In this document: positions 1 through 15,307 of the stretch, one piece after another
Numbering within the stretch: the first letter of the stretch is position 1
Layout: each line of letters starts with the position of its first letter
From: a virus
Taxonomy: Duplodnaviria > Heunggongvirae > Uroviricota > Caudoviricetes
Virus record (IMG/VR): IMGVR_UViG_2617270953_000003
Coordinates: 1-15,307 of that record
Strand: one strand, 5' to 3'
Length of the DNA: 15,307 nt
Notes under the pieces: model-generated
Told to the model about the DNA's origin: nothing
Databases searched by the model: none
What the model saw: the letters and a program-made list of their open reading frames with translations, nothing else
Translations under genes and position numbers: made by a program

Positions 1-1
1 G

Positions 2-346
2 TTAGTCCTTGCGTAGCTCGCTGATTCTTCTGTAAGTCTCTGGTGCTTTGTTCCCGTACGTCTTCATTTCAGACTTCAACAGAGCAACGAGTGAATCCCA
101 TTCGTTGAGGATTCCTTTGAATGCCGGAACGCGCTTTGCAACCTTGTCGAATGAATCTCTGATTTCTGGAATCTGCTCAACAAGTGCAACGCATCGTCGG
201 AAATCTGCTGCGTCATGTGGAGCGCCGAAGTGATGACCATAGATATTCTTTTTCAGTCCACATGCGATTGAGGCAATAGTTGCGCTACTGATGCCGACAT
301 CGCCAGTCGATTGCCATTTCAAAACCTTCATAGCCAAATCTGACAT
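2..346 (-). CDS. hypothetical protein (about 114 aa), early-left accessory gene
   Basis: Complete ORF with stop at 2-4. The tracked ATG at 373 lies inside a terminator hairpin; the internal ATG at 344-346 (MSDLAMKV...) has a GGAGA Shine-Dalgarno about 7 nt upstream. No family recognised. Confidence 0.5.
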   Translation of the reverse strand: MSDLAMKVLKWQSTGDVGISSATIASIACGLKKNIYGHHFGAPHDAADFRRCVALVEQIPEIRDSFDKVAKRVPAFKGILNEWDSLVALLKSEMKTYGNKAPETYRRISELRKD

Positions 347-360
347 TTCTTGTCTCCAAT

Positions 361-382
361 AAAAAACCGCCATCAGGCGGCT
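361..382 (-). terminator. intrinsic terminator (5-bp GC stem ccgcc/ggcgg, 4-nt loop, T6 tail on minus strand)
   Basis: Plus strand reads aaaaaa-ccgcc-atca-ggcgg; read on the minus strand this is a hairpin followed by TTTTTT. Confidence 0.55.
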
Positions 383-446
383 TGGTGTTCTTTCAGTTCT
401 TCAATTCGAATATTGGTTACATTGTTTTCATATATGAATAAATAAA

Positions 447-626
447 TTAGCTTTTTTCGTTGCCTTCGCTTTCTTTATTAATTTTGACAAACTCGTTTTT
501 ACCACGCTCTCCAAATGCGTCTTTAGAGTCGTTGTATCCGCAATCGCAGCACACATAATCATCAGACCATCCACGCATTGTTTTTTCTTTTGCAATATTT
601 CCAGAACCGCATTTTGGACAAGACAT
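447..626 (-). CDS. small zinc-ribbon protein (59 aa, two CxxC pairs)
   Basis: ATG at 624-626 preceded by GGAGG at 7 nt spacing; protein MSCPKCGSG...CCDCGY has a CxxC...CxxC arrangement. Confidence 0.5.
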   Translation of the reverse strand: MSCPKCGSGNIAKEKTMRGWSDDYVCCDCGYNDSKDAFGERGKNEFVKINKESEGNEKS

Positions 627-722
627 ATCACTACCTCCAAAGCATGAGTGAGATGACAACGTAACATTGATTGGAGATTAACAATAGATTGCTGATGTAA
701 AAGATATGTATAAGCTTCGCTT

Positions 723-1361
723 TCAAAGTGGAGGCTCTGGTAGCGGCATCCAGTGTGACGGCTCACATACCCCCTCAACACCATTCATGTAAAAGAATTG
801 AAATAACCCTTTACCTTTGTGAAACCCTACCATCTGCTCTTTAGTGTCTGAGCAATAAACCAAAACATCTTCTTCGTTTGGCATTCGATCACTACAGCTT
901 ATCCAACCATCAGGAGTTACCGGAGAGTTGCCACCGGGAATATTTTCCGGAATATTTTGTTGTGCGTTTTGTGGTTGTTCGGATTTACCCTGAAGCATGG
1001 CGGCGCGGCAGGCGTTCCAGCCAGCTGTTCGCCCAAGCGCGTAAACTTCAGATGGCTCAAGATAATCAATGTCATGCCCATCCTCATCGTCGTTCTCAGG
1101 TAATGCAGCAGGTACTACCGGTACTGGCGGAGCGGCGTAGACTTCAATAATCCCATTATCAATAGGCCATTCCCCATCCTTGATGTAGTCACTTGTGCCG
1201 TCAACTTGCTGTTCTGCAATGTGGAATGCGCCAATAGGCTCTGCTTCCAGCGATGCCAGTGCGATTTCATAAGCCCGACGCTCAATATTGTCTCGGACGT
1301 CCAGGCTGCCTATACGCTCTTTGATTTCTTTAATCAGTTCTTTGTCGGTGAACGTTGTCAT
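723..1361 (-). CDS. DUF551-like phage protein (212 aa)
   Basis: C-terminal ...VLVYC...VGF...FF...HWMPLPEPP resembles the DUF551 signature common in lambdoid early-left regions; AAGGA RBS 5-6 nt upstream of the ATG. Confidence 0.55.
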   Translation of the reverse strand: MTTFTDKELIKEIKERIGSLDVRDNIERRAYEIALASLEAEPIGAFHIAEQQVDGTSDYIKDGEWPIDNGIIEVYAAPPVPVVPAALPENDDEDGHDIDYLEPSEVYALGRTAGWNACRAAMLQGKSEQPQNAQQNIPENIPGGNSPVTPDGWISCSDRMPNEEDVLVYCSDTKEQMVGFHKGKGLFQFFYMNGVEGVCEPSHWMPLPEPPL

Positions 1362-1371
1362 GTGTTAGTCC

Positions 1372-1635
1372 TTATCCTGCTGTGCTTTCAACTGATGAGG
1401 GGAATAAAATCTTTTCATCAAATCCGGCATTCATATCATGGACAGCAACACACCAATCCACCGACGAACGATTATCAAGAGCCTCCATGATTTCATCCAT
1501 GCGGCGTAGGTCATAAAGGTAAATGCTTTTATCGCCAATGGTGTAAAAACCAATTTTTTTCGGTGATGGACAGCGATCAAGAACGTCCTGTAATTCGCTC
1601 AACCATGCTTGTTCTTTTTTTGTCAAAGTTGCCAT
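1372..1635 (-). CDS. hypothetical protein (87 aa)
   Basis: ATG at 1633-1635 with AAGGAG RBS at 6 nt spacing; tightly packed against flanking genes. Confidence 0.5.
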   Translation of the reverse strand: MATLTKKEQAWLSELQDVLDRCPSPKKIGFYTIGDKSIYLYDLRRMDEIMEALDNRSSVDWCVAVHDMNAGFDEKILFPSSVESTAG

Positions 1636-1636
1636 A

Positions 1637-2128
1637 TCACTCTCCTTTGATGCGAATGCCAGTGGTACTCATTCTCCTGATTTCCCAGAGCACACGAGGA
1701 ACACCACCGTTTCCGACCGGATCGCGCTTACTCCGCATGGCGACGCTTGATTCCGCCCAGCTTTTTCTTGGAGGAAGCTCTTTCACACGAACAAAACCAG
1801 CTGCGCGAAGAGATGCTCCTGATTCATCTGCCTGGGTGTACGTAATACAACGTTGATAACCCATAGCCTTTGCTGCCCGCCAGACAGCACCATAAAGCGC
1901 GCTGTTAGCGTTGCGTTCTCCTGTGGTACATGTGCGATTTACTTCAAGCGTTAATCCATCGTCCAAATGTCGTGCAACAGGTCGACCAGCTGTCGCCACA
2001 CCTATCAATTCTCCGGCATTATTTCTCAGACCAATGCTGAATTTATGCCCCACTGGTGGTTTATTGTGTCGGTGGTGCTGTGCGATAAATTCCTGCGCCG
2101 CTTTCAGCGTTATAGGTGAAATGACCAT
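1637..2128 (-). CDS. hypothetical protein (163 aa), possibly GNAT-fold-like
   Basis: ATG at 2126-2128 with AGGAGG RBS; overlaps the upstream stop by 1 nt (TGATG). Weak GNAT-like pattern (...GVATAG..., ...ALYGAVWRAAKAMGY...AAGF). Confidence 0.5.
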   Translation of the reverse strand: MVISPITLKAAQEFIAQHHRHNKPPVGHKFSIGLRNNAGELIGVATAGRPVARHLDDGLTLEVNRTCTTGERNANSALYGAVWRAAKAMGYQRCITYTQADESGASLRAAGFVRVKELPPRKSWAESSVAMRSKRDPVGNGGVPRVLWEIRRMSTTGIRIKGE

Positions 2129-2607
2129 CACTCAGACTCCTCCTTGATGCCAGCGGCGCGGGAATCATTCCATCGCTTTACTTCTTCACTAATTACGTCA
2201 ATGCATTCTTTCGAATCCATTAGGTAATCTTCATCAAAAAGACGTTCCTGTTCGTTTTCTATCGCAACAATGATTGCTTCAACTAATTTTTGTGCCTGAG
2301 AATCACTTTCTAACTCTGCAATGCGCTTACTCCCATCCGAGATAACACCTTCGTAATACTCACGCTGCTCGTTGAGTTTTGATTTTGTCTCCTCAAGCTC
2401 AACACGCAGCTTCCCTACCGTTAGCGCAATATCCTCGTTCTCCTGGTCGCGGCGTTTGATGTATTGCTGGTTTCTTTCCCGTTCATCCAGTAGTGCCAGC
2501 ACAACCTGAGGTGTGACCTTCATACGAAATGCCAGCAATTTTTGTGGTGTGGCTGCTATTTTTATTGCTTCTGCCGCATCACGCAGTGCCTGATAGTCAA
2601 TTGTCAT
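2128..2607 (-). CDS. coiled-coil-rich phage protein (159 aa), Ea22-type slot
   Basis: ATG at 2605-2607 overlaps the upstream stop (ATGA). Sequence rich in E/K/R/L/Q heptad-like stretches. Confidence 0.5.
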   Translation of the reverse strand: MTIDYQALRDAAEAIKIAATPQKLLAFRMKVTPQVVLALLDERERNQQYIKRRDQENEDIALTVGKLRVELEETKSKLNEQREYYEGVISDGSKRIAELESDSQAQKLVEAIIVAIENEQERLFDEDYLMDSKECIDVISEEVKRWNDSRAAGIKEESE

Positions 2608-3248
2608 TCTCGCCATCCTTCACAGTTGTAATCACTACAGCCTTCAAAATCATATGGGCTGTACTGCCAGGAGATTTTTCCGCAATGCGGACAATTCCAA
2701 CGCACCTTCCCGCTTCGCGACTTCTTTCTTCTGTTCTGCTCTTTCAACCAGTCAGGCATGACCAAACCTGCGCCCTGAACCATTGTTCTGCGGTTAAAGT
2801 TATTGATATTGAACGTCCTGCGCTTTGCTGCATCAGCAATGGAAAATGGCAACCAAACTATTCCTGGTTCGTTTTTGTTGGCGACGCTAAAGATGGTCGC
2901 TTTACTGAAGTCATCTGTTGGCAATCCACCGTGTTGAAGCCAGTAAACATCGTTGCCGTTCCAGCTACCTTTTTTGTAGGCCACATACGCAGTGCAATCT
3001 GACTCAATCAGGCTTTCTGTAGGGATGTACTGGCAATCAACGTGCCACACTGCCATTGCATCCACGCTATCAGCGCAAACAGGCTGATCGATATCTCGCC
3101 CACAATTCCAGGCTTTTTGGGCTTCTTCCAGCGTGTAAACATGAGCGCGATCGATATCAGAACTGTAACCATTGCCGTTATGGCAATGGAATGAAGCGTT
3201 ATTGCCCACAGTTTCACGCGAGCACATCATGTAAAAACGGTTAGTCAC
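2604..3248 (-). CDS. hypothetical protein with Cys/His clusters (214 aa), GTG start
   Basis: AAGGAGG RBS (plus-strand cctcctt at 3255-3261) 6 nt upstream of GTG at 3246-3248, overlapping the upstream stop (GTGA). C-terminal CPHCG...C...C and N-terminal CHNGNG motifs. Confidence 0.5.
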
Positions 3249-3412
3249 TGGCTGCCTCCTTTGCGCCACATCGCATTCAGATATTTGTTTTCATTCACTG
3301 ATGGAAAAGAATTTCTCTTAAGTAATTCCTCTCTCGATGGCATTGGCTTTACGCGTTGGCGAATAATCATTTCTGCCGGAAGAATGCCGGGATTGTATGC
3401 AAGTCCTCTCAT
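3245..3412 (-). CDS. small hypothetical protein (55 aa)
   Basis: ATG at 3410-3412 with GAGGA RBS at 7 nt spacing; the longer tracked ORF (to 3562) overlaps the upstream gene and lacks an RBS. Confidence 0.35.
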
Positions 3413-3422
3413 GGTAAATTCC

Positions 3423-3716
3423 TCAGTCATTACTGATAGCGCCATAACGTGAGCGGTAATTACGCAGGCGCGGGTCAATTTCAGGGAAGTGGGTATATGT
3501 GGCTTTGCGGAATGGTCGGATTGATGTCTGGTAAATTCGCTCGCGTTCTTCTTTCTCTGCAAGCCATATACAGTGGCGAAATTCCTTTTCCTCTTTCGTT
3601 TCCTGCGGTAGAGACATTATCCGGTCGTAGTTTTTTCTGAATTTATCCAGCACCTCCGATACGGAATTGCCGGAACAGCGGCGCACGTCGTCCGCACCAT
3701 ACAGAGGCGCTGGCAT
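3423..3716 (-). CDS. Abc2-like (anti-RecBCD) candidate, 97 aa
   Basis: Sits promoter-distal to erf, where P22-like phages carry abc genes; similar size to P22 Abc2; AAGGA RBS. Identity is from recall and position only. Confidence 0.45.
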
Positions 3717-3739
3717 AATTAAATCCTTATTGTTCTAAA

Positions 3740-4123
3740 TCAGAATGGGATGGAATCGTCGTATACAGGAGTGTTCTGCTGGTTACTACTTTGCCGCTGC
3801 GGGCCATTTCCTGAAGCTGCAAATCCAATCTTTGCATTCAGTAATTCAAGAGTGATTGATTGACCATTTTGCCCCTGATAAACATCAACCCTGATGTTTT
3901 CTCCGGTAATTTCCACAATTCCACCTTCAACAAGAACACTACGGTAGTAATCCGCTTGCGCTCCCGGCTTGGCAAATACAACGGCGCTGTAGTTTATCCA
4001 TTCTTTCTTTTTTGTCTGGCGATCGTAATACTGAACGCCAGCACGGATGTTGAATCCGATATTTTCCCCGGCCTGAAACTCTCTTGCGGGCTTGTTTAGT
4101 CTTACAGTAATCGAATGTGCCAT
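3740..4123 (-). CDS. ssb: single-stranded DNA-binding protein (short SSB, 127 aa)
   Basis: C-terminal acidic tail ...PVYDDSIPF matches the SSB DDDIPF-type tail; ATG at 4121-4123 overlaps the erf stop (TAATG). Confidence 0.6.
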   Translation of the reverse strand: MAHSITVRLNKPAREFQAGENIGFNIRAGVQYYDRQTKKKEWINYSAVVFAKPGAQADYYRSVLVEGGIVEITGENIRVDVYQGQNGQSITLELLNAKIGFAASGNGPQRQSSNQQNTPVYDDSIPF

Positions 4124-4728
4124 TAAGCAGCCGCTCCTTCTAATTCGTCTCGTCTGATGTTGTAAACGTCCTGCGCTTTGTGCTGCTCCGGTGTGCCTTC
4201 GAGCATCTTCCACGCTTTGGCGAACGCCTGTTTAAGCTCTTCCACGGTGTTTTTCTGCATTGCTGCGTCAGTGAATGCTTTTAGAACCTGTTCAGGTGTA
4301 GGTGATGGTTTTGATTGCTTTGCTGCTGCGTTCTGCTGATGTTTATGCTCGTCTGTATCTGCATCTTTCGCATCATCAATGCCGAACAAACCATTAAGGC
4401 AATACTTGCGCGCATAAGAGCTTGTAGCTCCAGTAACTTGTGCAGAATCCATTCCTTTCTTGCTTTCTTCCTCTCTTGCGAGAGCGGTTGCCGTATGACT
4501 GTTTTCGCCATCGGTAATAGTTGCCGTGGCTTTCACGTAATACCGATCACCAATCAACACAACTTCATCGCTGATTGATAAAAACAGGCCATTCAGTAAC
4601 GGCTTAACGCCTTCAAGAATGTCTTCGCAGCTTCTGTATTTATATTTACCGAATGAGTTGTACTGATTCTTTGGCGCGTTCAGATTCTCCTGAATAGCTG
4701 CCAGTCTTGCATAAAATTCTTTGCTCAT
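4123..4728 (-). CDS. erf: Erf-family single-strand annealing recombinase (201 aa)
   Basis: N-terminus MSKEFYARLA...NAPKNQYNSFGKYKYRSCEDILEGVKPLL matches my recall of P22 Erf; ATG at 4726-4728. Confidence 0.8.
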   Translation of the reverse strand: MSKEFYARLAAIQENLNAPKNQYNSFGKYKYRSCEDILEGVKPLLNGLFLSISDEVVLIGDRYYVKATATITDGENSHTATALAREEESKKGMDSAQVTGATSSYARKYCLNGLFGIDDAKDADTDEHKHQQNAAAKQSKPSPTPEQVLKAFTDAAMQKNTVEELKQAFAKAWKMLEGTPEQHKAQDVYNIRRDELEGAAA

Positions 4729-4829
4729 ATGATTGTTCTCAGAATGGACACGGCCCAAGGAAATAACGCTGATTTAATACTTCTACTCGGGACAAATTAA
4801 GGCATACCCGCATTCCTTCGCGGTCGCCA

Positions 4830-4988
4830 TTATGGCGATACCAGAGAGCTTTCTGCGTGTACATGCGTCTCTGTAACTTGCTCTCCTTCACTGTGGTTGC
4901 AAGTGACATGAATATCTCCTTCGTTACCGATTAAATCTTTCATCTGACGAATGAATTCTTCGTCTGACCAGTTATCTGTAAAACTCAT
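4830..4988 (-). CDS. small hypothetical protein (52 aa) in the kil position
   Basis: ATG at 4986-4988 overlaps the stop of the CIII-like gene (ATGA coupling); no recognisable family. Confidence 0.4.
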   Translation of the reverse strand: MSFTDNWSDEEFIRQMKDLIGNEGDIHVTCNHSEGEQVTETHVHAESSLVSP

Positions 4989-5155
4989 GGGCGGCCTTGT
5001 TGTTTCAAAATATCCCAAAGCTTTTCGAGCAAGCTTTTCATTCTTGGTTGTTTAAAGTCTGCTCCGGTTAAAATATTTTTTCGTGAATGCTGCACCGATA
5101 AAATCGGGTTGAAAGGGCGAACCGATGCCGCCCCTGCAATAGCGAACTGTTGCAT
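4985..5155 (-). CDS. CIII-like protein (56 aa; FtsH/HflB inhibitor family)
   Basis: Start MQQFAIAG resembles lambda CIII MQYAIAG; amphipathic LLEKLWDILKQ segment; AAGGAG RBS 6 nt upstream of ATG at 5153-5155. Confidence 0.5.
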   Translation of the reverse strand: MQQFAIAGAASVRPFNPILSVQHSRKNILTGADFKQPRMKSLLEKLWDILKQQGRP

Positions 5156-5238
5156 AGGATGCTCCTTCTGTTTGATTGCATAACGAAAATGCCTCTCGTG
5201 AAGCATTATTGGTATGCGGTAAAGCCGCGCTTGGCGGC

Positions 5239-5655
5239 TTATTTGAAGATTTCTATGAAATCAAGAACTGATGATATTTCGTGGTTGAACGATTTTCTTT
5301 TGTATCTTTCTATCGCAGAATCCACCTGGTGTTTATAGTCATCGTCGTTTGAGTATTTAACGAAGCATTCTATTGTCTCAGGCGTTACAGCTATAAGGCT
5401 CCACCAACCTTCATCAGATTGATATTCAAATCCCATGCTTTCAAGCCATCCAGCATATTTCCCTCCAGCATCTTGCCAGTGTGTTTTTTCTGCAAGGAAG
5501 CTGTTAACCGTCATATGTGCATCAAGGCATTTATCCAACTGTTTACCATTAAGTAGCCATGCGCTGACAGTTGCACAACCCAAATCAACTGATTGAGTAG
5601 AGATATTGAATTGGTCGTAATTATCTGGATTAACCAGAATATCTGTAATTTTCAT
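5239..5655 (-). CDS. hypothetical acidic, Trp-rich protein (138 aa), ea10-position cargo
   Basis: ATG at 5653-5655 with GGAGG RBS at 4 nt; immediately preceded by an intrinsic terminator; no family recognised. Confidence 0.55.
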   Translation of the reverse strand: MKITDILVNPDNYDQFNISTQSVDLGCATVSAWLLNGKQLDKCLDAHMTVNSFLAEKTHWQDAGGKYAGWLESMGFEYQSDEGWWSLIAVTPETIECFVKYSNDDDYKHQVDSAIERYKRKSFNHEISSVLDFIEIFK

Positions 5656-5667
5656 AATTCCTCCGTC

Positions 5668-5696
5668 AAAAAAATTGCCCTCACACTGGAGGGCAA
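5668..5696 (-). terminator. intrinsic terminator within the pL operon (8-bp stem ttgccctc/gagggcaa, 6-nt loop, T7 tail on minus strand)
   Basis: Perfect 8-bp inverted repeat at 5675-5682 and 5689-5696 with an A7 run at 5668-5674 (T7 on the minus strand). Confidence 0.6.
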
Positions 5697-5830
5697 AGAA
5701 GATTTCCAATAATCAGAACAAGTCGGCTCCTGTTTAGTTACGAGCGACATTGCTCCGTGTATTCACTCGTTGGAATGAATACACAGTGCAGTGTTTATTC
5801 TGTTGTTTATGCCAAAAATGAAGGCCACCA

Positions 5831-6031
5831 TCAGGCAGCCTTGTTGTTCTGTTTACCAAGTTCTCTGGCAATCATTGCCGTCGTTCGTATTGCCCATTTA
5901 TCGACATATTTCCCATCCTCCATTACAGGAAACATTTCTTCAGGCTTAACCATGCATTCCGATTGCAGCTTGCATCCATTGCATCGCTTGAATTGTCCAC
6001 ACCATTGATTTTTATCAATAGTCGTAGTCAT
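5831..6031 (-). CDS. ral: Ral restriction-alleviation protein (66 aa)
   Basis: Sequence MTTTIDKNQWCGQFKRCNGCKLQSEC... matches my recall of lambda Ral; correct size and position downstream of N. Confidence 0.6.
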   Translation of the reverse strand: MTTTIDKNQWCGQFKRCNGCKLQSECMVKPEEMFPVMEDGKYVDKWAIRTTAMIARELGKQNNKAA

Positions 6032-6101
6032 ACGGATAGTCCTGGTATTGTTCCATCACATCCTGAGGATGCTCTTCGAACTCTTCAAATTCTTCTTCCA
6101 T
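6015..6101 (-). CDS. acidic 28-aa ORF (lambda orf28-like), overlaps ral start
   Basis: Hand-translated MEEEFEEFEEHPQDVMEQYQDYPYDYDY; GAGGTGA RBS 4-5 nt upstream of ATG at 6099-6101. Below the track's size cutoff. Confidence 0.3.
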   Translation of the reverse strand: MEEEFEEFEEHPQDVMEQYQDYPYDYDY

Positions 6102-6159
6102 ATATCACCTCAAATAAGTGGTTTGCTGCCTAATTTTATTTTCTGGCGACCAACACAAG

Positions 6160-6543
6160 TCATCTCGCCGTCAGTTGTTTTGATTTCCGGTATCCTGCTG
6201 CGTAAAGAGCTACATTTGGAAGACATACACCAGTTTCTGGTTGCTTATGTCCAAACTCATTCGCGTACACAATGGCCGCTCTCTCCAGATTGCGTCTGTA
6301 TTCTTTCTGTTGCCAGATCACGTCCTGTGCCATGAACTTAATTGGCTTAGCGTCTTCTATGCGCTCAGGCGTTTCGTGAGTACCTTTAGCCTGAATCTGC
6401 GCTCTGCTTAGAGTAGGGCGGTGTAATACTTCTGAACTTATTGCTTCTTCGCGGGCCAGTACGCCGTTAGCTAATGCCTTTGCCTTTAAACGCTCACGAC
6501 GACGAGAACGTGAATTGCCTTTGAACTGAGTTCTGCGTGTCAT
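6160..6543 (-). CDS. N: N-type transcription antiterminator, P22 gene-24-like (127 aa)
   Basis: AGGAGG RBS 6 nt upstream of ATG at 6541-6543; N-terminal arginine-rich motif RRTQFKGNSRSRRRERLKAK; C-terminus ...VALYAAGYRKSKQLTAR resembles P22 N; first gene after pL and nutL. Confidence 0.7.
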   Translation of the reverse strand: MTRRTQFKGNSRSRRRERLKAKALANGVLAREEAISSEVLHRPTLSRAQIQAKGTHETPERIEDAKPIKFMAQDVIWQQKEYRRNLERAAIVYANEFGHKQPETGVCLPNVALYAAGYRKSKQLTAR

Positions 6544-6671
6544 ATAGACCTCCTGGTGAACTTTGGCGGTGAATACAGCCGGGCGACTAACTCCGGTAGC
6601 GTAATCATTGCAAAGCGCCTCCGCCGAGAAGGTTAGCTTCTGCATTCACCCCAAAGTTCACTTTGGTTATT

Positions 6672-6686
6672 GCGCTTTGTCAGCGC
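6672..6686 (-). promoter_or_regulatory. nutL boxB hairpin, P22 type (GCGCUGACAAAGCGC on the transcript)
   Basis: Plus strand gcgctttgtcagcgc is the reverse complement of GCGCTGACAAAGCGC: 5-bp stem with GACAA loop, between pL and N. Confidence 0.7.
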
Positions 6687-6754
6687 CGTAGATTCATATT
6701 TGAATCGTTGTATATTCACCGCCCTGGTGAGTAGTGCGTCCTGCTGATGTGTTT

Positions 6755-6817
6755 AGTATCACCGCCAGTGGTATTTATGTCAACACCGCTAGAGATAATT
6801 CATCACCGCAGATGGTT
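6755..6817 (-). promoter_or_regulatory. OL1-OL2-OL3 operators and pL promoter (lambda immunity type)
   Basis: 17-mers tatcaccgccagtggta (6757-6773), caacaccgctagagata (6781-6797), catcaccgcagatggtt (6801-6817); on the minus strand -35 TTGACA (6778-6783) and -10 GATACT (6755-6760). Confidence 0.85.
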
Positions 6818-6902
6818 ATCTGTATGTTTTTTATATGAATTTATTTTTTGCAGGGGTGCATTGTTTGGTAGGTGAGAGATCTGAACTGCTATGTTTAGTG
6901 AG

Positions 6903-6932
6903 TTGTATCTATTTATTTTCAAATAGATACAA
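6903..6932. repeat. perfect 12-bp inverted repeat with 6-bp spacer (ttgtatctattt-attttc-aaatagatacaa)
   Basis: Arms 6903-6914 and 6921-6932 are exact reverse complements; AT-rich; lies between the tImm-like terminator and OL3. Confidence 0.6.
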
Positions 6933-6970
6933 TTGGTTATGTGTTCTTGGGTGAGGGGGATCGTGAGGCA

Positions 6971-6995
6971 AAGAAAACCCGGCTCTGTGGCCGGG
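6971..6995 (-). terminator. tImm-like intrinsic terminator ending the cI operon
   Basis: Stem cccggc/gccggg (6978-6983, 6990-6995), 6-nt loop, TTTTCTT tail on the minus strand; begins about 10 nt after the stop at 7004. Confidence 0.6.
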
Positions 6996-7003
6996 AATAA
7001 CAT

Positions 7004-7382
7004 TTAGGAATCAAGGTCAGGTAGCATGATTTTCTCAATCAACGTCAATGCCCTTTGGTCTCGTTCAGCAAAATATTTAGGAGCGTACTGAGGCAGCCAC
7101 ACTTCGTTGAAGTATTGTTTGAAATCTGCAATATTCGTTTGGGTATAGACGTACCGGGAATGTCCGGCCATCTGGGTACTCATGGTTATATGTTGGGAAT
7201 GTCTTCGGCTCACCCCCCCGGTTGTCACGGAGCCATTGCGAGAAAACCCTACCCTCTGAAATATCAGGGACCATTTTTTCTGGCAGCGTATATCCGGCCT
7301 GTTCAAGTGGCGCAACCAAGTTAAACGTCAGTTCATTAAGCATAGAAAAGTGCGTATGAGGAACTCTGCCTCGGTTTGTCAT
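7004..7382 (-). CDS. rex-slot ORF split across two frames: frame A 7077-7382 (101 aa) and frame B 7004-7327 (+1 offset); possible frameshifted gene
   Basis: Two overlapping minus-strand ORFs offset by +1 share a C7 tract (7213-7219; G7 on the coding strand) and an A6/T6 tract (7275-7280). Frame B ends 10 nt before the terminator; frame A has a poor RBS. Confidence 0.35.
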
Positions 7383-7421
7383 ATACCGCTTAAGGTGGAT
7401 AGGGAGTTCGGCAGGCGCTCT

Positions 7422-7763
7422 TTAACCTGACATCCACTCACGCACCCATCTCGATACTTGCACTGCAAATTTTGGAGATAGCCACTGAGCTAAATTAATT
7501 GCGATGTCTGGATGAACCCAAGTCCCTTGATTCTCTGCTCTTCCGCCTTTAAATGATTGAATTAACTCCGATATGGGAATCCCCATATCGCGTGATAATT
7601 CATCAAAAAAATCTTGTGTTGTTTTTAGTCGTGTATAGTCAGCAAGTAGCTTCCCCGCAGACTTGCACATCGCGGTGGCATTGATGTATCCGTCTTTGGT
7701 GCGAAGATGGATGACTTCTCCATCAACTTCTCTAGCGATTAATGCAAGTTGAAATTGTGTCAT
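7422..7763 (-). CDS. KilA-N domain protein (113 aa), directly downstream of cI
   Basis: Motifs DGYINATAMCK...GTWVHPDIAINLAQWLSPKFAVQVSRWV are typical of the KilA-N (APSES-like) DNA-binding domain; AGGA RBS; starts 31 nt after the cI stop. Confidence 0.75.
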   Translation of the reverse strand: MTQFQLALIAREVDGEVIHLRTKDGYINATAMCKSAGKLLADYTRLKTTQDFFDELSRDMGIPISELIQSFKGGRAENQGTWVHPDIAINLAQWLSPKFAVQVSRWVREWMSG

Positions 7764-7794
7764 AAATCATCCTATTACGTGAAAAATAAAACAA

Positions 7795-8511
<717 letters not shown>

Positions 8512-8518
8512 TTAAATC

Positions 8519-8584
8519 TATCACCGCAAGGGATAAACTTCTAACACCGTGCGTGTTGACTATTTTACCTCTAGCGGTGATAAT
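8519..8584. promoter_or_regulatory. OR3-OR2-OR1 operators with divergent pRM (minus) and pR (plus) promoters
   Basis: OR3 tatcaccgcaagggata (8519-8535), OR2 taacaccgtgcgtgttg (8542-8558), OR1 tacctctagcggtgata (8566-8582); pR -35 TTGACT (8556-8561) and -10 GATAAT (8579-8584) with 17-bp spacing. Confidence 0.9.
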
Positions 8585-8608
8585 GGTTGCCTGTACTAAG
8601 GAGGTTGT

Positions 8609-8809
8609 ATGGAACAACGCATAACCCTGAAAGATTATGCAATACGCTTTGGGCAAACCAAGACGGCTAAAGATCTCGGCGTATATCAAAGCGCGATTAA
8701 CAAGGCCATTCATGCAGGCCGAAAGATTTTTTTAACTATAAACGCTGATGGAAGCGTTTATGCGGAAGAAATAAAGCCCTTCCCAAGTAACAAAAAAACA
8801 ACTGCATAA
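8609..8809 (+). CDS. cro: Cro repressor, lambda type (66 aa)
   Basis: Sequence matches my recall of lambda Cro apart from about two conservative substitutions; AAGGAGG RBS. Confidence 0.95.
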
Positions 8810-8816
8810 GTAACAC

Positions 8817-8862
8817 CGCTCTTTTCACAATGGACATTCGTCCTACGTCGCTGACAAAGCGA
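8817..8862 (+). promoter_or_regulatory. nutR: boxA-like CGCTCTTTT (8817-8825) and P22-type boxB tcgct-gacaa-agcga (8848-8862)
   Basis: Same GACAA-loop, 5-bp-stem hairpin as nutL; located between cro and the cII-like gene. Confidence 0.65.
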
Positions 8863-8892
8863 GCCCCAAGATATCTGACCAACTAAGGCCAT

Positions 8893-8908
8893 ATGCGTTT
8901 CCACGCAT
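8893..8908 (+). terminator. weak hairpin (atgcgt-ttcc-acgcat) in the tR1 position
   Basis: 6-bp stem and 4-nt loop with a poor T tail; lambda tR1 is Rho-dependent, so a role here is uncertain. Confidence 0.25.
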
Positions 8909-8946
8909 ACCTTTCAACTAACTATTCACTATTGGAAAATTAACAA

Positions 8947-9243
8947 ATGACACAAGCAAGTTATAGCAAGCCAACACAGCGAGAAATTGATCGCGCTGAA
9001 ACTGATTTACTCATCAACCTGTCAACGCTTACCCAGCGCGGTCTGGCAAAGATGATTGGCTGTCATGAATCGAAGATAAGCAGAACGGACTGGAGGTTTA
9101 TTGCTTCGGTCTTGTGTGCTTTCGGAATGGCATCAGACATCAGTCCGATTAGCAGGGCTTTTAAGTATGCATTGGATGGAATCACAAAGAAAAAATCCCC
9201 GGCCGCCACCGAGGATTTTAAGCAAATTGATATGCAATTCTGA
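8947..9243 (+). CDS. cII: CII-like transcriptional activator (98 aa), not the lambda allele
   Basis: Helix-turn-helix region ...GLAKMIGCHESKISRTDW... and C-terminal KKKSPAATEDFKQIDMQF parallel lambda CII, but overall sequence is divergent. Confidence 0.7.
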   Translation: MTQASYSKPTQREIDRAETDLLINLSTLTQRGLAKMIGCHESKISRTDWRFIASVLCAFGMASDISPISRAFKYALDGITKKKSPAATEDFKQIDMQF

Positions 9244-9275
9244 GGTCATTACTGGATCAATCTACAGGAGTAATT

Positions 9276-9437
9276 ATGACAAAACGTCGTAAGAAATACC
9301 AGGAAAAAGAAGAGATTCGACACCCTGATTCACCTGAGGGATTAGTGGTAGCCGCAGCAAATAACAGGGCGTTCGCAGAGCGCCTTGTTGGTGTTTACAG
9401 ACTAGCCAAAGTAGGAGTGAAACATGGGCGTCGTTAA
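9276..9437 (+). CDS. small basic ORF (53 aa) between cII and the replication gene
   Basis: Hand-translated MTKRRKKYQEKEEIRHPDSPEGLVVAAANNRAFAERLVGVYRLAKVGVKHGRR; CAGGAG RBS 5 nt upstream of the ATG; 3' end overlaps the replication-gene start by 14 nt. Confidence 0.35.
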   Translation: MTKRRKKYQEKEEIRHPDSPEGLVVAAANNRAFAERLVGVYRLAKVGVKHGRR

Positions 9438-10314
9438 GTTAGCTGATTACAGGCATAACCCTGTACAACATCAGGAGGCATCCAGTATGGGGTATGTCTC
9501 TATACACCGCCAGTTTATGGACAGCAGGCTCTATAAGGACTCTCAGGCAGTACATCTTTGGCTTCACTTAATCCTCAAGGCTAATCACGAATCTACTGTC
9601 GTCAATACGGATATCGGTCCGATAACTGTTGATCGCGGTCAGATGATAACTGGACGCCCGTCGCTGGTCAGAGAAACATTCATCCCCGACAACAAAGTTC
9701 GGAGCTTATTACGGACTTTTGAGTCGAAAGGTATGCTTAATATTTGCTCGATGGGGAAGAAATTTAGCCTGTTTACAATCGTTAAATATGACGATTTTCA
9801 GGCAAAAAATTGTCCAACGGTTGTCCAACAGTTGTCCAACGCAAACACCAGTAATGGTGCGGCTCTCAGCGGAGATTGTCCAACGGTTGTCCAACAGTTG
9901 TCCATAAACAATAATATAAATAATATCTCTAATACTGACGTATTAGAGAGTGCTACAGCAGACAAAAAGTCTGACAAGAAAAAACCTTCCGTCAGCTGTC
10001 AGGATGTTGTCGATGCTTACCACGAAATCCTTCCTGAAGCGCCAAGAATCCGCGCACTGAATGACAAGCGTAAAAACCAGATCCGAACGTTCTGGCGCAA
10101 AGCCGGAGTGATAACCCGCCAGCTTGACGGACATGGGTTCACGATGCAGGACTGGAGAAATTATTTGAGCTACGTAGGCGAAAATTGCCGATGGATGTTC
10201 GAAGAGCGTCCAAACCATCAACGCGGAACTGTCTGGCACAAAAAGGGATTTGATTTCCTGCTTAACGATAATACCTACCTGAAAGTTCGTGAGGGTGAAC
10301 ACGATGACCGATAA
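9424..10314 (+). CDS. replication initiator (O-like, non-lambda allele) with the origin inside the gene
   Basis: AGGAG RBS; O-type N-terminal region; iteron array embedded in the coding sequence (encoding repeated CPTVVQQLS); followed by a DnaB-family helicase gene. Confidence 0.8.
   Translation: MGVVKLADYRHNPVQHQEASSMGYVSIHRQFMDSRLYKDSQAVHLWLHLILKANHESTVVNTDIGPITVDRGQMITGRPSLVRETFIPDNKVRSLLRTFESKGMLNICSMGKKFSLFTIVKYDDFQAKNCPTVVQQLSNANTSNGAALSGDCPTVVQQLSINNNINNISNTDVLESATADKKSDKKKPSVSCQDVVDAYHEILPEAPRIRALNDKRKNQIRTFWRKAGVITRQLDGHGFTMQDWRNYLSYVGENCRWMFEERPNHQRGTVWHKKGFDFLLNDNTYLKVREGEHDDR
9810..9950. repeat. origin iterons: two copies of a 3 x TTGTCCAAC array (9810-9840 and 9876-9906) plus AT-rich tract (9906-9950)
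   Basis: ttgtccaacGGttgtccaacAGttgtccaac occurs twice about 66 bp apart (last unit of the second copy is ttgtccata), followed by aaacaataatataaataatatctctaatactgacgtattagag. Confidence 0.8.
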
Positions 10315-11740
10315 TTTTTATGCGCCGCCCCATAGCATCGAGGCAGAGCAGGCGGTGATTGGTGGATTGCTTCTGGATGATGACAGCAGTGAGCGCGTCC
10401 AGAAGGTTCTGGCGATGCTGAAGCCTGATTCATTTTACAGCCGGCCACACAAAATCCTTTTCGAAGAAATAACCAGAATGCACCGGGAGCAAAAGCCAGT
10501 AGATGGCCTGACGCTTTTCGATGAACTGGAGCGTAAATCGTTAACTGTGTCTGTTGGCGGTTTTGCTTATATCGCTGAGATCGCAAAGAACACGCCAAGC
10601 GCAGCAAACATCGTTGCCTATGCAATGCAGGTTCGTGAAACCGCAATGGAACGCTACGCCATCAACCGCATGACTGAAGCGACGGAATTGCTCTATTCCC
10701 GCAACGGAATGACTGCAACGCAGAAGTACGAAGCTATTCAGTCGATTTTCACGCAACTGACAGACCATGCAAAAACCGGATCGCGTCGCGGCCTTCGTTC
10801 ATTTGGTGAGGTCATGGAAGACTGGGTTAGCGACCTTGAGAAGCGATTTGACCCATCAGGCGAACAACGGGGAATGAGCACAGGGATCCCATCGCTGGAC
10901 AGGATGCTGTCACCGAAAGGTCTGGTGAAAGGCTCTCTGTTTGTCATTGGCGCTCGCCCTAAGATGGGGAAAACGACGCTATACAGCCAGATGGCAATCA
11001 ATTGCGCAGTGCATGAGAAAAAGCCCGCTTTGATGTTCAGCCTTGAAATGCCAGGTGATCAGATACTGGAAAAACTGGTAGGGCAGAAGTCTGGTGTTAA
11101 CCCGAATATTTTTTACCTTCCGGCGACAAATGACGCTGATGACGGCTATCAGGGTGATTACGATGGTGACTTCAACAGGGCGATCGAAACAGCCAATCGC
11201 TTGAGTGAAATCGACCTGCTTTACATCGACGACACGCCGGGATTATCTCTGGCTCAAATCGTCAGCGAAAGTCGTCGAATCAAGCGAGAAAAAGGATGTG
11301 TTGGCATGATTCTGGTCGATTACCTGACACTAATGACCGCTGAGAAGGCCGATCGCAACGACCTTGCTTACGGCATGATCACCAAAGGACTGAAGAACCT
11401 TGCCAAAGAGCTTGATTGTGTTGTTGTGCTTCTGACACAGCTTAACCGCGCACTGGAAAGCCGAACCAATAAACGCCCATTACCAAGTGACTCCCGAGAT
11501 ACAGGGCAGATTGAACAGGATTGCGATTATTGGGTTGGGATCCATCGTGAAGGTGCTTTTGATGACAGTGTTCCACCTGGTGAAACCGAACTAATCCTTC
11601 GTCTCAATCGTCATGGCAATACCGGCACGGTGTATTGCATTCAGGCAAATGGAGCTATTTATGACACAGACCAACAGTCTGCTGAAATGCGCCGCCGTGA
11701 ACGCGAGGAACCGCAGTCCAAGAAGAAAGGAGGATTCTGA
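10304..11740 (+). CDS. DnaB-family replicative helicase (P22 gene-12-like), 478 aa
   Basis: N-terminus ...FYAPPHSIEAEQAVIGGLLLD... is the classic DnaB start; Walker A GARPKMGKT; ATG at 10304 overlaps the end of the upstream gene. Confidence 0.9.
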   Translation: MTDNFYAPPHSIEAEQAVIGGLLLDDDSSERVQKVLAMLKPDSFYSRPHKILFEEITRMHREQKPVDGLTLFDELERKSLTVSVGGFAYIAEIAKNTPSAANIVAYAMQVRETAMERYAINRMTEATELLYSRNGMTATQKYEAIQSIFTQLTDHAKTGSRRGLRSFGEVMEDWVSDLEKRFDPSGEQRGMSTGIPSLDRMLSPKGLVKGSLFVIGARPKMGKTTLYSQMAINCAVHEKKPALMFSLEMPGDQILEKLVGQKSGVNPNIFYLPATNDADDGYQGDYDGDFNRAIETANRLSEIDLLYIDDTPGLSLAQIVSESRRIKREKGCVGMILVDYLTLMTAEKADRNDLAYGMITKGLKNLAKELDCVVVLLTQLNRALESRTNKRPLPSDSRDTGQIEQDCDYWVGIHREGAFDDSVPPGETELILRLNRHGNTGTVYCIQANGAIYDTDQQSAEMRRREREEPQSKKKGGF

Positions 11741-11768
11741 TGACCATCTACATCACTGAGCTAATAAC

Positions 11769-11800
11769 AGGCCTGCTGGTAATCGCAGGCCTTTTTATTT
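11769..11800 (+). terminator. tR2-like intrinsic terminator (8-bp stem aggcctgc/gcaggcct, 8-nt loop, TTTTTATTT tail)
   Basis: Perfect inverted repeat at 11769-11776 and 11785-11792 followed by a T-rich run, between the helicase gene and ninB. Confidence 0.65.
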
Positions 11801-11816
11801 GGGGGAGAGGGAAGTC

Positions 11817-12257
11817 ATGAAAAAACTAACCTTTGAAATTCGATCTCCGGCACATCAGCAAAACGCTATTCACGCAGTACAGCAAATCCTTCCAGACCCA
11901 ACCAAGCCAATCGTAGTGATCATTCAGGAGCGCAACCGCAGCTTAGACCAGAATCGGAAGCTTTGGGCTTGCCTTGGTGACGTCTCTCGTCAGGTTGAAT
12001 GGCATGGGCGTTGGCTGGATGCAGAAAGCTGGAAGTGTGTGTTTACCGCAGCATTAAAGCAGCAGGACGTTGTTCCTAACCTTGCCGGGAATGGCTTTGT
12101 GGTAATAGGCCAGTCAACCAGCAGGATGCGTGTAAGCGAATTTGCGGAGTTATTAGAGCTTATACAGGCATTCGGTACAGAGCGTGGCGTTAAGTGGTCA
12201 GACGAAGCGCGACTGGCTCTGGAGTGGAAAGCGAGATGGGGAGACAGTGCTGCATGA
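11817..12257 (+). CDS. ninB: NinB (Orf family recombination mediator)
   Basis: Protein MKKLTFEIRSPAHQQNAIHAVQQILPDPTKPIVV... matches my recall of lambda NinB; real start is the internal ATG at 11817. Confidence 0.9.
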   Translation: MKKLTFEIRSPAHQQNAIHAVQQILPDPTKPIVVIIQERNRSLDQNRKLWACLGDVSRQVEWHGRWLDAESWKCVFTAALKQQDVVPNLAGNGFVVIGQSTSRMRVSEFAELLELIQAFGTERGVKWSDEARLALEWKARWGDSAA

Positions 12258-12781
12258 CTATCAAATCAAATACGCCAGCACACGACAAGGACTGCTGGCA
12301 AACGCCGCTCTGGCTTTTTGATGCACTGGATATTGAGTTTGGATTCTGGCTGGATTCGGCAGCGAGCGACAAAAATGCTCTGTGCGCTCACTGGCTAACT
12401 GAGGCTGACAACGCGCTCAATTCTGAGTGGATAAGCCACGGTGCAATCTGGAATAACCCACCGTACAGCAATATCAGGCCGTGGGTGGAAAAAGCCGCTG
12501 AGCAGTGCATACAACAGCGACAGACGGTAGTGATGCTTGTGCCAGAGGATATGTCAGTCGGATGGTTCAGCAAGGCTCTGGAGAGTGTTGACGAAGTTCG
12601 TATTATCACTGATGGACGGATTAATTTTATCGAACCATCGACAGGGCTGGAGAAAAAGGGAAACAGCAAAGGCTCCATGCTGCTGATTTGGCGACCGTTC
12701 ATCAGTCCTCGACGGATGTTTACTACCGTATCCAAAGCGGCATTGATGGCGATCGGGCAGGGCGTCAGGAGGGCAGCATGA
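12254..12781 (+). CDS. dam: phage DNA N6-adenine methyltransferase (Dam family), in the ninC/ninD slot
   Basis: Catalytic NPPY motif (IWNNPPYSN); ATGA overlap with the ninB stop; size about 175 aa. Confidence 0.8.
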
Positions 12782-12960
12782 GACGACAGCGACGAAGTAT
12801 CACCGACATCATCTGCGAAAACTGCAAATACCTTCCAACGAAGCGCTCCAGAAATAAATGCAAGCCAATCCCAAAAGAATCTGACGTAAAAACCTTCAAC
12901 TACACGGCTCACCTGTGGGATATCCGGTGGCTTAGAGAACGTGCGAGGAAAACAAGGTGA
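12778..12960 (+). CDS. ninE: NinE (60 aa)
   Basis: [27 protein letters not shown]... matches my recall of lambda NinE; ATGA overlap with the dam stop. Confidence 0.85.
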
Positions 12961-13127
12961 TTGACCAAAATCGAAGTTACGAACAAGGAAGTGTCGAGCG
13001 AGCTTTAACGTGCGCTAACTGCGGTAAGAAGCTGCATGTGCTGGAAGTTCACGTGTGTGAGCACTGCTGCGCAGAACTGATGAGCGATCCGAATAGCTCA
13101 ATGTACGAGGAAGAAGACGATGAATGA
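12957..13127 (+). CDS. ninF: NinF (56 aa, GTG start, four-Cys motif)
   Basis: Hand-translated (V/M)[55 protein letters not shown]; GTGA overlap with the ninE stop; resembles lambda NinF. Confidence 0.8.
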
Positions 13128-13842
13128 GTTAATAAATGGCAATGCCATCAAAATGACAAGCATTGAAATCGCTGAGTTGGTTGGTAAGCGTCATGACAAT
13201 GTGAAACGTACCATCGAAACGCTGGCTAAAAATGGTGTTATCCGGCTTCCTCAAATTGAGGATTGTGGAAGAATCAATGGGTTAGGCTTAAATCAAAGTT
13301 TTTGTGTGTATGTATTCGAAGGCGAACAAGGAAAGCGAGACAGTATTGTCGTTGTAGCCCAGTTGTCGCCGGAATTCACCGCTCGTCTTGTTGACCGTTG
13401 GCGAGAGCTTGAAGAAACTGCGGTTAATATCCCCAAAACGCTACCAGAAGCGTTGCGCCTTGCTGCTGATCTTGCTGAGCAGAAAATGCAACTGGAAAAC
13501 CAGCTCGCAATTGCCGCACCTAAAGTTGAGTTTGCCGATCGCGTTGGCGAGGCCAGCGGAATTTTGATTGGAAACTTTGCAAAGGTTGTTGGAATTGGTC
13601 CAAACAAACTGTTTGCGTGGATGCGCGATCACAAAATCCTTATTGCTTCAGGTTCCCGGCGCAATGTGCCAATGCAGGAATATATGGATCGCGGCTATTT
13701 CACAGTGAAAGAAACAGCGGTCAACACAAATCACGGAATACAGATATCGTTCACCACAAAAATCACCGGCCGTGGTCAACAGTGGCTGACCAGAAAGCTG
13801 CTCGATAACGGAATGCTGAAAGTAACAGGGGAGGCTGCTTAA
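13120..13842 (+). CDS. phage antirepressor-like protein (Rha-type N-terminal region plus KilAC/ANT-type C-terminal region), Roi-like, 240 aa
   Basis: N-terminus ...MTSIEIAELVGKRHDNVKRTIETLAKNGVI... is Rha-family-like; C-terminal half resembles antirepressor KilAC; GAGGAAG RBS; overlaps the ninF end. Confidence 0.65.
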   Translation: MNELINGNAIKMTSIEIAELVGKRHDNVKRTIETLAKNGVIRLPQIEDCGRINGLGLNQSFCVYVFEGEQGKRDSIVVVAQLSPEFTARLVDRWRELEETAVNIPKTLPEALRLAADLAEQKMQLENQLAIAAPKVEFADRVGEASGILIGNFAKVVGIGPNKLFAWMRDHKILIASGSRRNVPMQEYMDRGYFTVKETAVNTNHGIQISFTTKITGRGQQWLTRKLLDNGMLKVTGEAA

Positions 13843-14132
13843 TGGCTAACCTACGCAAAGAAGCGCGCGGCAGAGAATGCCAGGTACGTATTTACGGCGT
13901 ATGCAATGGTAATCCTGAAACTACAGTTCTGGCACATTACCGGATGGCTGGAATTTGCGGAACGGGAATGAAGCCTGACGACCTGATCGGCGCATGGGCT
14001 TGTAGCGCGTGTCACGATGAAATCGATCGACGTACCCATAACCTCGACAACAAAGACGCCAGACTTTACCACCTCGAAGGCGTAATCAGGACGCAGGCGA
14101 TACTGCTGAAGGAGGGGAAGATTAAGTCATGA
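13842..14132 (+). CDS. ybcO: YbcO-like DUF1364 protein (putative nuclease, 96 aa)
   Basis: MANLRKEARGRECQVRIYGVCNGNPETTVLAH...CSACHDEIDRR resembles DLP12 YbcO; TAATG overlap upstream and ATGA overlap downstream. Confidence 0.7.
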   Translation: MANLRKEARGRECQVRIYGVCNGNPETTVLAHYRMAGICGTGMKPDDLIGAWACSACHDEIDRRTHNLDNKDARLYHLEGVIRTQAILLKEGKIKS

Positions 14133-14524
14133 AAACCTACCGAATAAAATTGCCGTGGCCTCCTTCAAACAACCGATATTGGCGACACTCAAGAGGGATC
14201 CACTACATCAGCGACTGGGGGAAGAGATACCGAAAAGAAGTAATCGAATTAATCCAGCAACAACAGCTAGACATCAAAATCACACCTCGCATCAGAATAA
14301 CCATCCACGCAGCACCTCCCGATAACCGCAAACGAGATTTGGACAATCTGCCCAAAGCCGTTTTTGACGCACTCACCAGTGCGGGCTTCTGGCTGGATGA
14401 CGGTCAGATAGACGATATGCGCATCAAGCGCTATCAGGCGATTAAAGGTGGAATGCTTGTGTTGGTTGTGACTGAAACATGCGGGAGTTTGCCAATGATT
14501 ACAGAGCTACTGGAGGCCGCATGA
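14129..14524 (+). CDS. rusA: RusA Holliday-junction resolvase (131 aa)
   Basis: M.TY.I.LPWPPSNNRYWRH...RDLDNL.KAVFDALTSAGFWLDD matches the RusA signature. Confidence 0.85.
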   Translation: MKTYRIKLPWPPSNNRYWRHSRGIHYISDWGKRYRKEVIELIQQQQLDIKITPRIRITIHAAPPDNRKRDLDNLPKAVFDALTSAGFWLDDGQIDDMRIKRYQAIKGGMLVLVVTETCGSLPMITELLEAA

Positions 14525-14727
14525 CGTTCTCAGTAAAAACCATTCCAGACATGCTCGTTGAAGCATACGGAAACCAGACAGAAGTAGCACGCAGACTGAA
14601 ATGTAGTCGCGGCACGGTAAGAAAATACGTTGATGATAAAGACGGGAAAATGCACGCCATCGTCAACGACGTTCTCATGGTTCATCGCGGATGGAGTGAA
14701 AGAGATGCGCTATTACGAAAGAATTGA
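14521..14727 (+). CDS. ninH: NinH (68 aa)
   Basis: [68 protein letters not shown] matches my recall of lambda NinH; ATGA overlap with the rusA stop. Confidence 0.85.
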
Positions 14728-15307
14728 TGGCAGCAAATACCGAAATATTTGGGTAGTTGGCGATCTGCACGGTTGCTACACGAACCTGATGAACAAACTG
14801 GATACGATTGGATTCGACACCAAAAAAGACCTGCTTATCTCGGTTGGCGATTTGGTCGATCGCGGTACAGAGAACGTTGAATGCCTGGAATTAATCACAT
14901 TCCCCTGGTTCATAGCTGTACGTGGAAACCATGAGCAAATGATGATTGATGGCTTATCAGAGCGTGGAAACGTCAATCACTGGCTGCTTAATGGCGGTGG
15001 CTGGTTCTTTAATCTCGATTACGACAAAGAAATTCTGGCTAAAGCTCTTGCCCATAAAGCAGATGAACTTCCGTTAATCATTGAACTGGTGAGCAAAGGT
15101 AAAAAATATGTTATCTGCCACGCCGATTATCCTTGTGACGAATACGAGTTTGGAAAGCCAGTTGTTCATCAGCAGGTAATCTGGAACCGCGAACGAATCA
15201 GCAACTCACAAGACGGGATCGTAAAAGAAATCAAAGGAGCGGACACGTTCATCTTTGGTCATACGCCAGCAGTGAAACCACTCAAGTTTGCCAACCAAAT
15301 GTATATC
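14705..15307 (+). CDS. ninI: Ser/Thr protein phosphatase NinI (lambda PPase / orf221 family), 3' end beyond window
   Basis: Frame 2 from ATG at 14705 translates [29 protein letters not shown]...GDLVDRG...RGNHE..., the metallophosphatase GDxHG/GDxxDRG/GNHE motifs; absent from the track because no stop occurs before the window end. Confidence 0.85.

Follow-up and report, generated by a model that had tools for sequence, protein, structure and literature searches.

What is encoded by the short leftward gene near the left end of a lambdoid phage segment, and on what might its product act? The question arose at a viral DNA stretch of 15,307 nucleotides (IMGVR_UViG_2617270953_000003:1-15307, hereafter "the window"), for which an initial annotation, made from the sequence alone, had tentatively proposed a protein with a GNAT-like fold among early-left accessory genes. 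The gene and its surroundings, the fold and family of its product, the genes found near or fused to its relatives in other genomes, and the functions that these data make more or less probable are considered in turn below.

The gene and its early-left operon

The DNA of the window as a whole comes from a mosaic lambdoid prophage or phage (HK97/HK106/mEp234-like), and its main features are collected in Table 1. Read from the GTG at 2129-2131, the candidate gene (hereafter "the GNAT gene") codes for 164 aa, and for 163 aa when read from its in-frame second codon, the ATG at 2126-2128, which is the start chosen by PGAP and in the annotation of phage Kapi1; its stop codon lies at 1637-1639. The end coordinate initially given for the feature, 2128, for which no strand was indicated, corresponds to this in-frame ATG next to the GTG start. 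The Shine-Dalgarno-like AAGGAGG falls within the 3'-terminal part of the Ead/Ea22-like gene that precedes the GNAT gene, the TGA stop of the former overlapping the GTGATG start of the latter; the ATG of the downstream PHROG 1714 gene is found one base past the GNAT-gene stop codon. As read from the sequence, the GNAT gene is translationally coupled to both neighbours.

Compared with alleles about 75% identical in DNA, the GNAT gene has a pN/pS of 0.05-0.08, which indicates strong purifying selection on a genuine phage gene. The ORF is not a chance one, since homologues of its product were found in 4,910 clusters at 90% identity and in 3,311 representatives at 50% identity (E ≤ 1e-3). A signal of horizontal acquisition was sought in the GC content, which is unremarkable (0.51 for the gene vs. 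0.46 for the window). As for PADLOC-DB 2.0, it gave no match at E ≤ 0.01 for the GNAT protein or six neighbours, and a defence-system origin of the gene was rejected on this ground.

Table 1. Position and strand of the features discussed in the text, with the evidence or remarks attached to each of them
Feature	Coordinates	Strand	Evidence or remark
XF1762-family, Mom-related CDS with predicted GNAT fold	1637..2131	minus	ORF list, NCBIfam, PHROG, AF2 model, fold searches, pN/pS
Shine-Dalgarno-like AAGGAGG	2139..2145	minus	Read from sequence; 7 nt before GTG, 10 nt before ATG
Upstream Ead/Ea22-like gene	2128..2616	minus	PHROG 250; same operon
Downstream gene, 87 aa	1372..1635	minus	PHROG 1714
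H20-R21-H22 codons, near-invariant HHRHN motif after helix alpha1	2066..2074	minus	Alignment, 94-98%
E63-V-N-R66 codons (ExNR motif, strand beta4)	1934..1945	minus	R66 invariant
N74-A-N-S77 codons, beta4-alpha3 loop (GNAT pyrophosphate-loop position)	1901..1912	minus	Alignment
E103-S-G105-A-S107 codons, beta5-alpha4 junction	1811..1825	minus	E103 96%, G105 invariant, S107 94%
Codons of residues 120-145, 26-aa beta6-beta7 insertion	1697..1774	minus	Near-invariant W125, R136
CI repressor	7795-8508	minus	
pL-like promoter, TTGACA-17 nt-GATACT	6755..6783	minus	Consensus scan; directly upstream of the N-like gene
N-like antiterminator	6160-6645	minus	
Erf	4123-4758	minus	
SSB	3740-4213	minus	
Abc2 anti-RecBCD	3423-3716	leftward operon	

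Leftwards, the order is CI, the pL-like promoter, the N-like antiterminator, Erf, SSB, Abc2, genes without assigned function, the Ead/Ea22-like gene and the GNAT gene, beyond which the operon continues with PHROG 1714, a DUF551-like gene and more small genes. Given this gene order, the description of the GNAT gene as an early-left accessory gene is correct. In the consensus scan, no other promoter match in the left 8 kb is as good as the pL-like site, whose two hexamers are those of lambda pL. No minus-strand terminator-like sites were predicted between 4588 and 383, and the pL-like promoter is the presumed source of GNAT-gene transcription, a link drawn from gene order. Concerning the rightward genes, they comprise cII, O, a DnaB-like helicase, NinB, a DNA methyltransferase, Ant and RusA.

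Several other ORFs of the window deserve mention. The methyltransferase (12194-12781, plus strand; PHROG 111, E 4e-88) is the phage's own and belongs to the nin region; lying about 10 kb from the GNAT gene, it is therefore not adjacent to it here, unlike in phi1026b and several metagenomic loci. The ORFs found at 7004-7763 (minus strand) are flanked by the CI repressor gene on one side and by the pL-like promoter on the other, which is where rexAB lies in lambda. One of them (7422-7763, 113 aa) aligns with the N-terminal portion of PHROG 6287 'BstA abortive infection system' (E 4e-28) and with PHROG 129 'transcriptional regulator' (E 1.2e-23); it might represent a defence moron, intact or truncated, that is expressed in the lysogen. 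At 2604-3269 (minus strand) is encoded a very strongly conserved 221-aa protein (PHROG 2457, E 9e-119), with a C-terminal Cys-rich segment, CPHCGK...CSDYNC, which is zinc-ribbon-like in appearance; PADLOC gave no match for it. In the 70-aa ORF at 447-659 (minus strand; PHROG 2945), cysteines are spaced as CPKC...CCDC, as is usual in small zinc-ribbon proteins. Finally, the SSB-like and Erf-like ORFs, as mechanically listed, have 91 nt in common, and their true starts probably lie further downstream, since the match to SSB sets in only at residue 15 and the Erf ORF opens with a TTG codon.

Fold, family and relationship to phage Mu Mom

The AF2 model of the GNAT protein, for which an alignment of 55 sequences was used as input, has a pLDDT of 89.7 and a pTM of 0.82. 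Its strands (residues 3-7, 31-36, 42-49, 61-69, 94-100, 114-119 and 146-152) and helices (9-19, 75-89 and 106-110) follow the order beta1-alpha1-beta2-beta3-beta4-alpha3-beta5-alpha4-beta6-beta7, which is the GNAT topology; helix alpha2 is not formed, and residues 20-30 are a loop. When the model was compared with the PDB by Foldseek, 436 matches were obtained at E ≤ 1e-3. All 50 of the matches listed are GNATs, and among these Mom (8BV8) comes second by E-value and has the top query-normalised TM-score (0.71-0.73). The model and the fold search thus lend direct support to a GNAT fold for the flagged protein, and the initial guess, for which structure prediction had been named as a check, was borne out; a profile search for Acetyltransf families had been named as well, and there no canonical acetyltransferase Pfam model was matched. 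The three peptides from which an acetyltransferase core had been suspected are all present in the translation: GVATAG (residues 44-49) is placed by the model in strand beta3, ALYGAVWRAAKAMGY (78-92) in helix alpha3, and AAGF (110-113) at the alpha4/beta6 junction.

Sequence searches of the PDB, made with the protein and with the 55-sequence profile, returned chance matches only (HypE, uL5) and did not reach Mom 8BV8, so that fold and profile-profile methods were needed. Among viral structures, the closest to the model is BFVD A0A8S5PZ92 (37% identity), labelled 'Aspartate 1-decarboxylase'. In view of its GNAT fold, this label was probably borrowed from the GNAT regulator of PanD (PanZ/PanM), and the protein would not be a decarboxylase.

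Concerning the family, the protein matches NCBIfam NF045478 (XF1762_fam, equivalog) with E = 7.9e-62 and 207.3 bits vs. a cutoff of 50, residues 4-137 being aligned on model positions 2-130 of 143, and PHROG 1384 'Mom-like DNA modification protein' with E = 4.4e-44. These profile matches directly place it in the NCBIfam XF1762 family. The gene already has entries in NCBIfam and PHROG, and public genomes contain annotated copies almost identical to it; as judged from the predicted model, its product is a structurally verified new instance of a known family, and a short variant of the Mom type. The present finding is mainly a structural confirmation of an existing database annotation, and nothing in it points to an unexpected activity of the family.

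As established for phage Mu (Silva et al. [quoted passage not shown] In the numbering of that paper, which is the GenBank numbering + 10, residues R111, S124 and R151 are essential, H58, Y59, D149, Y159, W48 and W181 are important, and deletion of an HTH-like insertion between beta6 and beta7 (residues ca. 175-209) kills activity (PMC13219725). In Pfam, PF25680 (Mom) is the sole match of the GNAT protein (E 2.9e-5); it spans model positions 3-126 of 202 and its score of 24.2 bits is under the gathering threshold of 27.1. The Mom family is matched by 40 of the 55 relatives (E ≤ 0.01; best E-value 1.6e-7), none of which matches any other Pfam family at this threshold, and three fusion-bearing relatives (P0192, P0164 and P0224) just exceed the Mom gathering threshold, with 27.3-28.1 bits. 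The alignment of the XF1762 family against that of Mom by hhalign gave an E-value of about 3e-4 and a probability of 39-42%. Reciprocal narrow HMMs produced scores that are weak but above those of shuffled controls: all 600 shuffles are outscored by 65 of the 120 real Mom proteins. As for pairwise BLASTP between the GNAT protein and Mu Mom, it was not significant (E 0.26), the best local alignment landing on EVNR/ELNR. These profile comparisons show a distant but specific kinship of the XF1762 protein with Mom of phage Mu, to which the XF1762 family stands as a sister group of shorter proteins.

The conservation figures come from the alignment of 55 sequences, which extends down to about 45% identity, and in which H20, R21, H22, E63, R66, N74, S77, Y98, E103 and S107 are each conserved at 92-100%. 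By hhalign, H20 aligns with His58 of Mom, E63-x-N-R66 with E-L-N-R111 and N74-x-x-S77 with N121-x-x-S124. Two essential Mom positions are therefore kept, Arg111 as R66 (100% conserved) and Ser124 as S77 (94%). R151 is without a clean equivalent, with Q100 opposite to it in hhalign and S104 in an alternative hand register. In the profile alignment, Y159 and Y59 of Mom correspond to L108 and R21, respectively. D149 falls in an hhalign gap and its counterpart is ambiguous; E103, conserved at 96%, is close by, and the beta5-alpha4 junction (E103-S107) is the region of Mom D149/E150/R151. The beta6-beta7 insertion is found at the same place as that of Mom (26 aa vs. 44 aa) and is modelled with a pLDDT of 61-67; within it, W125 pairs with Mom W181 in a relaxed hhalign run, in a low-confidence stretch.

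The beta4-alpha3 loop reads R73-N-A-N-S-A78, with a family consensus of x-N-A-N-S-x, and contains no glycine and no Gly-x-Gly/Ala; Mom has R-N-S-E-S-R at this place, both proteins being without a glycine-rich CoA pyrophosphate loop. Both are also strongly basic, with a pI of 10.5 for the GNAT protein and 9.9 for Mom (family median, 10.0). The differences concern size and expression: Mu Mom (PF25680; PDB 8BV8) has 231 aa vs. 164 aa here, where its N-terminal extension is absent, and it is expressed from a late, Com- and Dam-controlled promoter, whereas the GNAT gene belongs to an early-left operon with a pL-like promoter. No com-like gene was found next to the GNAT gene. On account of this partial match, in residues and in profile, the protein was filed as an XF1762 member and a Mom homologue, outside the strict Mom family. 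Canonical acetyl-CoA GNATs (RimI, 5ISV/2CNM; Bacillus cereus 1Y9K; phosphinothricin acetyltransferases) have no sequence-profile match here, and the XF1762 protein differs from them by its very basic character and its extra, conserved beta6-beta7 insertion.

Genomic associations and candidate functions

Among the representatives at 50% identity, the family domain is fused to D12 N6-adenine DNA methyltransferase, C5 DNA methylase, PAPS reductase, YodL+LPD28 polyvalent and DUF6884 domains. Structural neighbours in BFVD include an 877-aa ART-PolyVal protein, within which the family domain is found, and homing/HNH-endonuclease-like phage proteins of about 500 aa, with weak PHROG matches to their C-terminal regions. 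As for neighbourhoods, the order in phi1026b is Mom-like, DNA methyltransferase and ParB-like, with overlapping stops, and genes close to a family member code for a methyltransferase and an HNH protein in a Mycobacterium prophage, for ArdC-like and PAPS-reductase proteins on a Roseomonas plasmid, and for a C5 methyltransferase on a Streptomyces plasmid.

No fixed partner gene or operon was found across 85 loci of close relatives, the neighbours of which are mosaic (lambdoid Ead/DUF551, P2-type gpA and ParM, Rz lysis genes, SNF2 helicase). Having no fixed neighbour, the protein presumably acts alone, as Mom does. A controlled count was conducted on 56 dereplicated distant loci, with 150 ORFs located within 1.5 kb of the family gene and 150 ORFs located at least 5 kb away. 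By Pfam, the near ORFs include seven DNA methyltransferases, three PAPS reductases and one ParB, families which are absent from the far set among the 25 listed of its 37 families. A local phmmer check returned DNA methyltransferases or PAPS reductases for 9 of the 150 near ORFs vs. 0 of the 150 far ones (Fisher p = 0.0035), which shows an association with DNA-modification genes; this enrichment may simply, or in part, reflect the residence of these genes in the early/replication module, set here against structural modules.

Other fusions were observed in the relatives P0243, P0239 and P0224; they involve a beta-lactamase-fold domain, DUF6884 (in a 968-aa protein) and a serine-recombinase fragment, and could be either gene-calling artefacts or real multidomain proteins.

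In jumbo phages, Mom-type GNAT domains are fused to restriction-endonuclease-fold domains (Iyer et al., PMC7824862). The protein analysed here resembles these fusions in that a Mom-like GNAT domain occurs in a DNA-conflict context, and differs from them in consisting of this domain only, a nuclease partner being absent from the window.

By analogy with Mom, the function we favour, and to which we give roughly even chances, is to modify nucleic acid (most probably DNA) in the manner of Mom, with an anti-restriction or anti-defence role. From the residues, the charge and the associations described above, we infer catalysis, the donor, the nucleic-acid target, the product and this role along the following lines. 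The protein would be a free-standing, very basic (pI 10.5) GNAT acyl- or aminoacyl-transferase, transcribed with the pL, N-antiterminated accessory genes. Its V-shaped beta4/beta5 cleft would hold an activated donor, either the 3' end of an aminoacyl-tRNA, as in Mom, or an acyl-CoA, and Arg66 and Ser77, together with His20/His22 and Glu103, would catalyse transfer onto a nucleobase amine, the nucleic acid being gripped by the basic surface and by the insertion bearing W125 and R136. Phage DNA modified in this way would be shielded from host nucleases, or these nucleases would be otherwise interfered with. Counting against this reading are the Pfam Mom score below threshold, the low hhalign probability, the Mom residues without clean equivalents, the shortened insertion and the early instead of late expression. 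The early-left position is compatible with such an anti-restriction or anti-defence role; the operon carries Abc2 here, and that of lambda carries Ral and Gam.

A conventional acetyl-CoA N-acetyltransferase, acting on a host protein or a small molecule as an early-left host-takeover function, would account for the fact that, among the matches listed, the top structural ones are mostly ordinary GNATs (RimI, phosphinothricin acetyltransferases, NatA/Ard1). We nevertheless regard it as unlikely. Many pL-operon accessory proteins in the window do target host proteins, Abc2 anti-RecBCD being an example, some depositors have labelled Mycobacterium homologues 'acetyltransferase', and host proteins are known substrates of phage GNATs (PMC7824862); Rac of phiKMV, for instance, acetylates the RNA polymerase alpha subunit. 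However, the canonical Acetyltransf Pfam is matched by none of the 55 family members (E ≤ 0.01), and the canonical Acetyltransf/GNAT models find no match in the GNAT protein itself even at E ≤ 10. N-A-N-S moreover stands in place of the Q/RxxGxG/A pyrophosphate loop and Leu108 in place of the alpha4 Tyr general acid, and the enzymes fused to family members or encoded near them are DNA-directed. The pI of 10.5, together with many conserved arginines, suggests a polyanionic substrate, which also argues against a protein or small-molecule acetyltransferase.

The substrate might likewise be RNA: a GNAT acylating or consuming aminoacyl-tRNA (TacT/AtaT-like), or modifying an RNA base (TmcA-like), would reduce the rate of host translation or oppose a defence directed at tRNA. 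The strongly basic character of the protein fits this possibility, tRNA-acting GNATs are well established, and Mom, its sole relative, binds the 3' end of Gly-tRNA(Gly) (PMC13219725). We consider it improbable all the same. Close structural similarity to the type II GNAT toxins (TacT/AtaT/ItaT), in combination with an adjacent antitoxin gene, was not found for the GNAT gene. Very improbable, in our judgement, is a catalytically inert GNAT scaffold serving as a nucleic-acid-binding regulator or as an inhibitor of a host defence protein. Several catalytic-site residues of Mom are not conserved here, and many small pL-operon proteins act stoichiometrically; against this, the segments forming the GNAT active-site cleft contain near-invariant polar residues, as is typical of an enzyme, and a pN/pS of 0.05-0.08 also speaks against an inert protein.

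Distribution and significance of the family

Phages carrying XF1762 members infect Enterobacteria, Burkholderia, Pseudomonas, Mycobacterium, Microbacterium, Streptomyces, Synechococcus and Pelagibacter, and the family is also present on 77 plasmids from several phyla. Identical or closely related alleles of the GNAT gene occur in phages Kapi1, TL-2011a, PhiR44_2 and ZF40, that of the P22-like phage Kapi1 and of TL-2011a being 97-99% identical and at an equivalent position. DNA alleles 95-99.6% identical were found in 144 of 5,426 complete E. coli genomes (about 2.7%), where PGAP names the product "XF1762 family protein". Literature searches (XF1762, Mom-like, momylation; early-left anti-defence acetyltransferases) returned nothing on the XF1762 family, and no experimentally characterised member was found in them.

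For decades, Mom was a one-off curiosity, and the use of a charged tRNA in DNA hypermodification was shown only in 2026. The XF1762 family keeps two essential residues of Mom, is smaller, and is far more widespread. A broader proposal, which we put forward tentatively and hold to be doubtful as a whole, is that XF1762 constitutes a second, much larger Mom-like branch (more than 3,300 clusters at 50% identity, in phages, prophages and plasmids of many phyla) that would install an undescribed nucleobase modification, possibly in an aminoacyl-tRNA-dependent manner. The modification would be made early in lambdoid infection, and a fraction of E. coli prophages, along with their hosts, would carry a DNA (or RNA) hypermodification blunting restriction or other nucleic-acid-sensing defences. 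The presence of the family in about 2.7% of complete E. coli genomes, in Kapi1 and in HK97/P22-like mosaics makes this easily testable. If family members modify DNA, tRNA- or acyl-dependent hypermodification would extend beyond Mu and be a means by which temperate phages and plasmids commonly counter restriction; if they do not, they would offer an example of a re-purposed Mom scaffold.

Two minor observations relate to this distribution. The gene is also present, with a nucleotide sequence 100% identical to that of the window, in the 37.8-kb viral contig IMGVR_UViG_2602041644_000008 (4001-4492), which may represent the same prophage or a sister of it. Also, plasmid-typed records (42-146 kb; e.g. 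NZ_CP138414.1 and NZ_AP024128.1) account for 20 of the 151 E. coli matches, with Ead/Ea22-like neighbours, and these records are presumably phage-plasmids or misassigned prophage contigs.

Follow-up and report, generated by a model that had tools for sequence, protein, structure and literature searches.

Erf, Abc2 and a predicted divergent SSB: very probably the HK97-type recombination genes of a lambdoid phage or prophage

Which genes take the place of lambda exo, bet and gam in this virus, and how might they act together? The window (the whole stretch of DNA that was analysed, 15,307 nucleotides) comes from a lambdoid phage or prophage of mosaic make-up and represents its early region. The best whole-window matches are HK106, mEp506, mEp234, HK542, HK97 and HK022, together with Stx-converting phages, with segments that are about 95-97% identical. 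The left half of the window is transcribed leftwards, with ea-type genes downstream of the recombination genes, and cI, cro, cII, O, a DnaB-like helicase gene and genes of the nin region are found in the right half. We are highly confident that the locus as a whole is a recombination module of the HK97/HK022/HK106 type, with the order cIII, ORF A/ORF B, erf, ssb, abc2 and a DUF2737 gene. The features are given below from pL in the direction of leftward transcription, with the replication genes at the end.

6783..6755, leftward: lambda-type pL promoter, TTGACA-17-GATACT
6160..6645, leftward operon, downstream of pL: N-like antiterminator gene
5831..6031, leftward operon, downstream of pL: ral
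5239..5709, leftward operon, between ral and cIII: gene without assigned function
4985..5155, minus strand: cIII, 56 aa (PHROG 550, E 2e-22), with AGGAG upstream of the ATG at 5155
4830..4988, minus strand: ORF A, 52 aa, acidic (PHROG 2123, E 1e-41)
4739..4909, minus strand: ORF B, 56 aa (PHROG 1723, E 9e-36, full length)
4123..4728, minus strand: erf, 201 aa, ATG at 4728..4726 and stop TAA at 4125..4123
3740..4123, minus strand: putative ssb of the HK97 gp40 or 'SSB-1b' family, 127 aa, ATG at 4123..4121 and stop TGA at 3742..3740
3423..3716, minus strand: abc2 by homology, 97 aa, with AAGGA before the start
3245..3412, minus strand: DUF2737 gene, homolog of HK97 gp38, 55 aa (Pfam PF10930, E 8e-32)
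9424..11740, right half of the window: O/P replication genes

A sequence-only reading of this DNA had placed the recombination genes in the position of lambda exo/bet/gam, and this placement is borne out. The leftward early operon holds them downstream of pL, the N-like gene, ral and cIII and upstream of the ea-type genes, and no homologs of exo, bet or gam were found among the window ORFs searched against Pfam and the PHROGs. The same searches of the window ORFs found no nuclease gene in the module, and an Rfam scan of the window gave no match. The upstream border of the module is cIII, as in lambda, P22 and HK97. On the downstream side of abc2 the DUF2737 gene adjoins, in the same order as in HK97, HK106 and HK75. 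The genes for an annealase, an SSB and an anti-RecBCD protein are thus contiguous in the early left operon and come without a nuclease, which is the arrangement of the class 'anti-RecBCD + SSB + SAP'. A survey published in Genome Research in 2025, which covered 325 lambdoid phages, assigns 27 phages to this class with HK75 as the prototype, and it gives HK97 gp40 the name 'SSB-1b' from its predicted structure alone (PMC12315714).

The module is ordinary and already described, and there is nothing new in it. Its DNA is 97-98% identical to that of HK106, HK97 and Stx1a phages, with matches in 224 phage records. Among 5426 complete E. coli genomes, at least 556 carry it at a query coverage of >=80%. 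Both erf and abc2 have been annotated in HK97 and HK022 since their publication. The pairing of Erf with an SSB had been put forward as notable, a view that has to be given up: it is the standard arrangement of HK97, HK022 and HK106 and has been classified as such (PMC12315714).

The annealase is of the P22 type, as had been proposed. The erf product scores 151.6 bits with the Pfam ERF family (PF04404) over residues 5-143, where the curated cutoff is 25 (E 2e-44), and it also matches PHROG 155 (E 2e-57). Aligned along its full length with P22 Erf, it shows 75% identity (E 7e-111). By homology it is a member of the ERF superfamily of single-strand annealing proteins. The likeness to P22 Erf is spread unevenly: identity reaches about 92% in the N-terminal 120 residues, whereas the final ~40 residues belong to another sequence type. 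An AF2 model (pLDDT 82.8) has an N-terminal alpha/beta domain (about residues 1-120), which is probably the annealing domain; residues 125-141 are a disordered linker, and residues 145-200 form a three-helix domain at the C-terminus. In a Foldseek search of the full-length model against the PDB no match was obtained at E<=1e-3, Red-beta and Rad52 included, and this search lends no support to a likeness between the C-terminal domains of Erf and Red-beta. Used alone as a search query, the Erf C-terminal domain returned just 10 near-identical fragments.

For the 97-aa gene at the abc2 position the earlier call had been 'Abc2-like', with similarity to Abc2 as the test, and the result is stronger than that wording. 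Aligned along its entire 97 residues, the protein shows 93% identity to P22 Abc2; it spans positions 1-97 of 97 of Pfam PF11043 (Anti-RecBCD_p2; 209 bits, E 9e-63) and matches PDB 8B1T/8B1U (E 4e-57 for 8B1T chain A). Judged by its sequence it is Abc2 itself, the ortholog of the P22 protein. The complex of P22 Abc2 with RecBCD has been solved as 8B1T, and the Abc2-RecC structure was published together with a model for the hijack of the host enzyme (PMC9836394). Pro68 of Abc2, which enters the active site of the host PpiB (PMC9836394), is kept in the window protein (...SIRP68FRK...). Given its 93% identity to the Abc2 of the solved complex, the window protein would be expected to bind RecC and to abolish the response to Chi.

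The 127-aa protein encoded between erf and abc2 lies outside the bacterial-type SSB family as Pfam defines that family (PF00436), at least as far as sequence searches go, since no Pfam family was matched at E<=0.01 or even at E<=10 and a phmmer search of the PDB gave chance-level matches with no SSB chain. No NCBIfam model was matched. The protein does match the broad PHROG 44 (SSB) with an E-value of 8e-25. Five lines of evidence, namely the fold model, the PDB fold matches, a profile-profile alignment, the aromatic residues and the plan of the tail, support the reading that it is a divergent bacterial-type SSB. The AlphaFold model, calculated with 34 homologs, has a pLDDT above 90 over most of residues 1-103 and consists of strands, a helix at residues 55-63, further strands and a disordered tail, where residues 107-119 have a pLDDT below 50. 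Its fold matches in the PDB (Foldseek) are bacterial SSB, mitochondrial SSB or PriB at 9-18% identity, and the predicted fold is an OB fold of the SSB/PriB type. The earlier call of an SSB with a DDSIPF tail had been staked on such a structure prediction, and it has come through, with bacterial SSBs as the best PDB matches.

A plain HMM search keeps the gp40-type family separate from the canonical SSBs. This family is a small, discrete group; a search of 1.84 billion proteins yielded 217 representatives at E<=1e-3. Aligned with hhalign, the family profile and canonical SSBs of the phage and E. coli type agree over 67 columns of the fold core (probability 92.3%, E 5.6e-7). In this alignment Y32, Y45, F50 and Y82 are paired with W40, W54, F60 and W88 of E. 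coli SSB, the residues of that protein that stack on ssDNA. Y32, Y45 and F50 are invariant in the 34 homologs. Because the alignment is a remote one, it is probable but not certain that the four residues correspond to the stacking positions of E. coli SSB. The plan of the protein is an OB domain (residues 1-103), a disordered linker rich in Gln and Pro, and an acidic DDSIPF tip, the C-terminus being ...PVYDDSIPF. Such an acidic-xPF tip forms the C-terminal end in 64 of the 123 full-length family representatives and lies near the end in 12 more, and the family linkers are of variable length and contain 24% Gln and 15% Pro. The likeness to E. coli SSB therefore comprises the OB fold, the disordered linker (there rich in Gln, Pro and Gly), the acidic DDxIPF tip and the aligned aromatics. 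In contrast, the identity in the Foldseek alignments is only about 16%, neither a Pfam SSB nor a PDB phmmer match was obtained, and the window protein with its 127 residues and a linker of about 18 residues is much shorter than E. coli SSB, which has about 178 aa.

The OB domain is under purifying selection, with dN/dS values of about 0.04-0.16 against close relatives. Like the Pfam matches of Erf and Abc2 and the PHROG 44 match of the SSB, this is well outside what chance would give. The start of ssb shares one base with the stop of erf (TAATG), and therefore the translational overlap that had been claimed for the two genes holds. The ssb start has GGAG about 11-14 nt upstream.

The closest known systems are those of HK97, HK022 and HK106 (gp42/42.1 - erf - gp40 - abc2 - gp38), which agree with the window in gene content and gene order, at 94.6-98% DNA identity, and in the one-base overlap between erf and gp40. 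The window differs from this group by its lambda-like 56-aa cIII, by the lack of kil upstream and by I43 of the SSB, where the HK97 group has T43 and more than 90% of the homologs have Thr. The window SSB is near-identical to HK97 gp40 except for the extreme C-terminus, where it keeps DDSIPF while the HK97 reference sequence has DDSNPILI. P22 (arf - erf - abc1 - abc2) has its recombination genes in the same position after cIII, again without a phage nuclease and with an overlap of the erf stop and the next start. Besides the different Erf tail, two slots set the window apart from P22: the arf slot is taken by ORF A/ORF B, which do not match Phage_Arf, and the abc1 slot by the predicted OB-fold SSB, which has no similarity to Abc1. 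One might take the 127-aa gene for a divergent form of P22 abc1, given the shared slot and overlap; this idea was rejected, as BLASTP gave no alignment between the two proteins at E<=100. P22 Abc1 itself matches helix-turn-helix and sigma-70 region 4 profiles.

HK620 (hkaM - sak4 - ssb(HkaK) - abc2) shows the same architecture of a small ORF, an annealase, an SSB with a host-like tip and Abc2, and its Abc2 is 94% identical to that of P22 (PMC5928155, Hutinet et al. 2018). Its annealase is the RecA-like Sak4, in contrast to Erf in the window, and its SSB is only a remote relative of the window SSB by profile-profile alignment. The HK620 SSB stimulates annealing and recombineering via its last six residues and is the only SSB in this slot that has been tested experimentally (PMC5928155). 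We found no experimental work in the literature on SSBs of the gp40 type or on the pair of Erf and a gp40-type SSB. HK75 (gp33 - gp32 - gp31 - abc2) belongs to the same functional class, with an Abc2 that is 98% identical to the window protein. Unlike the window module, however, it combines an annealase with a different N-terminal domain and a P22-type C-terminal domain with a canonical SSB-1 that has a C-terminal extension past DDDIPF.

Is the SSB tied to Erf? A dedicated partnership of the two had been suggested, and the neighbourhoods speak against it, because relatives of the SSB follow other genes and the same Erf C-terminal type also precedes canonical SSBs. We surveyed 106 non-redundant Erf loci in IMG/VR, almost all of which have an erf stop that overlaps or abuts the next start. 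Where an intact Erf gene encodes a C-terminal domain of the window type, an SSB gene comes next in 102 of 102 cases (94 gp40-type, 7 canonical SSB-1 and 1 of a further type). The two P22-type Erf genes in the IMG/VR set are both followed by Abc1. The upstream neighbour of divergent gp40-type homologs is Erf in three cases and a protein of the AAA_24/Sak4 type in one; in this last case, from Leminorella, the SSB gene follows directly with a one-base overlap. Other distant gp40-type SSBs were found after a Sipho_Gp157 protein and after an unannotated 289-aa protein (one each). A rule by which the Erf C-terminal type predicts the downstream gene was considered and dropped: it is broken by HK75, where a canonical SSB follows the P22-type domain. 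We claim no rule that links tail and partner, because of this exception and because independent combinations in the sample number only about four. Cores and tails of the annealases and the types of SSB shuffle freely, and what stays constant is an annealase followed by a tightly coupled SSB with a host-like tip.

How could such a module work? Transcription would proceed leftwards from pL after antitermination of the N type. Abc2 may then bind RecC of the host RecBCD, so that the enzyme would ignore Chi and resect DNA to leave 3' ssDNA tails, a step that we infer from P22 Abc2, for which the Chi-blind, resecting state of RecBCD is experimental (PMC9836394). The phage SSB would be made in step with Erf via the TAATG stop/start overlap. 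It would coat the ssDNA through its predicted OB fold, which appears to retain the aromatic positions of E. coli SSB. The DDSIPF tip may mimic the DDDIPF of the host SSB and recruit Erf, by analogy to the Sak4-SSB pair of HK620 and to the recognition of the SSB C-terminus by RecT; annealases of the RecT family recognise the last 7 residues of SSB (bioRxiv 10.1101/2020.04.14.041095). One may speculate that the three-helix C-terminal domain of Erf is the docking site for this tip. By the same analogy, Erf would displace the SSB and anneal complementary strands. The outcome would be RecA-independent recombination that leads to genome circularisation, the formation of concatemers and mosaic exchange.

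Three rival explanations have to be weighed against this reading, and each of them is less well supported. Abc2 might merely block RecBCD in a Gam-like fashion and shield linear phage DNA, which would leave Erf without a resection partner. The hijack is indeed still a model, in which the loading of Erf by the Abc2-RecBCD complex 'remains to be tested experimentally' (PMC9836394), and both PHROG and RefSeq label Abc2 just as 'anti-RecBCD'. However, the module comes without an exonuclease of its own, and therefore some host nuclease must generate the ssDNA. Moreover, P22 Abc2 leaves the RecBCD helicase uninhibited, and the modified enzyme resembles a constitutively Chi-activated form (PMC9836394). 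We regard a mere block as unlikely. A role of the SSB in phage replication or in the general protection of ssDNA, with the vicinity to erf reflecting a shared early timing, would place the protein outside recombination altogether. Such a role finds a parallel in T7 gp2.5 and T4 gp32, which act in both replication and recombination, and the gene for one gp40-type relative lies downstream of a lambda-P-like replication gene, at a distance of a few genes. Yet in the window ssb sits between erf and abc2 in the leftward operon, away from the O/P genes. The overlap of its start with the erf stop in nearly all relatives, and the Erf or AAA_24/Sak4-type neighbours of the divergent homologs, likewise speak against it, and the SSB in the analogous slot of HK620 stimulates annealing (PMC5928155). 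We regard a replication role as improbable, and somewhat more so than the block of RecBCD.

It is also conceivable that the 127-aa OB protein is a decoy or adaptor. Its DDSIPF would then titrate or redirect the clients of the SSB tail (ExoI, RecQ, RecO, PriA, the chi subunit and others), or the protein would stand in for Abc1 and modulate RecBCD. Several features fit such a function: the gene sits exactly in the abc1 slot with the one-base erf overlap seen in P22, the tip is nearly identical to that of the host SSB, the OB domain diverges strongly from canonical SSBs (identities of 9-18% over the fold matches), and PriB, which is no general SSB, is among these matches. Conserved aromatics at the positions of ssDNA stacking would, however, be needless in a pure tail decoy, and the stand-in variant has to cope with the missing sequence similarity to Abc1, which resembles a helix-turn-helix protein. 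In addition, canonical SSBs occupy the same slot in related modules, which argues for an equivalent SSB function. We consider the decoy to be the least likely of the three, with a low probability. The preferred reading remains that of an Erf annealase that acts with a divergent SSB and with a RecBCD modified by Abc2.

The ssb gene still goes under 'hypothetical protein' in the RefSeq genome records listed, and the evidence supports its annotation as a divergent SSB. Since the compatibility of SSB tails limits the transfer of annealases between hosts, the compact pair of Erf and the gp40-type SSB is also a reasonable candidate for recombineering.

The small ORFs upstream of erf are a further variable part of the locus. 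ORF A is in the position of P22 arf and overlaps the stop of cIII (ATGA), and ORF B lies directly upstream of erf and overlaps ORF A in another frame. To regard either of them as P22 Arf found no support from BLASTP or Pfam, and the idea was dropped: there is a motif of 6-7 residues alone, and what ORF A shares with P22 Arf is just SDEEFI. Neither ORF matches Phage_Arf (PF17585) or any other Pfam family at E<=10, where P22 Arf itself scores 121 bits. ORF A is about 90% identical to HK75 gp33. In the HK75 locus gp33-Erf-gp31-Abc2, gp33 triggers the P2 OLD defence and is a suspected manipulator of RecBCD (bioRxiv 10.64898/2026.07.10.737580). A more far-reaching idea, which we offer tentatively and hold to be rather doubtful, is that the gp40-type SSB and the three-helix domain of Erf form a portable pair, in which the tip would load Erf while competing with the host SSB for clients, and that ORF A would be a further RecBCD manipulator in the role of P22 Arf/Abc1 that is sensed by defences of the OLD type. 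ORF A and ORF B are separate in the window, whereas they are fused in the HK97 reference; of 90 distinct related loci, 78 have ORF B as an ORF of its own, and the fusion to ORF A was seen in the HK97 reference only.

The mosaic boundary between window-type and P22-type modules is located in the last ~40 codons of erf (window 4126..4250, minus strand). It coincides with the junction between the Erf linker and the C-terminal domain and lies within erf, not at a gene border. Since the boundary is inside erf, the C-terminal domain of Erf tends to travel together with the downstream gene. However, HK75 is a counter-example to this joint transfer.

The SSB encoded downstream of erf carries the C-terminal tip DDSIPF, which is also the end of the protein in about 100 relatives. 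The tip is missing from the prototype gp40 sequence because a one-base insertion in the HK97 reference (HK97 locus L001, 3425..3814) leads to the C-terminus DDSNPILI. The copy in HF4s (HF4s locus L002, 2027..2311) contains a frameshift, and its annotation gives a 94-aa 'ssb protein' plus a separate ORF of 36 aa. Residue 43 of the window SSB, within the EW(T)NY motif, is an isoleucine (codon at window 3995..3997), while threonine occupies this position in >90% of 34 homologs; a protein identical to the window SSB, including Ile43, is encoded at one IMG/VR locus. In all eight E. coli RefSeq genome records listed, PGAP names the product of the SSB gene a 'hypothetical protein', placed between an 'ERF family protein' on one side and a 'phage anti-RecBCD protein' on the other. 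One such module is located at:
NZ_CP195960.1 2489742..2491047, example module locus from E. coli RefSeq

In some module SSBs the motif is internal, with DDDIPF followed by APV(T/G)LPFPRHAIHA(I/V). The loci concerned by this tail are:
L163 (HK75 locus) 4910..5416, HK75 gp31
L085 and L101 (other erf-carrying loci), downstream of erf
Two genes past erf, L101 encodes an unrelated Cys-rich protein of 159 aa that ends in nearly the same tail, APVTLPFPRHTIHAI. A C-terminal peptide is common to different Rec-module proteins, namely some SSBs and this Cys-rich protein.

Upstream of erf, the following features were identified:
window 4739..4988, minus strand, ORF A (52 aa) and ORF B (56 aa), conserved small ORFs immediately before erf, overlapping each other in different reading frames
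window 4985..5155, minus strand, cIII, lambda-like version of 56 aa
L001 4430..4681, counterpart of the ORF A/ORF B region in the HK97 reference
Among 90 distinct related loci, the two ORFs remain unfused in 78; in the HK97 reference alone, two extra bases join them into a single gene, annotated as gp42 (83 aa). HK75 gp33 is a homolog of ORF A, and HK75 gp33 has been reported as a trigger of the P2 OLD defence (bioRxiv 10.64898/2026.07.10.737580). ORF A directly follows cIII with an ATGA overlap. A kil gene is absent next to cIII in the window, unlike in HK97, HK106 and HK75.

Between pL and cI, where lambda carries rexAB, two adjacent ORFs resemble the BstA abortive-infection protein (PHROG 6287), one in its N-terminal part and the other in its C-terminal part. 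The pair has the appearance of a BstA-like gene that has been split or disrupted:
window 7077..7382 and 7422..7763, minus strand, BstA-matching ORF pair
The window also contains further DNA-transaction genes:
window 1637..2131, minus strand, Mom-like modification protein
window 11799..12257, plus strand, NinB/Orf recombination mediator
window 12194..12781, plus strand, DNA methyltransferase
window 13842..14132, plus strand, HNH endonuclease
window 14129..14524, plus strand, RusA-like resolvase

What the first reader, a model, noticed from the sequence alone, without database searches (positions are those of the whole stretch)
5239..5696. Unknown acidic, Trp-rich 138-aa protein placed directly behind an intrinsic terminator in the pL operon
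A strong terminator (8-bp stem, T7 tail) sits immediately upstream of the GGAGG RBS of this gene, so its expression should depend on N-mediated antitermination, which makes it a delayed-early function. The protein is acidic and Trp-rich and matches no family I recognise. This slot, between ral and cIII, commonly holds anti-restriction or host-takeover genes, so it is a candidate anti-defence protein.
Basis: partly seen in the sequence, partly recalled or inferred. Interest (0 to 1): 0.55.

Follow-up and report, generated by a model that had tools for sequence, protein, structure and literature searches.

The report
Orphan early phage gene behind PreS terminator
A real but functionally unknown 138-residue phage protein sits in a swappable slot of a lambda-like prophage, right behind a terminator already known as lambda tL2a and the end of the PreS small RNA; nothing yet shows that it blocks bacterial defences.

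Summary
A 138-aa ORF lies on the minus strand (5239-5655). It has a GGAGG ribosome-binding site and an 8-bp/T7 terminator hairpin just upstream.

The terminator is not specific to this gene. It is the homologue of lambda tL2a, which is also the 3' end of the published Hfq-dependent sRNA PreS/LPR1; the window copy matches lambda at 87 of 88 bases.

The ORF is a clean cassette. It replaces lambda ea10 between two conserved non-coding blocks of a P22/lambda-hybrid pL operon.

The gene is real: pN/pS is 0.14. It is rare, present in 37 of 5426 complete E. coli genomes, whereas 2242 match the surrounding 751-bp region.

It belongs to PHROG 8967 (function unknown). About 65%-identical orthologues occur in virulent rV5-like phages, and about 60 distant relatives in metagenomes.

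AlphaFold gives pLDDT 96, but no PDB or BFVD fold matches. It does not resemble Ocr or ArdA. No catalytic-type residue is conserved.

The Bas54 orthologue is non-essential in a published transposon screen, on K-12 and on one clinical isolate.

Best guess, at low confidence: a non-enzymatic accessory protein that binds a host protein. Anti-defence activity is plausible but unsupported.

The parts
5239..5655 (-). CDS of the 138-aa acidic protein (PHROG 8967 family). GC is 37.9% against 46% for the window.
   Evidence: Translation; composition; PHROG match E = 4e-87; pN/pS = 0.145 among 21 alleles; AF2 pLDDT 96.4.
5660..5664 (-). Shine-Dalgarno GGAGG, 4 nt upstream of the ATG. In the minimum-free-energy fold it pairs with UCUUCU at 5702-5697.
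   Evidence: Sequence; fold (z only -1.8). The junction GACGGAGGAATTATG is conserved in most lambdoid copies.
5668..5696 (-). Intrinsic terminator: stem-loop 5696-5675 plus T7 run 5674-5668. It is the homologue of lambda tL2a.
   Evidence: Scan; alignment to lambda and Sf6; Sf6 annotation 'terminator, homology to phage lambda; tL2A'.
5668..5756 (-). Homologue of the lambda Hfq-dependent sRNA PreS (LPR1), about 88 nt, whose 3' end is tL2a.
   Evidence: 87 of 88 bases identical to lambda plus one extra T. The location between ral and ea10 and the identity of the 3' end with tL2a are stated in bioRxiv 10.1101/2024.10.31.621285.
5757..5830 (-). Conserved non-coding block between the ral stop and PreS. 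It includes a 14-bp hairpin (5784-5757) and a terminator-like hairpin straight after ral (5842-5821). It overlaps the 'boundary sequence' bsq4 annotated in Sf6.
   Evidence: Near-invariant among the window, lambda and Sf6. The 168-nt fold gives -56.8 kcal/mol, z = -5.3. Scan; Sf6 annotation.
5831..6031 (-). ral (restriction alleviation), the upstream neighbour.
   Evidence: Pfam Ral, E = 1.6e-48, full length.
5188..5238 (-). Downstream boundary of the cassette. It has a hairpin GCCGC-CAAGC-GCGGC+TTT (5238-5221) that starts straight after the stop codon, and a second terminator-like hairpin (5207-5188). It is homologous to the lambda ea10-cIII intergenic region.
   Evidence: Alignment; scan; conserved in 23 viral contigs and, as GCCGCC...GCGGC+T-run, behind distant lambdoid homologues.
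4985..5155 (-). cIII-like gene (56 aa), the downstream neighbour.
   Evidence: Translation. The homologous DNA in HK140 and mEpX2 is annotated CIII. There is no Pfam hit at E <= 0.01, so the assignment rests on position, annotation and N-terminal similarity to lambda cIII.
6160..6645 (-). N-family antiterminator. This is the ORF as listed; the real start is probably further downstream, because the Pfam match covers residues 33-161.
   Evidence: Pfam N_peptide, E = 2.8e-16.
6672..6783 (-). pL promoter (TTGACA-17-GATACT, 6783-6755) and a nutL boxB-like hairpin GCGCTGACAAAGCGC (6686-6672).
   Evidence: Promoter scan; sequence. Identifying the boxB as P22-type and pL/OL as lambda-type rests on my own knowledge, not on a tool.

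Best explanation
The 138-aa ORF is a genuine, non-essential accessory gene. It is carried as a discrete cassette in the 'ea10 slot' of the early-left (pL) operon of a P22/lambda-hybrid prophage.

Expression. Transcription comes from pL. The N antiterminator carries RNA polymerase through the tL2 terminator cluster, so the gene is expressed only in lytic growth, as a delayed-early gene. The terminator in front of it is lambda tL2a, which is also the Hfq-binding 3' end of the sRNA PreS. Polymerases that stop there make PreS; those that read through make the mRNA for this protein.

Protein. It is small, cytoplasmic, acidic and mainly alpha-helical. It belongs to a phage-restricted family (PHROG 8967) and its confidently predicted fold has no solved relative. 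No catalytic-type or basic residue is conserved.

Inferred function. I infer that it acts stoichiometrically, by binding a host (or rival-element) protein during infection, as a counter-defence or host-takeover factor. I do not think it is an enzyme or a nucleic-acid binder.

Shown here: gene reality, cassette anatomy, terminator identity, family distribution, and dispensability of the orthologue.
Inferred: N-dependence (by homology with lambda and P22) and the binding mode of action.
For: Anatomy:
- ORF, ribosome-binding site and terminator are as described.
- The terminator and upstream block are near-identical to lambda tL2a/PreS (paper).
- The downstream junction is homologous to the lambda ea10-cIII spacer.
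- One contig (L020) carries Ea10 and this ORF in tandem, so the cassettes can stack.

Expression:
- No promoter-like site lies between ral and the ORF on the minus strand.
- pL, a boxB-like hairpin and an N-family gene lie upstream.

Reality of the gene:
- pN/pS = 0.145, with 22 of 38 polymorphic sites at third codon positions.
- 62 representative relatives at E < 1e-3.
- AF2 pLDDT 96.4 and pTM 0.88 with the deep alignment.

Not lysogeny-specific:
- Orthologues at roughly 65% identity occur in 115 phage records, by name mostly rV5-like Vequintavirinae.
- Only 2 relatives were found among species-representative genomes.

Accessory status:
- Present in 37 of 5426 E. coli genomes, whereas 2242 match the surrounding region.
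- bas54_0089 was called 'Non-essential', with 25 of 27 TA sites disrupted.

Non-enzymatic binder:
- Residues invariant or >=90% conserved are N12, D62, Y67, L71, G75, G83, W84, W85, A89 and F98. No His, Cys, Ser, Lys, Arg or Glu is among them.
- Net negative charge is conserved; the family median is -9.5.
- Mean column identity is 15% across the alignment.
- No partner gene is constant across contexts.

Neighbourhoods fit early 'host-interaction' regions: ral, abc2 and kil in the lambdoid phages; Macro, RtcB and dUTPase/ThyX elsewhere.
Against: There is no direct functional evidence.
- No hit to any PADLOC model. That library holds defence-system proteins, so it says little about anti-defence.
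- No sequence or fold match to any solved anti-defence protein.
- The Bas54 orthologue was not depleted on the uropathogenic isolate whose table I could read: log2FC +0.57, q = 0.90. No defence present there requires it.
- The strongly conserved 37-residue core, across very different phages, could equally mark a ligand pocket or a conserved housekeeping partner rather than an arms-race interface.
- The conserved Trp and Tyr may simply form the hydrophobic core.
- N-dependence is inferred by homology and was not measured.
Confidence: 0.4

Rival explanations
1. Accessory factor for phage DNA replication or recombination. For example, it could modulate a host DNA-metabolism protein (SSB, RecBCD or clamp-related) alongside the neighbouring recombination module and the replication-enhancing sRNA PreS.
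For: - In the lambdoid-type contexts examined (window, L001, L029, L031, L032, L162, L163) the gene lies upstream of a single-strand-annealing recombinase, with SSB also called in the window, L029 and L163. The recombinases are Erf, RecT or Rad52-type. cIII and kil lie between in the window, L001 and L163.
- A RecT homologue lies 2 kb upstream in a 113-kb contig.
- dUTPase and ThyX flank it in L036.
- In rV5-like phages it lies 4.5 kb after the DNA polymerase gene.
- PreS, directly upstream, boosts DnaN and lambda replication.
Against: - The recombinase family differs from phage to phage, so the link is positional (the pL operon) rather than specific.
- The protein is acidic and has no conserved basic residues, so it is unlikely to bind DNA.
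- The Bas54 orthologue is dispensable, with no fitness cost.
- Most lambdoid phages with the same flanks lack the gene.
Confidence: 0.2
2. Small-molecule binder ('sponge'). The conserved aromatic and polar core (N12, D62, Y67, W84, W85) would form a pocket that sequesters a host immune signal or metabolite.
For: - A 37-residue core with invariant Tyr and Trp and near-invariant Asp and Asn is conserved from enterobacterial phages to relatives found on MAG contigs labelled Gracilibacteria and Bacteriovoracales. That fits a target that does not vary between hosts.
- The size matches that of known phage sponges (my own knowledge).
- Macro-domain and RtcB genes lie nearby in some phages.
Against: - No conserved Lys, Arg or His is available to hold phosphates.
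- The overall negative charge disfavours nucleotide ligands.
- There is no fold similarity to any solved structure, and so none to any sponge in the PDB copy.
- The oligomeric state is unknown, and I could not inspect the model coordinates for a pocket.
Confidence: 0.12
3. Host-killing or host-shutoff factor in the manner of Kil. It would be toxic to the cell, and the double terminator flanking would keep it silent until N is made.
For: - It sits next to cIII-like and kil-type small early genes.
- In every context examined an unrelated intrinsic terminator lies upstream of the start codon (within about 25 nt in all but one), and a hairpin follows the stop in the lambdoid ones. That is what tight control of a toxic gene would look like.
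- It has no promoter of its own.
Against: - Terminators punctuate this part of lambda whatever gene is present: Ea10 has the same flanks.
- There are no toxicity data.
- It carries no membrane or known toxin signature.
Confidence: 0.13
4. Prophage-expressed 'moron' that protects the lysogen, by superinfection exclusion or defence.
For: - Low GC (37.9% against 46%) and a cassette-like structure with a downstream terminator.
- Another occupant of the same slot belongs to phrog_1510, labelled 'superinfection exclusion'.
Against: - No promoter-like site lies upstream.
- It lies inside the repressor-controlled pL operon, behind three terminator-like hairpins.
- Orthologues occur in phages named as rV5-like Vequintavirinae, which I take to be strictly virulent.
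- No PADLOC hit.
Confidence: 0.05

Closest known systems
PHROG 8967, including bas54_0089 of Escherichia phage MaxBurger (Bas54) and its Vequintavirus orthologues
   Same: True homologues. The HMM match is full-length (E = 4e-87). tblastn identities to the phage-record orthologues lie in the 60-80% band, 65-66% in the rows listed, with the same 138-aa length. All 60 aligned relatives hit this PHROG.
   Different: The family has no assigned function. The window copy sits in a temperate lambdoid pL operon. The Vequintavirus copies sit in a run of small unknown genes downstream of the DNA polymerase gene.
Lambda Ea10 (gene ea10; Pfam DUF2528 by my memory), the canonical occupant of the slot
   Same: Same position, between tL2a/PreS and the cIII-proximal hairpins. 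It is also small, acidic by inspection of its sequence, and of unknown role.
   Different: No detectable homology (hhalign probability 0.8%). The two can occur in tandem, so they are not simple alternatives.
Lambda terminator tL2a / sRNA PreS (LPR1)
   Same: The hairpin named in the finding is this element: 87 of 88 bases identical plus one extra T, in the same place after ral. This meets the paper's own conservation criterion of at least 92% identity and no more than 3 gaps.
   Different: The gene that follows it differs from lambda. Expression and Hfq binding of the window copy were not tested.
   Same: Small, acidic, early-expressed, and next to another anti-restriction gene (ral).
P22 gene-17-type protein (phrog_1510, 'superinfection exclusion') and Sf6 gp33/gp34, other occupants of the slot
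   Same: Alternative cassettes in the same ral-cIII interval behind tL2a.
   Different: Unrelated sequences (Sf6 gp34: hhalign probability 0.1%). Most are also of unknown function.

Membership tests
PHROG 8967 (uncharacterised phage protein family) | Full-length match to the family HMM | tested here: met
   E = 4.2e-87, residues 1-138 on profile positions 1-138. All 60 aligned relatives also match.
Lambda tL2a / PreS (LPR1) sRNA | Sequence conservation with lambda LPR1 (the paper's criterion: at least 92% identity and no more than 3 gaps) | tested here: met
   87 of 88 bases identical plus one 1-nt gap. The criterion is quoted.
Lambda tL2a / PreS (LPR1) sRNA | GC-rich hairpin plus poly-U 3' end, located after ral in the early-left operon | tested here: met
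   8-bp stem plus T7 run; position after ral; the paper's description.
Lambda tL2a / PreS (LPR1) sRNA | Accumulates as an RNA of about 88 or 68 nt in lytic growth, binds Hfq, and regulates dnaN | not testable with these tools
   Needs Northern blotting or RIL-seq on this prophage.
DNA-mimic anti-restriction proteins (Ocr, ArdA) | Sequence membership (Pfam Ocr or ArdA models) | tested here: not met
   No Pfam hit above noise; the best hits have E about 0.2 and are to unrelated families.
DNA-mimic anti-restriction proteins (Ocr, ArdA) | Fold similarity to solved DNA mimics | tested here: not met
DNA-mimic anti-restriction proteins (Ocr, ArdA) | Extreme surface negative charge imitating a DNA backbone | tested here: inconclusive
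   pI 4.65, net charge -10, 16% D+E but 8.7% K+R. The family is uniformly acidic. I could not examine the model coordinates to map the charges.
DNA-mimic anti-restriction proteins (Ocr, ArdA) | Inhibits type I restriction enzymes | not testable with these tools
   Needs plaque or EOP assays on restricting hosts.
Moron (autonomously expressed prophage cassette) | Own promoter upstream of the gene | tested here: not met
   No sigma-70-like site on the minus strand between ral and the ORF.
Moron (autonomously expressed prophage cassette) | Downstream terminator and deviant base composition | tested here: met
   Hairpins at 5238-5221 and 5207-5188. GC is 37.9% against 46%.
Lambda Ea10 family | Detectable homology to lambda Ea10 | tested here: not met
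   hhalign probability 0.8% over 4 columns.
N-dependent delayed-early gene of a lambdoid pL operon | Lies downstream of pL, nutL, N and at least one intrinsic terminator, on the same strand | tested here: met
   pL at 6783-6755, boxB-like hairpin at 6686-6672, N_peptide ORF, and terminators at 5842 and 5696.
N-dependent delayed-early gene of a lambdoid pL operon | Transcript level depends on N | not testable with these tools
   Needs RNA measurements in N+ and N- backgrounds.

The most novel reading that the evidence does not exclude
The protein founds a new counter-defence (or host-takeover) family with a previously unseen fold. The family is shared by temperate lambdoid and virulent rV5-like coliphages and by distant environmental phages. 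Its invariant Tyr/Trp/Asp core is the business end, either as a binding site for a widely conserved immune component or as a pocket for a signalling molecule.
Probability: 0.25. Interest if true: 0.6.

Novelty: new member of a known kind. Interest (0 to 1): 0.35.

Why it matters
If the protein proves to be a counter-defence or host-takeover factor, it would add a family with an unseen fold. That family spans a model temperate phage lineage and a group of virulent phages.

The more immediate lesson is a correction. The 'strong terminator' is the already described tL2a/PreS element. The ral-cIII slot is mostly empty or filled with proteins of unknown function, so position alone is weak evidence for anti-defence.

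The cassette also gives a natural test of how read-through of an sRNA terminator feeds translation of the gene immediately behind it.

Tried and rejected
Searches that gave nothing:
- Pfam, NCBIfam and PADLOC scans of the protein, and a Pfam scan of all 60 relatives.
- PDB sequence searches with the single protein and with the profile: nothing below E = 0.2.
- The afdb50 and afdb_sample libraries were unavailable.
- The first AF2 run, with 9 close sequences, was poor (pLDDT 66) and I did not use it.
- Homology to lambda Ea10 and to Sf6 gp34: rejected.
- Rfam: no family reached threshold anywhere in the window. PreS matched no Rfam family.

Literature:
- Text searches for the protein's core peptide in the supplements of two phage accessory-gene screens found nothing, though one of the searched files was truncated.
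- Searches for phrog_8967 and for tL2a in the paper library gave nothing useful.

Context analysis:
- I looked for a constant neighbour gene across distant homologues and found none.
- Domain fusions in longer relatives (P0037, P0052, P0066) have no recognisable partner domain.
- A profile search of the 5.8-billion-protein set added no named relatives.

Explanations considered and rejected:
- A non-coding or spurious ORF: pN/pS, 60+ homologues and the confident fold all argue against it.
- A classical moron: there is no promoter.
- A lysogeny-specific function: orthologues occur in virulent phages.

Full report
**1. What is in the sequence**

The feature lies on the minus strand. An ORF runs from ATG 5655 to the stop at 5239 and encodes 138 aa. 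GGAGG lies at 5664-5660. A hairpin with 8 pairs (5 G-C) and a 6-nt loop lies at 5696-5675, followed by seven T at 5674-5668.

The protein has pI 4.65 and 22 D+E against 12 K+R. It has 5 Trp (3.6%) and 3 Cys. Its GC content is 37.9% against 46% for the window.

**2. Context**

The minus strand carries a lambdoid early-left operon:
- pL (TTGACA-17-GATACT, 6783-6755).
- A boxB-like hairpin GCGCTGACAAAGCGC (6686-6672). I recognise it as P22-type from memory.
- An N-family ORF (Pfam N_peptide).
- ral (5831-6031, Pfam Ral, E = 1.6e-48).
- The 138-aa ORF.
- A cIII-like gene (ATG 5155).
- A small 'recombinase'-PHROG ORF, then Erf, SSB and the anti-RecBCD protein Abc2.
- Further unknown genes, including a Mom-like protein.

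There is no sigma-70-like site on the minus strand between ral and the ORF.

**3. The terminator is a known element**

Aligning the region upstream of the ORF with lambda and with Sf6 shows about 150 nearly invariant bases. They end exactly at the hairpin and T-run.

The Sf6 record annotates the same hairpin as 'terminator; homology to phage lambda; tL2A', and annotates an overlapping 'boundary sequence'. In lambda the gene behind this hairpin is ea10.

A 2024 preprint (10.1101/2024.10.31.621285) reports an Hfq-dependent sRNA between ea10 and ral. It is about 88 nt long, is processed to about 68 nt, and is named LPR1 or PreS. [quoted passage not shown] It is made in the lytic cycle and raises DnaN translation and lambda replication. 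The authors found it in 2,537 genomes.

The last 88 nt before the T-run end in the window (5756-5668) match lambda at 87 of 88 positions, plus one extra T. So the 'strong terminator' is the conserved 3' end of an sRNA gene and a member of lambda's tL2 cluster. It is not a control element that evolved for this ORF.

N-dependent, delayed-early expression is a fair inference. It applies to everything distal to the first pL terminator, and it was not measured here.

**4. The ORF is a cassette in a variable slot**

The sequence after the stop codon is homologous to the lambda ea10-cIII spacer. It comprises the hairpin GCCGC-CAAGC-GCGGC+TTT and then a second terminator-like hairpin at 5207-5188. The ORF therefore replaces ea10 precisely between two conserved non-coding blocks.

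In 20 of 23 lambdoid viral contigs with an intact copy of the ORF, the upstream junction is the same tL2a hairpin followed by a GA(C/T)GGAG(G/A)AAT(T/G)ATG junction. Two have another gene inserted between tL2a and the ORF. In one of these (L020) that gene is Ea10 itself, so the cassettes can stack.

The 751-bp region (ORF plus flanks) finds matches, mostly to the flanks only, in 2242 of 5426 complete E. coli genomes. The ORF itself is in 37.

I sampled 70 IMG/VR contigs that carry the exact tL2a hairpin:
- about half have no gene in the slot;
- 23 have Ea10;
- 5-7 have an Sf6-gp33-like protein;
- 3 have a protein of phrog_1510 ('superinfection exclusion');
- 1 has a 106-aa protein of unknown function;
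- 1 has this ORF.

All but phrog_1510 are of unknown function. The claim that the slot 'commonly holds anti-restriction or host-takeover genes' is therefore not borne out.

**5. The gene is real and belongs to a phage-only family**

Among 21 distinct lambdoid alleles, pN/pS is 0.145, and 22 of 38 polymorphic sites are third codon positions.

There is no Pfam, NCBIfam or PADLOC hit. There is a full-length match to PHROG 8967, function unknown.

tblastn finds 115 phage records, all at 60-80% identity. By organism name they are mostly Escherichia phages of the rV5-like Vequintavirinae (V5, FV3, V18, APECc02, and BASEL phages Bas49-59). No lambdoid phage in that collection carries the gene.

An exhaustive profile search of 1.84 billion representatives gives 62 relatives at E < 1e-3, mostly 110-160 aa. 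Motif-guided scans found few of them in viral contigs and only two in 185,579 species genomes, both on MAG contigs.

The family core is [IV]xPxNxxx[YF]D ... DWGGxYAx[WF]Lxxx G[IF]xxx[ST][DE]NGWW[SN]xxA[VI]xPxNIxxF. Y67, L71 and W84 are invariant. N12, D62, G75, G83, W85, A89 and F98 are at least 90% conserved. No His, Cys, Ser, Lys, Arg or Glu is conserved. Acidity is a family trait: median pI 4.69 and net charge -9.5.

**6. Structure**

With the 60-sequence alignment, AlphaFold2 gives pLDDT 96.4 and pTM 0.88. The model has six helices and two tiny beta-bridges.

None of three fold searches gives a significant match:
- Foldseek against the whole PDB: best E = 2.
- Foldseek against BFVD: best E = 0.85.

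The fold therefore has no solved relative. In particular it is not Ocr-, ArdA-, Gam- or Arn-like, and it resembles no solved sponge. The AFDB libraries were unavailable.

**7. Contexts of relatives**

In other lambdoid prophages the homologue keeps the same relative place. These are Dryocola (L162), a Logan contig (L163), and three 44-47-kb viral contigs. The gene lies downstream of the S24-type repressor or N, and upstream of a recombinase (cIII and kil lie between in L163). The recombinase differs between phages: RecT, Rad52-type or Erf, with SSB in two of them.

In rV5-like phages it lies in a run of small unknown genes 4.5 kb after the DNA polymerase gene, with a Macro-domain gene 1.1 kb downstream. 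Elsewhere it abuts RtcB (L033), or dUTPase and ThyX (L036). No neighbour is constant.

In every context an unrelated intrinsic terminator lies upstream of the gene, directly before the ribosome-binding site in all but L029 (about 45 nt away). In the lambdoid ones other than L029, a GCCGCC...GCGGC+T-run hairpin abuts the stop codon.

**8. Experimental data on an orthologue**

Bas54 is Escherichia phage MaxBurger, and its gene bas54_0089 (77700-78116) is the orthologue.

In the HIDEN-SEQ transposon study (10.1101/2025.11.20.689424), 25 of its 27 TA sites were disrupted and it was called 'Non-essential' on E. coli K-12. In the resampling table it was not depleted: log2FC +0.57, q = 0.90. The strong depletion of bas54_0063 and bas54_0140 in that table identifies it as K-12 against clinical isolate CFE311.

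The two resampling sheets held as text carry identical numbers. I therefore cannot read the CFE303 result separately.

**9. Interpretation**

Shown:
- A real, selected, dispensable accessory cassette, expressed (by position) only from pL.
- A phage-restricted family shared by temperate and virulent phages.
- A confident fold with no known relative and no catalytic signature.

Inferred: it acts by binding. The most likely target is a host or rival-element protein, possibly a basic, nucleic-acid-handling one given the conserved acidity, as a counter-defence or host-takeover factor. I put about 0.4 on this package. Confidence is high for the descriptive part and about 0.3 for counter-defence specifically.

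Rivals:
- A replication or recombination accessory (0.2). The positional association is real, but the recombinase type varies, and the Bas54 orthologue is dispensable.
- A small-molecule sponge (0.12). The core is conserved and aromatic, but it has no basic residues.
- A Kil-like toxic shutoff factor (0.13).
- A lysogen-protecting moron (0.05). There is no promoter, and orthologues occur in virulent phages.

**10. Novelty and score**

The terminator, the sRNA and the operon logic are already known. The protein is a new, uncharacterised member of a familiar kind, the non-essential early accessory genes of phages.

It is a reasonable candidate for anti-defence screens. Position alone is weak evidence, and the one relevant screen was negative. 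Interest: 0.35.

Noticed in passing
window 5668-5756 (-): A near-identical copy of the lambda Hfq-dependent sRNA PreS/LPR1 (87 of 88 bases plus one extra T). It ends in the hairpin that the finding called a terminator. No Rfam family matched it.
   Followed up: yes
window 5757-5842 (-): The rest of the ral-to-PreS spacer is almost invariant between this window, lambda and Sf6. The 168-nt stretch folds much better than shuffles (z = -5.3). It has a perfect 14-bp hairpin (5784-5757) abutting the PreS 5' end, and a terminator-like hairpin straight after ral. Its function is unknown; it may be a processing or boundary element.
   Followed up: partly
window 5697-5702 and 5659-5664 (-): In read-through RNA, the UCUUCU just 5' of the tL2a stem can pair with the GGAGGA Shine-Dalgarno of the 138-aa gene, extending the terminator stem (minimum-free-energy structure, z only -1.8). 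By eye, lambda can form a similar 5-bp pairing with the ea10 ribosome-binding site. This could couple PreS/Hfq binding to translation, or it could be chance.
   Followed up: partly
window 7077-7763 (-): Between cI and pL, where lambda carries rexAB, two ORFs match the N-terminal (KilA-N) and middle parts of the BstA abortive-infection protein (phrog_6287). They are in the same frame, separated by one in-frame stop (7424-7422). The C-terminus continues in another frame. It looks like a disrupted bstA.
   Followed up: partly
L162, L163, L028, L029, L031, L032, upstream and downstream of the homologue: Every homologue examined is preceded by an unrelated intrinsic terminator. In all but L029 it sits directly before the ribosome-binding site (hairpin plus T-run ending within about 25 nt of the start codon); in L029 it is about 45 nt away. 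The rV5-like phage follows the same pattern. In the lambdoid loci other than L029, the gene is followed by a GCCGCC...GCGGC+T-run hairpin that abuts the stop codon. The gene seems to travel as a terminator-bracketed unit.
   Followed up: partly
L163 about 4925-4990 (+): The region upstream of the homologue in a different lambdoid phage shares a 19-of-22-base stretch with the central part of PreS (TAGTTCTGATAGATGGAAATCC against TTGTTCTGATTATTGGAAATCT). Its terminator hairpin is different. It may be a diverged PreS variant.
   Followed up: no
window 5178-5244 (+): A weak, sub-threshold Rfam match to isrK (18 bits against a gathering score of 50, E = 0.28). It lies antisense to the spacer between the ORF and cIII and is probably chance.
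   Followed up: no
window 6672-6783 (-) and 7795-8809: The immunity region is a hybrid. pL/OL and pR look lambda-type, with a 237-aa CI and a 66-aa Cro. They are combined with a P22-type boxB and, further left, P22-type erf and abc2. The lambda-type and P22-type identifications are from my own knowledge.
   Followed up: no
window 1637-2131 (-): A Mom-like DNA modification protein (phrog_1384, E = 4e-44) lies in the distal pL operon. Related E. coli prophages carry an 'Nmad5 family nucleotide modification protein' next to the 138-aa gene.
   Followed up: no
NZ_CP082824.1 (E. coli SCAID URN1-2021), hit H106: This genome has four separate places matching the 138-aa gene, whereas the median genome that carries it has one.
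   Followed up: no
L033 3884-4879 (+); proteins P0037, P0052, P0066: Some distant relatives carry C-terminal extensions, giving proteins of 179-331 aa. One has a CxxC...CxxC zinc-ribbon-like tail, and another lies directly upstream of an RtcB RNA ligase gene. None of the extensions matches a known domain.
   Followed up: partly

Follow-up and report, generated by a model that had tools for sequence, protein, structure and literature searches.

In phage lambda, the slot between the repressor gene cI and the terminator Timm is occupied by rexA and rexB. In the stretch of phage DNA considered here (15,307 nt, hereafter referred to as the window), the same slot holds other coding sequence, and this raises the question of what has taken the place of rexAB and whether it constitutes a new prophage defence. 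The original prediction saw in the slot a 113-aa protein consisting of a KilA-N domain only, together with one downstream ORF of 100-125 aa belonging to no recognisable family, and regarded this pair as the best candidate in the window for an undescribed defence or exclusion module expressed in lysogens. Our analysis leads to a different reading, namely that positions 7004-7763 (minus strand) hold a pseudogene of a BstA-family prophage defence gene, to which we assign a probability of about 0.88. The coordinates of all features that enter the argument are collected in Table 1.

Table 1 Features of the slot and of its boundaries. Positions are those of the window; residue numbers are those of the intact 253-aa protein.
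Feature	Positions	Strand	Description and evidence
N	6160-6645	minus	N peptide family match
PL promoter	6755-6783	minus	TTGACA-17-GATACT; promoter scan; bounds the slot on the N side
Rho-independent terminator (Timm)	6968-6995	minus	Terminator scan; 9 nt past the native stop codon
Probable BstA-family pseudogene, KilA-N + BstA_C	7004-7763	minus	Intact allele of 253 aa, one 762-bp CDS in relatives
Third piece, original-frame 3' end	7004-7131	minus	Residues 213-253 and native stop
2-bp deletion	7132-7133	minus	CT/TC of Leu212 codon CTT; frame shifted; alignment with intact alleles
Second piece, ORF of 101 aa	7077-7382	minus	BstA_C residues Met128-Tyr211 and 17 out-of-frame residues
Nonsense mutation	7424	minus	Coding-strand G to T, GAA (Glu114) to TAA, in the interdomain linker; alignment with intact alleles
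First piece, ORF of 113 aa	7422-7763	minus	Residues 1-113; complete KilA-N/APSES DNA-binding domain; ends at premature TAA (7422-7424)
Positional equivalent of BTP1 aba	7730-7792	minus	Assigned by position only
cI-bstA intergenic spacer	7764-7794	minus	31 nt; AGGA 7 nt 5' of ATG (sequence)
Lambda-type cI repressor	7795-8508	minus	237 aa; HTH_3 + Peptidase_S24 (Pfam); 96.2% nt identity, lambda cI-cro
PR promoter within the OR region	8556-8584	plus	Promoter scan

Genomic context of the locus

The window represents the early region of a lambdoid/P22-like prophage, with cro and cII on the plus strand. The minus strand carries cI, followed by the 113-aa ORF, two overlapping ORFs, the terminator, PL and N, in that order. 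The cI-cro region is 96.2% identical to that of lambda (J02459), with the homology starting at window position 7794, which is the base adjoining the cI stop codon (7795-7797). As homology to lambda ends together with cI, rexAB has been replaced by whatever follows cI. Indeed, the lambda rex region has no nucleotide match in the window in the comparison with J02459, and there is no Rex family among the Pfam, PADLOC and PHROG matches, such that the cargo is of a non-rex type, as had been predicted. The boundaries of the slot were also drawn correctly, with a lambda-type cI on one side and a rho-independent terminator on the other. The stem of this terminator (6995-6978, CCCGGCcacagaGCCGGG on the minus strand) is followed by the T-run TTTTCTTT, and the region shares 94.8% identity with the part of HK542/HK244 in which Timm is annotated.

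The bstA-family cargo probably shares the cI transcript, given that the two genes are separated by only 31 nt, that AGGA precedes the ATG by 7 nt, that no sigma-70 consensus promoter was detected between cI and the bstA-family gene in the promoter scan, and that Timm lies at the end. PRM, on the strand opposite PR and just upstream of cI, is the presumed source of this transcript, and PRM/OR are annotated in the homologous HK542 and HK544 records.

A comparison of the slot across lambda-immunity phages places the window among related cases. HK542, HK244 and HK544 (GenBank EF120455-EF120458) have cI, operators and Timm in common with the window and vary in the genes in between, where they carry unrelated two-gene cargos (HK542c104/c105 and HK544c103/c104). 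The cI-Timm slot is a known mosaic hotspot. Lambda rexA/rexB occupy the same slot, and, as is expected of the bstA-family gene, they provide an abortive-infection function in lysogens off the repressor transcript; the synteny of bstA with lambda rexAB was pointed out by Owen et al. 2021 (PMC8585504). Nonetheless, the two share no sequence relationship, and while rexA/rexB are a sensor and membrane-channel pair, the bstA-family product would be one soluble protein of the DNA-binding type. The expectation that this is a slot for lysogen-expressed defence was thus well founded, both by the logic of the slot and by the family found in it, which is one of lysogen-expressed abortive-infection defence; what did not stand is that the defence is undescribed. 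In lambda-immunity prophages, the cI-Timm slot is confirmed as a hotspot for lysogen-expressed defence, which Owen et al. 2021 (PMC8585504) had noted before and which can also be seen in the HK phage records.

Reconstruction of a single gene

Downstream of the 113-aa ORF, not one ORF but two are found, of 101 aa (7077-7382) and 103 aa (7004-7315), which overlap and are read in different frames. In phage PhiR5_2 (PV340546.1; protein XSB41358.1, at 3101-3862 of our locus L001) and in E. coli ML35 (WP_000191544.1), the same place is occupied by a single 762-bp CDS encoding 253 aa, with ~99% nucleotide identity to the window. The gene of these intact relatives sits after a lambda-type cI, in the same slot as in the window. 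When the window was compared base by base with the intact allele, the differences amounted to the stop, the 2-bp deletion and three substitutions, of which one replaces His218 by Tyr (H218Y), one is synonymous (at 7755) and one is private to the window (V184G, at 7213). The stop falls into the linker between the two domains, which shows low pLDDT near residues 113-121 in the predicted model. The third piece is read solely within the final part of the mechanical ORF 7004-7315, the rest of which is out of frame. Upon in-silico repair of both lesions, the window gene encodes 253 aa, of which 251 are identical to the intact protein.

The two lesions, considered together with the intact relatives, show that the KilA-N ORF and the downstream ORFs are one split gene, and the existence of a near-identical intact allele marks the split as a recent lesion. 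Both domains within one uninterrupted polypeptide (about 250-307 aa) are present in the intact sister alleles and absent in the window. Accordingly, the proposed two-gene module is a single gene divided by a nonsense mutation and a frameshift, and serves as an example of how an ORF-by-ORF reading can make one broken gene look like a "two-gene module".

Assignment to the BstA family

The 113-aa ORF matches Pfam KilA-N (PF04383) with an E-value of 1.7e-27 over residues 13-112, and is, as described originally, a protein with a complete KilA-N domain and nothing else. The remainder of the gene, for which no family had been recognised, was assigned by several searches. Along its whole length, the 253-aa protein of the intact allele matches PHROG 6287 ("BstA abortive infection system, replication inhibitor"; E 1.8e-82), while the match to the PADLOC BstA model, which covers the C-domain only, spans residues 120-237 (E 2.5e-20). 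The window fragments themselves are also recognised, ORF 7077-7382 by PADLOC BstA (E 4.7e-12) and PHROG 6287 (E 1.8e-29), and ORF 7004-7315 by PADLOC BstA (E 7e-4). According to precomputed labels, all of the top database homologues carry PF04383 together with PF26567 (BstA_C), and the 55-aa remnant of the window allele in ten other assemblies was labelled 'BstA_C (weak)' by gene callers. Against BTP1 BstA, BLASTP revealed 29% identity over 133 aa of the C-domain (E 5e-15), while hhalign with a profile of the subfamily (29 sequences) aligned 199 columns with a probability of 97.9% and an E-value of 5.7e-13, with the alignment reaching into the N-domain from residue 44. Position points in the same direction, as a repressor-adjacent gene with a rho-independent terminator of its own, as published for bstA, is found in the window, and as the corresponding slot of the sister prophage of strain PK12 contains a protein of 301 aa that RefSeq names 'BstA C-terminal domain-containing protein'.

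Some of the searches were silent. With local Pfam, neither the downstream ORFs nor the C-terminal half of the intact protein had a match, because the copy used lacks PF26567 (BstA_C); a verdict of "no known family" based on local Pfam alone was therefore discarded, having been overturned by PADLOC, PHROGs and the precomputed Pfam labels. The NCBIfam search returned no match, and the PDB sequence search returned only Mbp1, on the N-domain. Judged by these profile and sequence matches, the gene is a homologue of the already described BstA abortive-infection family (PMC8585504). The HMM searches did thus identify a family for the downstream part, in PADLOC, in PHROGs and in Pfam BstA_C, yet it is a known family and not a new one. 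The subfamily that combines a canonical KilA-N domain with BstA_C is widespread, with 2748 database matches at E <= 1e-5.

Comparison with BTP1 BstA and expected loss of function

BstA was described by Owen et al. 2021 (PMC8585504) as a prophage-encoded abortive-infection protein that is expressed in lysogens, its gene usually following directly after that of the repressor. It co-localises with foreign phage DNA undergoing replication and blocks this process, and stop codons introduced into BTP1 bstA abolish defence (PMC8585504). The homologue set of that study comprises 72 sequences (PMC8585504); our literature search found no newer papers on the BstA mechanism. BTP1 BstA (st313-td, from a Salmonella prophage) resembles the intact allele in joining an N-domain of the KilA-N type to a BstA_C C-domain, and BTP1 bstA resembles the window locus in lying directly downstream of the repressor and ahead of a rho-independent terminator. 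Several differences should be considered, however. The intact allele has 253 aa and BTP1 BstA 307 aa; the N-domain of the intact allele is a canonical Pfam KilA-N, whereas BTP1 BstA has no Pfam match at all; the gap to cI measures 31 nt in the window, as opposed to the 88 nt that separate bstA from the repressor in BTP1; and the window copy, unlike BTP1 bstA, is broken by a stop and a frameshift. As the three experimentally tested proteins (BTP1 BstA, BstA-Ec and BstA-Kp) are only distantly related to the canonical-KilA-N subfamily, the defence role of the members of this widespread subfamily is a putative one, drawn by analogy.

In its intact form, the gene encodes a single polypeptide of 253 aa in which a KilA-N/APSES DNA-binding domain precedes a BstA_C domain. 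Lying directly after the repressor gene and ending at Timm, it would be made in lysogens on the repressor transcript and, by homology to BTP1 BstA, the protein may gather at replicating foreign phage DNA and block its replication. The phage that carries the gene would be spared thanks to a cognate aba DNA element at the 5' end of bstA. In the window copy, the TAA at codon 114 uncouples the two domains exactly at the interdomain linker, while the 2-bp deletion at codon 212 costs the last 42 residues, such that at most a free 113-aa KilA-N domain would be made, conferring no defence. Among 118 homologues, F215, F219, W223, Y231 and F232 are invariant, and all five lie beyond the frameshift, which removes residues 212-253. 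The nearly invariant H218, moreover, is Tyr in the third piece of the window copy. The window copy is most likely dead for defence, because its domains are unlinked by the stop and because its last 42 residues, including the five invariant positions, are lost, and loss of function is also what the effect of stop codons in BTP1 bstA leads one to expect. As a candidate for defence, the locus thus falls short of what had been proposed for it. The dead allele is remarkably common and thereby offers a ready-made natural control against which the intact allele can be assayed for defence and aba activity.

The aba element consists of 63 bp of DNA, comprising the 29 bp upstream of bstA and its first 34 bp, and lets the phage that carries it escape (PMC8585504). 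It acts at high copy number, is specific to the homologue and is defined only by function (PMC8585504). In the window, the region equivalent to aba by position is undamaged, with the synonymous change at 7755 being the sole difference from the intact alleles. BTP1 shows terminal direct repeats of the CCCGCC type around the start codon, while no such aba-like repeats were found around the start codon in the window. An inverted repeat (TCAACTT/AAGTTGA) is present at window 7722-7752 (minus strand; +11 to +41 of the gene) and is kept as TCAATT/AATTGA, in a manner that looks compensatory, in a 77%-identical allele (L002). We considered this repeat (at +11/+34) as an aba-like element and dropped it, as it is absent in distant homologues (L008 and L012); the repeat is probably due to chance.

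Distribution of the disrupted allele

Both lesions are found in 12 other assemblies that we checked base by base (EC2641, 1008S19 and ten more), and all 12 agree with the window throughout bstA and the flanking sequence, the one exception being base 7213, which is private to the window. The ten, which were retrieved via the exact 113-aa sequence, are identical over 6960-7800 with the same exception, and carry the allele beside a lambda-type cI/cro/cII in different prophage mosaics, several of which are visibly degraded. In EC2641 and 1008S19, the only product that PGAP annotates at the locus is the 113-aa KilA-N protein WP_227164514.1. In a 13th assembly, that of E. coli strain 81 (2512-3270 of L019), both lesions are joined by a 1-bp deletion at window ~7219, 87 nt upstream of the 2-bp deletion. 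The net change of -3 restores the frame, leaving ~29 codons out of frame, including those of invariant residues, and PGAP annotates a 112-aa 'hypothetical protein'. The stop and the frameshift are inherited and are not sequencing errors. When the whole window was compared with complete E. coli genomes, the best coverage was 59%, while a gut-metagenome scaffold (L026) shows the same gene order as the window.

Disruption of this gene is not confined to the window haplotype. Close alleles (>=95% identity) are present in 22 complete E. coli genomes, five of which are disrupted, and it should be noted that of these 22, four were confirmed as intact or disrupted by annotation and alignment, whereas the other intact ones were so classed on the basis of scores identical to that of ML35. 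Other truncations in the same protein cluster measure 69, 81, 93, 124, 144, 175, 176 and 239 aa, and this variety of lengths indicates that the gene decays repeatedly. In a Rac-like prophage of E. coli H5 (NZ_CP010169.1; 2504-3265 of L017), an allele with 96.6% identity follows an XRE-family repressor and has the TAA at codon 114 but not the frameshift. Across alleles, the adjacent sites 7425 and 7424 present all four haplotypes, which implies two origins for the stop or for the synonymous change next to it, or else an unusual recombination.

The number of copies raises the matter of whether the broken allele is merely decaying or is retained for some benefit. At least 1000 public contigs (in 1970 index blocks) encode the exact 113-aa product, in several Enterobacteriaceae and in many prophage mosaics, while the exact intact 253-aa protein occurs on 924 contigs and a one-residue variant of it on 670. 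The KilA-N stub, together with an intact aba, might neutralise or titrate the cognate BstA or, alternatively, the allele might be a successful "cheater", possessing a working aba and perhaps a free KilA-N domain off the cI transcript, and thus enjoying aba immunity without the cost of abortive infection. Were this so, the prophage could replicate in hosts that carry the cognate intact BstA without killing its own host upon infection, and this could explain both an allele as common as the intact gene and a codon-114 stop on two backgrounds. In addition to its abundance, the position of the stop, exactly at the domain boundary such that a whole folded domain is left, the recurrence of the same stop on the H5 background, with the four haplotypes at 7425/7424, the undamaged 5' region of the window copy and the finding that BTP1 bstA bearing stop codons keeps aba self-immunity (PMC8585504) are all in line with such a role. 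However, the spread of the stub is explained by hitch-hiking with cI, which lies only 31 nt away, and the 12 copies that match the window but for one base speak of recent spread rather than of long maintenance. Moreover, the many other truncations in the protein cluster of the stub are as expected for random decay, and the 5' end of the stub showed none of the aba-like repeats. Hitch-hiking with cI and the near-identity of the sampled copies are the simpler explanation, and we consider both the useful stub and the "cheater" to be unlikely.

Further explanations considered

The gene might not be a defence gene at all, as KilA-N domains are known in antirepressors and regulators, and a regulator of the Bro/Ant/KilA kind could act in phage gene control or in host killing. 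Indeed, the N-domain matches PHROG 129 'transcriptional regulator' with an E-value of 8e-24, and close relatives are named 'DNA-binding protein' in GenBank records. However, the C-domain is BstA_C, with no match to ANT/KilAC or Bro-C in the C-terminal region, and the best full-length match is the BstA PHROG rather than a regulator. The position after the repressor fits bstA, one homologue has an MmeI-type restriction-modification gene as its neighbour in an integrase island, and a separate Rha/ANT antirepressor is already present in the window (13120-13842). A regulatory gene is thus very unlikely.

A working split system, in which a two-component defence is formed by the KilA-N protein and a C-terminal protein translated on its own, would rescue the idea of a pair. 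Owen et al. (PMC8585504) reported natural homologues that consist of the N part alone or of the C part alone, and in strain H5, which has the stop, the C-terminal frame is open and is annotated as a separate 113-aa protein. In the window, however, the C part is itself frameshifted, with the loss of 42 residues, five of them invariant, and inspection of the sequence upstream of Met128 (ORF 7077-7382) revealed no convincing or usable Shine-Dalgarno from which it could be translated separately. As the near-identical intact allele also shows the split to be recent, we hold a functional split to be highly improbable. Finally, that the two lesions are sequencing or assembly errors in a gene that is intact in the organism is extremely unlikely, since, although a 2-bp indel and a single-base change are differences of the error type, both lesions recur in 13 other assemblies, which differ in laboratory, country and prophage context, and the same 113-aa product, WP_227164514.1, is annotated by PGAP in three complete genomes. 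The pseudogene of a BstA-family gene is thus the reading that we retain, and the window locus holds nothing more unusual than a known prophage defence gene in decay, with little at stake.

Other genes of the window and related loci

Elsewhere in the window, the ORFs at 2604-3269 (minus, 221 aa), 5239-5709 (minus, 156 aa), 9424-10314 (plus, 296 aa) and 2-373 (minus, 123 aa) have no Pfam match, and the 221-, 156- and 123-aa ORFs, which were also scanned with PADLOC, have no match there either. The 296-aa ORF is found at the place expected for a replication initiator, upstream of a DnaB-like helicase. In the early-left region, a 164-aa protein (1637-2131, minus) shows a weak match to the Mom family (PF25680; E 2.9e-5, 24.2 bits, below the cut-off of 27.1) and may be a GNAT-like DNA-modification or anti-restriction enzyme. 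The ORF at 12194-12781 (plus), which overlaps the end of ninB, encodes a phage N6-adenine methyltransferase (PADLOC orphan-methyltransferase models, E 9.8e-20). The antirepressor-type protein at 13120-13842 is encoded on the plus strand in the nin region, combines Rha with ANT (KilAC) (Pfam ANT, E 8e-33) and is unrelated to the BstA locus.

Relatives of the gene are also found in other settings. The prophage of E. coli PK12 (7861-8766 of L006) has a backbone similar to that of the window and a different repressor, with a BstA of the classic type (301 aa) in the same slot, such that different immunity types go with different BstA types. A 60%-identical homologue (4001-4750 of L008-L011) lies in an integrase-bounded island beside a 993-aa restriction-modification enzyme of the MmeI/Eco57I type, a setting that corresponds to a defence island outside the prophage immunity region. 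In Vibrio, copies of the subfamily are found among short cassette-like genes. The 77%-identical allele, of 257 aa, is present in 117 complete E. coli genomes and, in phage vB_EcoS-613R10 (2983-3756 of L002), lies between the replication genes and Q rather than beside cI, indicating that the family uses a second locus in lambdoid phages as well.

What the first reader, a model, noticed from the sequence alone, without database searches (positions are those of the whole stretch)
7004..7382. Downstream rex-slot ORF is split across two frames at homopolymer tracts
Two minus-strand ORFs (7077-7382 and 7004-7327) overlap by about 250 nt in a +1 relationship, and the overlap contains a C7 run (7213-7219) and a T6 run (7275-7280). 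Only frame B ends at the operon terminator, while only frame A has an ATG at the expected position after the KilA-N gene. This fits a 1-nt indel in a slippery tract (pseudogene or sequencing error), a phase-variable switch, or a programmed +1 frameshift.
Basis: seen in the sequence. Interest (0 to 1): 0.6.

Follow-up and report, generated by a model that had tools for sequence, protein, structure and literature searches.

The report
Broken prophage bstA defence gene
The two overlapping reading frames are the tail fragments of a single prophage anti-phage defence gene (BstA family) that has been knocked out by a stop codon and a 2-base deletion, so this is an ordinary, widely shared pseudogene and not a frameshifting or phase-variation device.

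Summary
The overlapping minus-strand frames and the homopolymer runs are present as described.

Intact relatives are E. coli WP_000191544.1 and phage PhiR5_2. They encode one 253-aa protein directly after cI: an N-terminal KilA-N domain plus a BstA_C domain. It matches PHROG 6287, "BstA abortive infection system", at E=1.8e-82.

The window's "KilA-N gene", frame A and frame B map in order onto that one protein. Two lesions break it:
- GAA→TAA at codon 114 (window 7424–7422). This cuts the so-called separate KilA-N gene off from frame A, which is in the same frame.
- A 2-nt deletion at 7130–7132 (GAATAT[CT]TGCAG). This is the real A→B switch. It lies about 80 nt from the C7 run and is not in any homopolymer.

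The ATG at 7382 is internal Met128.

The C7 run comes from a substitution at 7213; intact alleles and most broken ones have G6TT. Its length varies among broken alleles (G5–G8), but no length restores the ORF.

The same double-lesion allele is in 26 other independent sequences. Its 113-aa product is on at least 1000 public contigs. That rules out a sequencing error for these two lesions, and programmed frameshifting and phase variation are not supported.

Interest is low. One residual curiosity is the abundance and recurrence of the domain-boundary stop.

The parts
7004..7763 (-). Whole bstA-like pseudogene. It is 760 nt, against 762 nt in the intact gene. It corresponds to the 253-aa KilA-N + BstA_C protein WP_000191544.1.
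   Evidence: It is 99.2% identical over 762 nt to the intact gene of E. coli D5 and phage PhiR5_2. The intact protein hits PHROG 6287 BstA at E=1.8e-82 over its full length.
7425..7763 (-). N-terminal fragment ORF: 113 codons, the KilA-N domain, residues 1-113. It is the only piece still likely to be translated as a folded domain.
   Evidence: Pfam KilA-N covers residues 13-112 of the intact protein. The fragment maps to phrog_6287 positions 6-121. The exact 113-aa product is on >=1000 contigs.
7422..7424 (-). Premature stop TAA replacing Glu114 (GAA). It is a G->T change at 7424 on the coding strand. It lies in the variable inter-domain linker.
   Evidence: Alignments to intact alleles. Linker variability is seen.
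7131..7421 (-). Frame-A segment homologous to residues 115-211 of the intact protein. It is in the same frame as the KilA-N ORF. The ATG at 7382-7380 is internal Met128.
   Evidence: BLASTP gives 96/98 identities to residues 115-212. It maps to phrog_6287 positions 164-253.
7130..7132 (-). Site of the 2-nt deletion. Intact alleles read GAATAT-CT-TGCAG and the window reads GAATATTGCAG. The exact position is ambiguous by one base. This is the true frame A to frame B switch.
   Evidence: All 27 intact alleles examined have the two extra bases.
7077..7130 (-). Out-of-frame tail of frame A: 17 nonsense-sense codons (CRFQTILQRSVAASVRS) plus a stop.
   Evidence: No homology beyond Tyr211.
7004..7129 (-). 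Frame-B segment homologous to residues 213-253 of the intact protein, plus the native stop codon (7006-7004).
   Evidence: The BLASTP alignment spans intact residues 206-253, and true homology starts at Ala213. It maps to phrog_6287 positions 245-301. It contains invariant F215 and Y231 and near-invariant F219, W223, F232 and R235.
7130..7327 (-). Upstream part of frame B. It is open by chance and has no homology to anything.
   Evidence: only the last ~48 residues of frame B align.
7213..7219 (-). C7 run (G7 on the coding strand). It was created by a T->G substitution at 7213 (Val184Gly). It is not an indel and not the frame junction.
   Evidence: Intact L001-type alleles and 22 broken alleles have G6TT. 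The window has G7T, L016 has G8T and L005 has G5TT.
7274..7279 (-). T6 run (A6 on the coding strand). It has the same length in all seven aligned homologues.
   Evidence: Alignment.
6978..6995 (-). Intrinsic-terminator-like hairpin plus T-tail, 8 nt after the native stop codon of the gene.
   Evidence: Owen et al. describe a native Rho-independent terminator after bstA (PMC8585504).
7795..8508 (-). cI-type repressor (237 aa, HTH + S24 peptidase) directly upstream. The pseudogene starts 31 nt after its stop codon.
   Evidence: PHROG 4 transcriptional repressor at E=1.6e-61. RefSeq annotates the homologue as 'LexA family protein'.

Best explanation
Window 7004-7763 (minus strand) is one decayed gene. 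It is a BstA-family abortive-infection (anti-phage defence) gene in its usual place, directly downstream of the prophage repressor cI and ending at its own terminator.

The intact gene encodes a 253-aa protein with an N-terminal KilA-N DNA-binding domain and a C-terminal BstA_C domain. In this window it carries two inactivating lesions.
1. GAA->TAA at codon 114 (7424-7422).
2. A 2-nt deletion at 7130-7132. This moves the last 41 conserved codons into another frame.

Frame A is therefore residues 115-211 plus a junk tail. Frame B is a junk head plus residues 213-253.

Shown here: the homology, the exact lesions, and their presence in many independent sequences.

Inferred:
- No full-length BstA is made, so this prophage no longer gives BstA-type defence.
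- At most the 113-aa KilA-N fragment is translated from the cI transcript.
- The poly-G changes (G6->G7, G8, G5) are neutral drift or homopolymer sequencing noise in a dead region.
For: 1. Intact single-ORF homologues sit in the same position after cI. Examples are E. coli D5 WP_000191544.1 and phage PhiR5_2. 17 of the 22 closely related full-length (>=94% identity) E. coli RefSeq hits look intact from match length or annotation; five of the 22 were inspected directly. 21 of the 22 IMG/VR contigs with GAA at codon 114 have an uninterrupted reading frame, including one cut by its contig end.

2. Base-by-base alignment shows the window differs from the intact allele by only five changes:
- 7755, synonymous
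- 7424, G->T nonsense
- 7213, T->G
- a 2-nt deletion at 7130-7132
- 7114, C->T

3. The three window ORFs map in order onto phrog_6287 'BstA abortive infection system': positions 6-121, 164-253 and 245-301. The intact protein scores:
- PHROG 6287, E=1.8e-82
- PADLOC BstA, E=2.5e-20
- Pfam KilA-N, E=8e-27
- precomputed PF26567 BstA_C
- 29% identity to the C-domain of experimentally characterised BstA-BTP1

4. 2748 homologues have E<=1e-10. Nearly all of the 120 listed are single proteins of about 250 aa with both domains.

5. Residues after the deletion include invariant F215 and Y231 and near-invariant F219, W223, F232 and R235.

6. The identical double-lesion allele is in 26 other sequences from RefSeq, IMG/VR, NCBI/ENA assemblies and metagenomes. 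The 113-aa product is on >=1000 contigs.

7. The same 90% clusters hold many other independent knock-outs: S70*, W82*, W94*, Q176*, W177* and frameshifts. Loss of this gene is therefore common.

8. Family biology comes from Owen et al. 2021 (PMC8585504).
Against: - No expression or phenotype data exist here, so 'non-functional' is inferred from sequence.
- The stop lies exactly at the domain boundary. The truncated allele is as abundant as the intact one (>=1000 contigs against 924). Some retained function for the KilA-N fragment or the 5' DNA is therefore not excluded.
- The 253-aa subfamily has not itself been tested experimentally. It is only 29% identical to BstA-BTP1, and only over the C-domain.
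- The local Pfam and NCBIfam copies did not report a BstA_C model hit. That domain call rests on precomputed annotations.
Confidence: 0.93

Rival explanations
1. The truncated allele is kept because part of it still works. One option is the stand-alone 113-aa KilA-N domain acting as a DNA-binding or dominant-negative factor. The other is the 5' DNA of the locus (the equivalent of the aba anti-BstA element: 29 bp upstream plus the first 34 bp of the CDS) still giving the phage immunity to intact cognate BstA in other lysogens. Frames A and B would still be dead remnants.
For: - The stop is in the linker, right after the KilA-N domain.
- The same codon is hit on at least two nucleotide backgrounds: GGT-TAA and GGC-TAA. 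There is also a Klebsiella variant whose C-terminal ORF is still intact.
- The truncated product is on >=1000 contigs, against 924 for the intact one.
- aba is a DNA element overlapping the gene start, and it works in trans (PMC8585504).
- The upstream 37 nt are identical between the broken and intact alleles.
Against: - With 109 possible one-step nonsense changes and about 7 independent events, one coincidence has roughly an 18% chance.
- Truncations inside the KilA-N domain also occur: 69, 81 and 93 aa, and the 69-aa form is on 86 contigs.
- The abundance can be hitch-hiking with a successful cI immunity module.
- The broken allele differs from the intact one by 4 changes only, so it is young. 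There is no sequence variation with which to measure selection.
- The aba element of this subfamily is unmapped.
Confidence: 0.1
2. The split is a sequencing or assembly error, and the real gene in the source organism is intact.
For: - Homopolymer length differs between otherwise identical sequences. The window (G7) and L016 (G8) are 100% identical over the other 11.6 kb.
- E. coli strain 81 has G5 together with several other frameshifted genes, as expected for an error-prone assembly.
Against: - Neither inactivating lesion is in a homopolymer.
- Both lesions are identical in 26 other independently assembled sequences. These are 3 RefSeq complete genomes, 8 IMG/VR contigs, 10 NCBI/ENA assemblies and 5 metagenome contigs.
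- The 113-aa product is recorded in 1970 blocks of the collection.
Confidence: 0.02
3. Phase variation: slippage in the C7 (or T6) tract switches the downstream ORF on and off.
For: - Tract lengths G5, G6, G7 and G8 are seen among broken alleles.
- One database protein (P0135, 239 aa, 8 contigs) is a frameshift exactly at this tract in an otherwise intact allele.
Against: - The frame junction is about 80 nt downstream of the tract.
- No observed tract length restores the ORF, because TAA114 and the 2-nt deletion remain.
- All 11 intact L001-type allele copies examined have G6. More distant intact alleles have only G4.
- The window's G7 arose by substitution, not slippage.
- The T6/A6 run has the same length in all seven aligned homologues.
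- 6-8 nt is short for an efficient contingency tract (general knowledge).
Confidence: 0.02
4. Programmed +1 ribosomal frameshifting (with or without stop-codon read-through) produces a fused A-B product.
For: Only the geometry: two overlapping frames in a +1 relation, with the terminator after frame B.
Against: - Homologues encode the protein in a single frame. These are thousands of proteins of about 250 aa and 27 intact close alleles.
- The two-frame arrangement exists only in alleles carrying the 2-nt deletion.
- The junction (TAT TGC) is not a known slippery or hungry-codon site.
- An efficient in-frame TAA lies 290 nt upstream.
- Frame A's ATG is internal Met128, preceded by only a weak, badly spaced Shine-Dalgarno-like sequence (read directly from the sequence).
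Confidence: 0.01

Closest known systems
BstA abortive-infection defence system of Salmonella prophage BTP1 and its homologues BstA-Ec and BstA-Kp (Owen et al. 2021, Cell Host Microbe, PMC8585504)
   Same: - The locus is immediately downstream of the prophage repressor and has its own Rho-independent terminator.
[quoted passage not shown]
- The intact allele matches the BstA PHROG 6287 profile over its full length and the PADLOC BstA profile over its C-domain.
- Gene order is cI-bstA-terminator-N, as in BTP1.
   Different: - The window copy is inactivated by a nonsense mutation and a 2-nt deletion.
- The intact relatives form a shorter subfamily, 253 aa against 307 aa.
- They have a canonical Pfam KilA-N domain.
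- Identity to BstA-BTP1 is only 29%, restricted to the C-domain.
- No member of this subfamily has been tested experimentally.
- Its aba element has not been mapped.
E. coli / phage PhiR5_2 KilA-N domain-containing protein WP_000191544.1 (XSB41358.1)
   Same: - It is the direct intact counterpart, 99.2% identical in DNA.
- It has the same flanks: cI upstream and the terminator downstream.
   Different: It is a single 762-nt ORF. The window has TAA at codon 114, lacks 2 nt at codon 212, and has Val184Gly and His218Tyr-equivalent changes.
RefSeq WP_227164514.1, the 113-aa 'KilA-N domain-containing protein' of E. coli EC2641, 1008S19 and strain 81
   Same: - The truncated product is identical.
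- In EC2641 and strain 81 the two lesions downstream of the same cI are identical to the window's; strain 1008S19 is assigned to this allele from its 851-nt, 99.9% match only.
   Different: EC2641 has G6TT where the window has G7T (7213), and strain 81 has G5TT.
lambda rexAB (genes co-transcribed with cI that exclude other phages)
   Same: The genomic slot and logic are the same: a lysogen-expressed defence gene riding on the repressor transcript. This comparison rests on general knowledge.
   Different: There is no sequence or domain relationship. BstA is a single protein that blocks phage DNA replication (PMC8585504).

Membership tests
BstA family (prophage abortive-infection proteins) | Sequence match to BstA family profiles over both domains | tested here: met
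   Intact counterpart: PHROG 6287 at E=1.8e-82, residues 1-252 against profile positions 6-301/304. PADLOC BstA at E=2.5e-20 on residues 120-237. BstA-BTP1 itself hits the same PHROG at E=2e-150. The window fragments map in order onto the profile.
BstA family (prophage abortive-infection proteins) | [quoted passage not shown] | tested here: met
   Pfam PF04383 at E=8.2e-27, residues 13-112. There are weak PDB hits to Mbp1 APSES domains only.
BstA family (prophage abortive-infection proteins) | C-terminal BstA domain (PF26567 BstA_C) | tested here: met
   - PF26567 is precomputed on all 120 listed homologues and on the 55-aa frame-B remnant.
- BLASTP to BstA-BTP1 residues 171-302 gives E=5e-15.
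- The local Pfam and NCBIfam copies returned no hit for this domain.
BstA family (prophage abortive-infection proteins) | Located directly downstream of a prophage repressor, with its own terminator | tested here: met
   cI is at 7795-8508 and the gene starts at 7763. The terminator is at 6995-6978. The layout is the same in BTP1 and is described in PMC8585504.
BstA family (prophage abortive-infection proteins) | One uninterrupted ORF encoding both domains (i.e. a functional member) | tested here: not met
   TAA at codon 114 and a 2-nt deletion at codon 212. The window copy is therefore filed as a pseudogene of the family, not a working member.
BstA family (prophage abortive-infection proteins) | Cognate aba DNA element overlapping the gene start that gives self-immunity | not testable with these tools
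   - aba is defined functionally in BTP1: 63 bp with terminal CCCGCC repeats.
- aba elements are homologue-specific.
- No repeat of >=10 nt flanks the start codon here.
- The only allele-specific change in the equivalent stretch is G->A at 7755.
BstA family (prophage abortive-infection proteins) | Abortive infection / block of phage DNA replication | not testable with these tools
   This needs plaque and replication assays.
Programmed ribosomal frameshift genes | Two-frame arrangement conserved in homologues, with a slippery site at the junction | tested here: not met
   Homologues are single-frame. The junction is a 2-nt deletion in GAATAT[CT]TGCAG.
Phase-variable (contingency) loci | Homopolymer at the frame junction whose length variants switch the ORF on and off | tested here: not met
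   The junction is about 80 nt from the C7 tract. The G5-G8 variants all remain broken. All 11 intact L001-type allele copies examined have G6, and more distant intact alleles have G4.

The most novel reading that the evidence does not exclude
The broken allele may be an 'immunity-only' or 'decoy' form of the BstA system, not just debris. It would have dropped the costly abortive-infection protein while keeping two things: the 5' aba-like DNA and/or a stand-alone KilA-N domain.

That would let the phage replicate in lysogens that carry the intact cognate BstA. It could explain three observations:
- The stop at the exact domain boundary is found on two or three backgrounds.
- The truncated allele is about as common as the intact one.
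- The remnant has not been deleted.

A variant of the idea: the G->A change at 7755, inside the aba-equivalent stretch, first weakened self-immunity. Loss of BstA then became advantageous.
Probability: 0.08. Interest if true: 0.55.

Novelty: already known. Interest (0 to 1): 0.15.

Why it matters
For annotation, the three ORFs at 7004-7763 should be merged into one bstA-family pseudogene. They should not be called as a KilA-N gene plus hypothetical proteins, which is how RefSeq currently treats the N-terminal piece.

For biology, this prophage should be scored as lacking BstA-type defence, even though a KilA-N hit sits next to cI.

More broadly, the close family shows many independent knock-outs (nonsense at codons 70, 82, 94, 114, 176 and 177, plus frameshifts). 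That fits the idea that abortive-infection genes in prophages are frequently lost. It would matter more only if the truncated allele proved to retain anti-BstA immunity.

Tried and rejected
- NCBIfam scan of the intact protein and the three fragments: no hit.
- Local Pfam scan of frames A and B: no hit. The local copy did not report BstA_C.
- PDB sequence search: only marginal hits to Mbp1 APSES domains, and no solved BstA.
- Rfam scan of the whole window: nothing.
- Repeat search around the gene start for an aba-like pair of direct repeats: nothing of >=10 nt. The 6-nt repeats of the BTP1 type cannot be told from chance.
- Exact-pattern scan of GTDB species representatives for the TAA114 allele: no match.
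- Literature search for later BstA work: only citations, with no new mechanism and no mention of this pseudogene.
- I considered the recurrence of TAA at codon 114 as a significant signal and rejected it. It has about an 18% chance under a uniform model with 7 events.

Full report
**Observation**

The window's minus strand between 7004 and 7763 holds three ORFs:
- 7422-7763: 113 aa, with a KilA-N domain.
- 7077-7382: "frame A", 101 aa, ATG start.
- An open frame ending at 7004: "frame B". Stop-to-stop it runs 7327-7004, and its longest start-codon ORF is 7004-7315 with a TTG start.

The C7 run is at 7213-7219 as stated. The T6 run is at 7274-7279, one base off the stated position. A terminator-like hairpin with a T-tail lies at 6995-6978, 8 nt after frame B's stop. 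So the description holds.

Only a single TAA (7424-7422) separates them...WVREWMSG*RAPAELPIHLKRYMTNRG....

**What intact relatives show**

Megablast against phage and E. coli genome collections found near-identical loci whose match is 853 nt where the window has 851 nt.

In E. coli D5 and in phage PhiR5_2, the region directly after the cI repressor gene is one 762-nt gene. It encodes a 253-aa "KilA-N domain-containing protein", WP_000191544.1.

Within 6950-7800 the window differs from both of these intact loci at five places, all inside the gene:
- 7755: synonymous change in codon 3.
- 7424: G->T, turning Glu114 GAA into TAA.
- 7213: T->G, giving Val184Gly.
- 7130-7132: two bases missing. The intact sequence is GAATAT-CT-TGCAG.
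- 7114: C->T.

BLASTP gives the following mapping:
- Frame A equals residues 115-211 of the intact protein, followed by 17 unrelated codons.
- Only the last 41 codons of frame B (7129-7007) equal residues 213-253.
- The first 66 codons of frame B match nothing.

The A-to-B switch is therefore a 2-nt deletion. It lies about 80 nt downstream of the C7 run and about 140 nt downstream of the T6 run, and it is not in a homopolymer. The ATG at 7382 is internal Met128.

**What the gene is**

The intact protein has these matches:
- Pfam KilA-N on residues 13-112.
- PHROG 6287, "BstA abortive infection system, replication inhibitor", at E=1.8e-82 over its full length.
- The PADLOC BstA model at E=2.5e-20 on the C-terminal half.
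- Precomputed PF26567 (BstA_C) on its homologues and on the frame-B remnant.
- 29% identity to residues 171-302 of the experimentally characterised BstA of Salmonella prophage BTP1. That protein hits the same PHROG.

The window's three ORFs hit PHROG 6287 at positions 6-121, 164-253 and 245-301, which is collinear.

Owen et al. 2021 (PMC8585504) describe BstA as follows:
- It is a prophage protein encoded downstream of the repressor.
- It has a KilA-N-like N-domain and a separate C-domain.
- It aborts infection by blocking phage DNA replication.
- It is neutralised for the resident prophage by aba. This short DNA element spans 29 bp upstream and the first 34 bp of the gene, and it is specific to each homologue.

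The window has the expected layout: cI (7795-8508), a 31-nt gap, the gene, a terminator, then a PL-like promoter and an N-like gene. BTP1 has the same order.

The deep protein search returned 2748 homologues at E<=1e-10. Nearly all of the 120 listed are single proteins of about 250 aa with both domains. An alignment of 18 diverse members shows that:
- the part moved out of frame by the deletion carries invariant F215 and Y231 and near-invariant F219, W223, F232 and R235;
- codon 114 lies in the variable inter-domain linker.

**Is it an error?**

No. The same allele is identical in 26 other independently assembled sequences. It is defined by CAA at codon 3, GGT-TAA at codons 113-114, the 2-nt deletion and the C->T change. 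The 26 sequences are:
- E. coli EC2641 and strain 81;
- eight IMG/VR contigs;
- ten NCBI/ENA assemblies carrying the exact 113-aa product;
- six metagenome contigs, five of which are long enough to show the deletion.

A third RefSeq genome, E. coli 1008S19, is assigned to this allele from its 851-nt, 99.9% match only; its sequence was not read here.

The 113-aa product is recorded on at least 1000 contigs in 1970 blocks of the collection. The intact protein is on 924 contigs.

The broken allele is the commonest intact allele plus four changes.

**The homopolymer tracts**

On the coding strand the tract reads as follows:

| Sequences | Tract |
|---|---|
| All 11 intact L001-type allele copies examined, and 22 broken alleles | G6TT |
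| More distant intact alleles | G4 |
| The window | G7T |
| IMG/VR contig L016 | G8T |
| E. coli strain 81 | G5TT |

- The window's G7 arose from a substitution, not from slippage.
- L016 is otherwise 100% identical to window 3679-15307.
- The strain 81 assembly has several other frameshifted genes.

But it sits in an already dead region, and no observed length restores the ORF. It may be partly sequencing noise. The A6/T6 run has the same length in all seven aligned homologues.

**Verdict on the interpretations**

- Pseudogene: supported, but with a different lesion at a different place, plus an upstream nonsense mutation that redefines the "KilA-N gene" as a fragment.
- Sequencing error: rejected for the two inactivating lesions.
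- Phase variation and programmed +1 frameshifting: not supported. Homologues are single-frame, the junction is a deletion in non-slippery sequence, and a TAA lies upstream.

**Residual points**

TAA at codon 114 also occurs on a second nucleotide background. It is GGC-TAA in E. coli H5/H6 and in contigs L010 and L056, where the C-terminal ORF is intact. A Klebsiella 113-aa variant is paired with an intact C-terminal ORF.

The H6 allele looks like a mosaic of two intact haplotypes around the site. I could not decide between recombination and independent mutation.

The same protein clusters contain other nonsense truncations (S70*, W82*, W94*, Q176*, W177*) and several frameshifts. One of those frameshifts lies at the poly-G tract (P0135). 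With 109 possible one-step nonsense changes, seven independent events give about an 18% chance of one coincidence. The recurrence alone is therefore not significant.

This gene is often lost. Whether the abundant domain-boundary truncation keeps a function is open. Candidates are a stand-alone KilA-N domain, or retained aba-like DNA giving immunity to intact BstA in other lysogens. I rate this possibility low.

**Novelty and score**

The family, its genomic slot and this very allele are already in the public record, so this is an ordinary decayed defence gene. Interest is 0.15.

Noticed in passing
L016 (IMGVR_UViG_2585427774_000002) vs window 3679-15307; tract at window 7213-7219: An 11.6-kb stretch is identical to the window except for one extra G in the poly-G tract (G8 against G7). 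This is either true slippage in a dead region or a homopolymer sequencing error.
   Followed up: partly
L006 (E. coli H6) 1540-2301; L010; L056; proteins P0124/P0139 (Klebsiella): The same GAA->TAA stop at codon 114 occurs on a different nucleotide background (GGC-TAA). There the C-terminal ORF is still intact and the immunity region is different (XRE/YdaT). Recombination and independent mutation were not resolved.
   Followed up: partly
Protein clusters (P0123, P0126, P0128, P0127, P0129, P0135, P0122, P0132); L024: The close family carries many independent knock-outs: stops at codons 70, 82, 94, 176 and 177, and several frameshifts. One frameshift is exactly at the poly-G tract (P0135, 239 aa). 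This suggests frequent loss of this defence gene.
   Followed up: partly
window 6903-6932: A perfect 12-nt inverted repeat with a 6-nt spacer (TTGTATCTATTT / AAATAGATACAA). It lies between the bstA terminator and the PL-like promoter (6783->6755, minus strand). It could be a protein-binding palindrome or a second hairpin.
   Followed up: no
window 7755: The only change specific to the broken allele within the stretch equivalent to the BTP1 aba element (29 nt upstream plus the first 34 nt of the CDS) is a synonymous G->A in codon 3. Its significance is unknown.
   Followed up: no
window 1637-2131 (minus strand): A 164-aa ORF matches only positions 20-175 of a 245-position 'Mom-like DNA modification protein' profile. 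It may be another truncated gene.
   Followed up: no
L040, L042, L047 (loci): The cI + broken-bstA module also sits in heavily rearranged prophage remnants. In these, a DnaB fragment abuts an antiterminator gene, and an integrase lies close to RecT. The module therefore persists in cryptic prophages.
   Followed up: no

Follow-up and report, generated by a model that had tools for sequence, protein, structure and literature searches.

A conserved 53-codon gene of the HK97 gp53 family overlaps the replication initiator start in a lambda-like phage early region

A 53-codon reading frame (ORF53; 9276–9437, plus strand) of the window, which is the whole 15,307-nt stretch of viral DNA analysed here, is judged from sequence comparison to be a genuine protein-coding gene under purifying selection, and its product is a member of the HK97 gp53 family (PHROG 1331). 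It appears likely, with a probability of roughly 0.6, that ORF53 is the first early-right replication cistron, that it is coupled to the initiator gene, and that it makes a trans-acting basic two-helix protein of 6 kDa.

The window corresponds to the early region of a lambda-like phage or prophage, of which HK106, mEp234 and mEp506 are the closest relatives (96–97% identity across about half of the window). A repressor-like ORF of 237 aa is located on the minus strand (7795–8508), and the near-identical left flank of HK97 carries a 714-nt cI at the same position. It is followed on the plus strand by a 66-aa cro-like ORF at the position of cro, as in HK97 (8609–8809), the cII gene (8947–9243), ORF53, the gene of a 296-aa, O-like replication initiator with a P22 gp18/DnaD-like N-domain (9424–10314) and a DnaB-like helicase gene assigned from the ORF list and family matches (10289–11740). 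The placement of ORF53 between cII and the initiator, as originally proposed, was confirmed by a Pfam Phage_CII match upstream and a phrog_345 match (E 2e-85) downstream. Inside the initiator gene, a family of direct repeats with 11-nt spacing (9809–9907) is arranged as two clusters of three 11-bp repeats, TTGTCCAAC(G/A)G, and is followed by A+T-rich DNA. These iterons and the adjoining A+T-rich DNA are likely to constitute the replication origin, and the equivalent position is annotated as rep_origin in Sf6 gene 43 and ES18 gp59. The same repeats also yield the repeated CPTVVQQLS peptide of the initiator.

ORF53 starts at ATG 9276, ends at TAA 9435–9437 and encodes 53 aa with the sequence MTKRRKKYQEKEEIRHPDSPEGLVVAAANNRAFAERLVGVYRLAKVGVKHGRR. 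A Shine-Dalgarno sequence, AGGAG (9266–9270, plus strand), is located 5 nt 5′ of the ATG, and six Lys/Arg residues fall within residues 3–11, in agreement with the good ribosome-binding site (RBS) and the basic N-terminus attributed to ORF53 in the original prediction. All diverged homologues retain a Shine-Dalgarno sequence 5′ of the ATG (AGGAG, GGAG or GAGG). A 53-codon ORF in a gap of 180 nt is by itself not beyond chance, and the reality of ORF53 therefore rests on comparative evidence.

The protein matched phrog_1331 with an E value of 2.1e-37, residues 1–53 aligning on profile positions 1–53 of 53, and ORF53 is therefore a member of the HK97 gp53 family. HK97 gp53 (as determined by tblastn) and the Sf6 gene 42 protein (gp42) are 98% identical to it and equal in length, followed by epsilon34 gp49 and g341c gp44 (96%) and ES18 gp58 (92.5%). 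The homologues of HK97, Sf6, ES18 and epsilon34 all share the length of ORF53, are likewise situated between cII-like and O-like genes and display the same 14-nt overlap with the initiator gene. The window allele differs from HK97 gp53 and Sf6 gp42 by a single residue (V46 in place of A46), and the V46 allele was also found in three IMG/VR contigs. In total, 97 phage records encode gp53, and its DNA is present in 594 of the 5,426 complete E. coli genomes (approximately 11%), in which PGAP calls a hypothetical protein; the homologues in HK97, Sf6, ES18, HK633 and others are annotated as ‘hypothetical’ or ‘function unknown’. The gene had been taken as unannotated, which does not hold: it is in public records as HK97 gp53, Sf6 gp42 and PHROG 1331, its annotation dates back to the HK97 genome, and Hayes et al. 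reported its slot in 2012 as part of the layout cII-oop-‘orf’-O-P (PMC3349717). This arrangement of a cII-like gene, oop, the small ORF and an overlapping O-like initiator gene is alike in HK97, HK633, Sf6, ES18, an Erwinia phage and the 100 loci analysed below. The gp53 family represents a well-conserved small protein that heads the replication operon in a large proportion of the prophages of E. coli, Shigella and Salmonella, Stx phages among them. The 90%-identity cluster that contains the window's protein also holds ‘terminase’ fragments, which are unrelated in sequence; this looks like a database artefact of clustering, and a terminase identity was rejected.

The comparative set consisted of 100 loci, namely the window, annotated phages, 12 diverse genome contigs and 80 IMG/VR contigs, with hosts including Escherichia, Salmonella, Enterobacter, Citrobacter, Cronobacter, Erwinia, Edwardsiella, Yokenella and Chimaeribacter. 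These loci yielded 21 distinct DNA versions of ORF53, down to 67% amino-acid identity, and the frame is open in all 21, every indel being in-frame. Nei-Gojobori dN/dS values between ORF53 and its diverged homologues were 0.08–0.25, and the mean pairwise diversity in the core of the gene was 0.15, 0.06 and 0.44 at codon positions 1, 2 and 3, respectively. In the same alignment, pN/pS was 0.27 in the ORF53 frame, whereas the two shifted frames had values of 1.5 and 2.4 and dozens of stops, and none of the three reverse frames is open. Near-identical alleles differ by four synonymous changes and one non-synonymous change, nine residues are invariant across homologues of 67–100% identity, and only one truncated copy was observed among approximately 128 loci. 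The frame conservation on which the coding status had been made to depend is thus found in 21 of 21 DNA versions, and since the amino-acid sequence is under purifying selection, the suggestion that ORF53 might be only the leader region of the replication operon is rejected.

The ORF53 start is embedded in a conserved 33-bp lambdoid ‘boundary’ sequence, ACTGGATCAATCTACAGGAGTAATTATGACAAA (9251–9283), identified from its sequence, from Hayes et al. and from the Sf6 record, in which it is annotated as ‘bsq5 boundary sequence’. Hayes et al. described it as 33 nt conserved among 23 lambdoid phages, with an ATG that starts lambda O, P22 orf48 or HK97 gp53 (PMC3349717), and the boundary pattern was detected in at least 119 IMG/VR contigs. 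This sequence holds the Shine-Dalgarno and ATG of ORF53 on the plus strand as well as the 5′ end of oop and the –10 element of its promoter on the minus strand. The oop-like antisense RNA gene (9188–9265, minus strand; assigned by homology, with deduced ends) abuts the Shine-Dalgarno of ORF53, and its terminator hairpin was located by a terminator scan on the minus strand at 9219–9192, inside the 3′ end of cII. The HK633 and HK629 records label the stretch homologous to the window oop as ‘similar to lambda oop’, and oop-like hairpins are found upstream of all diverged gp53 homologues. The –10 element, CATAAT, is the complement of 9273–9278 and lies over the start codon of ORF53, the placement that Hayes et al. 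gave for lambda and P22 (PMC3349717). An Rfam search of 8500–10500 matched no family, oop-like RNA included, and a simple promoter scan did not detect the oop promoter.

Three stretches of ORF53 are frozen at synonymous sites, namely codons 8–11, codon 50 and codons 53–56. Codons 8–11 (TACCAGGAAAAA, 9297–9308), in which the synonymous sites are completely frozen, are located approximately 32–43 nt ahead of the start of the oop RNA, which is encoded on the opposite strand, and a matching TACCAGG occurs at equal offset in unrelated orf48 genes, even in those of Klebsiella phages; these codons probably belong to the –35/upstream part of the oop promoter. Codon 50 (GTG), in the region of the initiator Shine-Dalgarno, displays no synonymous variation, and the synonymous diversity of codons 53–56, which are read in two frames, is near zero. 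Other signals account for part of the nucleotide conservation of ORF53: at its 5′ end the oop promoter, in its middle a possible hairpin and at its 3′ end the initiator overlap.

This hairpin would be formed by a 12-bp palindrome, AACAGGGCGTTCGCAGAGCGCCTTGTT (9363–9389, plus strand), that covers codons 30–38 (N-R-A-F-A-E-R-L-V) and is predicted for most ORF53 homologues. Pairing was retained in 88% of cells across 18 sequences, versus 38–48% in slid controls, with compensatory double changes at two to three pairs; a G-C pair was replaced by U-G or C-G four times, always with the rare CGG codon. The covariation score was reached by none of 500 shuffles, a value to which the tool's caveat on related sequences applies. 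Because the sequences are related and the A-F-A-E-R peptide is intrinsically palindromic at the codon level, these data are only suggestive, and the element may be a conserved structure of the RNA or DNA, or may simply result from the A-F-A-E-R codons. It is not an intrinsic terminator, as the terminator scan was silent here and the T-rich run after the stem is lost in diverged homologues, nor does it correspond to the lambda ‘ice’ inceptor, which sits in cII, to the left of oop.

The 3′ end of ORF53 and the start of the initiator gene share 14 nt, ATGGGCGTCGTTAA (9424–9437), read in two frames as initiator start and ORF53 stop. This is the overlap that had been noted, and the end of ORF53 falls 11 nt past the initiator ATG. 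The initiator ATG is positioned at the ORF53 end minus 14 in 100 of 100 loci, including homologues of only 67–75% identity. Its Shine-Dalgarno, AGGAG (9413–9417, plus strand), is situated within ORF53 codons 46–48, 6 nt before ATG 9424, and GGAG or GGGG is conserved at this position across homologues. The presence of the overlap and of an internal Shine-Dalgarno in all 100 loci fits translational coupling, as had been proposed for the overlap. Coupling by unmasking of a sequestered RBS was not supported: the mean unpaired probability was 0.44 for the initiator RBS and 0.48 for that of ORF53 itself, and the structures predicted around the former vary between homologues. If coupling operates, its mechanism would accordingly be re-initiation after termination, or the delivery of ribosomes, and not unmasking; moreover, as the initiator has a good Shine-Dalgarno of its own that is not consistently sequestered, coupling may be dispensable.

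Initiator residues 1–10, MGVVKLADYR (9424–9453), or a close variant thereof accompany ORF53 in the 100 loci and precede two unrelated types of origin-binding domain, those of lambda O and of P22 gp18. The initiators linked to orf48 start with the similar MSNISNLAEAR, and lambda O starts with MTNTAKILNFGR. Given that the N-terminus of lambda O is the model N-motif-1 ClpX degron (PMC12723719), MGVVKLADYR may by analogy be a degradation tag common to lambdoid initiators. A second good start site is present inside the initiator gene, with ATG 9487 (M22) behind AGGAGG at 9473–9478, and tblastn alignments to the P22-type gp18 of ST64T and SE1, the N-terminal ~26 residues of which are diverged, begin at residue 23 of the window initiator. 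The conservation of residues 1–21 argues for the longer form, and a shorter isoform may be made as well. In two IMG/VR contigs with a gp53 identical to that of the window (L016, 2660–5000, and L140), the initiator-helicase segment is inverted right after ORF53, so that only 12 codons of the initiator remain (MGVVKLADCWHS); these are rearranged and presumably defective prophages.

The same slot is occupied in P22 and HK022 by orf48 (Pfam DUF2740, PF10872; PHROG 1913), which uses the same boundary Shine-Dalgarno and ATG as ORF53. The two genes share their first 11 codons (MTK....YQ-E/D-K), which derive from shared DNA, and both occur with the same initiator and helicase types and encode small two-helix proteins. 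They differ in length, orf48 having 48 aa and an 8-nt initiator overlap (ATGAGTAA or GTGAGTAA) compared to 53 aa and 14 nt for ORF53. The 8-nt overlap holds even in Klebsiella phages with initiators only 43–48% identical, and the orf48 peptide itself stays conserved at identities as low as 43%. The two proteins are not homologous past residue 11: profile-profile comparison with hhalign gave a probability of 1.7%, and the alignment was confined to the first 11 residues. ORF53 also had no match in Pfam, PF10872 included, at E up to 0.1. The AlphaFold2 model of orf48 is a helix-loop-helix (helices 7–25 and 28–44, pLDDT 81). The ‘tail protein’ label of PHROG 1913 is surely a misnomer, which has spread into annotations such as that of CobraSix gp55, and in two of the literature matches the name ‘orf48’ refers to a different gene or is only mentioned in cloning. 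Small ORFs between a cII-like gene and a replication protein are also found with remoter gp18-like initiators, as in CobraSix and ZF40.

Structural modelling of gp53 in AlphaFold2 gave a moderate mean pLDDT of 69, with basic, disordered residues 1–20 followed by predicted helices at 21–29 and 31–49. No match was obtained for gp53 in Pfam, NCBIfam or PADLOC, a profile search of PDB sequences returned nothing at E up to 10, and Foldseek found no match for the gp53 model in PDB or BFVD, nor for the orf48 model in PDB. Against 1.84 billion representative proteins, the gp53 profile gave 25 matches, essentially one narrow enterobacterial family. The sole outlier, an 852-aa TPR-like repeat protein (P0077), in which the profile matches eight TPR-like repeats (…GDSPEGKFPVASNNRGNALGKLGRY…), was treated as a chance or low-information match; gp53 residues 18–42 accordingly resemble a single TPR-type helix-turn unit, probably by chance. 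A ribbon-helix-helix fold (Arc/Mnt/CopG) was rejected given the lack of a strand in the AlphaFold2 model, the disorder of residues 1–20 and the absence of Foldseek (PDB/BFVD) or Pfam matches. A J-domain ‘HPD’ motif was likewise rejected, since H17, P18 and D19 all vary among homologues, as was membership of the lambda CIII (FtsH inhibitor) family, for which no Lambda_CIII match was seen in Pfam at E up to 0.1. A literature search on gp53, orf48, PHROG 1331 and DUF2740 found no functional study.

Across the 100 loci, the initiators behind gp53 are lambda-O-like (HK97 gp54 type) in 53 and P22-gp18/DnaD-like, the type of the window, in 45; the N-domain of the ES18 initiator is nearly identical to that of lambda O. 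Several types of cII gene lie upstream, and one locus lacks cII there; the initiator gene is followed by the gene of a DnaB-like helicase, except in ES18-type modules, which have a T7-gp4-like primase-helicase. A scan of IMG/VR with the boundary sequence gave 75 distinct loci. In 24 of these the boundary ATG opens an intact lambda O and in one a disrupted lambda O, the next gene being lambda P in each case; it opens gp53 in 27 (one of them rearranged and not scorable) and orf48 in 19, followed by a phage helicase, where identifiable in the case of gp53, and never by lambda P. The remaining four loci have other arrangements with various next genes, one being a gp53 truncated at 22 codons. In this sample, therefore, all 46 small-ORF modules carry a phage helicase (DnaB-like or primase-helicase) where identifiable and none has lambda P, and all 25 lambda-P modules are devoid of a small ORF, 24 of them with O intact from the boundary ATG. 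Initiator N-domains are shuffled across both small-ORF and lambda-P modules. The tight association of gp53 with helicase-encoding modules in these sequences is striking, with linkage and shared ancestry as confounding factors; the lambda O-P module may effectively be one lineage.

According to the preferred reading, ORF53 is probably translated from the conserved boundary Shine-Dalgarno and ATG that lambda uses for O, and ribosomes finishing gp53 would be delivered to, or re-initiate at, the initiator start, so that initiator synthesis would be tied to a strong upstream start site. We infer this coupling because the architecture is kept across the 100 loci and is mirrored by orf48. The 6-kDa product, with its basic disordered arm and two predicted helices, would then act in trans. 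Near-identical gp53 is found alongside varied cII genes, initiators of two families and helicases of two types, and never with lambda P, suggesting that its partner is less likely to be a specific initiator domain than a host factor or a feature common to helicase-encoding modules. Our best guess, and only a guess, is that gp53 assists replication initiation or helicase recruitment as an accessory factor; the small regulator suggested originally is likewise a guess.

It is also possible, though rather unlikely, that gp53 acts in trans on a target outside replication, either in the lysis-lysogeny decision (by affecting the oop/pO promoter or the stability of CII, similar to the 54-aa lambda CIII) or in host takeover or anti-defence. 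The gene adjoins cII and oop, the size and predicted helical character of gp53 resemble those of small phage regulators, and specific contacts with the initiators and helicases are made less likely by the variety of these proteins alongside near-identical gp53. However, gp53 travels with the initiator start rather than with cII, which varies in type and is missing at one locus, and it is absent from all sampled lambda-P modules despite the shared boundary sequence; nor was there a match in Pfam, Lambda_CIII included, or in PADLOC.

Less probably, gp53 and the DUF2740 orf48 are alternative occupants of an obligatory slot in modules that encode their own helicase and supply a missing accessory, in combination with a regulatory mRNA hairpin. 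If so, the small protein might aid helicase recruitment or loading, or set the level or stability of the initiator, and would stand in for lambda P and the host chaperones.

A pure leader cistron, in which translation of ORF53 feeds the initiator start or keeps the mRNA open and the peptide itself is functionless, as in IncFII and IncI plasmids, appears improbable. The stop/start overlap and internal Shine-Dalgarno kept at all loci are in line with it, as is the filling of the slot by the unrelated gp53 and orf48 with similar overlaps, since the slot rather than the protein could be what matters. On the other hand, a functionless peptide is difficult to reconcile with the purifying selection on ORF53 and its nine invariant residues, or with the conservation of the orf48 peptide at 43% identity; furthermore, no conserved structure masks the initiator RBS, and the antisense oop runs away from ORF53 and leaves its RBS uncovered. 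A fortuitous ORF, the conservation of which comes from the oop promoter, hairpin and initiator RBS only, would account for the frozen codons 8–11 over the oop –35 region (common to orf48), the frozen codons 50–56 over the Shine-Dalgarno and overlap and some of the covariation at 9363–9389, but it is largely refuted and very improbable, as third positions vary freely between these elements (0.44) and second positions hardly at all (0.06), and the frame stays open through in-frame indels in 21 of 21 versions with the other five frames closed.

The coupled, trans-acting gp53 cistron, our preferred reading, may be compared with three known arrangements. With respect to lambda, the Shine-Dalgarno and ATGACAAA of ORF53 are homologous to the lambda O start, both within the 33-bp boundary sequence. 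In the lambda record, cII ends at 38653 and O starts at 38686, and Hayes et al. stated that lambda ‘is naturally missing’ the orf (PMC3349717), both of which agree with the original prediction that lambda has no gene at this position. In lambda the boundary ATG opens the 299-aa initiator, whereas in the window it opens the 53-codon gene and the initiator follows 148 nt on, in another frame. With respect to orf48, the slot and start are shared and the proteins are unrelated beyond the first 11 residues. The third comparison is with plasmid replication operons, in which leader peptides, such as those of IncFII tap-repA1 and of IncI-alpha and IncB repY-repZ, are translationally coupled to the rep genes; the leader ORF ends at or just past the rep start codon, and translation of rep can depend on translation of the leader. 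Similar to the IncFII tap type, ORF53 terminates overlapping the initiator start, by 14 nt at all loci. Unlike the tap type, its peptide is constrained, as evidenced by purifying selection and the nine invariant residues, and unlike in these plasmid systems, no conserved structure masks the initiator RBS, and the nearby antisense RNA does not target ORF53.

Follow-up and report, generated by a model that had tools for sequence, protein, structure and literature searches.

We report that the window, that is, the whole stretch of 15,307 nucleotides analysed here (positions 1 to 15,307 of the IMG/VR virus record IMGVR_UViG_2617270953_000003), contains an element that is very probably the theta-replication origin of a lambdoid phage, of the HK022/HK620/Sf6/L-type module, located in the linker-coding part of the replication initiator gene. 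The element combines two blocks of 11-bp direct repeats (iterons) with an AT-rich tract and a perfect palindrome (Table 1), and an origin at this place is already known, as a putative rep_origin in the records of near-identical phages. The features that emerge from the comparative analysis described below appear to extend this annotation incrementally.

The DNA of the initiator gene is 98.4-99.3% identical to the corresponding genes of HK542, ECP1, mEpX2, HK106, HK75, IME10 and Sf6 (98.5% for Sf6 gene 43), and likewise 98-99% identical, as DNA, to the O gene of mEp234. The Sf6 record (AF547987) contains a rep_origin at 28385-28480, which corresponds to 9809-9904 of the window and is accompanied by the note 'putative; repeat region reminiscent of the phage lambda origin; similar to phage HK620'; in the HK620 record (NC_002730), a two-part putative rep_origin (10369-10464) is located at the equivalent place in the O gene. 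These public annotations span the two repeat blocks only, without the AT tract or the palindrome. Furthermore, six 11-bp repeats (TGTCCAACGGA) in gene 18 of phage L, which share the TGTCCAAC core with the window, have been called "likely the origin" (PMC8022706); the same core is also found in ST64T. In the searchable literature, we found no experimental test of an origin of the HK022/HK620/Sf6/L type, the prediction for phage L being the only statement on its location (PMC8022706).

Gene neighbourhood and domain layout of the initiator

The window is a mosaic lambdoid early region that matches the early regions of isolated phages, the closest ones being HK106, mEp234, mEp506 and HK542. Upstream of the initiator gene lie, in this order, a gene for a cI-type repressor (Peptidase_S24 and HTH_3 domains), cro, cII and a small conserved ORF; Sf6 gene 42 occupies the equivalent place, and similar small ORFs are found ahead of the initiator in HK620, HK97 and P22. 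The initiator matches phrog_345 ('replication initiation O-like') over its full length (E = 1.6e-85), and the gene that follows encodes a helicase of the DnaB family, with a score of 582.6 bits against TIGR03600 (phage_DnaB; cutoff 498.65). The ATG at 10304 coincides with the annotated start of Sf6 gene 44 and implies an 11-nt overlap of the helicase gene with the end of the initiator gene; in the program-made list of ORFs, the first start of the helicase ORF is a GTG at 10289. Thus, the ori-within-O arrangement with iterons unlike those of lambda, which had been proposed in a sequence-only reading of this DNA, is supported by the phrog_345 initiator, the adjacent DnaB-family helicase, the rep_origin annotations of Sf6 and HK620, and an order of parts like that in lambda.

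Table 1 Features of the origin region, in window coordinates
Feature	Coordinates	Strand	Description
Small conserved ORF upstream of the initiator	9276..9437	+	phrog_1331, E = 2e-37; homologue of HK97 gp53 and Sf6 gene 42
Replication initiator gene	9424..10314	+	O/gp18 analogue of the HK022/Sf6/L type; 296 aa; phrog_345
N-terminal winged-helix domain (predicted)	9490..9783	+	aa 23-120; presumed iteron-binding domain
Iteron block 1	9809..9841	+	three 11-bp direct repeats, ATTGTCCAACG GTTGTCCAACA GTTGTCCAACG
Inter-block spacer	9842..9874	+	33 nt; length constant, sequence variable across lineages
Iteron block 2	9875..9907	+	three 11-bp units, the last degenerate, ATTGTCCAACG GTTGTCCAACA GTTGTCCATAA
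AT-rich tract	9904..9926	.	ATAAACAATAATATAAATAATAT; 23 nt, 4% GC; presumed DNA-unwinding element
Palindrome	9926..9949	.	perfect 10-bp stem and 4-nt loop, TCTCTAATAC tgac GTATTAGAGA
C-terminal helical domain	9991..10302	+	aa 190-293; presumed helicase-recruiting domain; phrog_24933 and C-terminal part of phrog_345
Phage DnaB-family replicative helicase	10304..11740	+	P22 gp12 analogue; TIGR03600; Pfam DnaB and DnaB_C

The initiator produced no Pfam match above the cutoff and no NCBIfam assignment, and its N-terminal domain yielded no Pfam match even at E <= 10. A sub-threshold hit to DUF7376 was the only outcome of the Pfam search with the N- and C-terminal domains. Neither sequence nor profile searches retrieved solved structures of this initiator family or of lambda O. 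An AlphaFold2 model built with 22 homologues has two domains predicted with confidence (aa 23-120 and 190-293, pLDDT ~80-90), the first of which is predicted to adopt a winged-helix fold, joined by a linker (aa 125-188) with pLDDT below 50; the iterons, the AT tract and the palindrome all fall within the codons of this linker. The origin DNA thus probably encodes a disordered interdomain linker and would lie where the gene is under the least constraint at the protein level.

Iteron blocks and their co-variation with the N-terminal domain

Two identical 31-bp blocks, each with three direct repeats at 11-bp periodicity, and an AT-rich element after them had been recognized in the sequence-only reading. 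The two blocks are indeed present and the period is correct, but the identical segment is 30 bp long (ATTGTCCAACGGTTGTCCAACAGTTGTCCA, at 9809-9838 and 9875-9904) rather than 31, given that the next base is A after block 1 and T after block 2 (the bases in front of the blocks, A and G, respectively, differ as well), and the repeats comprise five exact copies and a degenerate one rather than six. Specifically, exact TTGTCCAAC starts at 9810, 9821, 9832, 9876 and 9887, and the sixth unit, starting at 9898, reads TTGTCCATA. The starts of the blocks are 66 bp apart, that is, 6 x 11. The AT-rich element is where it had been reported, and the iterons and the AT tract, as well as the palindrome, are all contained within the initiator ORF, in agreement with the proposed location inside a coding sequence. 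By chance, ~0.12 exact copies of TTGTCCAAC are expected per 15.3 kb on both strands, and no exact copy is found outside the blocks across the whole window; matches with one mismatch occur elsewhere five times, compared to 4.25 expected for the whole window.

An alternative to a cis-acting element would be that the repeat is a mere tandem peptide repeat, or slippage-prone filler of the linker, with no function as DNA. Such filler might be expected in a region that encodes a low-confidence, probably disordered linker and that varies among alleles by 22-aa blocks, from one to three. However, the three units of block 1 (TGT CCA ACG GTT GTC CAA CAG TTG TCC AAC, encoding CPTVVQQLSN) are read in three different frames, so that no peptide is repeated; because the 11-bp period places the three units of each block in the three reading frames, the repeat is selected as DNA rather than as peptide. 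Moreover, the DNA units are uniform within a lineage and differ between lineages in step with the N-terminal domain, and retention of a perfect palindrome through compensatory changes would not be expected of an unconstrained linker. The comparative sequence data largely refute this explanation, which we regard as barely credible.

Relatives of the window locus were taken from phage records, from a set with a single genome for each species (33 loci) and, as 80 near-identical loci, from IMG/VR, and were anchored on the conserved KYD[DE][FY]Q motif. The layout of two blocks with three units each, at the same position in the gene, is shared by ~37 lineages, down to ~40% protein identity, and the order of the parts is a short A/T run, three units, a 33-nt variable spacer, three units, the AT tract and the perfect palindrome. 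The 11-bp period and the 66-bp distance between blocks hold in ~35 of the 37 lineages, with a 12-bp period and blocks 68 bp apart in the Leclercia and Silvania lineages, and the same degeneracy of the sixth unit is seen in all related lineages.

The cores of the units fall into six classes (GTCCAA, TACCAG, TGCCAA, GTCCAG, ATCCAA and TACCAA) that coincide with groups of N-terminal domains: mean N-domain identity is 0.67-0.93 within a core class and 0.45-0.61 between classes, and identity of the C-terminal domain shows no such sorting. The sequence distance of the iterons between lineages correlates with the N-domain distance (Spearman 0.48-0.49, Mantel p = 0.0005) compared to only 0.02-0.04 for the C-terminal domain. 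A natural mosaic is provided by HK620, in which the C-terminal half of the initiator and the palindrome are nearly identical to those of the window, whereas the N-domain is only 47-49% identical and the iterons are of the TACCAGC type. These comparisons support the view that the repeat sequence and the N-domain together set the specificity of replication, and the earlier proposal that the iterons define this specificity gains backing from the same co-variation (Mantel r = 0.48-0.49, p = 0.0005). The origin of lambda, in which specificity likewise resides in the N-domain and the iterons, resembles that of the window in this respect.

The number of blocks is variable. Natural alleles with one block (274 aa), two blocks (296 aa) and three blocks (318 aa) differ by steps of exactly 66 bp, or 22 aa; one-block alleles include P0036, on 33 contigs, and P0041, on 26, and three-block alleles are represented by P0001-P0022 and L117. 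The existence of these alleles implies that the 3+3 arrangement is not obligatory. Among the best 15 of 43 records of isolated phages, no one-block origin was found, and all have two blocks, spanning 167 nt.

Such variation in block number might also be expected of a titration element, and the co-variation of iterons with the N-domain ties the two to each other without showing that replication initiates at the repeats. Accordingly, it could be argued that the repeats bind the initiator mainly for control (autoregulation, titration, handcuffing or incompatibility) and that replication starts elsewhere in the phage. Against this stand the AT tract and the palindrome, which always follow the repeats, in the same order as in lambda, where the function is established, and the lack of further iteron copies in the window. 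The genetics of phage L, in addition, place the origin inside the replication region: according to genetic data cited in the study of this phage, the L replication region replaces that of P22 only as a whole and not by single genes (PMC8022706). We therefore consider a mainly regulatory role of the repeats to be improbable and retain the origin as the preferred interpretation.

Polymorphism among 74 distinct near-identical genes is distributed unevenly along the element. The AT tract, with 0 of 18 scored sites (9908-9925) variable, and the palindrome, with 1 of 24, are the least variable segments, and the spacer, with 13 of 33 variable sites, is the most polymorphic one; common polymorphism within the blocks occurs solely between the cores, at 9830 and 9896.

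Several further candidate elements in and around the blocks were rejected. A hairpin in the spacer, suggested by CACCAgtaaTGGTG in the window, is not conserved, the best stem in 36 distinct spacers having a mean of 3.58 bp compared to 3.40 bp in shuffled sequences. The dyad GTTGnnCAAC within the unit is not a general feature either, being confined to the TGTCCAAC class and absent from the other five core classes; because of this restriction, pairing between block 1 and block 2 in a fold of single-stranded DNA was disregarded. A promoter-like minus-strand sequence, TGGACA-N18-GACAAT, in each block agrees with the consensus at 9 of 12 positions, and five such sites in the region, compared to 3.1 expected, are at the chance level. 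This promoter-like sequence depends on the iteron core of the window's lineage. Finally, there are no DnaA boxes within ~2.5 kb of the origin; the nearest matches to TTATCCACA with at most one mismatch, at 5898, 5993 and 12426, are at the chance level.

A covarying palindrome adjoining the AT-rich tract

The AT tract, which is near-identical in all lineages compared, and the palindrome together form a segment (9904-9949) with a GC content of 20%, compared to 46% for the whole window. The palindrome, with arms at 9926-9935 and 9940-9949, is absent from the earlier sequence-only description of the region. It is one of two perfect hairpins with a stem of at least 10 bp in the window, compared to a mean of 0.12 in shuffled sequences, and is present at a constant offset in 40 of 40 related loci in addition to the window, with 9-10 perfect pairs and the loop T[GA]A[CA].

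Among 17 distinct lineages, compensatory changes are observed at all 10 of the 10 pairs. Pairing is retained in 97.1% of the cells, compared to 64% in shuffled alignments and 28-51% in controls with a displaced partner column; the covariation score amounts to 0.80 versus 0.18, and none of 500 shuffles reached 0.80. No one-sided substitutions were detected among the 170 cells of these 17 lineages; a single U-G pair, like the unpaired cells, is confined to the outermost position. Since G-U intermediates would be anticipated in an RNA helix with this much divergence, we interpret the palindrome as being under selection as DNA, in the form of a duplex palindrome or of hairpins on both strands.

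The same data bear on the possibility that the palindrome works as RNA, either as a leftward intrinsic terminator or as a hairpin through which the translation or processing of the initiator mRNA is modulated. A scan of the minus strand flags a terminator-like structure, with a 10-bp stem and the T-rich tail TATTATTTAT, and in lambda, the leftward strand likewise has the T-rich strand of the AT tract after the palindrome. However, with G-C at only 3 of its 10 stem pairs and a tail interrupted by As, the terminator would be weak, and a leftward promoter downstream is neither known nor predicted at more than the chance level. Furthermore, the lack of changes of the G-U type fits a DNA palindrome or hairpins on both strands better, and a search against Rfam families gave no match in the window. 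Hence, a role as RNA appears unlikely, and selection on the DNA is the reading that we adopt for the palindrome.

Divergence of the palindrome tracks that of the C-terminal domain (r = 0.48, p = 0.0005) but not that of the N-domain (r = 0.12) or the helicase (r = 0.00), which could reflect either simple linkage or a functional tie to the C-terminal domain. Divergence of the C-terminal domain itself is uncorrelated with that of the helicase (r = -0.02), providing no support for a specific pairing of these two. With the iterons travelling with the N-domain and the palindrome with the C-terminal domain, the joint between the mosaic cassettes is placed in the nearly universal AT tract.

It might then be asked whether the AT tract and the adjacent segments serve chiefly as a joint for recombination, a 'boundary sequence' at which cassettes of N-domain plus iterons are reassorted with C-domain cassettes, rather than as an unwinding element. 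The two associations (r = 0.48, p = 0.0005 each), with the joint in the AT tract, point in this direction, as do the misc_recomb features of the lambda record, which mark junctions of hybrid phages at 39157 and 39165, past the AT tract and before the palindrome. A joint at this place is, however, compatible with origin function, and conservation of that function would itself create the shared homology used by recombination; moreover, the equivalent tract of lambda is an established unwinding element (see also PMC12663957). A tract maintained primarily for recombination is thus quite improbable, and an unwinding element remains the preferred interpretation.

Relation to other origins and a possible mechanism

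The lambda origin, located in the middle of the O gene, has the same sequence of parts as the window, namely iterons followed by an AT tract and a palindrome with a 4-nt loop. In lambda, these are four dyad-symmetric iterons (39034-39118), the AT tract and a 12-bp inverted repeat (GTCAGAGAATTC tggc GAATCCTCTGAC). The parts themselves differ: the lambda iterons are four dyad sites of ~19 bp at a spacing of 20-24 bp, in contrast to the 11-bp direct repeats in two triplets of the window, and the lambda AT tract is ~40 nt long compared to 23 nt. The initiators are also dissimilar, with no BLASTP similarity between the window protein and lambda O (E = 4.5). The PF04492 domain (Phage_rep_O), for which lambda O scores 123 bits, is absent from the window initiator; the only link is a remote one at the profile level, residues 16-169 of lambda O matching phrog_345 (E = 5e-17), a family that may contain chimeric members. 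In addition, lambda P is a loader that recruits the host DnaB, whereas the partner in the window is a helicase of the DnaB family itself, as in P22.

In P22 and HK97, the origin lies inside gene 18/O, with a phage DnaB-family helicase encoded downstream and the same three-part order as in the window. The iterons of these phages are nevertheless lambda-like, with four dyad sites of ~20 bp (at spacings of 20, 24 and 23 bp in P22), and their palindrome is of the CCCCCT..AGGGGG type. The published identity of L-type gp18 to P22 gp18 is only ~25% (PMC8022706). HK620 shares the layout of the window; HK620 and HK022 both have a different N-domain and TACCAGC-type iterons. Iterons, AT tract and palindrome follow one another also in phi80, 3W and SEN22, as in lambda, P22 and HK97, and at the sequence level, the three-part plan is general across the lambdoid origins examined.

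These comparisons suggest how the origin could work. The N-terminal winged-helix domains would occupy the six 11-bp units in head-to-tail orientation and on a single side of the DNA; the 11-bp register would keep the units on roughly the same face and may favour slight untwisting. The resulting nucleoprotein complex would distort the DNA such that the adjacent AT tract melts, whereupon the C-terminal domain would bring in the phage DnaB-type helicase, to be followed by the host primase and polymerase. The palindrome probably works as DNA, forming hairpins or a cruciform once the neighbouring tract opens, or serving as a symmetric duplex site. We tentatively propose, as a possibility that we hold with considerable reservation, that the distinctive traits of this origin are the combination of head-to-tail winged-helix binding on phased 11-bp repeats, unlike the dimer-on-dyad binding of lambda O and P22 gp18, with a palindrome that acts as an essential DNA hairpin or cruciform, for example, in helicase loading or stabilization of the open complex. 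We did not find these two features, the head-to-tail recognition of 11-bp units and the covarying palindrome, described for the HK022/HK620/Sf6/L-type family.

For annotation, the element marks the origin and the specificity class of common temperate phages of E. coli, Shigella and Salmonella, some Stx phages included. The six classes of iterons and N-domains, the joint in the AT tract, the one to three blocks and the covarying palindrome make up a system for investigating the evolution of origin specificity and the role of the palindrome. The question of the palindrome gains interest because a defence system, Lamassu, reportedly senses the origin of lambda while it replicates (PMC12663957); if the palindrome indeed forms a hairpin or cruciform, such structures could be the target of Lamassu and other origin-sensing defence systems.

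The window initiator has no sequence-level relation to plasmid Rep families; a predicted winged helix, direct repeats and an AT tract are present. Iterons of plasmids are usually 17-22 bp long and located outside or upstream of the rep gene, often together with DnaA boxes. The origin in the window differs from those of iteron plasmids in its units of 11 bp, its location within the coding sequence and its lack of a DnaA box within ~2.5 kb. The match in fold to the initiators of such plasmids (RepA_N type, of staphylococcal multiresistance plasmids; PDB 4pta) is at the level of the generic winged helix only.

Palindrome next to the AT-rich tract

The sequence-only reading assembled the putative origin from the iteron blocks and the AT-rich tract within the initiator gene and left out a perfect palindrome that is present immediately after this tract (see table). 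The palindrome is found at the equivalent offset in the related initiator loci L001-L038 and, between lineages, has undergone only compensatory Watson-Crick changes, which affect all 10 pairs; 97% of cells are paired, and no intermediates of the G-U type were detected in the palindrome pairs across lineages. Its divergence follows that of the initiator C-domain, not that of the N-domain or the iterons. In the lambda record (NC_001416; L121 in our comparison), two misc_recomb junctions are annotated at 39157-39166, between the AT tract and palindrome of that phage, and comparison of the sequences places a putative mosaic joint of the HK022/Sf6 family at the same relative position.

Features of the window and of related initiator alleles
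Feature	Position or alleles	Strand	Description
Palindrome	9926-9949		perfect; 10 bp, 4-nt loop; directly 3' of AT tract
Three-block initiators	P0001-P0022; also L117:2001-2954		318 aa
One-block initiators	P0032-P0042		274 aa
Gene overlap	10304-10314		11 nt; helicase ATG at 10304, initiator stop codon at 10312-10314
Terminator-like hairpin	9192-9219	minus	strong; 12 pairs and T-rich tail; overlaps cII 3' end
AT-rich palindrome	6903-6932		12-bp stem, 6-nt loop; leftward early region

Variation of the iteron blocks

Natural initiator alleles carry one, two or three iteron blocks of 66 bp (22 aa). Dozens of contigs bear an allele with a single block, among them contigs of Shigella flexneri and E. 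coli ST131. At positions 9830 and 9896, which lie between the cores (CAACAGTTG), both blocks of the window contain A, the minority allele, with G being the majority allele among relatives (67 of 74 at the former position and 68 of 74 at the latter). That the minority nucleotide is shared by the two blocks suggests that they have been subject to concerted evolution or gene conversion.

A variant putative origin with TTACCA-type units is found in L026 and L027, the loci from a Leclercia MAG and Silvania hatchlandensis, about 50-150 nt past the KYDEYQ codons. Here the period is 12 bp and the blocks are 68 bp apart, in contrast to 11 bp and 66 bp in the usual layout; because of the 12-bp period, the units are in frame and encode an N/D-Y-Q peptide repeat.

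Enterobacterial-type initiator genes were also encountered in an assembly labelled Chryseobacterium sp. 18061 (Bacteroidota; L009, 85% identical) and on a 501-bp contig labelled Catenulispora yoronensis (Actinomycetota; L037, 57% identical). Both labels probably stem from contamination or mislabelling and do not name the true hosts.

The initiator C-domain and the downstream helicase

Across 31 related loci, the C-domain and the helicase encoded downstream showed no correlation in their divergence (Mantel r = -0.02), as exemplified by L012 (C-domain identity 0.86, helicase identity 0.50) and L007 (0.46 and 0.85, respectively). Such a result would be unexpected if the contact between the C-domain and its helicase were highly specific. 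The overlap of the two genes suggests that their translation is coupled; in the mechanical ORF list, the helicase ORF starts from a GTG at 10289, as opposed to the ATG at 10304.

Other hairpins in the window

The terminator-like hairpin, for which an Rfam search returned no match, lies where lambda has the terminator of its oop RNA. The sole other perfect long palindrome of the window is the AT-rich one, with the arms TTGTATCTATTT and AAATAGATACAA.

Follow-up and report, generated by a model that had tools for sequence, protein, structure and literature searches.

The described genes closest to the one studied here are the roi genes of the lambdoid phages HK022, HK97 and HK620. HK022 Roi is reportedly a helix-turn-helix DNA-binding protein, and its binding site is said to lie inside roi itself, adjoining an IHF site, with binding stabilised by IHF. 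Lytic growth in IHF-deficient hosts is reportedly prevented by the wild-type HK022 protein, and the mutants that escape this block are said to be located in roi. P22 rha, too, reportedly blocks phage growth in IHF-deficient hosts (Henthorn and Friedman 1995). The HK022 study of Clerget and Boccard in 1996 (J Bacteriol 178:4077) is, to our knowledge, the only experimental work on the Roi family.

In the passages of two later papers that mention it, Roi is described as a DNA-binding protein that is implicated in lytic growth (PMC3430580, PMC4587872). A different activity is described for Listeria AriS and for Gp42 of phage A118, whose KilAC domains block SOS induction (Azulay et al. 2022, PMC9043618). 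AriS-like proteins exchange their N-terminal domains, which may be AntA/B, Bro-N or pRha, and the N-terminal domain regulates the phage itself (PMC9043618).

Here, we analysed a stretch of 15,307 nucleotides from a virus of the Caudoviricetes (IMG/VR record IMGVR_UViG_2617270953_000003, positions 1 to 15,307; hereafter the window). An earlier reading, made from the letters and the open reading frames only (hereafter the sequence-only reading), had pointed to an antirepressor-like gene inserted in the nin region, and had offered two roles for its product, cross-induction of other prophages or DNA-binding support of lytic growth.

An allele of roi in the nin region

The gene and its neighbours are arranged as follows; the neighbours were identified by Pfam and the gene itself was taken from the list of open reading frames.

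11799-12257: ninB
12194-12781, plus strand: gene of a Dam-type N6-adenine methyltransferase (PF05869, 218.8 bits), overlapping both ninB and ninE
12688-12960: ninE
12957-13127, plus strand: ninF, the upstream neighbour in the same operon (Pfam NinF, 46.2 bits)
13120-13842, plus strand: roi, ATG start, TAA stop, 240 amino acids
13842-14132, plus strand: ybcO, homologue of HK97 gp66 and HK620 hkbD, the downstream neighbour (Pfam YbcO, 150.1 bits)
14129-14524: rusA, downstream of ybcO
14479-14727: ninH, downstream of rusA

As judged from its sequence, the reading frame at 13120-13842 is roi, an allelic copy of the gene present in the lambdoid phages HK022, HK97 and HK620. The sequence-only reading had named roi of HK022-type phages for this place in the nin region and had proposed an alignment to HK022 Roi; this alignment gives 88% identity over 240/241 residues (E 1e-157), and together with the matching gene order it bears the assignment out. 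Pairwise BLASTP yields 87% identity for HK97 Roi and 95% for HK620 Roi. A chance open reading frame is ruled out, because the matches to annotated Roi proteins have E-values of 1e-157 to 1e-173. The order ninF-roi-gp66/hkbD-rusA-ninH-Q is common to HK022, HK97 and HK620, and the Pfam identities of both neighbours confirm that the gene lies between ninF and ybcO, within the P-Q interval, as had been read from the letters. A megablast search of phage genomes matched the ninE-rusA stretch to HK140, HK97, HK620, HK022, HK75, mEpX1, CUS-3 and many Stx phages. At the place of the methyltransferase gene between ninB and ninE, HK97 carries gp62, whereas in HK620 ninB directly joins ninE.

HK620 Roi (AAK28878) has 240 residues like the window protein and shares its position after ninF and before hkbD/ybcO. 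It differs by 11 substitutions, 10 of which fall within residues 48-63, the predicted wing of the winged helix. HK022 Roi shares the synteny and the KilAC domain and is nearly identical to the window protein across residues 64-240, but it carries a different allele across the predicted recognition-helix/wing cassette (residues 22-64) and differs in length by one residue. The matched phage gene bears the names 'roi' and 'DNA-binding protein Roi', and in RefSeq re-annotations 'anti-repressor Ant'. The same term appears in PHROG 63 ('anti-repressor Ant'), which the window protein matches with an E-value of 6.5e-96. Descriptions of this gene, of its place in the nin region and of its family date from 1996-2001, and RefSeq already contains the exact sequence.

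Domain architecture and predicted structure

Along the protein, the following segments were distinguished.

13153-13416, plus strand: N-terminal Rha-type winged-helix domain (residues 12-99)
13183-13311, plus strand: variable cassette that sets the alleles apart (residues about 22-64), predicted to form the recognition helix and the wing
13441-13515, plus strand: predicted long linker helix (residues 108-132; AlphaFold model, pLDDT about 60-70)
13495-13803, plus strand: C-terminal ANT/KilAC domain, nearly invariant between alleles (residues 126-228; Pfam PF03374)

The claim of a 240-residue protein with a Rha-like N-terminus and a KilAC-like C-terminus holds, the first assignment being marginal and the second strong. 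Residues 12-99 score 33.5 bits with PF09669 (Phage_pRha; cut-off 29.9), while residues 126-228 score 113.4 bits with PF03374 (ANT/KilAC; cut-off 25.3), covering positions 1-106 of the 108 in the profile. HK022 Roi, at 25.2 bits, misses the PF09669 cut-off that the window protein exceeds. The window protein did not reach the threshold of the NCBIfam model TIGR02681 for Rha (17.3 bits against 45.95). The PADLOC models gave no match for Roi, YbcO or NinF at E-values up to 0.01, and no solved structure for Roi was detectable by sequence search.

An AlphaFold2 model was calculated from a 119-sequence alignment that includes distant relatives from Vibrio phages. The mean pLDDT is 74, with blocks of 80-90 in the domains, and the pTM is 0.37; the domains are thus reasonably confident, their relative orientation is not. 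In the model, the N-terminal module comprises a strand (residues 11-13), two helices (14-21 and 25-37), a β-hairpin (45-52/58-67) and further helices (68-101). This module is predicted to be a winged helix, of which the variable cassette would form the recognition helix and the wing. The KilAC module contains two helices (150-157 and 161-170), a β-hairpin (194-215) and a closing helix (217-229), and its modelled fold resembles a helix-turn-helix with a wing. The architecture of Roi, an N-terminal helix-turn-helix followed by a C-terminal KilAC domain of the kind known from P1 Ant1 and KilA, is present, as judged from the PF03374 score and the winged-helix topology of the model.

Position and probable expression of roi within the operon

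Three features frame the expression of roi.

11769-11792, plus strand: tR2-like intrinsic terminator just upstream of ninB (terminator scan)
13107-13127, plus strand: ninF/roi junction, with a GAGG Shine-Dalgarno-like motif 9 nt before the ATG and an 8-nt overlap of the roi start with the end of ninF
13839-13844, plus strand: roi/ybcO junction, TAATG, in which the stop codon and the next start codon overlap

In the alignment, the window, HK022 and P22 are identical from the 3' end of ninF through the ATG. After this ATG, P22 continues into ninG (GCTAAATCAGCG...), and the window and HK022 continue into roi. At the other end, TAATG followed by GCT closes roi in four of the four phages compared (the window, HK022, HK620 and an Stx2 phage). 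What lies 3' of TAATG is a ybcO homologue in the window, HK022 and HK620, and a ninG-like sequence (GCTAAACCAGCG...) in the Stx2 phage. By these alignments, roi is a precise module set between two start codons, and for this reason the description of the gene as inserted is a fair one: at the ATG with which roi starts, P22 fuses ninF straight to ninG. In the Stx2a phage Stx2_8048 (L006:1441-1500), roi occurs without a preceding ninF; a terminator-like hairpin (CCCAGCTTCGGCTGGG then TTTTTTATT) and a GAGG ribosome-binding site of its own stand there instead, so that the sequence context before roi is mosaic too.

The tR2-like hairpin (AGGCCTGC...GCAGGCCT) has an 8-bp stem with 6 GC pairs and is followed by TTTTATTT, and in HK620 tR2 is annotated at the equivalent place. 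Because this terminator lies upstream of ninB, the nin genes including roi should be under N antitermination. A consensus scan, which atypical promoters could escape, found no promoter-like site within 500 nt upstream of roi. Across 11500-15307 its only promoter-like site was at 12579, within the methyltransferase gene, against a mean of 4.1 in shuffled sequence. Likewise, a consensus scan found no LexA-box-like site between 10441 and 15307. A separately controlled promoter of its own, with a LexA box or operators of the Mnt/Arc type that permit expression during CI activity, is the hallmark of P22 ant, 186 tum and the antirepressor genes of the Gifsy phages and N15, and roi is without one in these scans. 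Judging from the layout, roi is most probably a delayed-early gene on the P_R transcript, which would be expressed after the loss of CI and N antitermination, and its translation is probably coupled to that of ninF and ybcO. Since roi lies in the P_R operon behind a tR2-like terminator and has no promoter or LexA box of its own in the scans, it cannot start the induction of its own prophage.

A further terminator-like hairpin is located inside roi at 13542-13558 on the plus strand, at the start of KilAC (CGTTGGCGAGGCCAGCG then GAATTTTGAT). Terminator-like hairpins number 6 in the 3.8-kb region against 3.4 expected, and the hairpin within roi may well be a chance occurrence.

A variable cassette and the mosaic structure of roi

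Differences between Roi alleles are confined largely to one segment. Compared with the Roi proteins of HK022 and HK97, they fill residues 22-64, leaving residues 1-21 unchanged and residues 64-240 almost so; compared with HK620 Roi, almost all of them lie within residues 48-63. We aligned 79 cluster representatives that are 83-95% identical to the window protein. Column entropy peaks at residues about 22-64, with a milder second zone at residues 99-131. The cassette falls into at least five discrete types among the 79 representatives, and that of the window ('...PQIEDCGRINGLGLNQSFCVY...') is a less common sub-variant within the HK620 type.

Nei-Gojobori estimates gave the following values for the window gene.

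Against HK022, residues 21-66: dS 1.12, dN/dS about 0.5
Against HK620, residues 45-66: dS 1.06, dN/dS about 0.4
Against HK620 and HK022, residues 67-240: dS 0.09-0.11, dN/dS 0.03-0.05

The tenfold jump of dS to saturation in the cassette shows old, diverged sequence imported by recombination, and not recent adaptive point mutation. Diversifying selection was considered as the source of the variable patch and rejected, as dS is saturated there too and dN/dS stays below 1; mosaic recombination accounts for the patch better. The surrounding nin genes have a G+C content of about 0.46-0.55; at 13075-13374, over the 5'-terminal third of roi with its cassette, it drops to 0.41-0.43, which fits a different origin of this segment.

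The repressor gene allows the cassette to be compared with the immunity type. CI of the window (7795-8508, minus strand) shares 99% identity with HK97 CI and only 43% with HK620 CI; this HK97-like CI stands for lambda-type immunity. The window thus has its CI in common with HK97 but not the cassette, and its cassette type in common with HK620 but not CI. On this comparison, which covers three phages only, the Roi cassette type appears independent of the immunity type. Overall, the nin region most resembles those of HK620-, HK140- and Stx-type phages and CI is of the HK97 type, a typical lambdoid mosaic. What is new here is only mildly so, namely a cassette that lies on the predicted recognition helix and wing, was imported by recombination and would be independent of the immunity type.

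Candidate IHF and operator sites

With the reported HK022 site in mind, we searched roi for elements that Roi or IHF might recognise.

13272-13284, plus strand: candidate IHF core AATCAATGGGTTA (consensus WATCAANNNNTTR), the sole match in roi on both strands

The candidate core lies at nucleotides 153-165 of the gene in the window, HK620, HK022 and HK97 alike. Inspection of the alignment by eye shows it in the common Stx-type allele as well, but not in one rarer allele. Matches to the IHF consensus number 2 in the whole window against 0.98 expected, which is not significant alone, and the candidate overlaps the conserved I-N-x-L-G codons.

For an operator, a palindrome at nucleotides 129-143 of the gene was examined and discarded: it reads TCCTCAAATTGAGGA in the window and HK620 and CTGCATTGCAG in HK022, and two Stx-type alleles have none. 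Short palindromes are frequent, with about 4-9 in each roi allele, and no palindrome was found to be kept across all the roi alleles compared. Operator-like repeats in 13050-13900 comprised just short two-copy direct or inverted matches, at the level expected by chance.

Distribution of roi in E. coli and beyond

Of 5426 complete E. coli genomes, 1107 contain homologous roi DNA, which is chromosomal in nearly all cases, and at least 80% of the gene is present in 971 of them. More than one prophage copy is possible in about 36% of the roi-positive genomes, with up to 4 places per genome. Copies with 100% identical DNA occur on the RefSeq chromosomes of E. coli ET151 and ET450. The product of these copies is the identical protein WP_001519597.1, a 'phage antirepressor KilAC domain-containing protein', and in ET450 the gene resides in a P22-like (HK620-type) prophage adjoining dsdC that differs from the window elsewhere.

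Several relatives exceed the usual length (P0001, P0002, P0043, P0074, P0075 and P0107 in our homologue list). They comprise proteins of 299-304 residues, proteins of 294 residues with NinB and KilAC, and one of 331 residues with YbcO, Rha and KilAC, and may be fusions through deletion or frameshift, or artefacts of gene calling at the overlapping junctions. Full-length proteins with Rha and KilAC are furthermore common in marine Vibrio phages and metagenomes, at about 38% identity to Roi (P0121-P0240). In Vibrio phage D331 (L009:2986-3654), such a gene precedes, by a few genes, those of an HNH endonuclease and a NinB homologue, and this neighbourhood suggests a gene context that is loosely conserved well beyond the lambdoid phages.

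Comparison with P22 Ant and P22 Rha

A link to P22 Ant, which the sequence-only reading had proposed for alignment, did not survive the comparison. P22 Ant contains P22_AR_N (PF10547) and P22_AR_C (PF10548), neither of which occurs in Roi, and BLASTP returned only a trivial local match of 37 residues with 25 bits; homology to P22 Ant was therefore rejected. The genetic settings differ as well. P22 ant is an immI gene and comes with a promoter of its own, Arc/Mnt operators and the sar antisense RNA, whereas roi lies in the nin region. The likeness between P22 Ant and Roi amounts to the annotation word 'antirepressor' only. P22 Rha has its N-terminal Phage_pRha domain in common with Roi, yet the local match extends over just 44 residues with 30% identity. 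Its C-terminal domain is ORF11CD3 and not KilAC, and rha is located after the lysis genes and not in the nin region.

A probable role of Roi in lytic growth

The observed identity, synteny, domain architecture, mosaic structure and operon context are best explained, and in our judgment probably, by an allele of roi whose product is a delayed-early, site-specific DNA-binding regulator that modulates lytic growth with the help of IHF. According to this proposal, roi sits in a lambdoid prophage of lambda/HK97-type immunity, and P_R would transcribe this accessory gene only after the loss of CI and antitermination by N at tR2. The protein would consist of two modules, a Rha-type winged helix with an exchangeable specificity cassette and a near-invariant KilAC domain, connected by a long helix. 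By homology to HK022 Roi, the window protein would bind DNA site-specifically, cooperate with host IHF in doing so, and modulate lytic growth. It would not trigger induction by inactivating a repressor. Of the two roles offered by the sequence-only reading, that of a DNA-binding factor for lytic growth is better supported than that of an antirepressor acting in cross-induction.

As a classical antirepressor, Roi would inactivate CI-type repressors in the manner of P1 Ant1 and cross-induce other resident prophages after its own induction. P1 Ant1 has a KilAC domain, the KilAC family in Pfam is named after phage antirepressors, and databases label Roi 'anti-repressor Ant'; targets in trans would also be available in those roi-positive E. 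coli genomes that could hold more than one prophage copy. We nevertheless regard this reading as very unlikely. Roi is without similarity to P22 Ant, whose binding to a repressor is proven, and with neither a separate promoter nor a LexA box roi would stay silent until its own repressor has been lost. Moreover, the cassette and the CI type do not co-vary in the three phages compared, and the variation within Roi falls on the helix and wing predicted to recognise DNA. In PMC3430580 and PMC4587872, the one homologue that has been characterised is called a DNA-binding protein. One might also see in roi a decaying or non-functional passenger of a defective prophage. The gene is absent from the annotated genome of P22 and is not known from lambda, and Stx phages exist whose roi carries an IS629 insertion (PMC4587872), so it is dispensable. 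However, the reading frame in the window is intact, the junctions for translational coupling are preserved, purifying selection is strong outside the cassette (dN/dS 0.03-0.05), and the gene is widespread, with at least 80% of it in 971 genomes; a passenger is thus improbable in the extreme.

The near-invariance of residues 67-240 (dN/dS 0.03-0.05) would also fit a conserved host target, as in an AriS-like dual regulator whose invariant KilAC domain damps the host SOS response, probably via RecA, while the N-terminal domain regulates phage genes. This alternative is compatible with DNA binding by the N-terminal domain, and we hold it to be unlikely but conceivable. Roi has the pRha plus KilAC layout that PMC9043618 counts as AriS-like. 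Over the KilAC domain, it has 32% identity with Gp42 of Listeria phage A118 (E 1e-16), and it is also 41% identical to phiEf11, which is listed as AriS-like in PMC9043618. Gp42, however, belongs to a phage of Gram-positive bacteria and has an AntA/B domain at its N-terminus, whereas Roi has pRha, and function is not transferable at 32% identity across phyla. The effect of AriS on SOS, in turn, needed overexpression and was absent at native levels (PMC9043618), and the searchable literature yielded no report of an SOS effect of an enterobacterial Roi. A two-target version of Roi, which we consider decidedly unlikely, would join both ideas: the cassette (residues 22-64) and its own coding DNA near 13272-13284 would be inherited as one recombination unit of specificity and operator, and KilAC would damp a conserved host factor, e.g. 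RecA/SOS.

Implications for the Roi family

As a discovery, the locus matters little, since the gene is known and its sequence is in RefSeq. For annotation, it is of some practical use. The label 'anti-repressor Ant' in PHROG 63 and in RefSeq phage records derives solely from the name of the KilAC domain, and roi is unrelated to P22 Ant and has a layout unlike that of an induction trigger. The gene is under-studied, although it occurs in about 20% of complete E. coli genomes and has Stx phages among its carriers. If the two-target reading were true, the action of KilAC would coordinate co-resident prophages in polylysogenic E. coli.

Follow-up and report, generated by a model that had tools for sequence, protein, structure and literature searches.

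The stretch of DNA analysed here (the window, 15,307 nucleotides) represents the early region of a temperate lambdoid phage. Its rightward delayed-early (pR) operon would read cro-cII-O-P-ninB-dam-ninE-ninF-roi-ybcO-rusA-ninH-ninI, with a NinI phosphatase gene downstream of ninH, and a ybcO-like gene and a rusA gene lie side by side within it (Table 1). The initial annotation had placed these two genes from the letters alone, and both of its open reading frames proved exact. They are very probably the standard gene pair found in the 'nin' region of lambdoid temperate phages and prophages. ybcO and rusA would be carried on one message and, as for all of the neighbouring genes, translational coupling would occur via overlapping stop and start codons. 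A promoter and terminator scan of 11700-15307 found no promoter-like sites within the pair and no more terminator-like matches than in shuffled sequence, one of them on the minus strand within rusA; no Rfam family matched anywhere in the window. Two minus-strand open reading frames (13851-14072 and 14203-14376) were taken as shadows of the coding strand.

Table 1. Features of the ybcO-rusA locus and its flanks (positions in the window).
Feature	Position	Strand	Basis and remarks
ninB/orf, recombination mediator	11799..12257	+	97% nt identity to lambda ninB over 12000-12257
ninF	12957..13127	+	Pfam NinF, E 4.2e-12; lambda homology to 13122; left flank of slot
roi, antirepressor-like, 240 aa	13120..13842	+	Phage_pRha and KilAC domains; Pfam ANT PF03374, E 8.1e-33
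replacement cassette roi-ybcO-rusA, 1390 bp	13123..14512	+	blastn against lambda and HK106
ybcO-like gene, 96 aa, DUF1364	13842..14132	+	Pfam PF07102, PDB 3G27, phrog_131
ybcO/rusA ATGA start/stop overlap	14129..14132	+	sequence; also mosaic joint
rusA, Holliday-junction resolvase, 131 aa	14129..14524	+	Pfam PF05866, 1Q8R, phrog_34
rusA/ninH ATGA start/stop overlap	14521..14524	+	sequence
ninH	14521..14727	+	Pfam Phage_NinH, E 2.4e-44; 97.5% nt identity to lambda from 14513; right flank

The YbcO-like protein scores 150.1 bits against its Pfam family (cut-off 29.9, E 1.8e-44), aligns over residues 1-95 with the solved K-12 YbcO (E 1.9e-40, 71% identity) and falls in a PHROG named 'HNH endonuclease', the label that RefSeq phage records likewise use. 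Residues C13, C21, C54, C57, H32, H58, D59, E60 and D62 are invariant among 16 diverse homologues from Enterobacterales to Pseudomonas. In DUF1364 the four cysteines have been assigned to zinc binding and the conserved beta-hairpin histidine to catalysis (PMC4999995), the family has been classed as His-Me finger by superposition of 3G27 (PMC5714182), and YbcO has been described as a His-Me finger whose catalytic histidine is conserved and which has RusA, Q and antirepressor as neighbours (PMC4999995, PMC5714182). YbcO is a putative His-Me finger (HNH-type) zinc-finger nuclease; no experimental report of DNA cutting by YbcO was found in the literature searched. An AlphaFold2 model of the window protein, built from a 15-sequence alignment, was too poor for a fold search (mean pLDDT 46.9, pTM 0.35).

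P1 Ref, a RecA-dependent HNH nuclease (PDB 3PLW), and DUF968 (YdfU; Orf-HNH fusions) have the His-Me finger fold, treble-clef zinc site included, that is predicted for YbcO, and both are phage recombination accessory proteins, as YbcO probably is. YbcO has been linked to Ref by FFAS, and DUF968 clusters with DUF1364 (PMC4999995, PMC5714182). We obtained no sequence-level match of YbcO to Ref or to DUF968. YbcO differs from both in architecture, lacking the N-terminal segment of Ref and the Orf-like domain of DUF968, and RecA dependence is a feature of P1 Ref but is not known for YbcO.

RusA scores 69.4 bits against its Pfam family (cut-off 22.8, E 5.8e-19), matches the PHROG 'RusA-like Holliday junction resolvase' at E 6.1e-52, and its residues 1-117 align without gaps to the K-12 RusA structure (E 2.1e-37, 53% identity). 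Family scores for both proteins are far beyond chance, and Pfam, PHROGs and the PDB sequence search agree on the two identities first proposed. Absence of the RusA catalytic residues was the refuting condition set in the initial annotation; on alignment to K-12 RusA all are present, with the catalytic and DNA-binding residues R69, D70, D72, N73, K76, D90 and D91 identical in position (RDLDNLPK, WLDD; roles from PMC1636454). The window RusA also carries a C-terminal tail of about 14 residues that the 120-aa K-12 protein lacks. Its homology to the E. coli enzyme, for which a structure and mutants exist, indicates that RusA would be a small endonuclease, dimeric and dependent on Mg2+, that recognises four-way (Holliday) junctions and makes symmetrical cuts in two of the strands, with catalysis by an acidic cluster (D70/D72/D90-D91) together with K76. 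RusA is thus intact in this prophage and could serve as a backup for RuvC in the host. E. coli rusA is activated by IS2 or IS10 insertions upstream, RusA suppresses ruv mutations, and it acts without a partner both in vitro and in vivo (PMC1636454).

The pair occupies the slot of lambda ninG, as had been proposed: it is flanked by NinF-Roi and NinH, and homology to lambda is broken between these flanks. Against lambda, blastn matched window positions 12785-13122 at 95.6% and 14513-15307 at 97.5%, and matched nothing between 13122/13123 and 14513; HK106 gave the same outer boundaries, 13122 and 14513. Homology therefore breaks and resumes around three genes, roi, ybcO and rusA, and not two, so that replacement of NinG by ybcO-rusA was right as to the slot and too narrow as to its contents. 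The 1390-bp cassette, which includes roi (annotated by name in HK97, HK022, HK620 and JEP4), stands in, relative to lambda and HK106, for an unmatched ninG stretch of 597 bp.

Lambda Rap/NinG (PF05766), a single protein of 204 aa without sequence similarity to RusA, lies between ninF and ninH in the same way as ybcO-rusA does here. It is an endonuclease specific for branched DNA, and Holliday junctions are among the structures that it resolves (PMC5714182, PMC4118853); its C-terminal half is, like YbcO, predicted to be a His-Me finger (PMC5714182). The Pfam NinG profile matched neither YbcO (E up to 10) nor RusA, and the same scan of YbcO gave no weak HNH match either, a chance zf-CHY hit being the sole extra. 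Profile-profile comparison of YbcO with NinG (hhalign) returned a probability of 0.2%, from shallow alignments (Neff 1.6) that leave fold-level kinship possible. The two solutions are mutually exclusive in the loci surveyed: YbcO, RusA or Roi occurred within 4 kb of a lambda-type NinG at none of 80 NinG loci, and NinG appeared among 160 YbcO loci as a single fragment. The pair ybcO-rusA is a positional and putatively functional substitute for NinG and not a detectable homologue. That rap and rusA are alternatives, and that RusA neighbours YbcO, is already on record in the literature.

The arrangement itself is also already known. In E. coli K-12 the cryptic prophage DLP12 (and likewise phage 82) has ybcO-rusA of the same families, in the same order and on the same strand, upstream of the Q antiterminator in the nin region, and its RusA has catalytic residues identical to those of the window. 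The context differs, DLP12 reading ninE-ybcO-rusA-ylcG-quuD where in the window the pair follows ninF-roi and precedes ninH-ninI. The DLP12 alleles are distant (YbcO 71% and RusA 53% amino acid identity, with about 68% nucleotide identity over ybcO only), the 4-base overlap is GTGA in place of ATGA, and the DLP12 RusA is without the 14-residue tail. The initial comparison with DLP12 thus holds for gene order, but the nearest relatives by sequence are elsewhere. HK97 (roi, gp66, gp67), HK022, HK620 (roi, hkbD, rus), HK75, HK140 and CUS-3 have the roi-DUF1364-rusA triplet after ninF as in the window, and roi-ybcO of HK97, HK022, HK620 and HK75 is 91-96% identical to the window in nucleotides. 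RusA in the HK97 group is another allele, with about 47% amino acid identity. For the whole cassette the closest deposited phages are JEP4 and the Stx2c phage Stx2_5044, which are colinear over ninF-roi-ybcO-rusA-ninH-ninI at 94-95% nucleotide identity, with RusA at 96% in amino acids; mosaicism relative to both is seen elsewhere in the window.

The ybcO/rusA junction had been read as evidence of pairing, with tight ATGA coupling suggesting a functional pair. ATGA overlaps are present at ybcO/rusA and at rusA/ninH, whereas roi/ybcO is joined by TAATG with one base shared. Of 54 species-level loci in which a classic RusA follows directly, 51 have the ybcO/rusA overlap too. Between ninB and ninI each of the nine junctions overlaps or abuts, the overlaps ranging from 1 to 23 bases, and because every junction in this run does so we rejected the ATGA overlap as a sign of ybcO/rusA pairing. 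The same junction is a place of exchange. Homology to the HK97-type phages ends at 14133, and a ybcO allele with at least 97% amino acid identity to that of the window stands beside a RusA only about 47% identical to the window RusA in 70 of 76 viral contigs; the window-type RusA beside the window-type ybcO allele is the minority combination, seen in 6 of 76 viral contigs and 30 of 5426 complete E. coli genomes. Free exchange of RusA alleles takes place at the ATGA joint, and the divergence of YbcO correlates only weakly with that of RusA (Spearman 0.33). A co-adapted physical complex of YbcO and RusA is argued against because RusA alleles vary beside one ybcO allele and because this correlation is weak.

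Neighbourhood was surveyed at YbcO loci retrieved by conserved YbcO peptides. A junction-nuclease gene lay no more than 800 bp downstream of YbcO in 70 of the best 80 species-level loci (RusA in 64, VRR-NUC in 4 and DUF1064 in 2), a sample that is not unbiased because of this retrieval and in which counts are inflated by shared prophage ancestry. These 70 loci span Enterobacterales, Pasteurellales and Pseudomonadales, and stand-alone VRR-Nuc proteins cut four-way junctions (PMC4103454). Among the remaining ten, an Orf-like DUF1367 gene was immediately upstream in nine. DUF1367 was considered as a fourth resolvase type and rejected; PHROGs groups it as 'NinB/Orf mediator', and no PDB sequence relative was obtained. 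The conserved neighbourhood across species supports a functional association of YbcO with RusA.

It is possible, although we would not call it probable, that YbcO and RusA are functionally independent, being neighbours by common descent and conserved nin order in an operon whose compact style accounts for the overlap. The run of overlapping junctions and the allele exchange described above fit independence, as does a RusA that acts alone, and each protein is found without the other: RusA without YbcO in Stx2a_WGPS2, Acinetobacter HN_Aba_01 and Bcep781, and YbcO without a recognisable adjoining resolvase in ten of the 80 loci as well as in Vibrio phage D56 and Sulfitobacter pCB2047-C, where Pfam gave no match for the two unannotated genes that follow YbcO and no nuclease motif was visible in them. 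ybcO and rusA can also be separated by a homing endonuclease or by ninI (L012, L100 and L080). Independence does not readily account for a junction nuclease adjoining YbcO in three orders with no such constancy upstream (Roi in only 2 of 80 loci), nor for the RusA position being taken by unrelated nuclease folds and not by arbitrary genes; in addition, related HNH domains occur fused to Orf-like and RusA domains (PMC4118853). What these observations do count against is an obligate pairing, given that RusA works alone, occurs without YbcO and is exchanged beside one ybcO allele.

Orf-type genes recur on the other side of YbcO. In the window ninB/orf would supply the upstream part of an Orf ... 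YbcO-resolvase module for recombination. YbcO directly follows Orf in F116 and in the Vibrio phages 1.054.O and D56, and the order is Orf-YbcO-DUF1064 in F116 and Orf-YbcO-RusA in 1.054.O. DUF968, which is sister to DUF1364, occurs in fusions with Orf-like, Erf, Rad52 and RusA domains (PMC4118853, PMC5714182). We tentatively suggest that YbcO could be a dedicated accessory nuclease in a three-part module made up of an Orf-type mediator, YbcO and any Holliday-junction resolvase. YbcO would process D-loops or three-strand branches and pass four-way junctions to the resolvase, and YbcO with RusA, VRR-NUC or DUF1064 would together equal the single Rap/NinG. This three-part arrangement is left open because a junction nuclease of one of three unrelated folds directly follows ybcO in most surveyed loci, an Orf-like DUF1367 directly precedes it in nearly all of the rest, and related HNH domains are fused to Orf-like and RusA domains.

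Two other roles for YbcO were weighed. The 'HNH endonuclease' label in RefSeq and PHROGs, and the position of the YbcO module just upstream of the small terminase gene in F116 and at locus L078, might suggest a packaging helper, that is, a protein that aids terminase in concatemer cutting and is not a recombination nuclease. HK97 gp74 is an HNH terminase cofactor of this kind. Such a role for YbcO seems very improbable. In the window, HK97, HK022 and HK620 the gene is in the early nin region, between ninF/roi and rusA and away from the terminase genes, and HK97 has its ybcO-type gene (gp66) besides a separate terminase-associated HNH gene. YbcO also occurs in the P22-like phages HK620 and CUS-3, which package by headful, and the genes conserved beside it encode Orf-like proteins and resolvases.

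It is similarly hard to credit YbcO as a selfish homing-type HNH endonuclease, or a toxin or defence nuclease, lodged beside rusA. HNH nucleases are often mobile, and a true homing endonuclease (HNH_3 and AP2 domains) sits at exactly the ybcO/rusA junction in L012 and L100. YbcO, however, has only 96 aa without an extra DNA-binding domain, keeps a fixed position and orientation with no sporadic insertion, and is highly conserved in the surveyed set (median pairwise identity 73%, a single cluster at 70%).

On the reading that YbcO belongs with recombination, it would be a His-Me finger (HNH-type) nuclease stabilised by zinc, in which His32 acts as catalytic base. It would most likely work in the same pathway as RusA, with branched DNA or D-loops as its substrates, and assist the Orf mediator and the resolvase without being a required RusA subunit. 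RusA would resolve the branched DNA that arises from phage recombination (here Erf, Abc2 and Orf) and from replication, before packaging, a task that falls to the unrelated Rap/NinG nuclease in the same slot in lambda. As annotation the pair matters little; the interest lies in the function of YbcO, which is very widespread, highly conserved and structurally solved, and because it is consistently placed between Orf-type mediators and junction resolvases, a part in recombination could readily be tested.

The window adds to the known cases in which lambdoid phages exchange modules at gene boundaries. The cassette would have originated by such modular exchange at three joints, namely the ninF/roi overlap on the left, the ybcO/rusA ATGA internally and, on the right, a 12-nt boundary motif common to the end of ninG. 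The final 12 nt of rusA, GAGGCCGCATGA, are identical to the final 12 nt of lambda ninG.

The window corresponds to the early region of a temperate lambdoid phage. Its leftward operon encodes Erf, the anti-RecBCD protein Abc2, Ead/Ea22 and N. Next come the immunity genes cI, cro and cII, and the rightward operon then runs in the order DnaB-type helicase, ninB/orf, Dam methylase, ninE, ninF, roi, ybcO, rusA, ninH and the ninI phosphatase gene. The best whole-window matches (HK106, mEp506, mEp234, HK542, HK97 and HK022) each covered about half of the window piecewise, a pattern of typical mosaicism. No promoter-like sites were seen within the ybcO-rusA pair, and terminator-like matches were no more numerous than in shuffled sequences; therefore, the pair is part of the long pR transcript. 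An Rfam scan of the window matched zero families.

Features of the window with their positions and supporting matches
Feature	Position	Strand	Evidence or context
ORF	1637-2131	-	weak, sub-threshold Mom-family match (24.2 bits; cut-off 27.1)
KilA-N domain ORF	7422-7763	-	between N and cI
Hairpin then T-run	11769-11800		strong; directly 5' of ninB
Dam N6-adenine methyltransferase	12254-12781		Pfam E 3.3e-65; at the lambda ninC-ninD place, between ninB and ninE
ybcO	13842-14132	+	96 aa; Pfam YbcO/DUF1364 (PF07102), E 1.8e-44, 150 bits (cut-off 29.9)
rusA	14129-14524	+	131 aa; Pfam RusA (PF05866), E 5.8e-19, 69 bits (cut-off 22.8)
Boundary motif GGAGG..GCNGC-ATGA	12240-12260, 12765-12785, 13825-13845, 14510-14525		nin-gene junctions

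The initial annotation had placed a YbcO-like gene and rusA side by side, and both reading frames and both identities were borne out by Pfam, PHROGs and solved structures. PHROGs gives the products as an HNH endonuclease and a RusA-like Holliday junction resolvase, respectively. YbcO residues 1-95 matched K-12 YbcO (PDB 3G27; E 1.9e-40, 71% identity), and RusA residues 1-117 matched K-12 RusA (PDB 1Q8R) without gaps (E 2.1e-37, 53% identity). In E. coli RusA, mutagenesis has identified D70, D72, K76 and D90/D91 as critical, R69 as involved in DNA binding and N73 as having a minor role (PMC1636454). These residues, including the catalytic ones whose absence would have spoken against the annotation, were all found at the same positions in ...KRDLDNLPKA...FWLDDGQ..., so the window protein looks catalytically competent from its sequence. 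K-12 RusA, at 120 aa, lacks the 14-residue C-terminal tail of the window protein. In an alignment of homologues, YbcO residues C13, C21, C54, C57, H32 and H58 were invariant; the structure model of the window YbcO had a pLDDT of 46.9, too low to contribute structural evidence. Profile comparison of YbcO with NinG gave no signal.

The pair had also been described as replacing lambda NinG, which holds by position, but the exchanged block comprises three genes (roi, ybcO and rusA) rather than two. Lambda aligned with the window (blastn) over 12785-13122 (ninE-ninF, 95.6%) and 14513-15307 (ninH-ninI, 97.5%), and HK106, a close relative with ninG, likewise gave outer boundaries of 13122 and 14513. 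Between these boundaries lie 597 unmatched bp in lambda (the bulk of ninG) versus 1390 bp in the window (roi, ybcO, rusA). The block has its left joint at the ninF/roi overlap and its right joint 9 nt 5' of the ninH start, inside the last 12 nt common to window rusA and lambda ninG (GAGGCCGCATGA), and because these ends are identical both proteins terminate in -EAA. YbcO, RusA and Roi were absent within 4 kb in all 80 contigs with lambda-type NinG, and a NinG fragment was present in only one of 160 YbcO loci; since the NinG proteins in this set all shared at least 98% identity with that of lambda, mutual exclusion is demonstrated for that type only. In lambdoid phages, orf is always upstream of rap or rusA, which specify two structurally distinct resolvases (PMC4118853).

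The ATGA overlaps had been taken as a sign of a functional pair. Such overlaps are present at ybcO/rusA and rusA/ninH, whereas the roi/ybcO junction is TAATG. In the species-level survey, the overlap was found in 51 of 54 classic-RusA loci with RusA directly 3' of ybcO. However, overlaps of 1-23 bases occur at each ninB-to-ninI junction, so the ATGA argument does not discriminate. The boundary motif recurs at many nin-gene junctions in the window and in lambda (L001), and the proteins upstream of it consequently have -AA or -EAA at their C-terminus (in the window NinB, Dam, Roi and RusA; in lambda NinB, NinC and NinG). In the window RusA, the additional C-terminal tail looks like a linker bearing this motif.

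The arrangement had been likened to that of DLP12, the cryptic prophage of E. coli K-12. The ybcO-rusA order is shared with DLP12 (ninE-ybcO-rusA-ylcG-quuD), but HK97-like phages and JEP4 stand closest to the window. Annotated roi-DUF1364-rusA triplets occur in HK97 (roi, gp66, gp67), HK022, HK620 (roi, hkbD, rus), HK75, HK140, HK633, CUS-3, Kapi1 and others, a group with 91-96% nucleotide identity to the window over roi-ybcO; JEP4 and Stx2_5044 are colinear with the window across the full block (94-95%). Part of the segment was matched by 957 of 5426 complete E. coli genomes, with both alleles together in only 30. RusA, Q and antirepressor have been reported as typical DUF1364/DUF968 neighbours, with a proposed role in recombination (Jablonska et al. 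2017, PMC5714182), and nuclease function has been predicted from structure (Kaur and Subramanian 2016, PMC4999995). With these corrections, the initial annotation correctly captures an ordinary gene arrangement that had been described before.

Neighbours of YbcO were surveyed by a pattern search from the YbcO alignment, taking the best 80 loci in a one-genome-per-species collection (Enterobacterales, Pasteurellales, Pseudomonadales) and 80 viral contigs; neighbours were classified by locally built HMMs and checked against Pfam. Among the 80 species-level loci, whose counts are inflated by shared prophage ancestry, classic RusA lay at most 800 bp downstream in 56, a divergent RusA cluster (Pfam RusA E 4.5e-13) in 8, VRR-NUC in 4 and DUF1064 in 2. 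With no downstream nuclease, DUF1367 was directly upstream in 9 and an integrase gene directly downstream in 1. As a control, Roi was the upstream neighbour in only 2/80. Stand-alone VRR-Nuc proteins are dimers that cleave four-way junctions (PMC4103454), DUF1064 has been predicted to be a PD-(D/E)XK nuclease, with T7 endonuclease I-like proteins as relatives (PMC1189080), and PHROGs groups DUF1367 with NinB/Orf mediators. Orf is directly 5' of YbcO in remote phages as well: F116 (Orf-YbcO-DUF1064), Vibrio 1.054.O (Orf-YbcO-RusA) and Vibrio D56 (Orf-YbcO-unknown). This consistent placement, with an Orf-type mediator on one side and a junction nuclease on the other, is good evidence that YbcO acts in the same pathway, and the functional-pair conclusion is plausible on grounds other than the overlap.

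A co-adapted complex is a different matter. In vitro RusA is active by itself, and it suppresses ruv mutations when an upstream IS element drives its expression (PMC1636454). Stx2a_WGPS2, an Acinetobacter phage and Bcep781 have RusA but no YbcO, and among deposited phages RusA-like genes are in 408 records versus 273 for YbcO-like genes. YbcO is also found without a recognisable resolvase. A single ybcO allele (at least 97% amino acid identity) accompanies two rusA types among the viral contigs (L085-L164), one about 47% identical to the window RusA in 70/76 and the window type (at least 94% identical) in 6/76. Nucleotide homology breaks at 14133, right after the ybcO/rusA ATGA overlap (14129-14132). 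Across species, median pairwise identity was 73% for YbcO versus 42% for RusA, a contrast partly built in by retrieval favouring conserved YbcO, with a Spearman coefficient of 0.33 between the divergences of the two. Because the genes occur separately, exchange alleles and correlate weakly, and RusA acts alone, we argue for a loose pathway association rather than a co-adapted complex.

By homology, RusA is a predicted dimeric resolvase that depends on Mg2+, and its active site is intact; it would resolve phage recombination and replication branches, the task of Rap in lambda, and if expressed could replace RuvC in the host. The putative YbcO nuclease, judged only by fold and conserved residues, may be a zinc-stabilised His-Me finger with His32 as general base, most likely working on branched intermediates beside Orf and the resolvase. 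The sole reading with some novelty, in which Orf, YbcO and a resolvase form a module with YbcO as its putative dedicated accessory nuclease, is a tentative one that we consider rather unlikely.

Several minor observations were made. A second context for YbcO, resolvase-less, with DUF1367 directly 5' and no nuclease 3', was seen in L044, L050, L060, L067, L069, L071, L072, L073 and L078 and in the phage Rac record (L249); Q comes after YbcO in L060, L069, L071, L072 and Rac. DUF1367 and a downstream resolvase are almost mutually exclusive (2 overlaps in 80 loci). Genes 3' of distant YbcO homologues in Vibrio D56 (L247, 2125-2517) and Sulfitobacter pCB2047-C (L248, 2240-2596) showed neither a Pfam family nor a visible nuclease motif; they may be partners that escaped recognition, or unrelated. 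The ybcO genes in metagenome-assembled genomes labelled Cellvibrionaceae, Bacillota, Collinsella and Bacteroides (L005, L007, L008, L011, L035) are 76-100% identical to that of this enterobacterial phage, and these contigs are probably phage or prophage sequence binned wrongly.

Elsewhere in the window, the Dam gene is a further cassette swap with joints at gene boundaries. The T-run 5' of ninB and its next bases (TTTTTATTTGGGGGAGAGGGAA) are also found 5' of lambda ninB, a match that points to the tR2 terminator. The ORFs at 2-373, 428-784, 2604-3269, 3740-4213, 5239-5709 and 9424-10314 matched no Pfam family.

Insertions between ybcO and rusA were also seen: a homing-type endonuclease gene (HNH_3 with a weak AP2 domain match) lies precisely between them in two loci (L012, 4288-4818; L100, 4288-4812), and a ninI phosphatase gene takes that place in L080. 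One E. coli protein of 117 aa (P0086) is a chimera that fuses YbcO residues 1-70, at ...NLDN, with the C-terminal half of a RusA of the HK97 type, just past the RusA DLDN catalytic motif, and apparently arose by in-frame deletion between short LDN-coding repeats.
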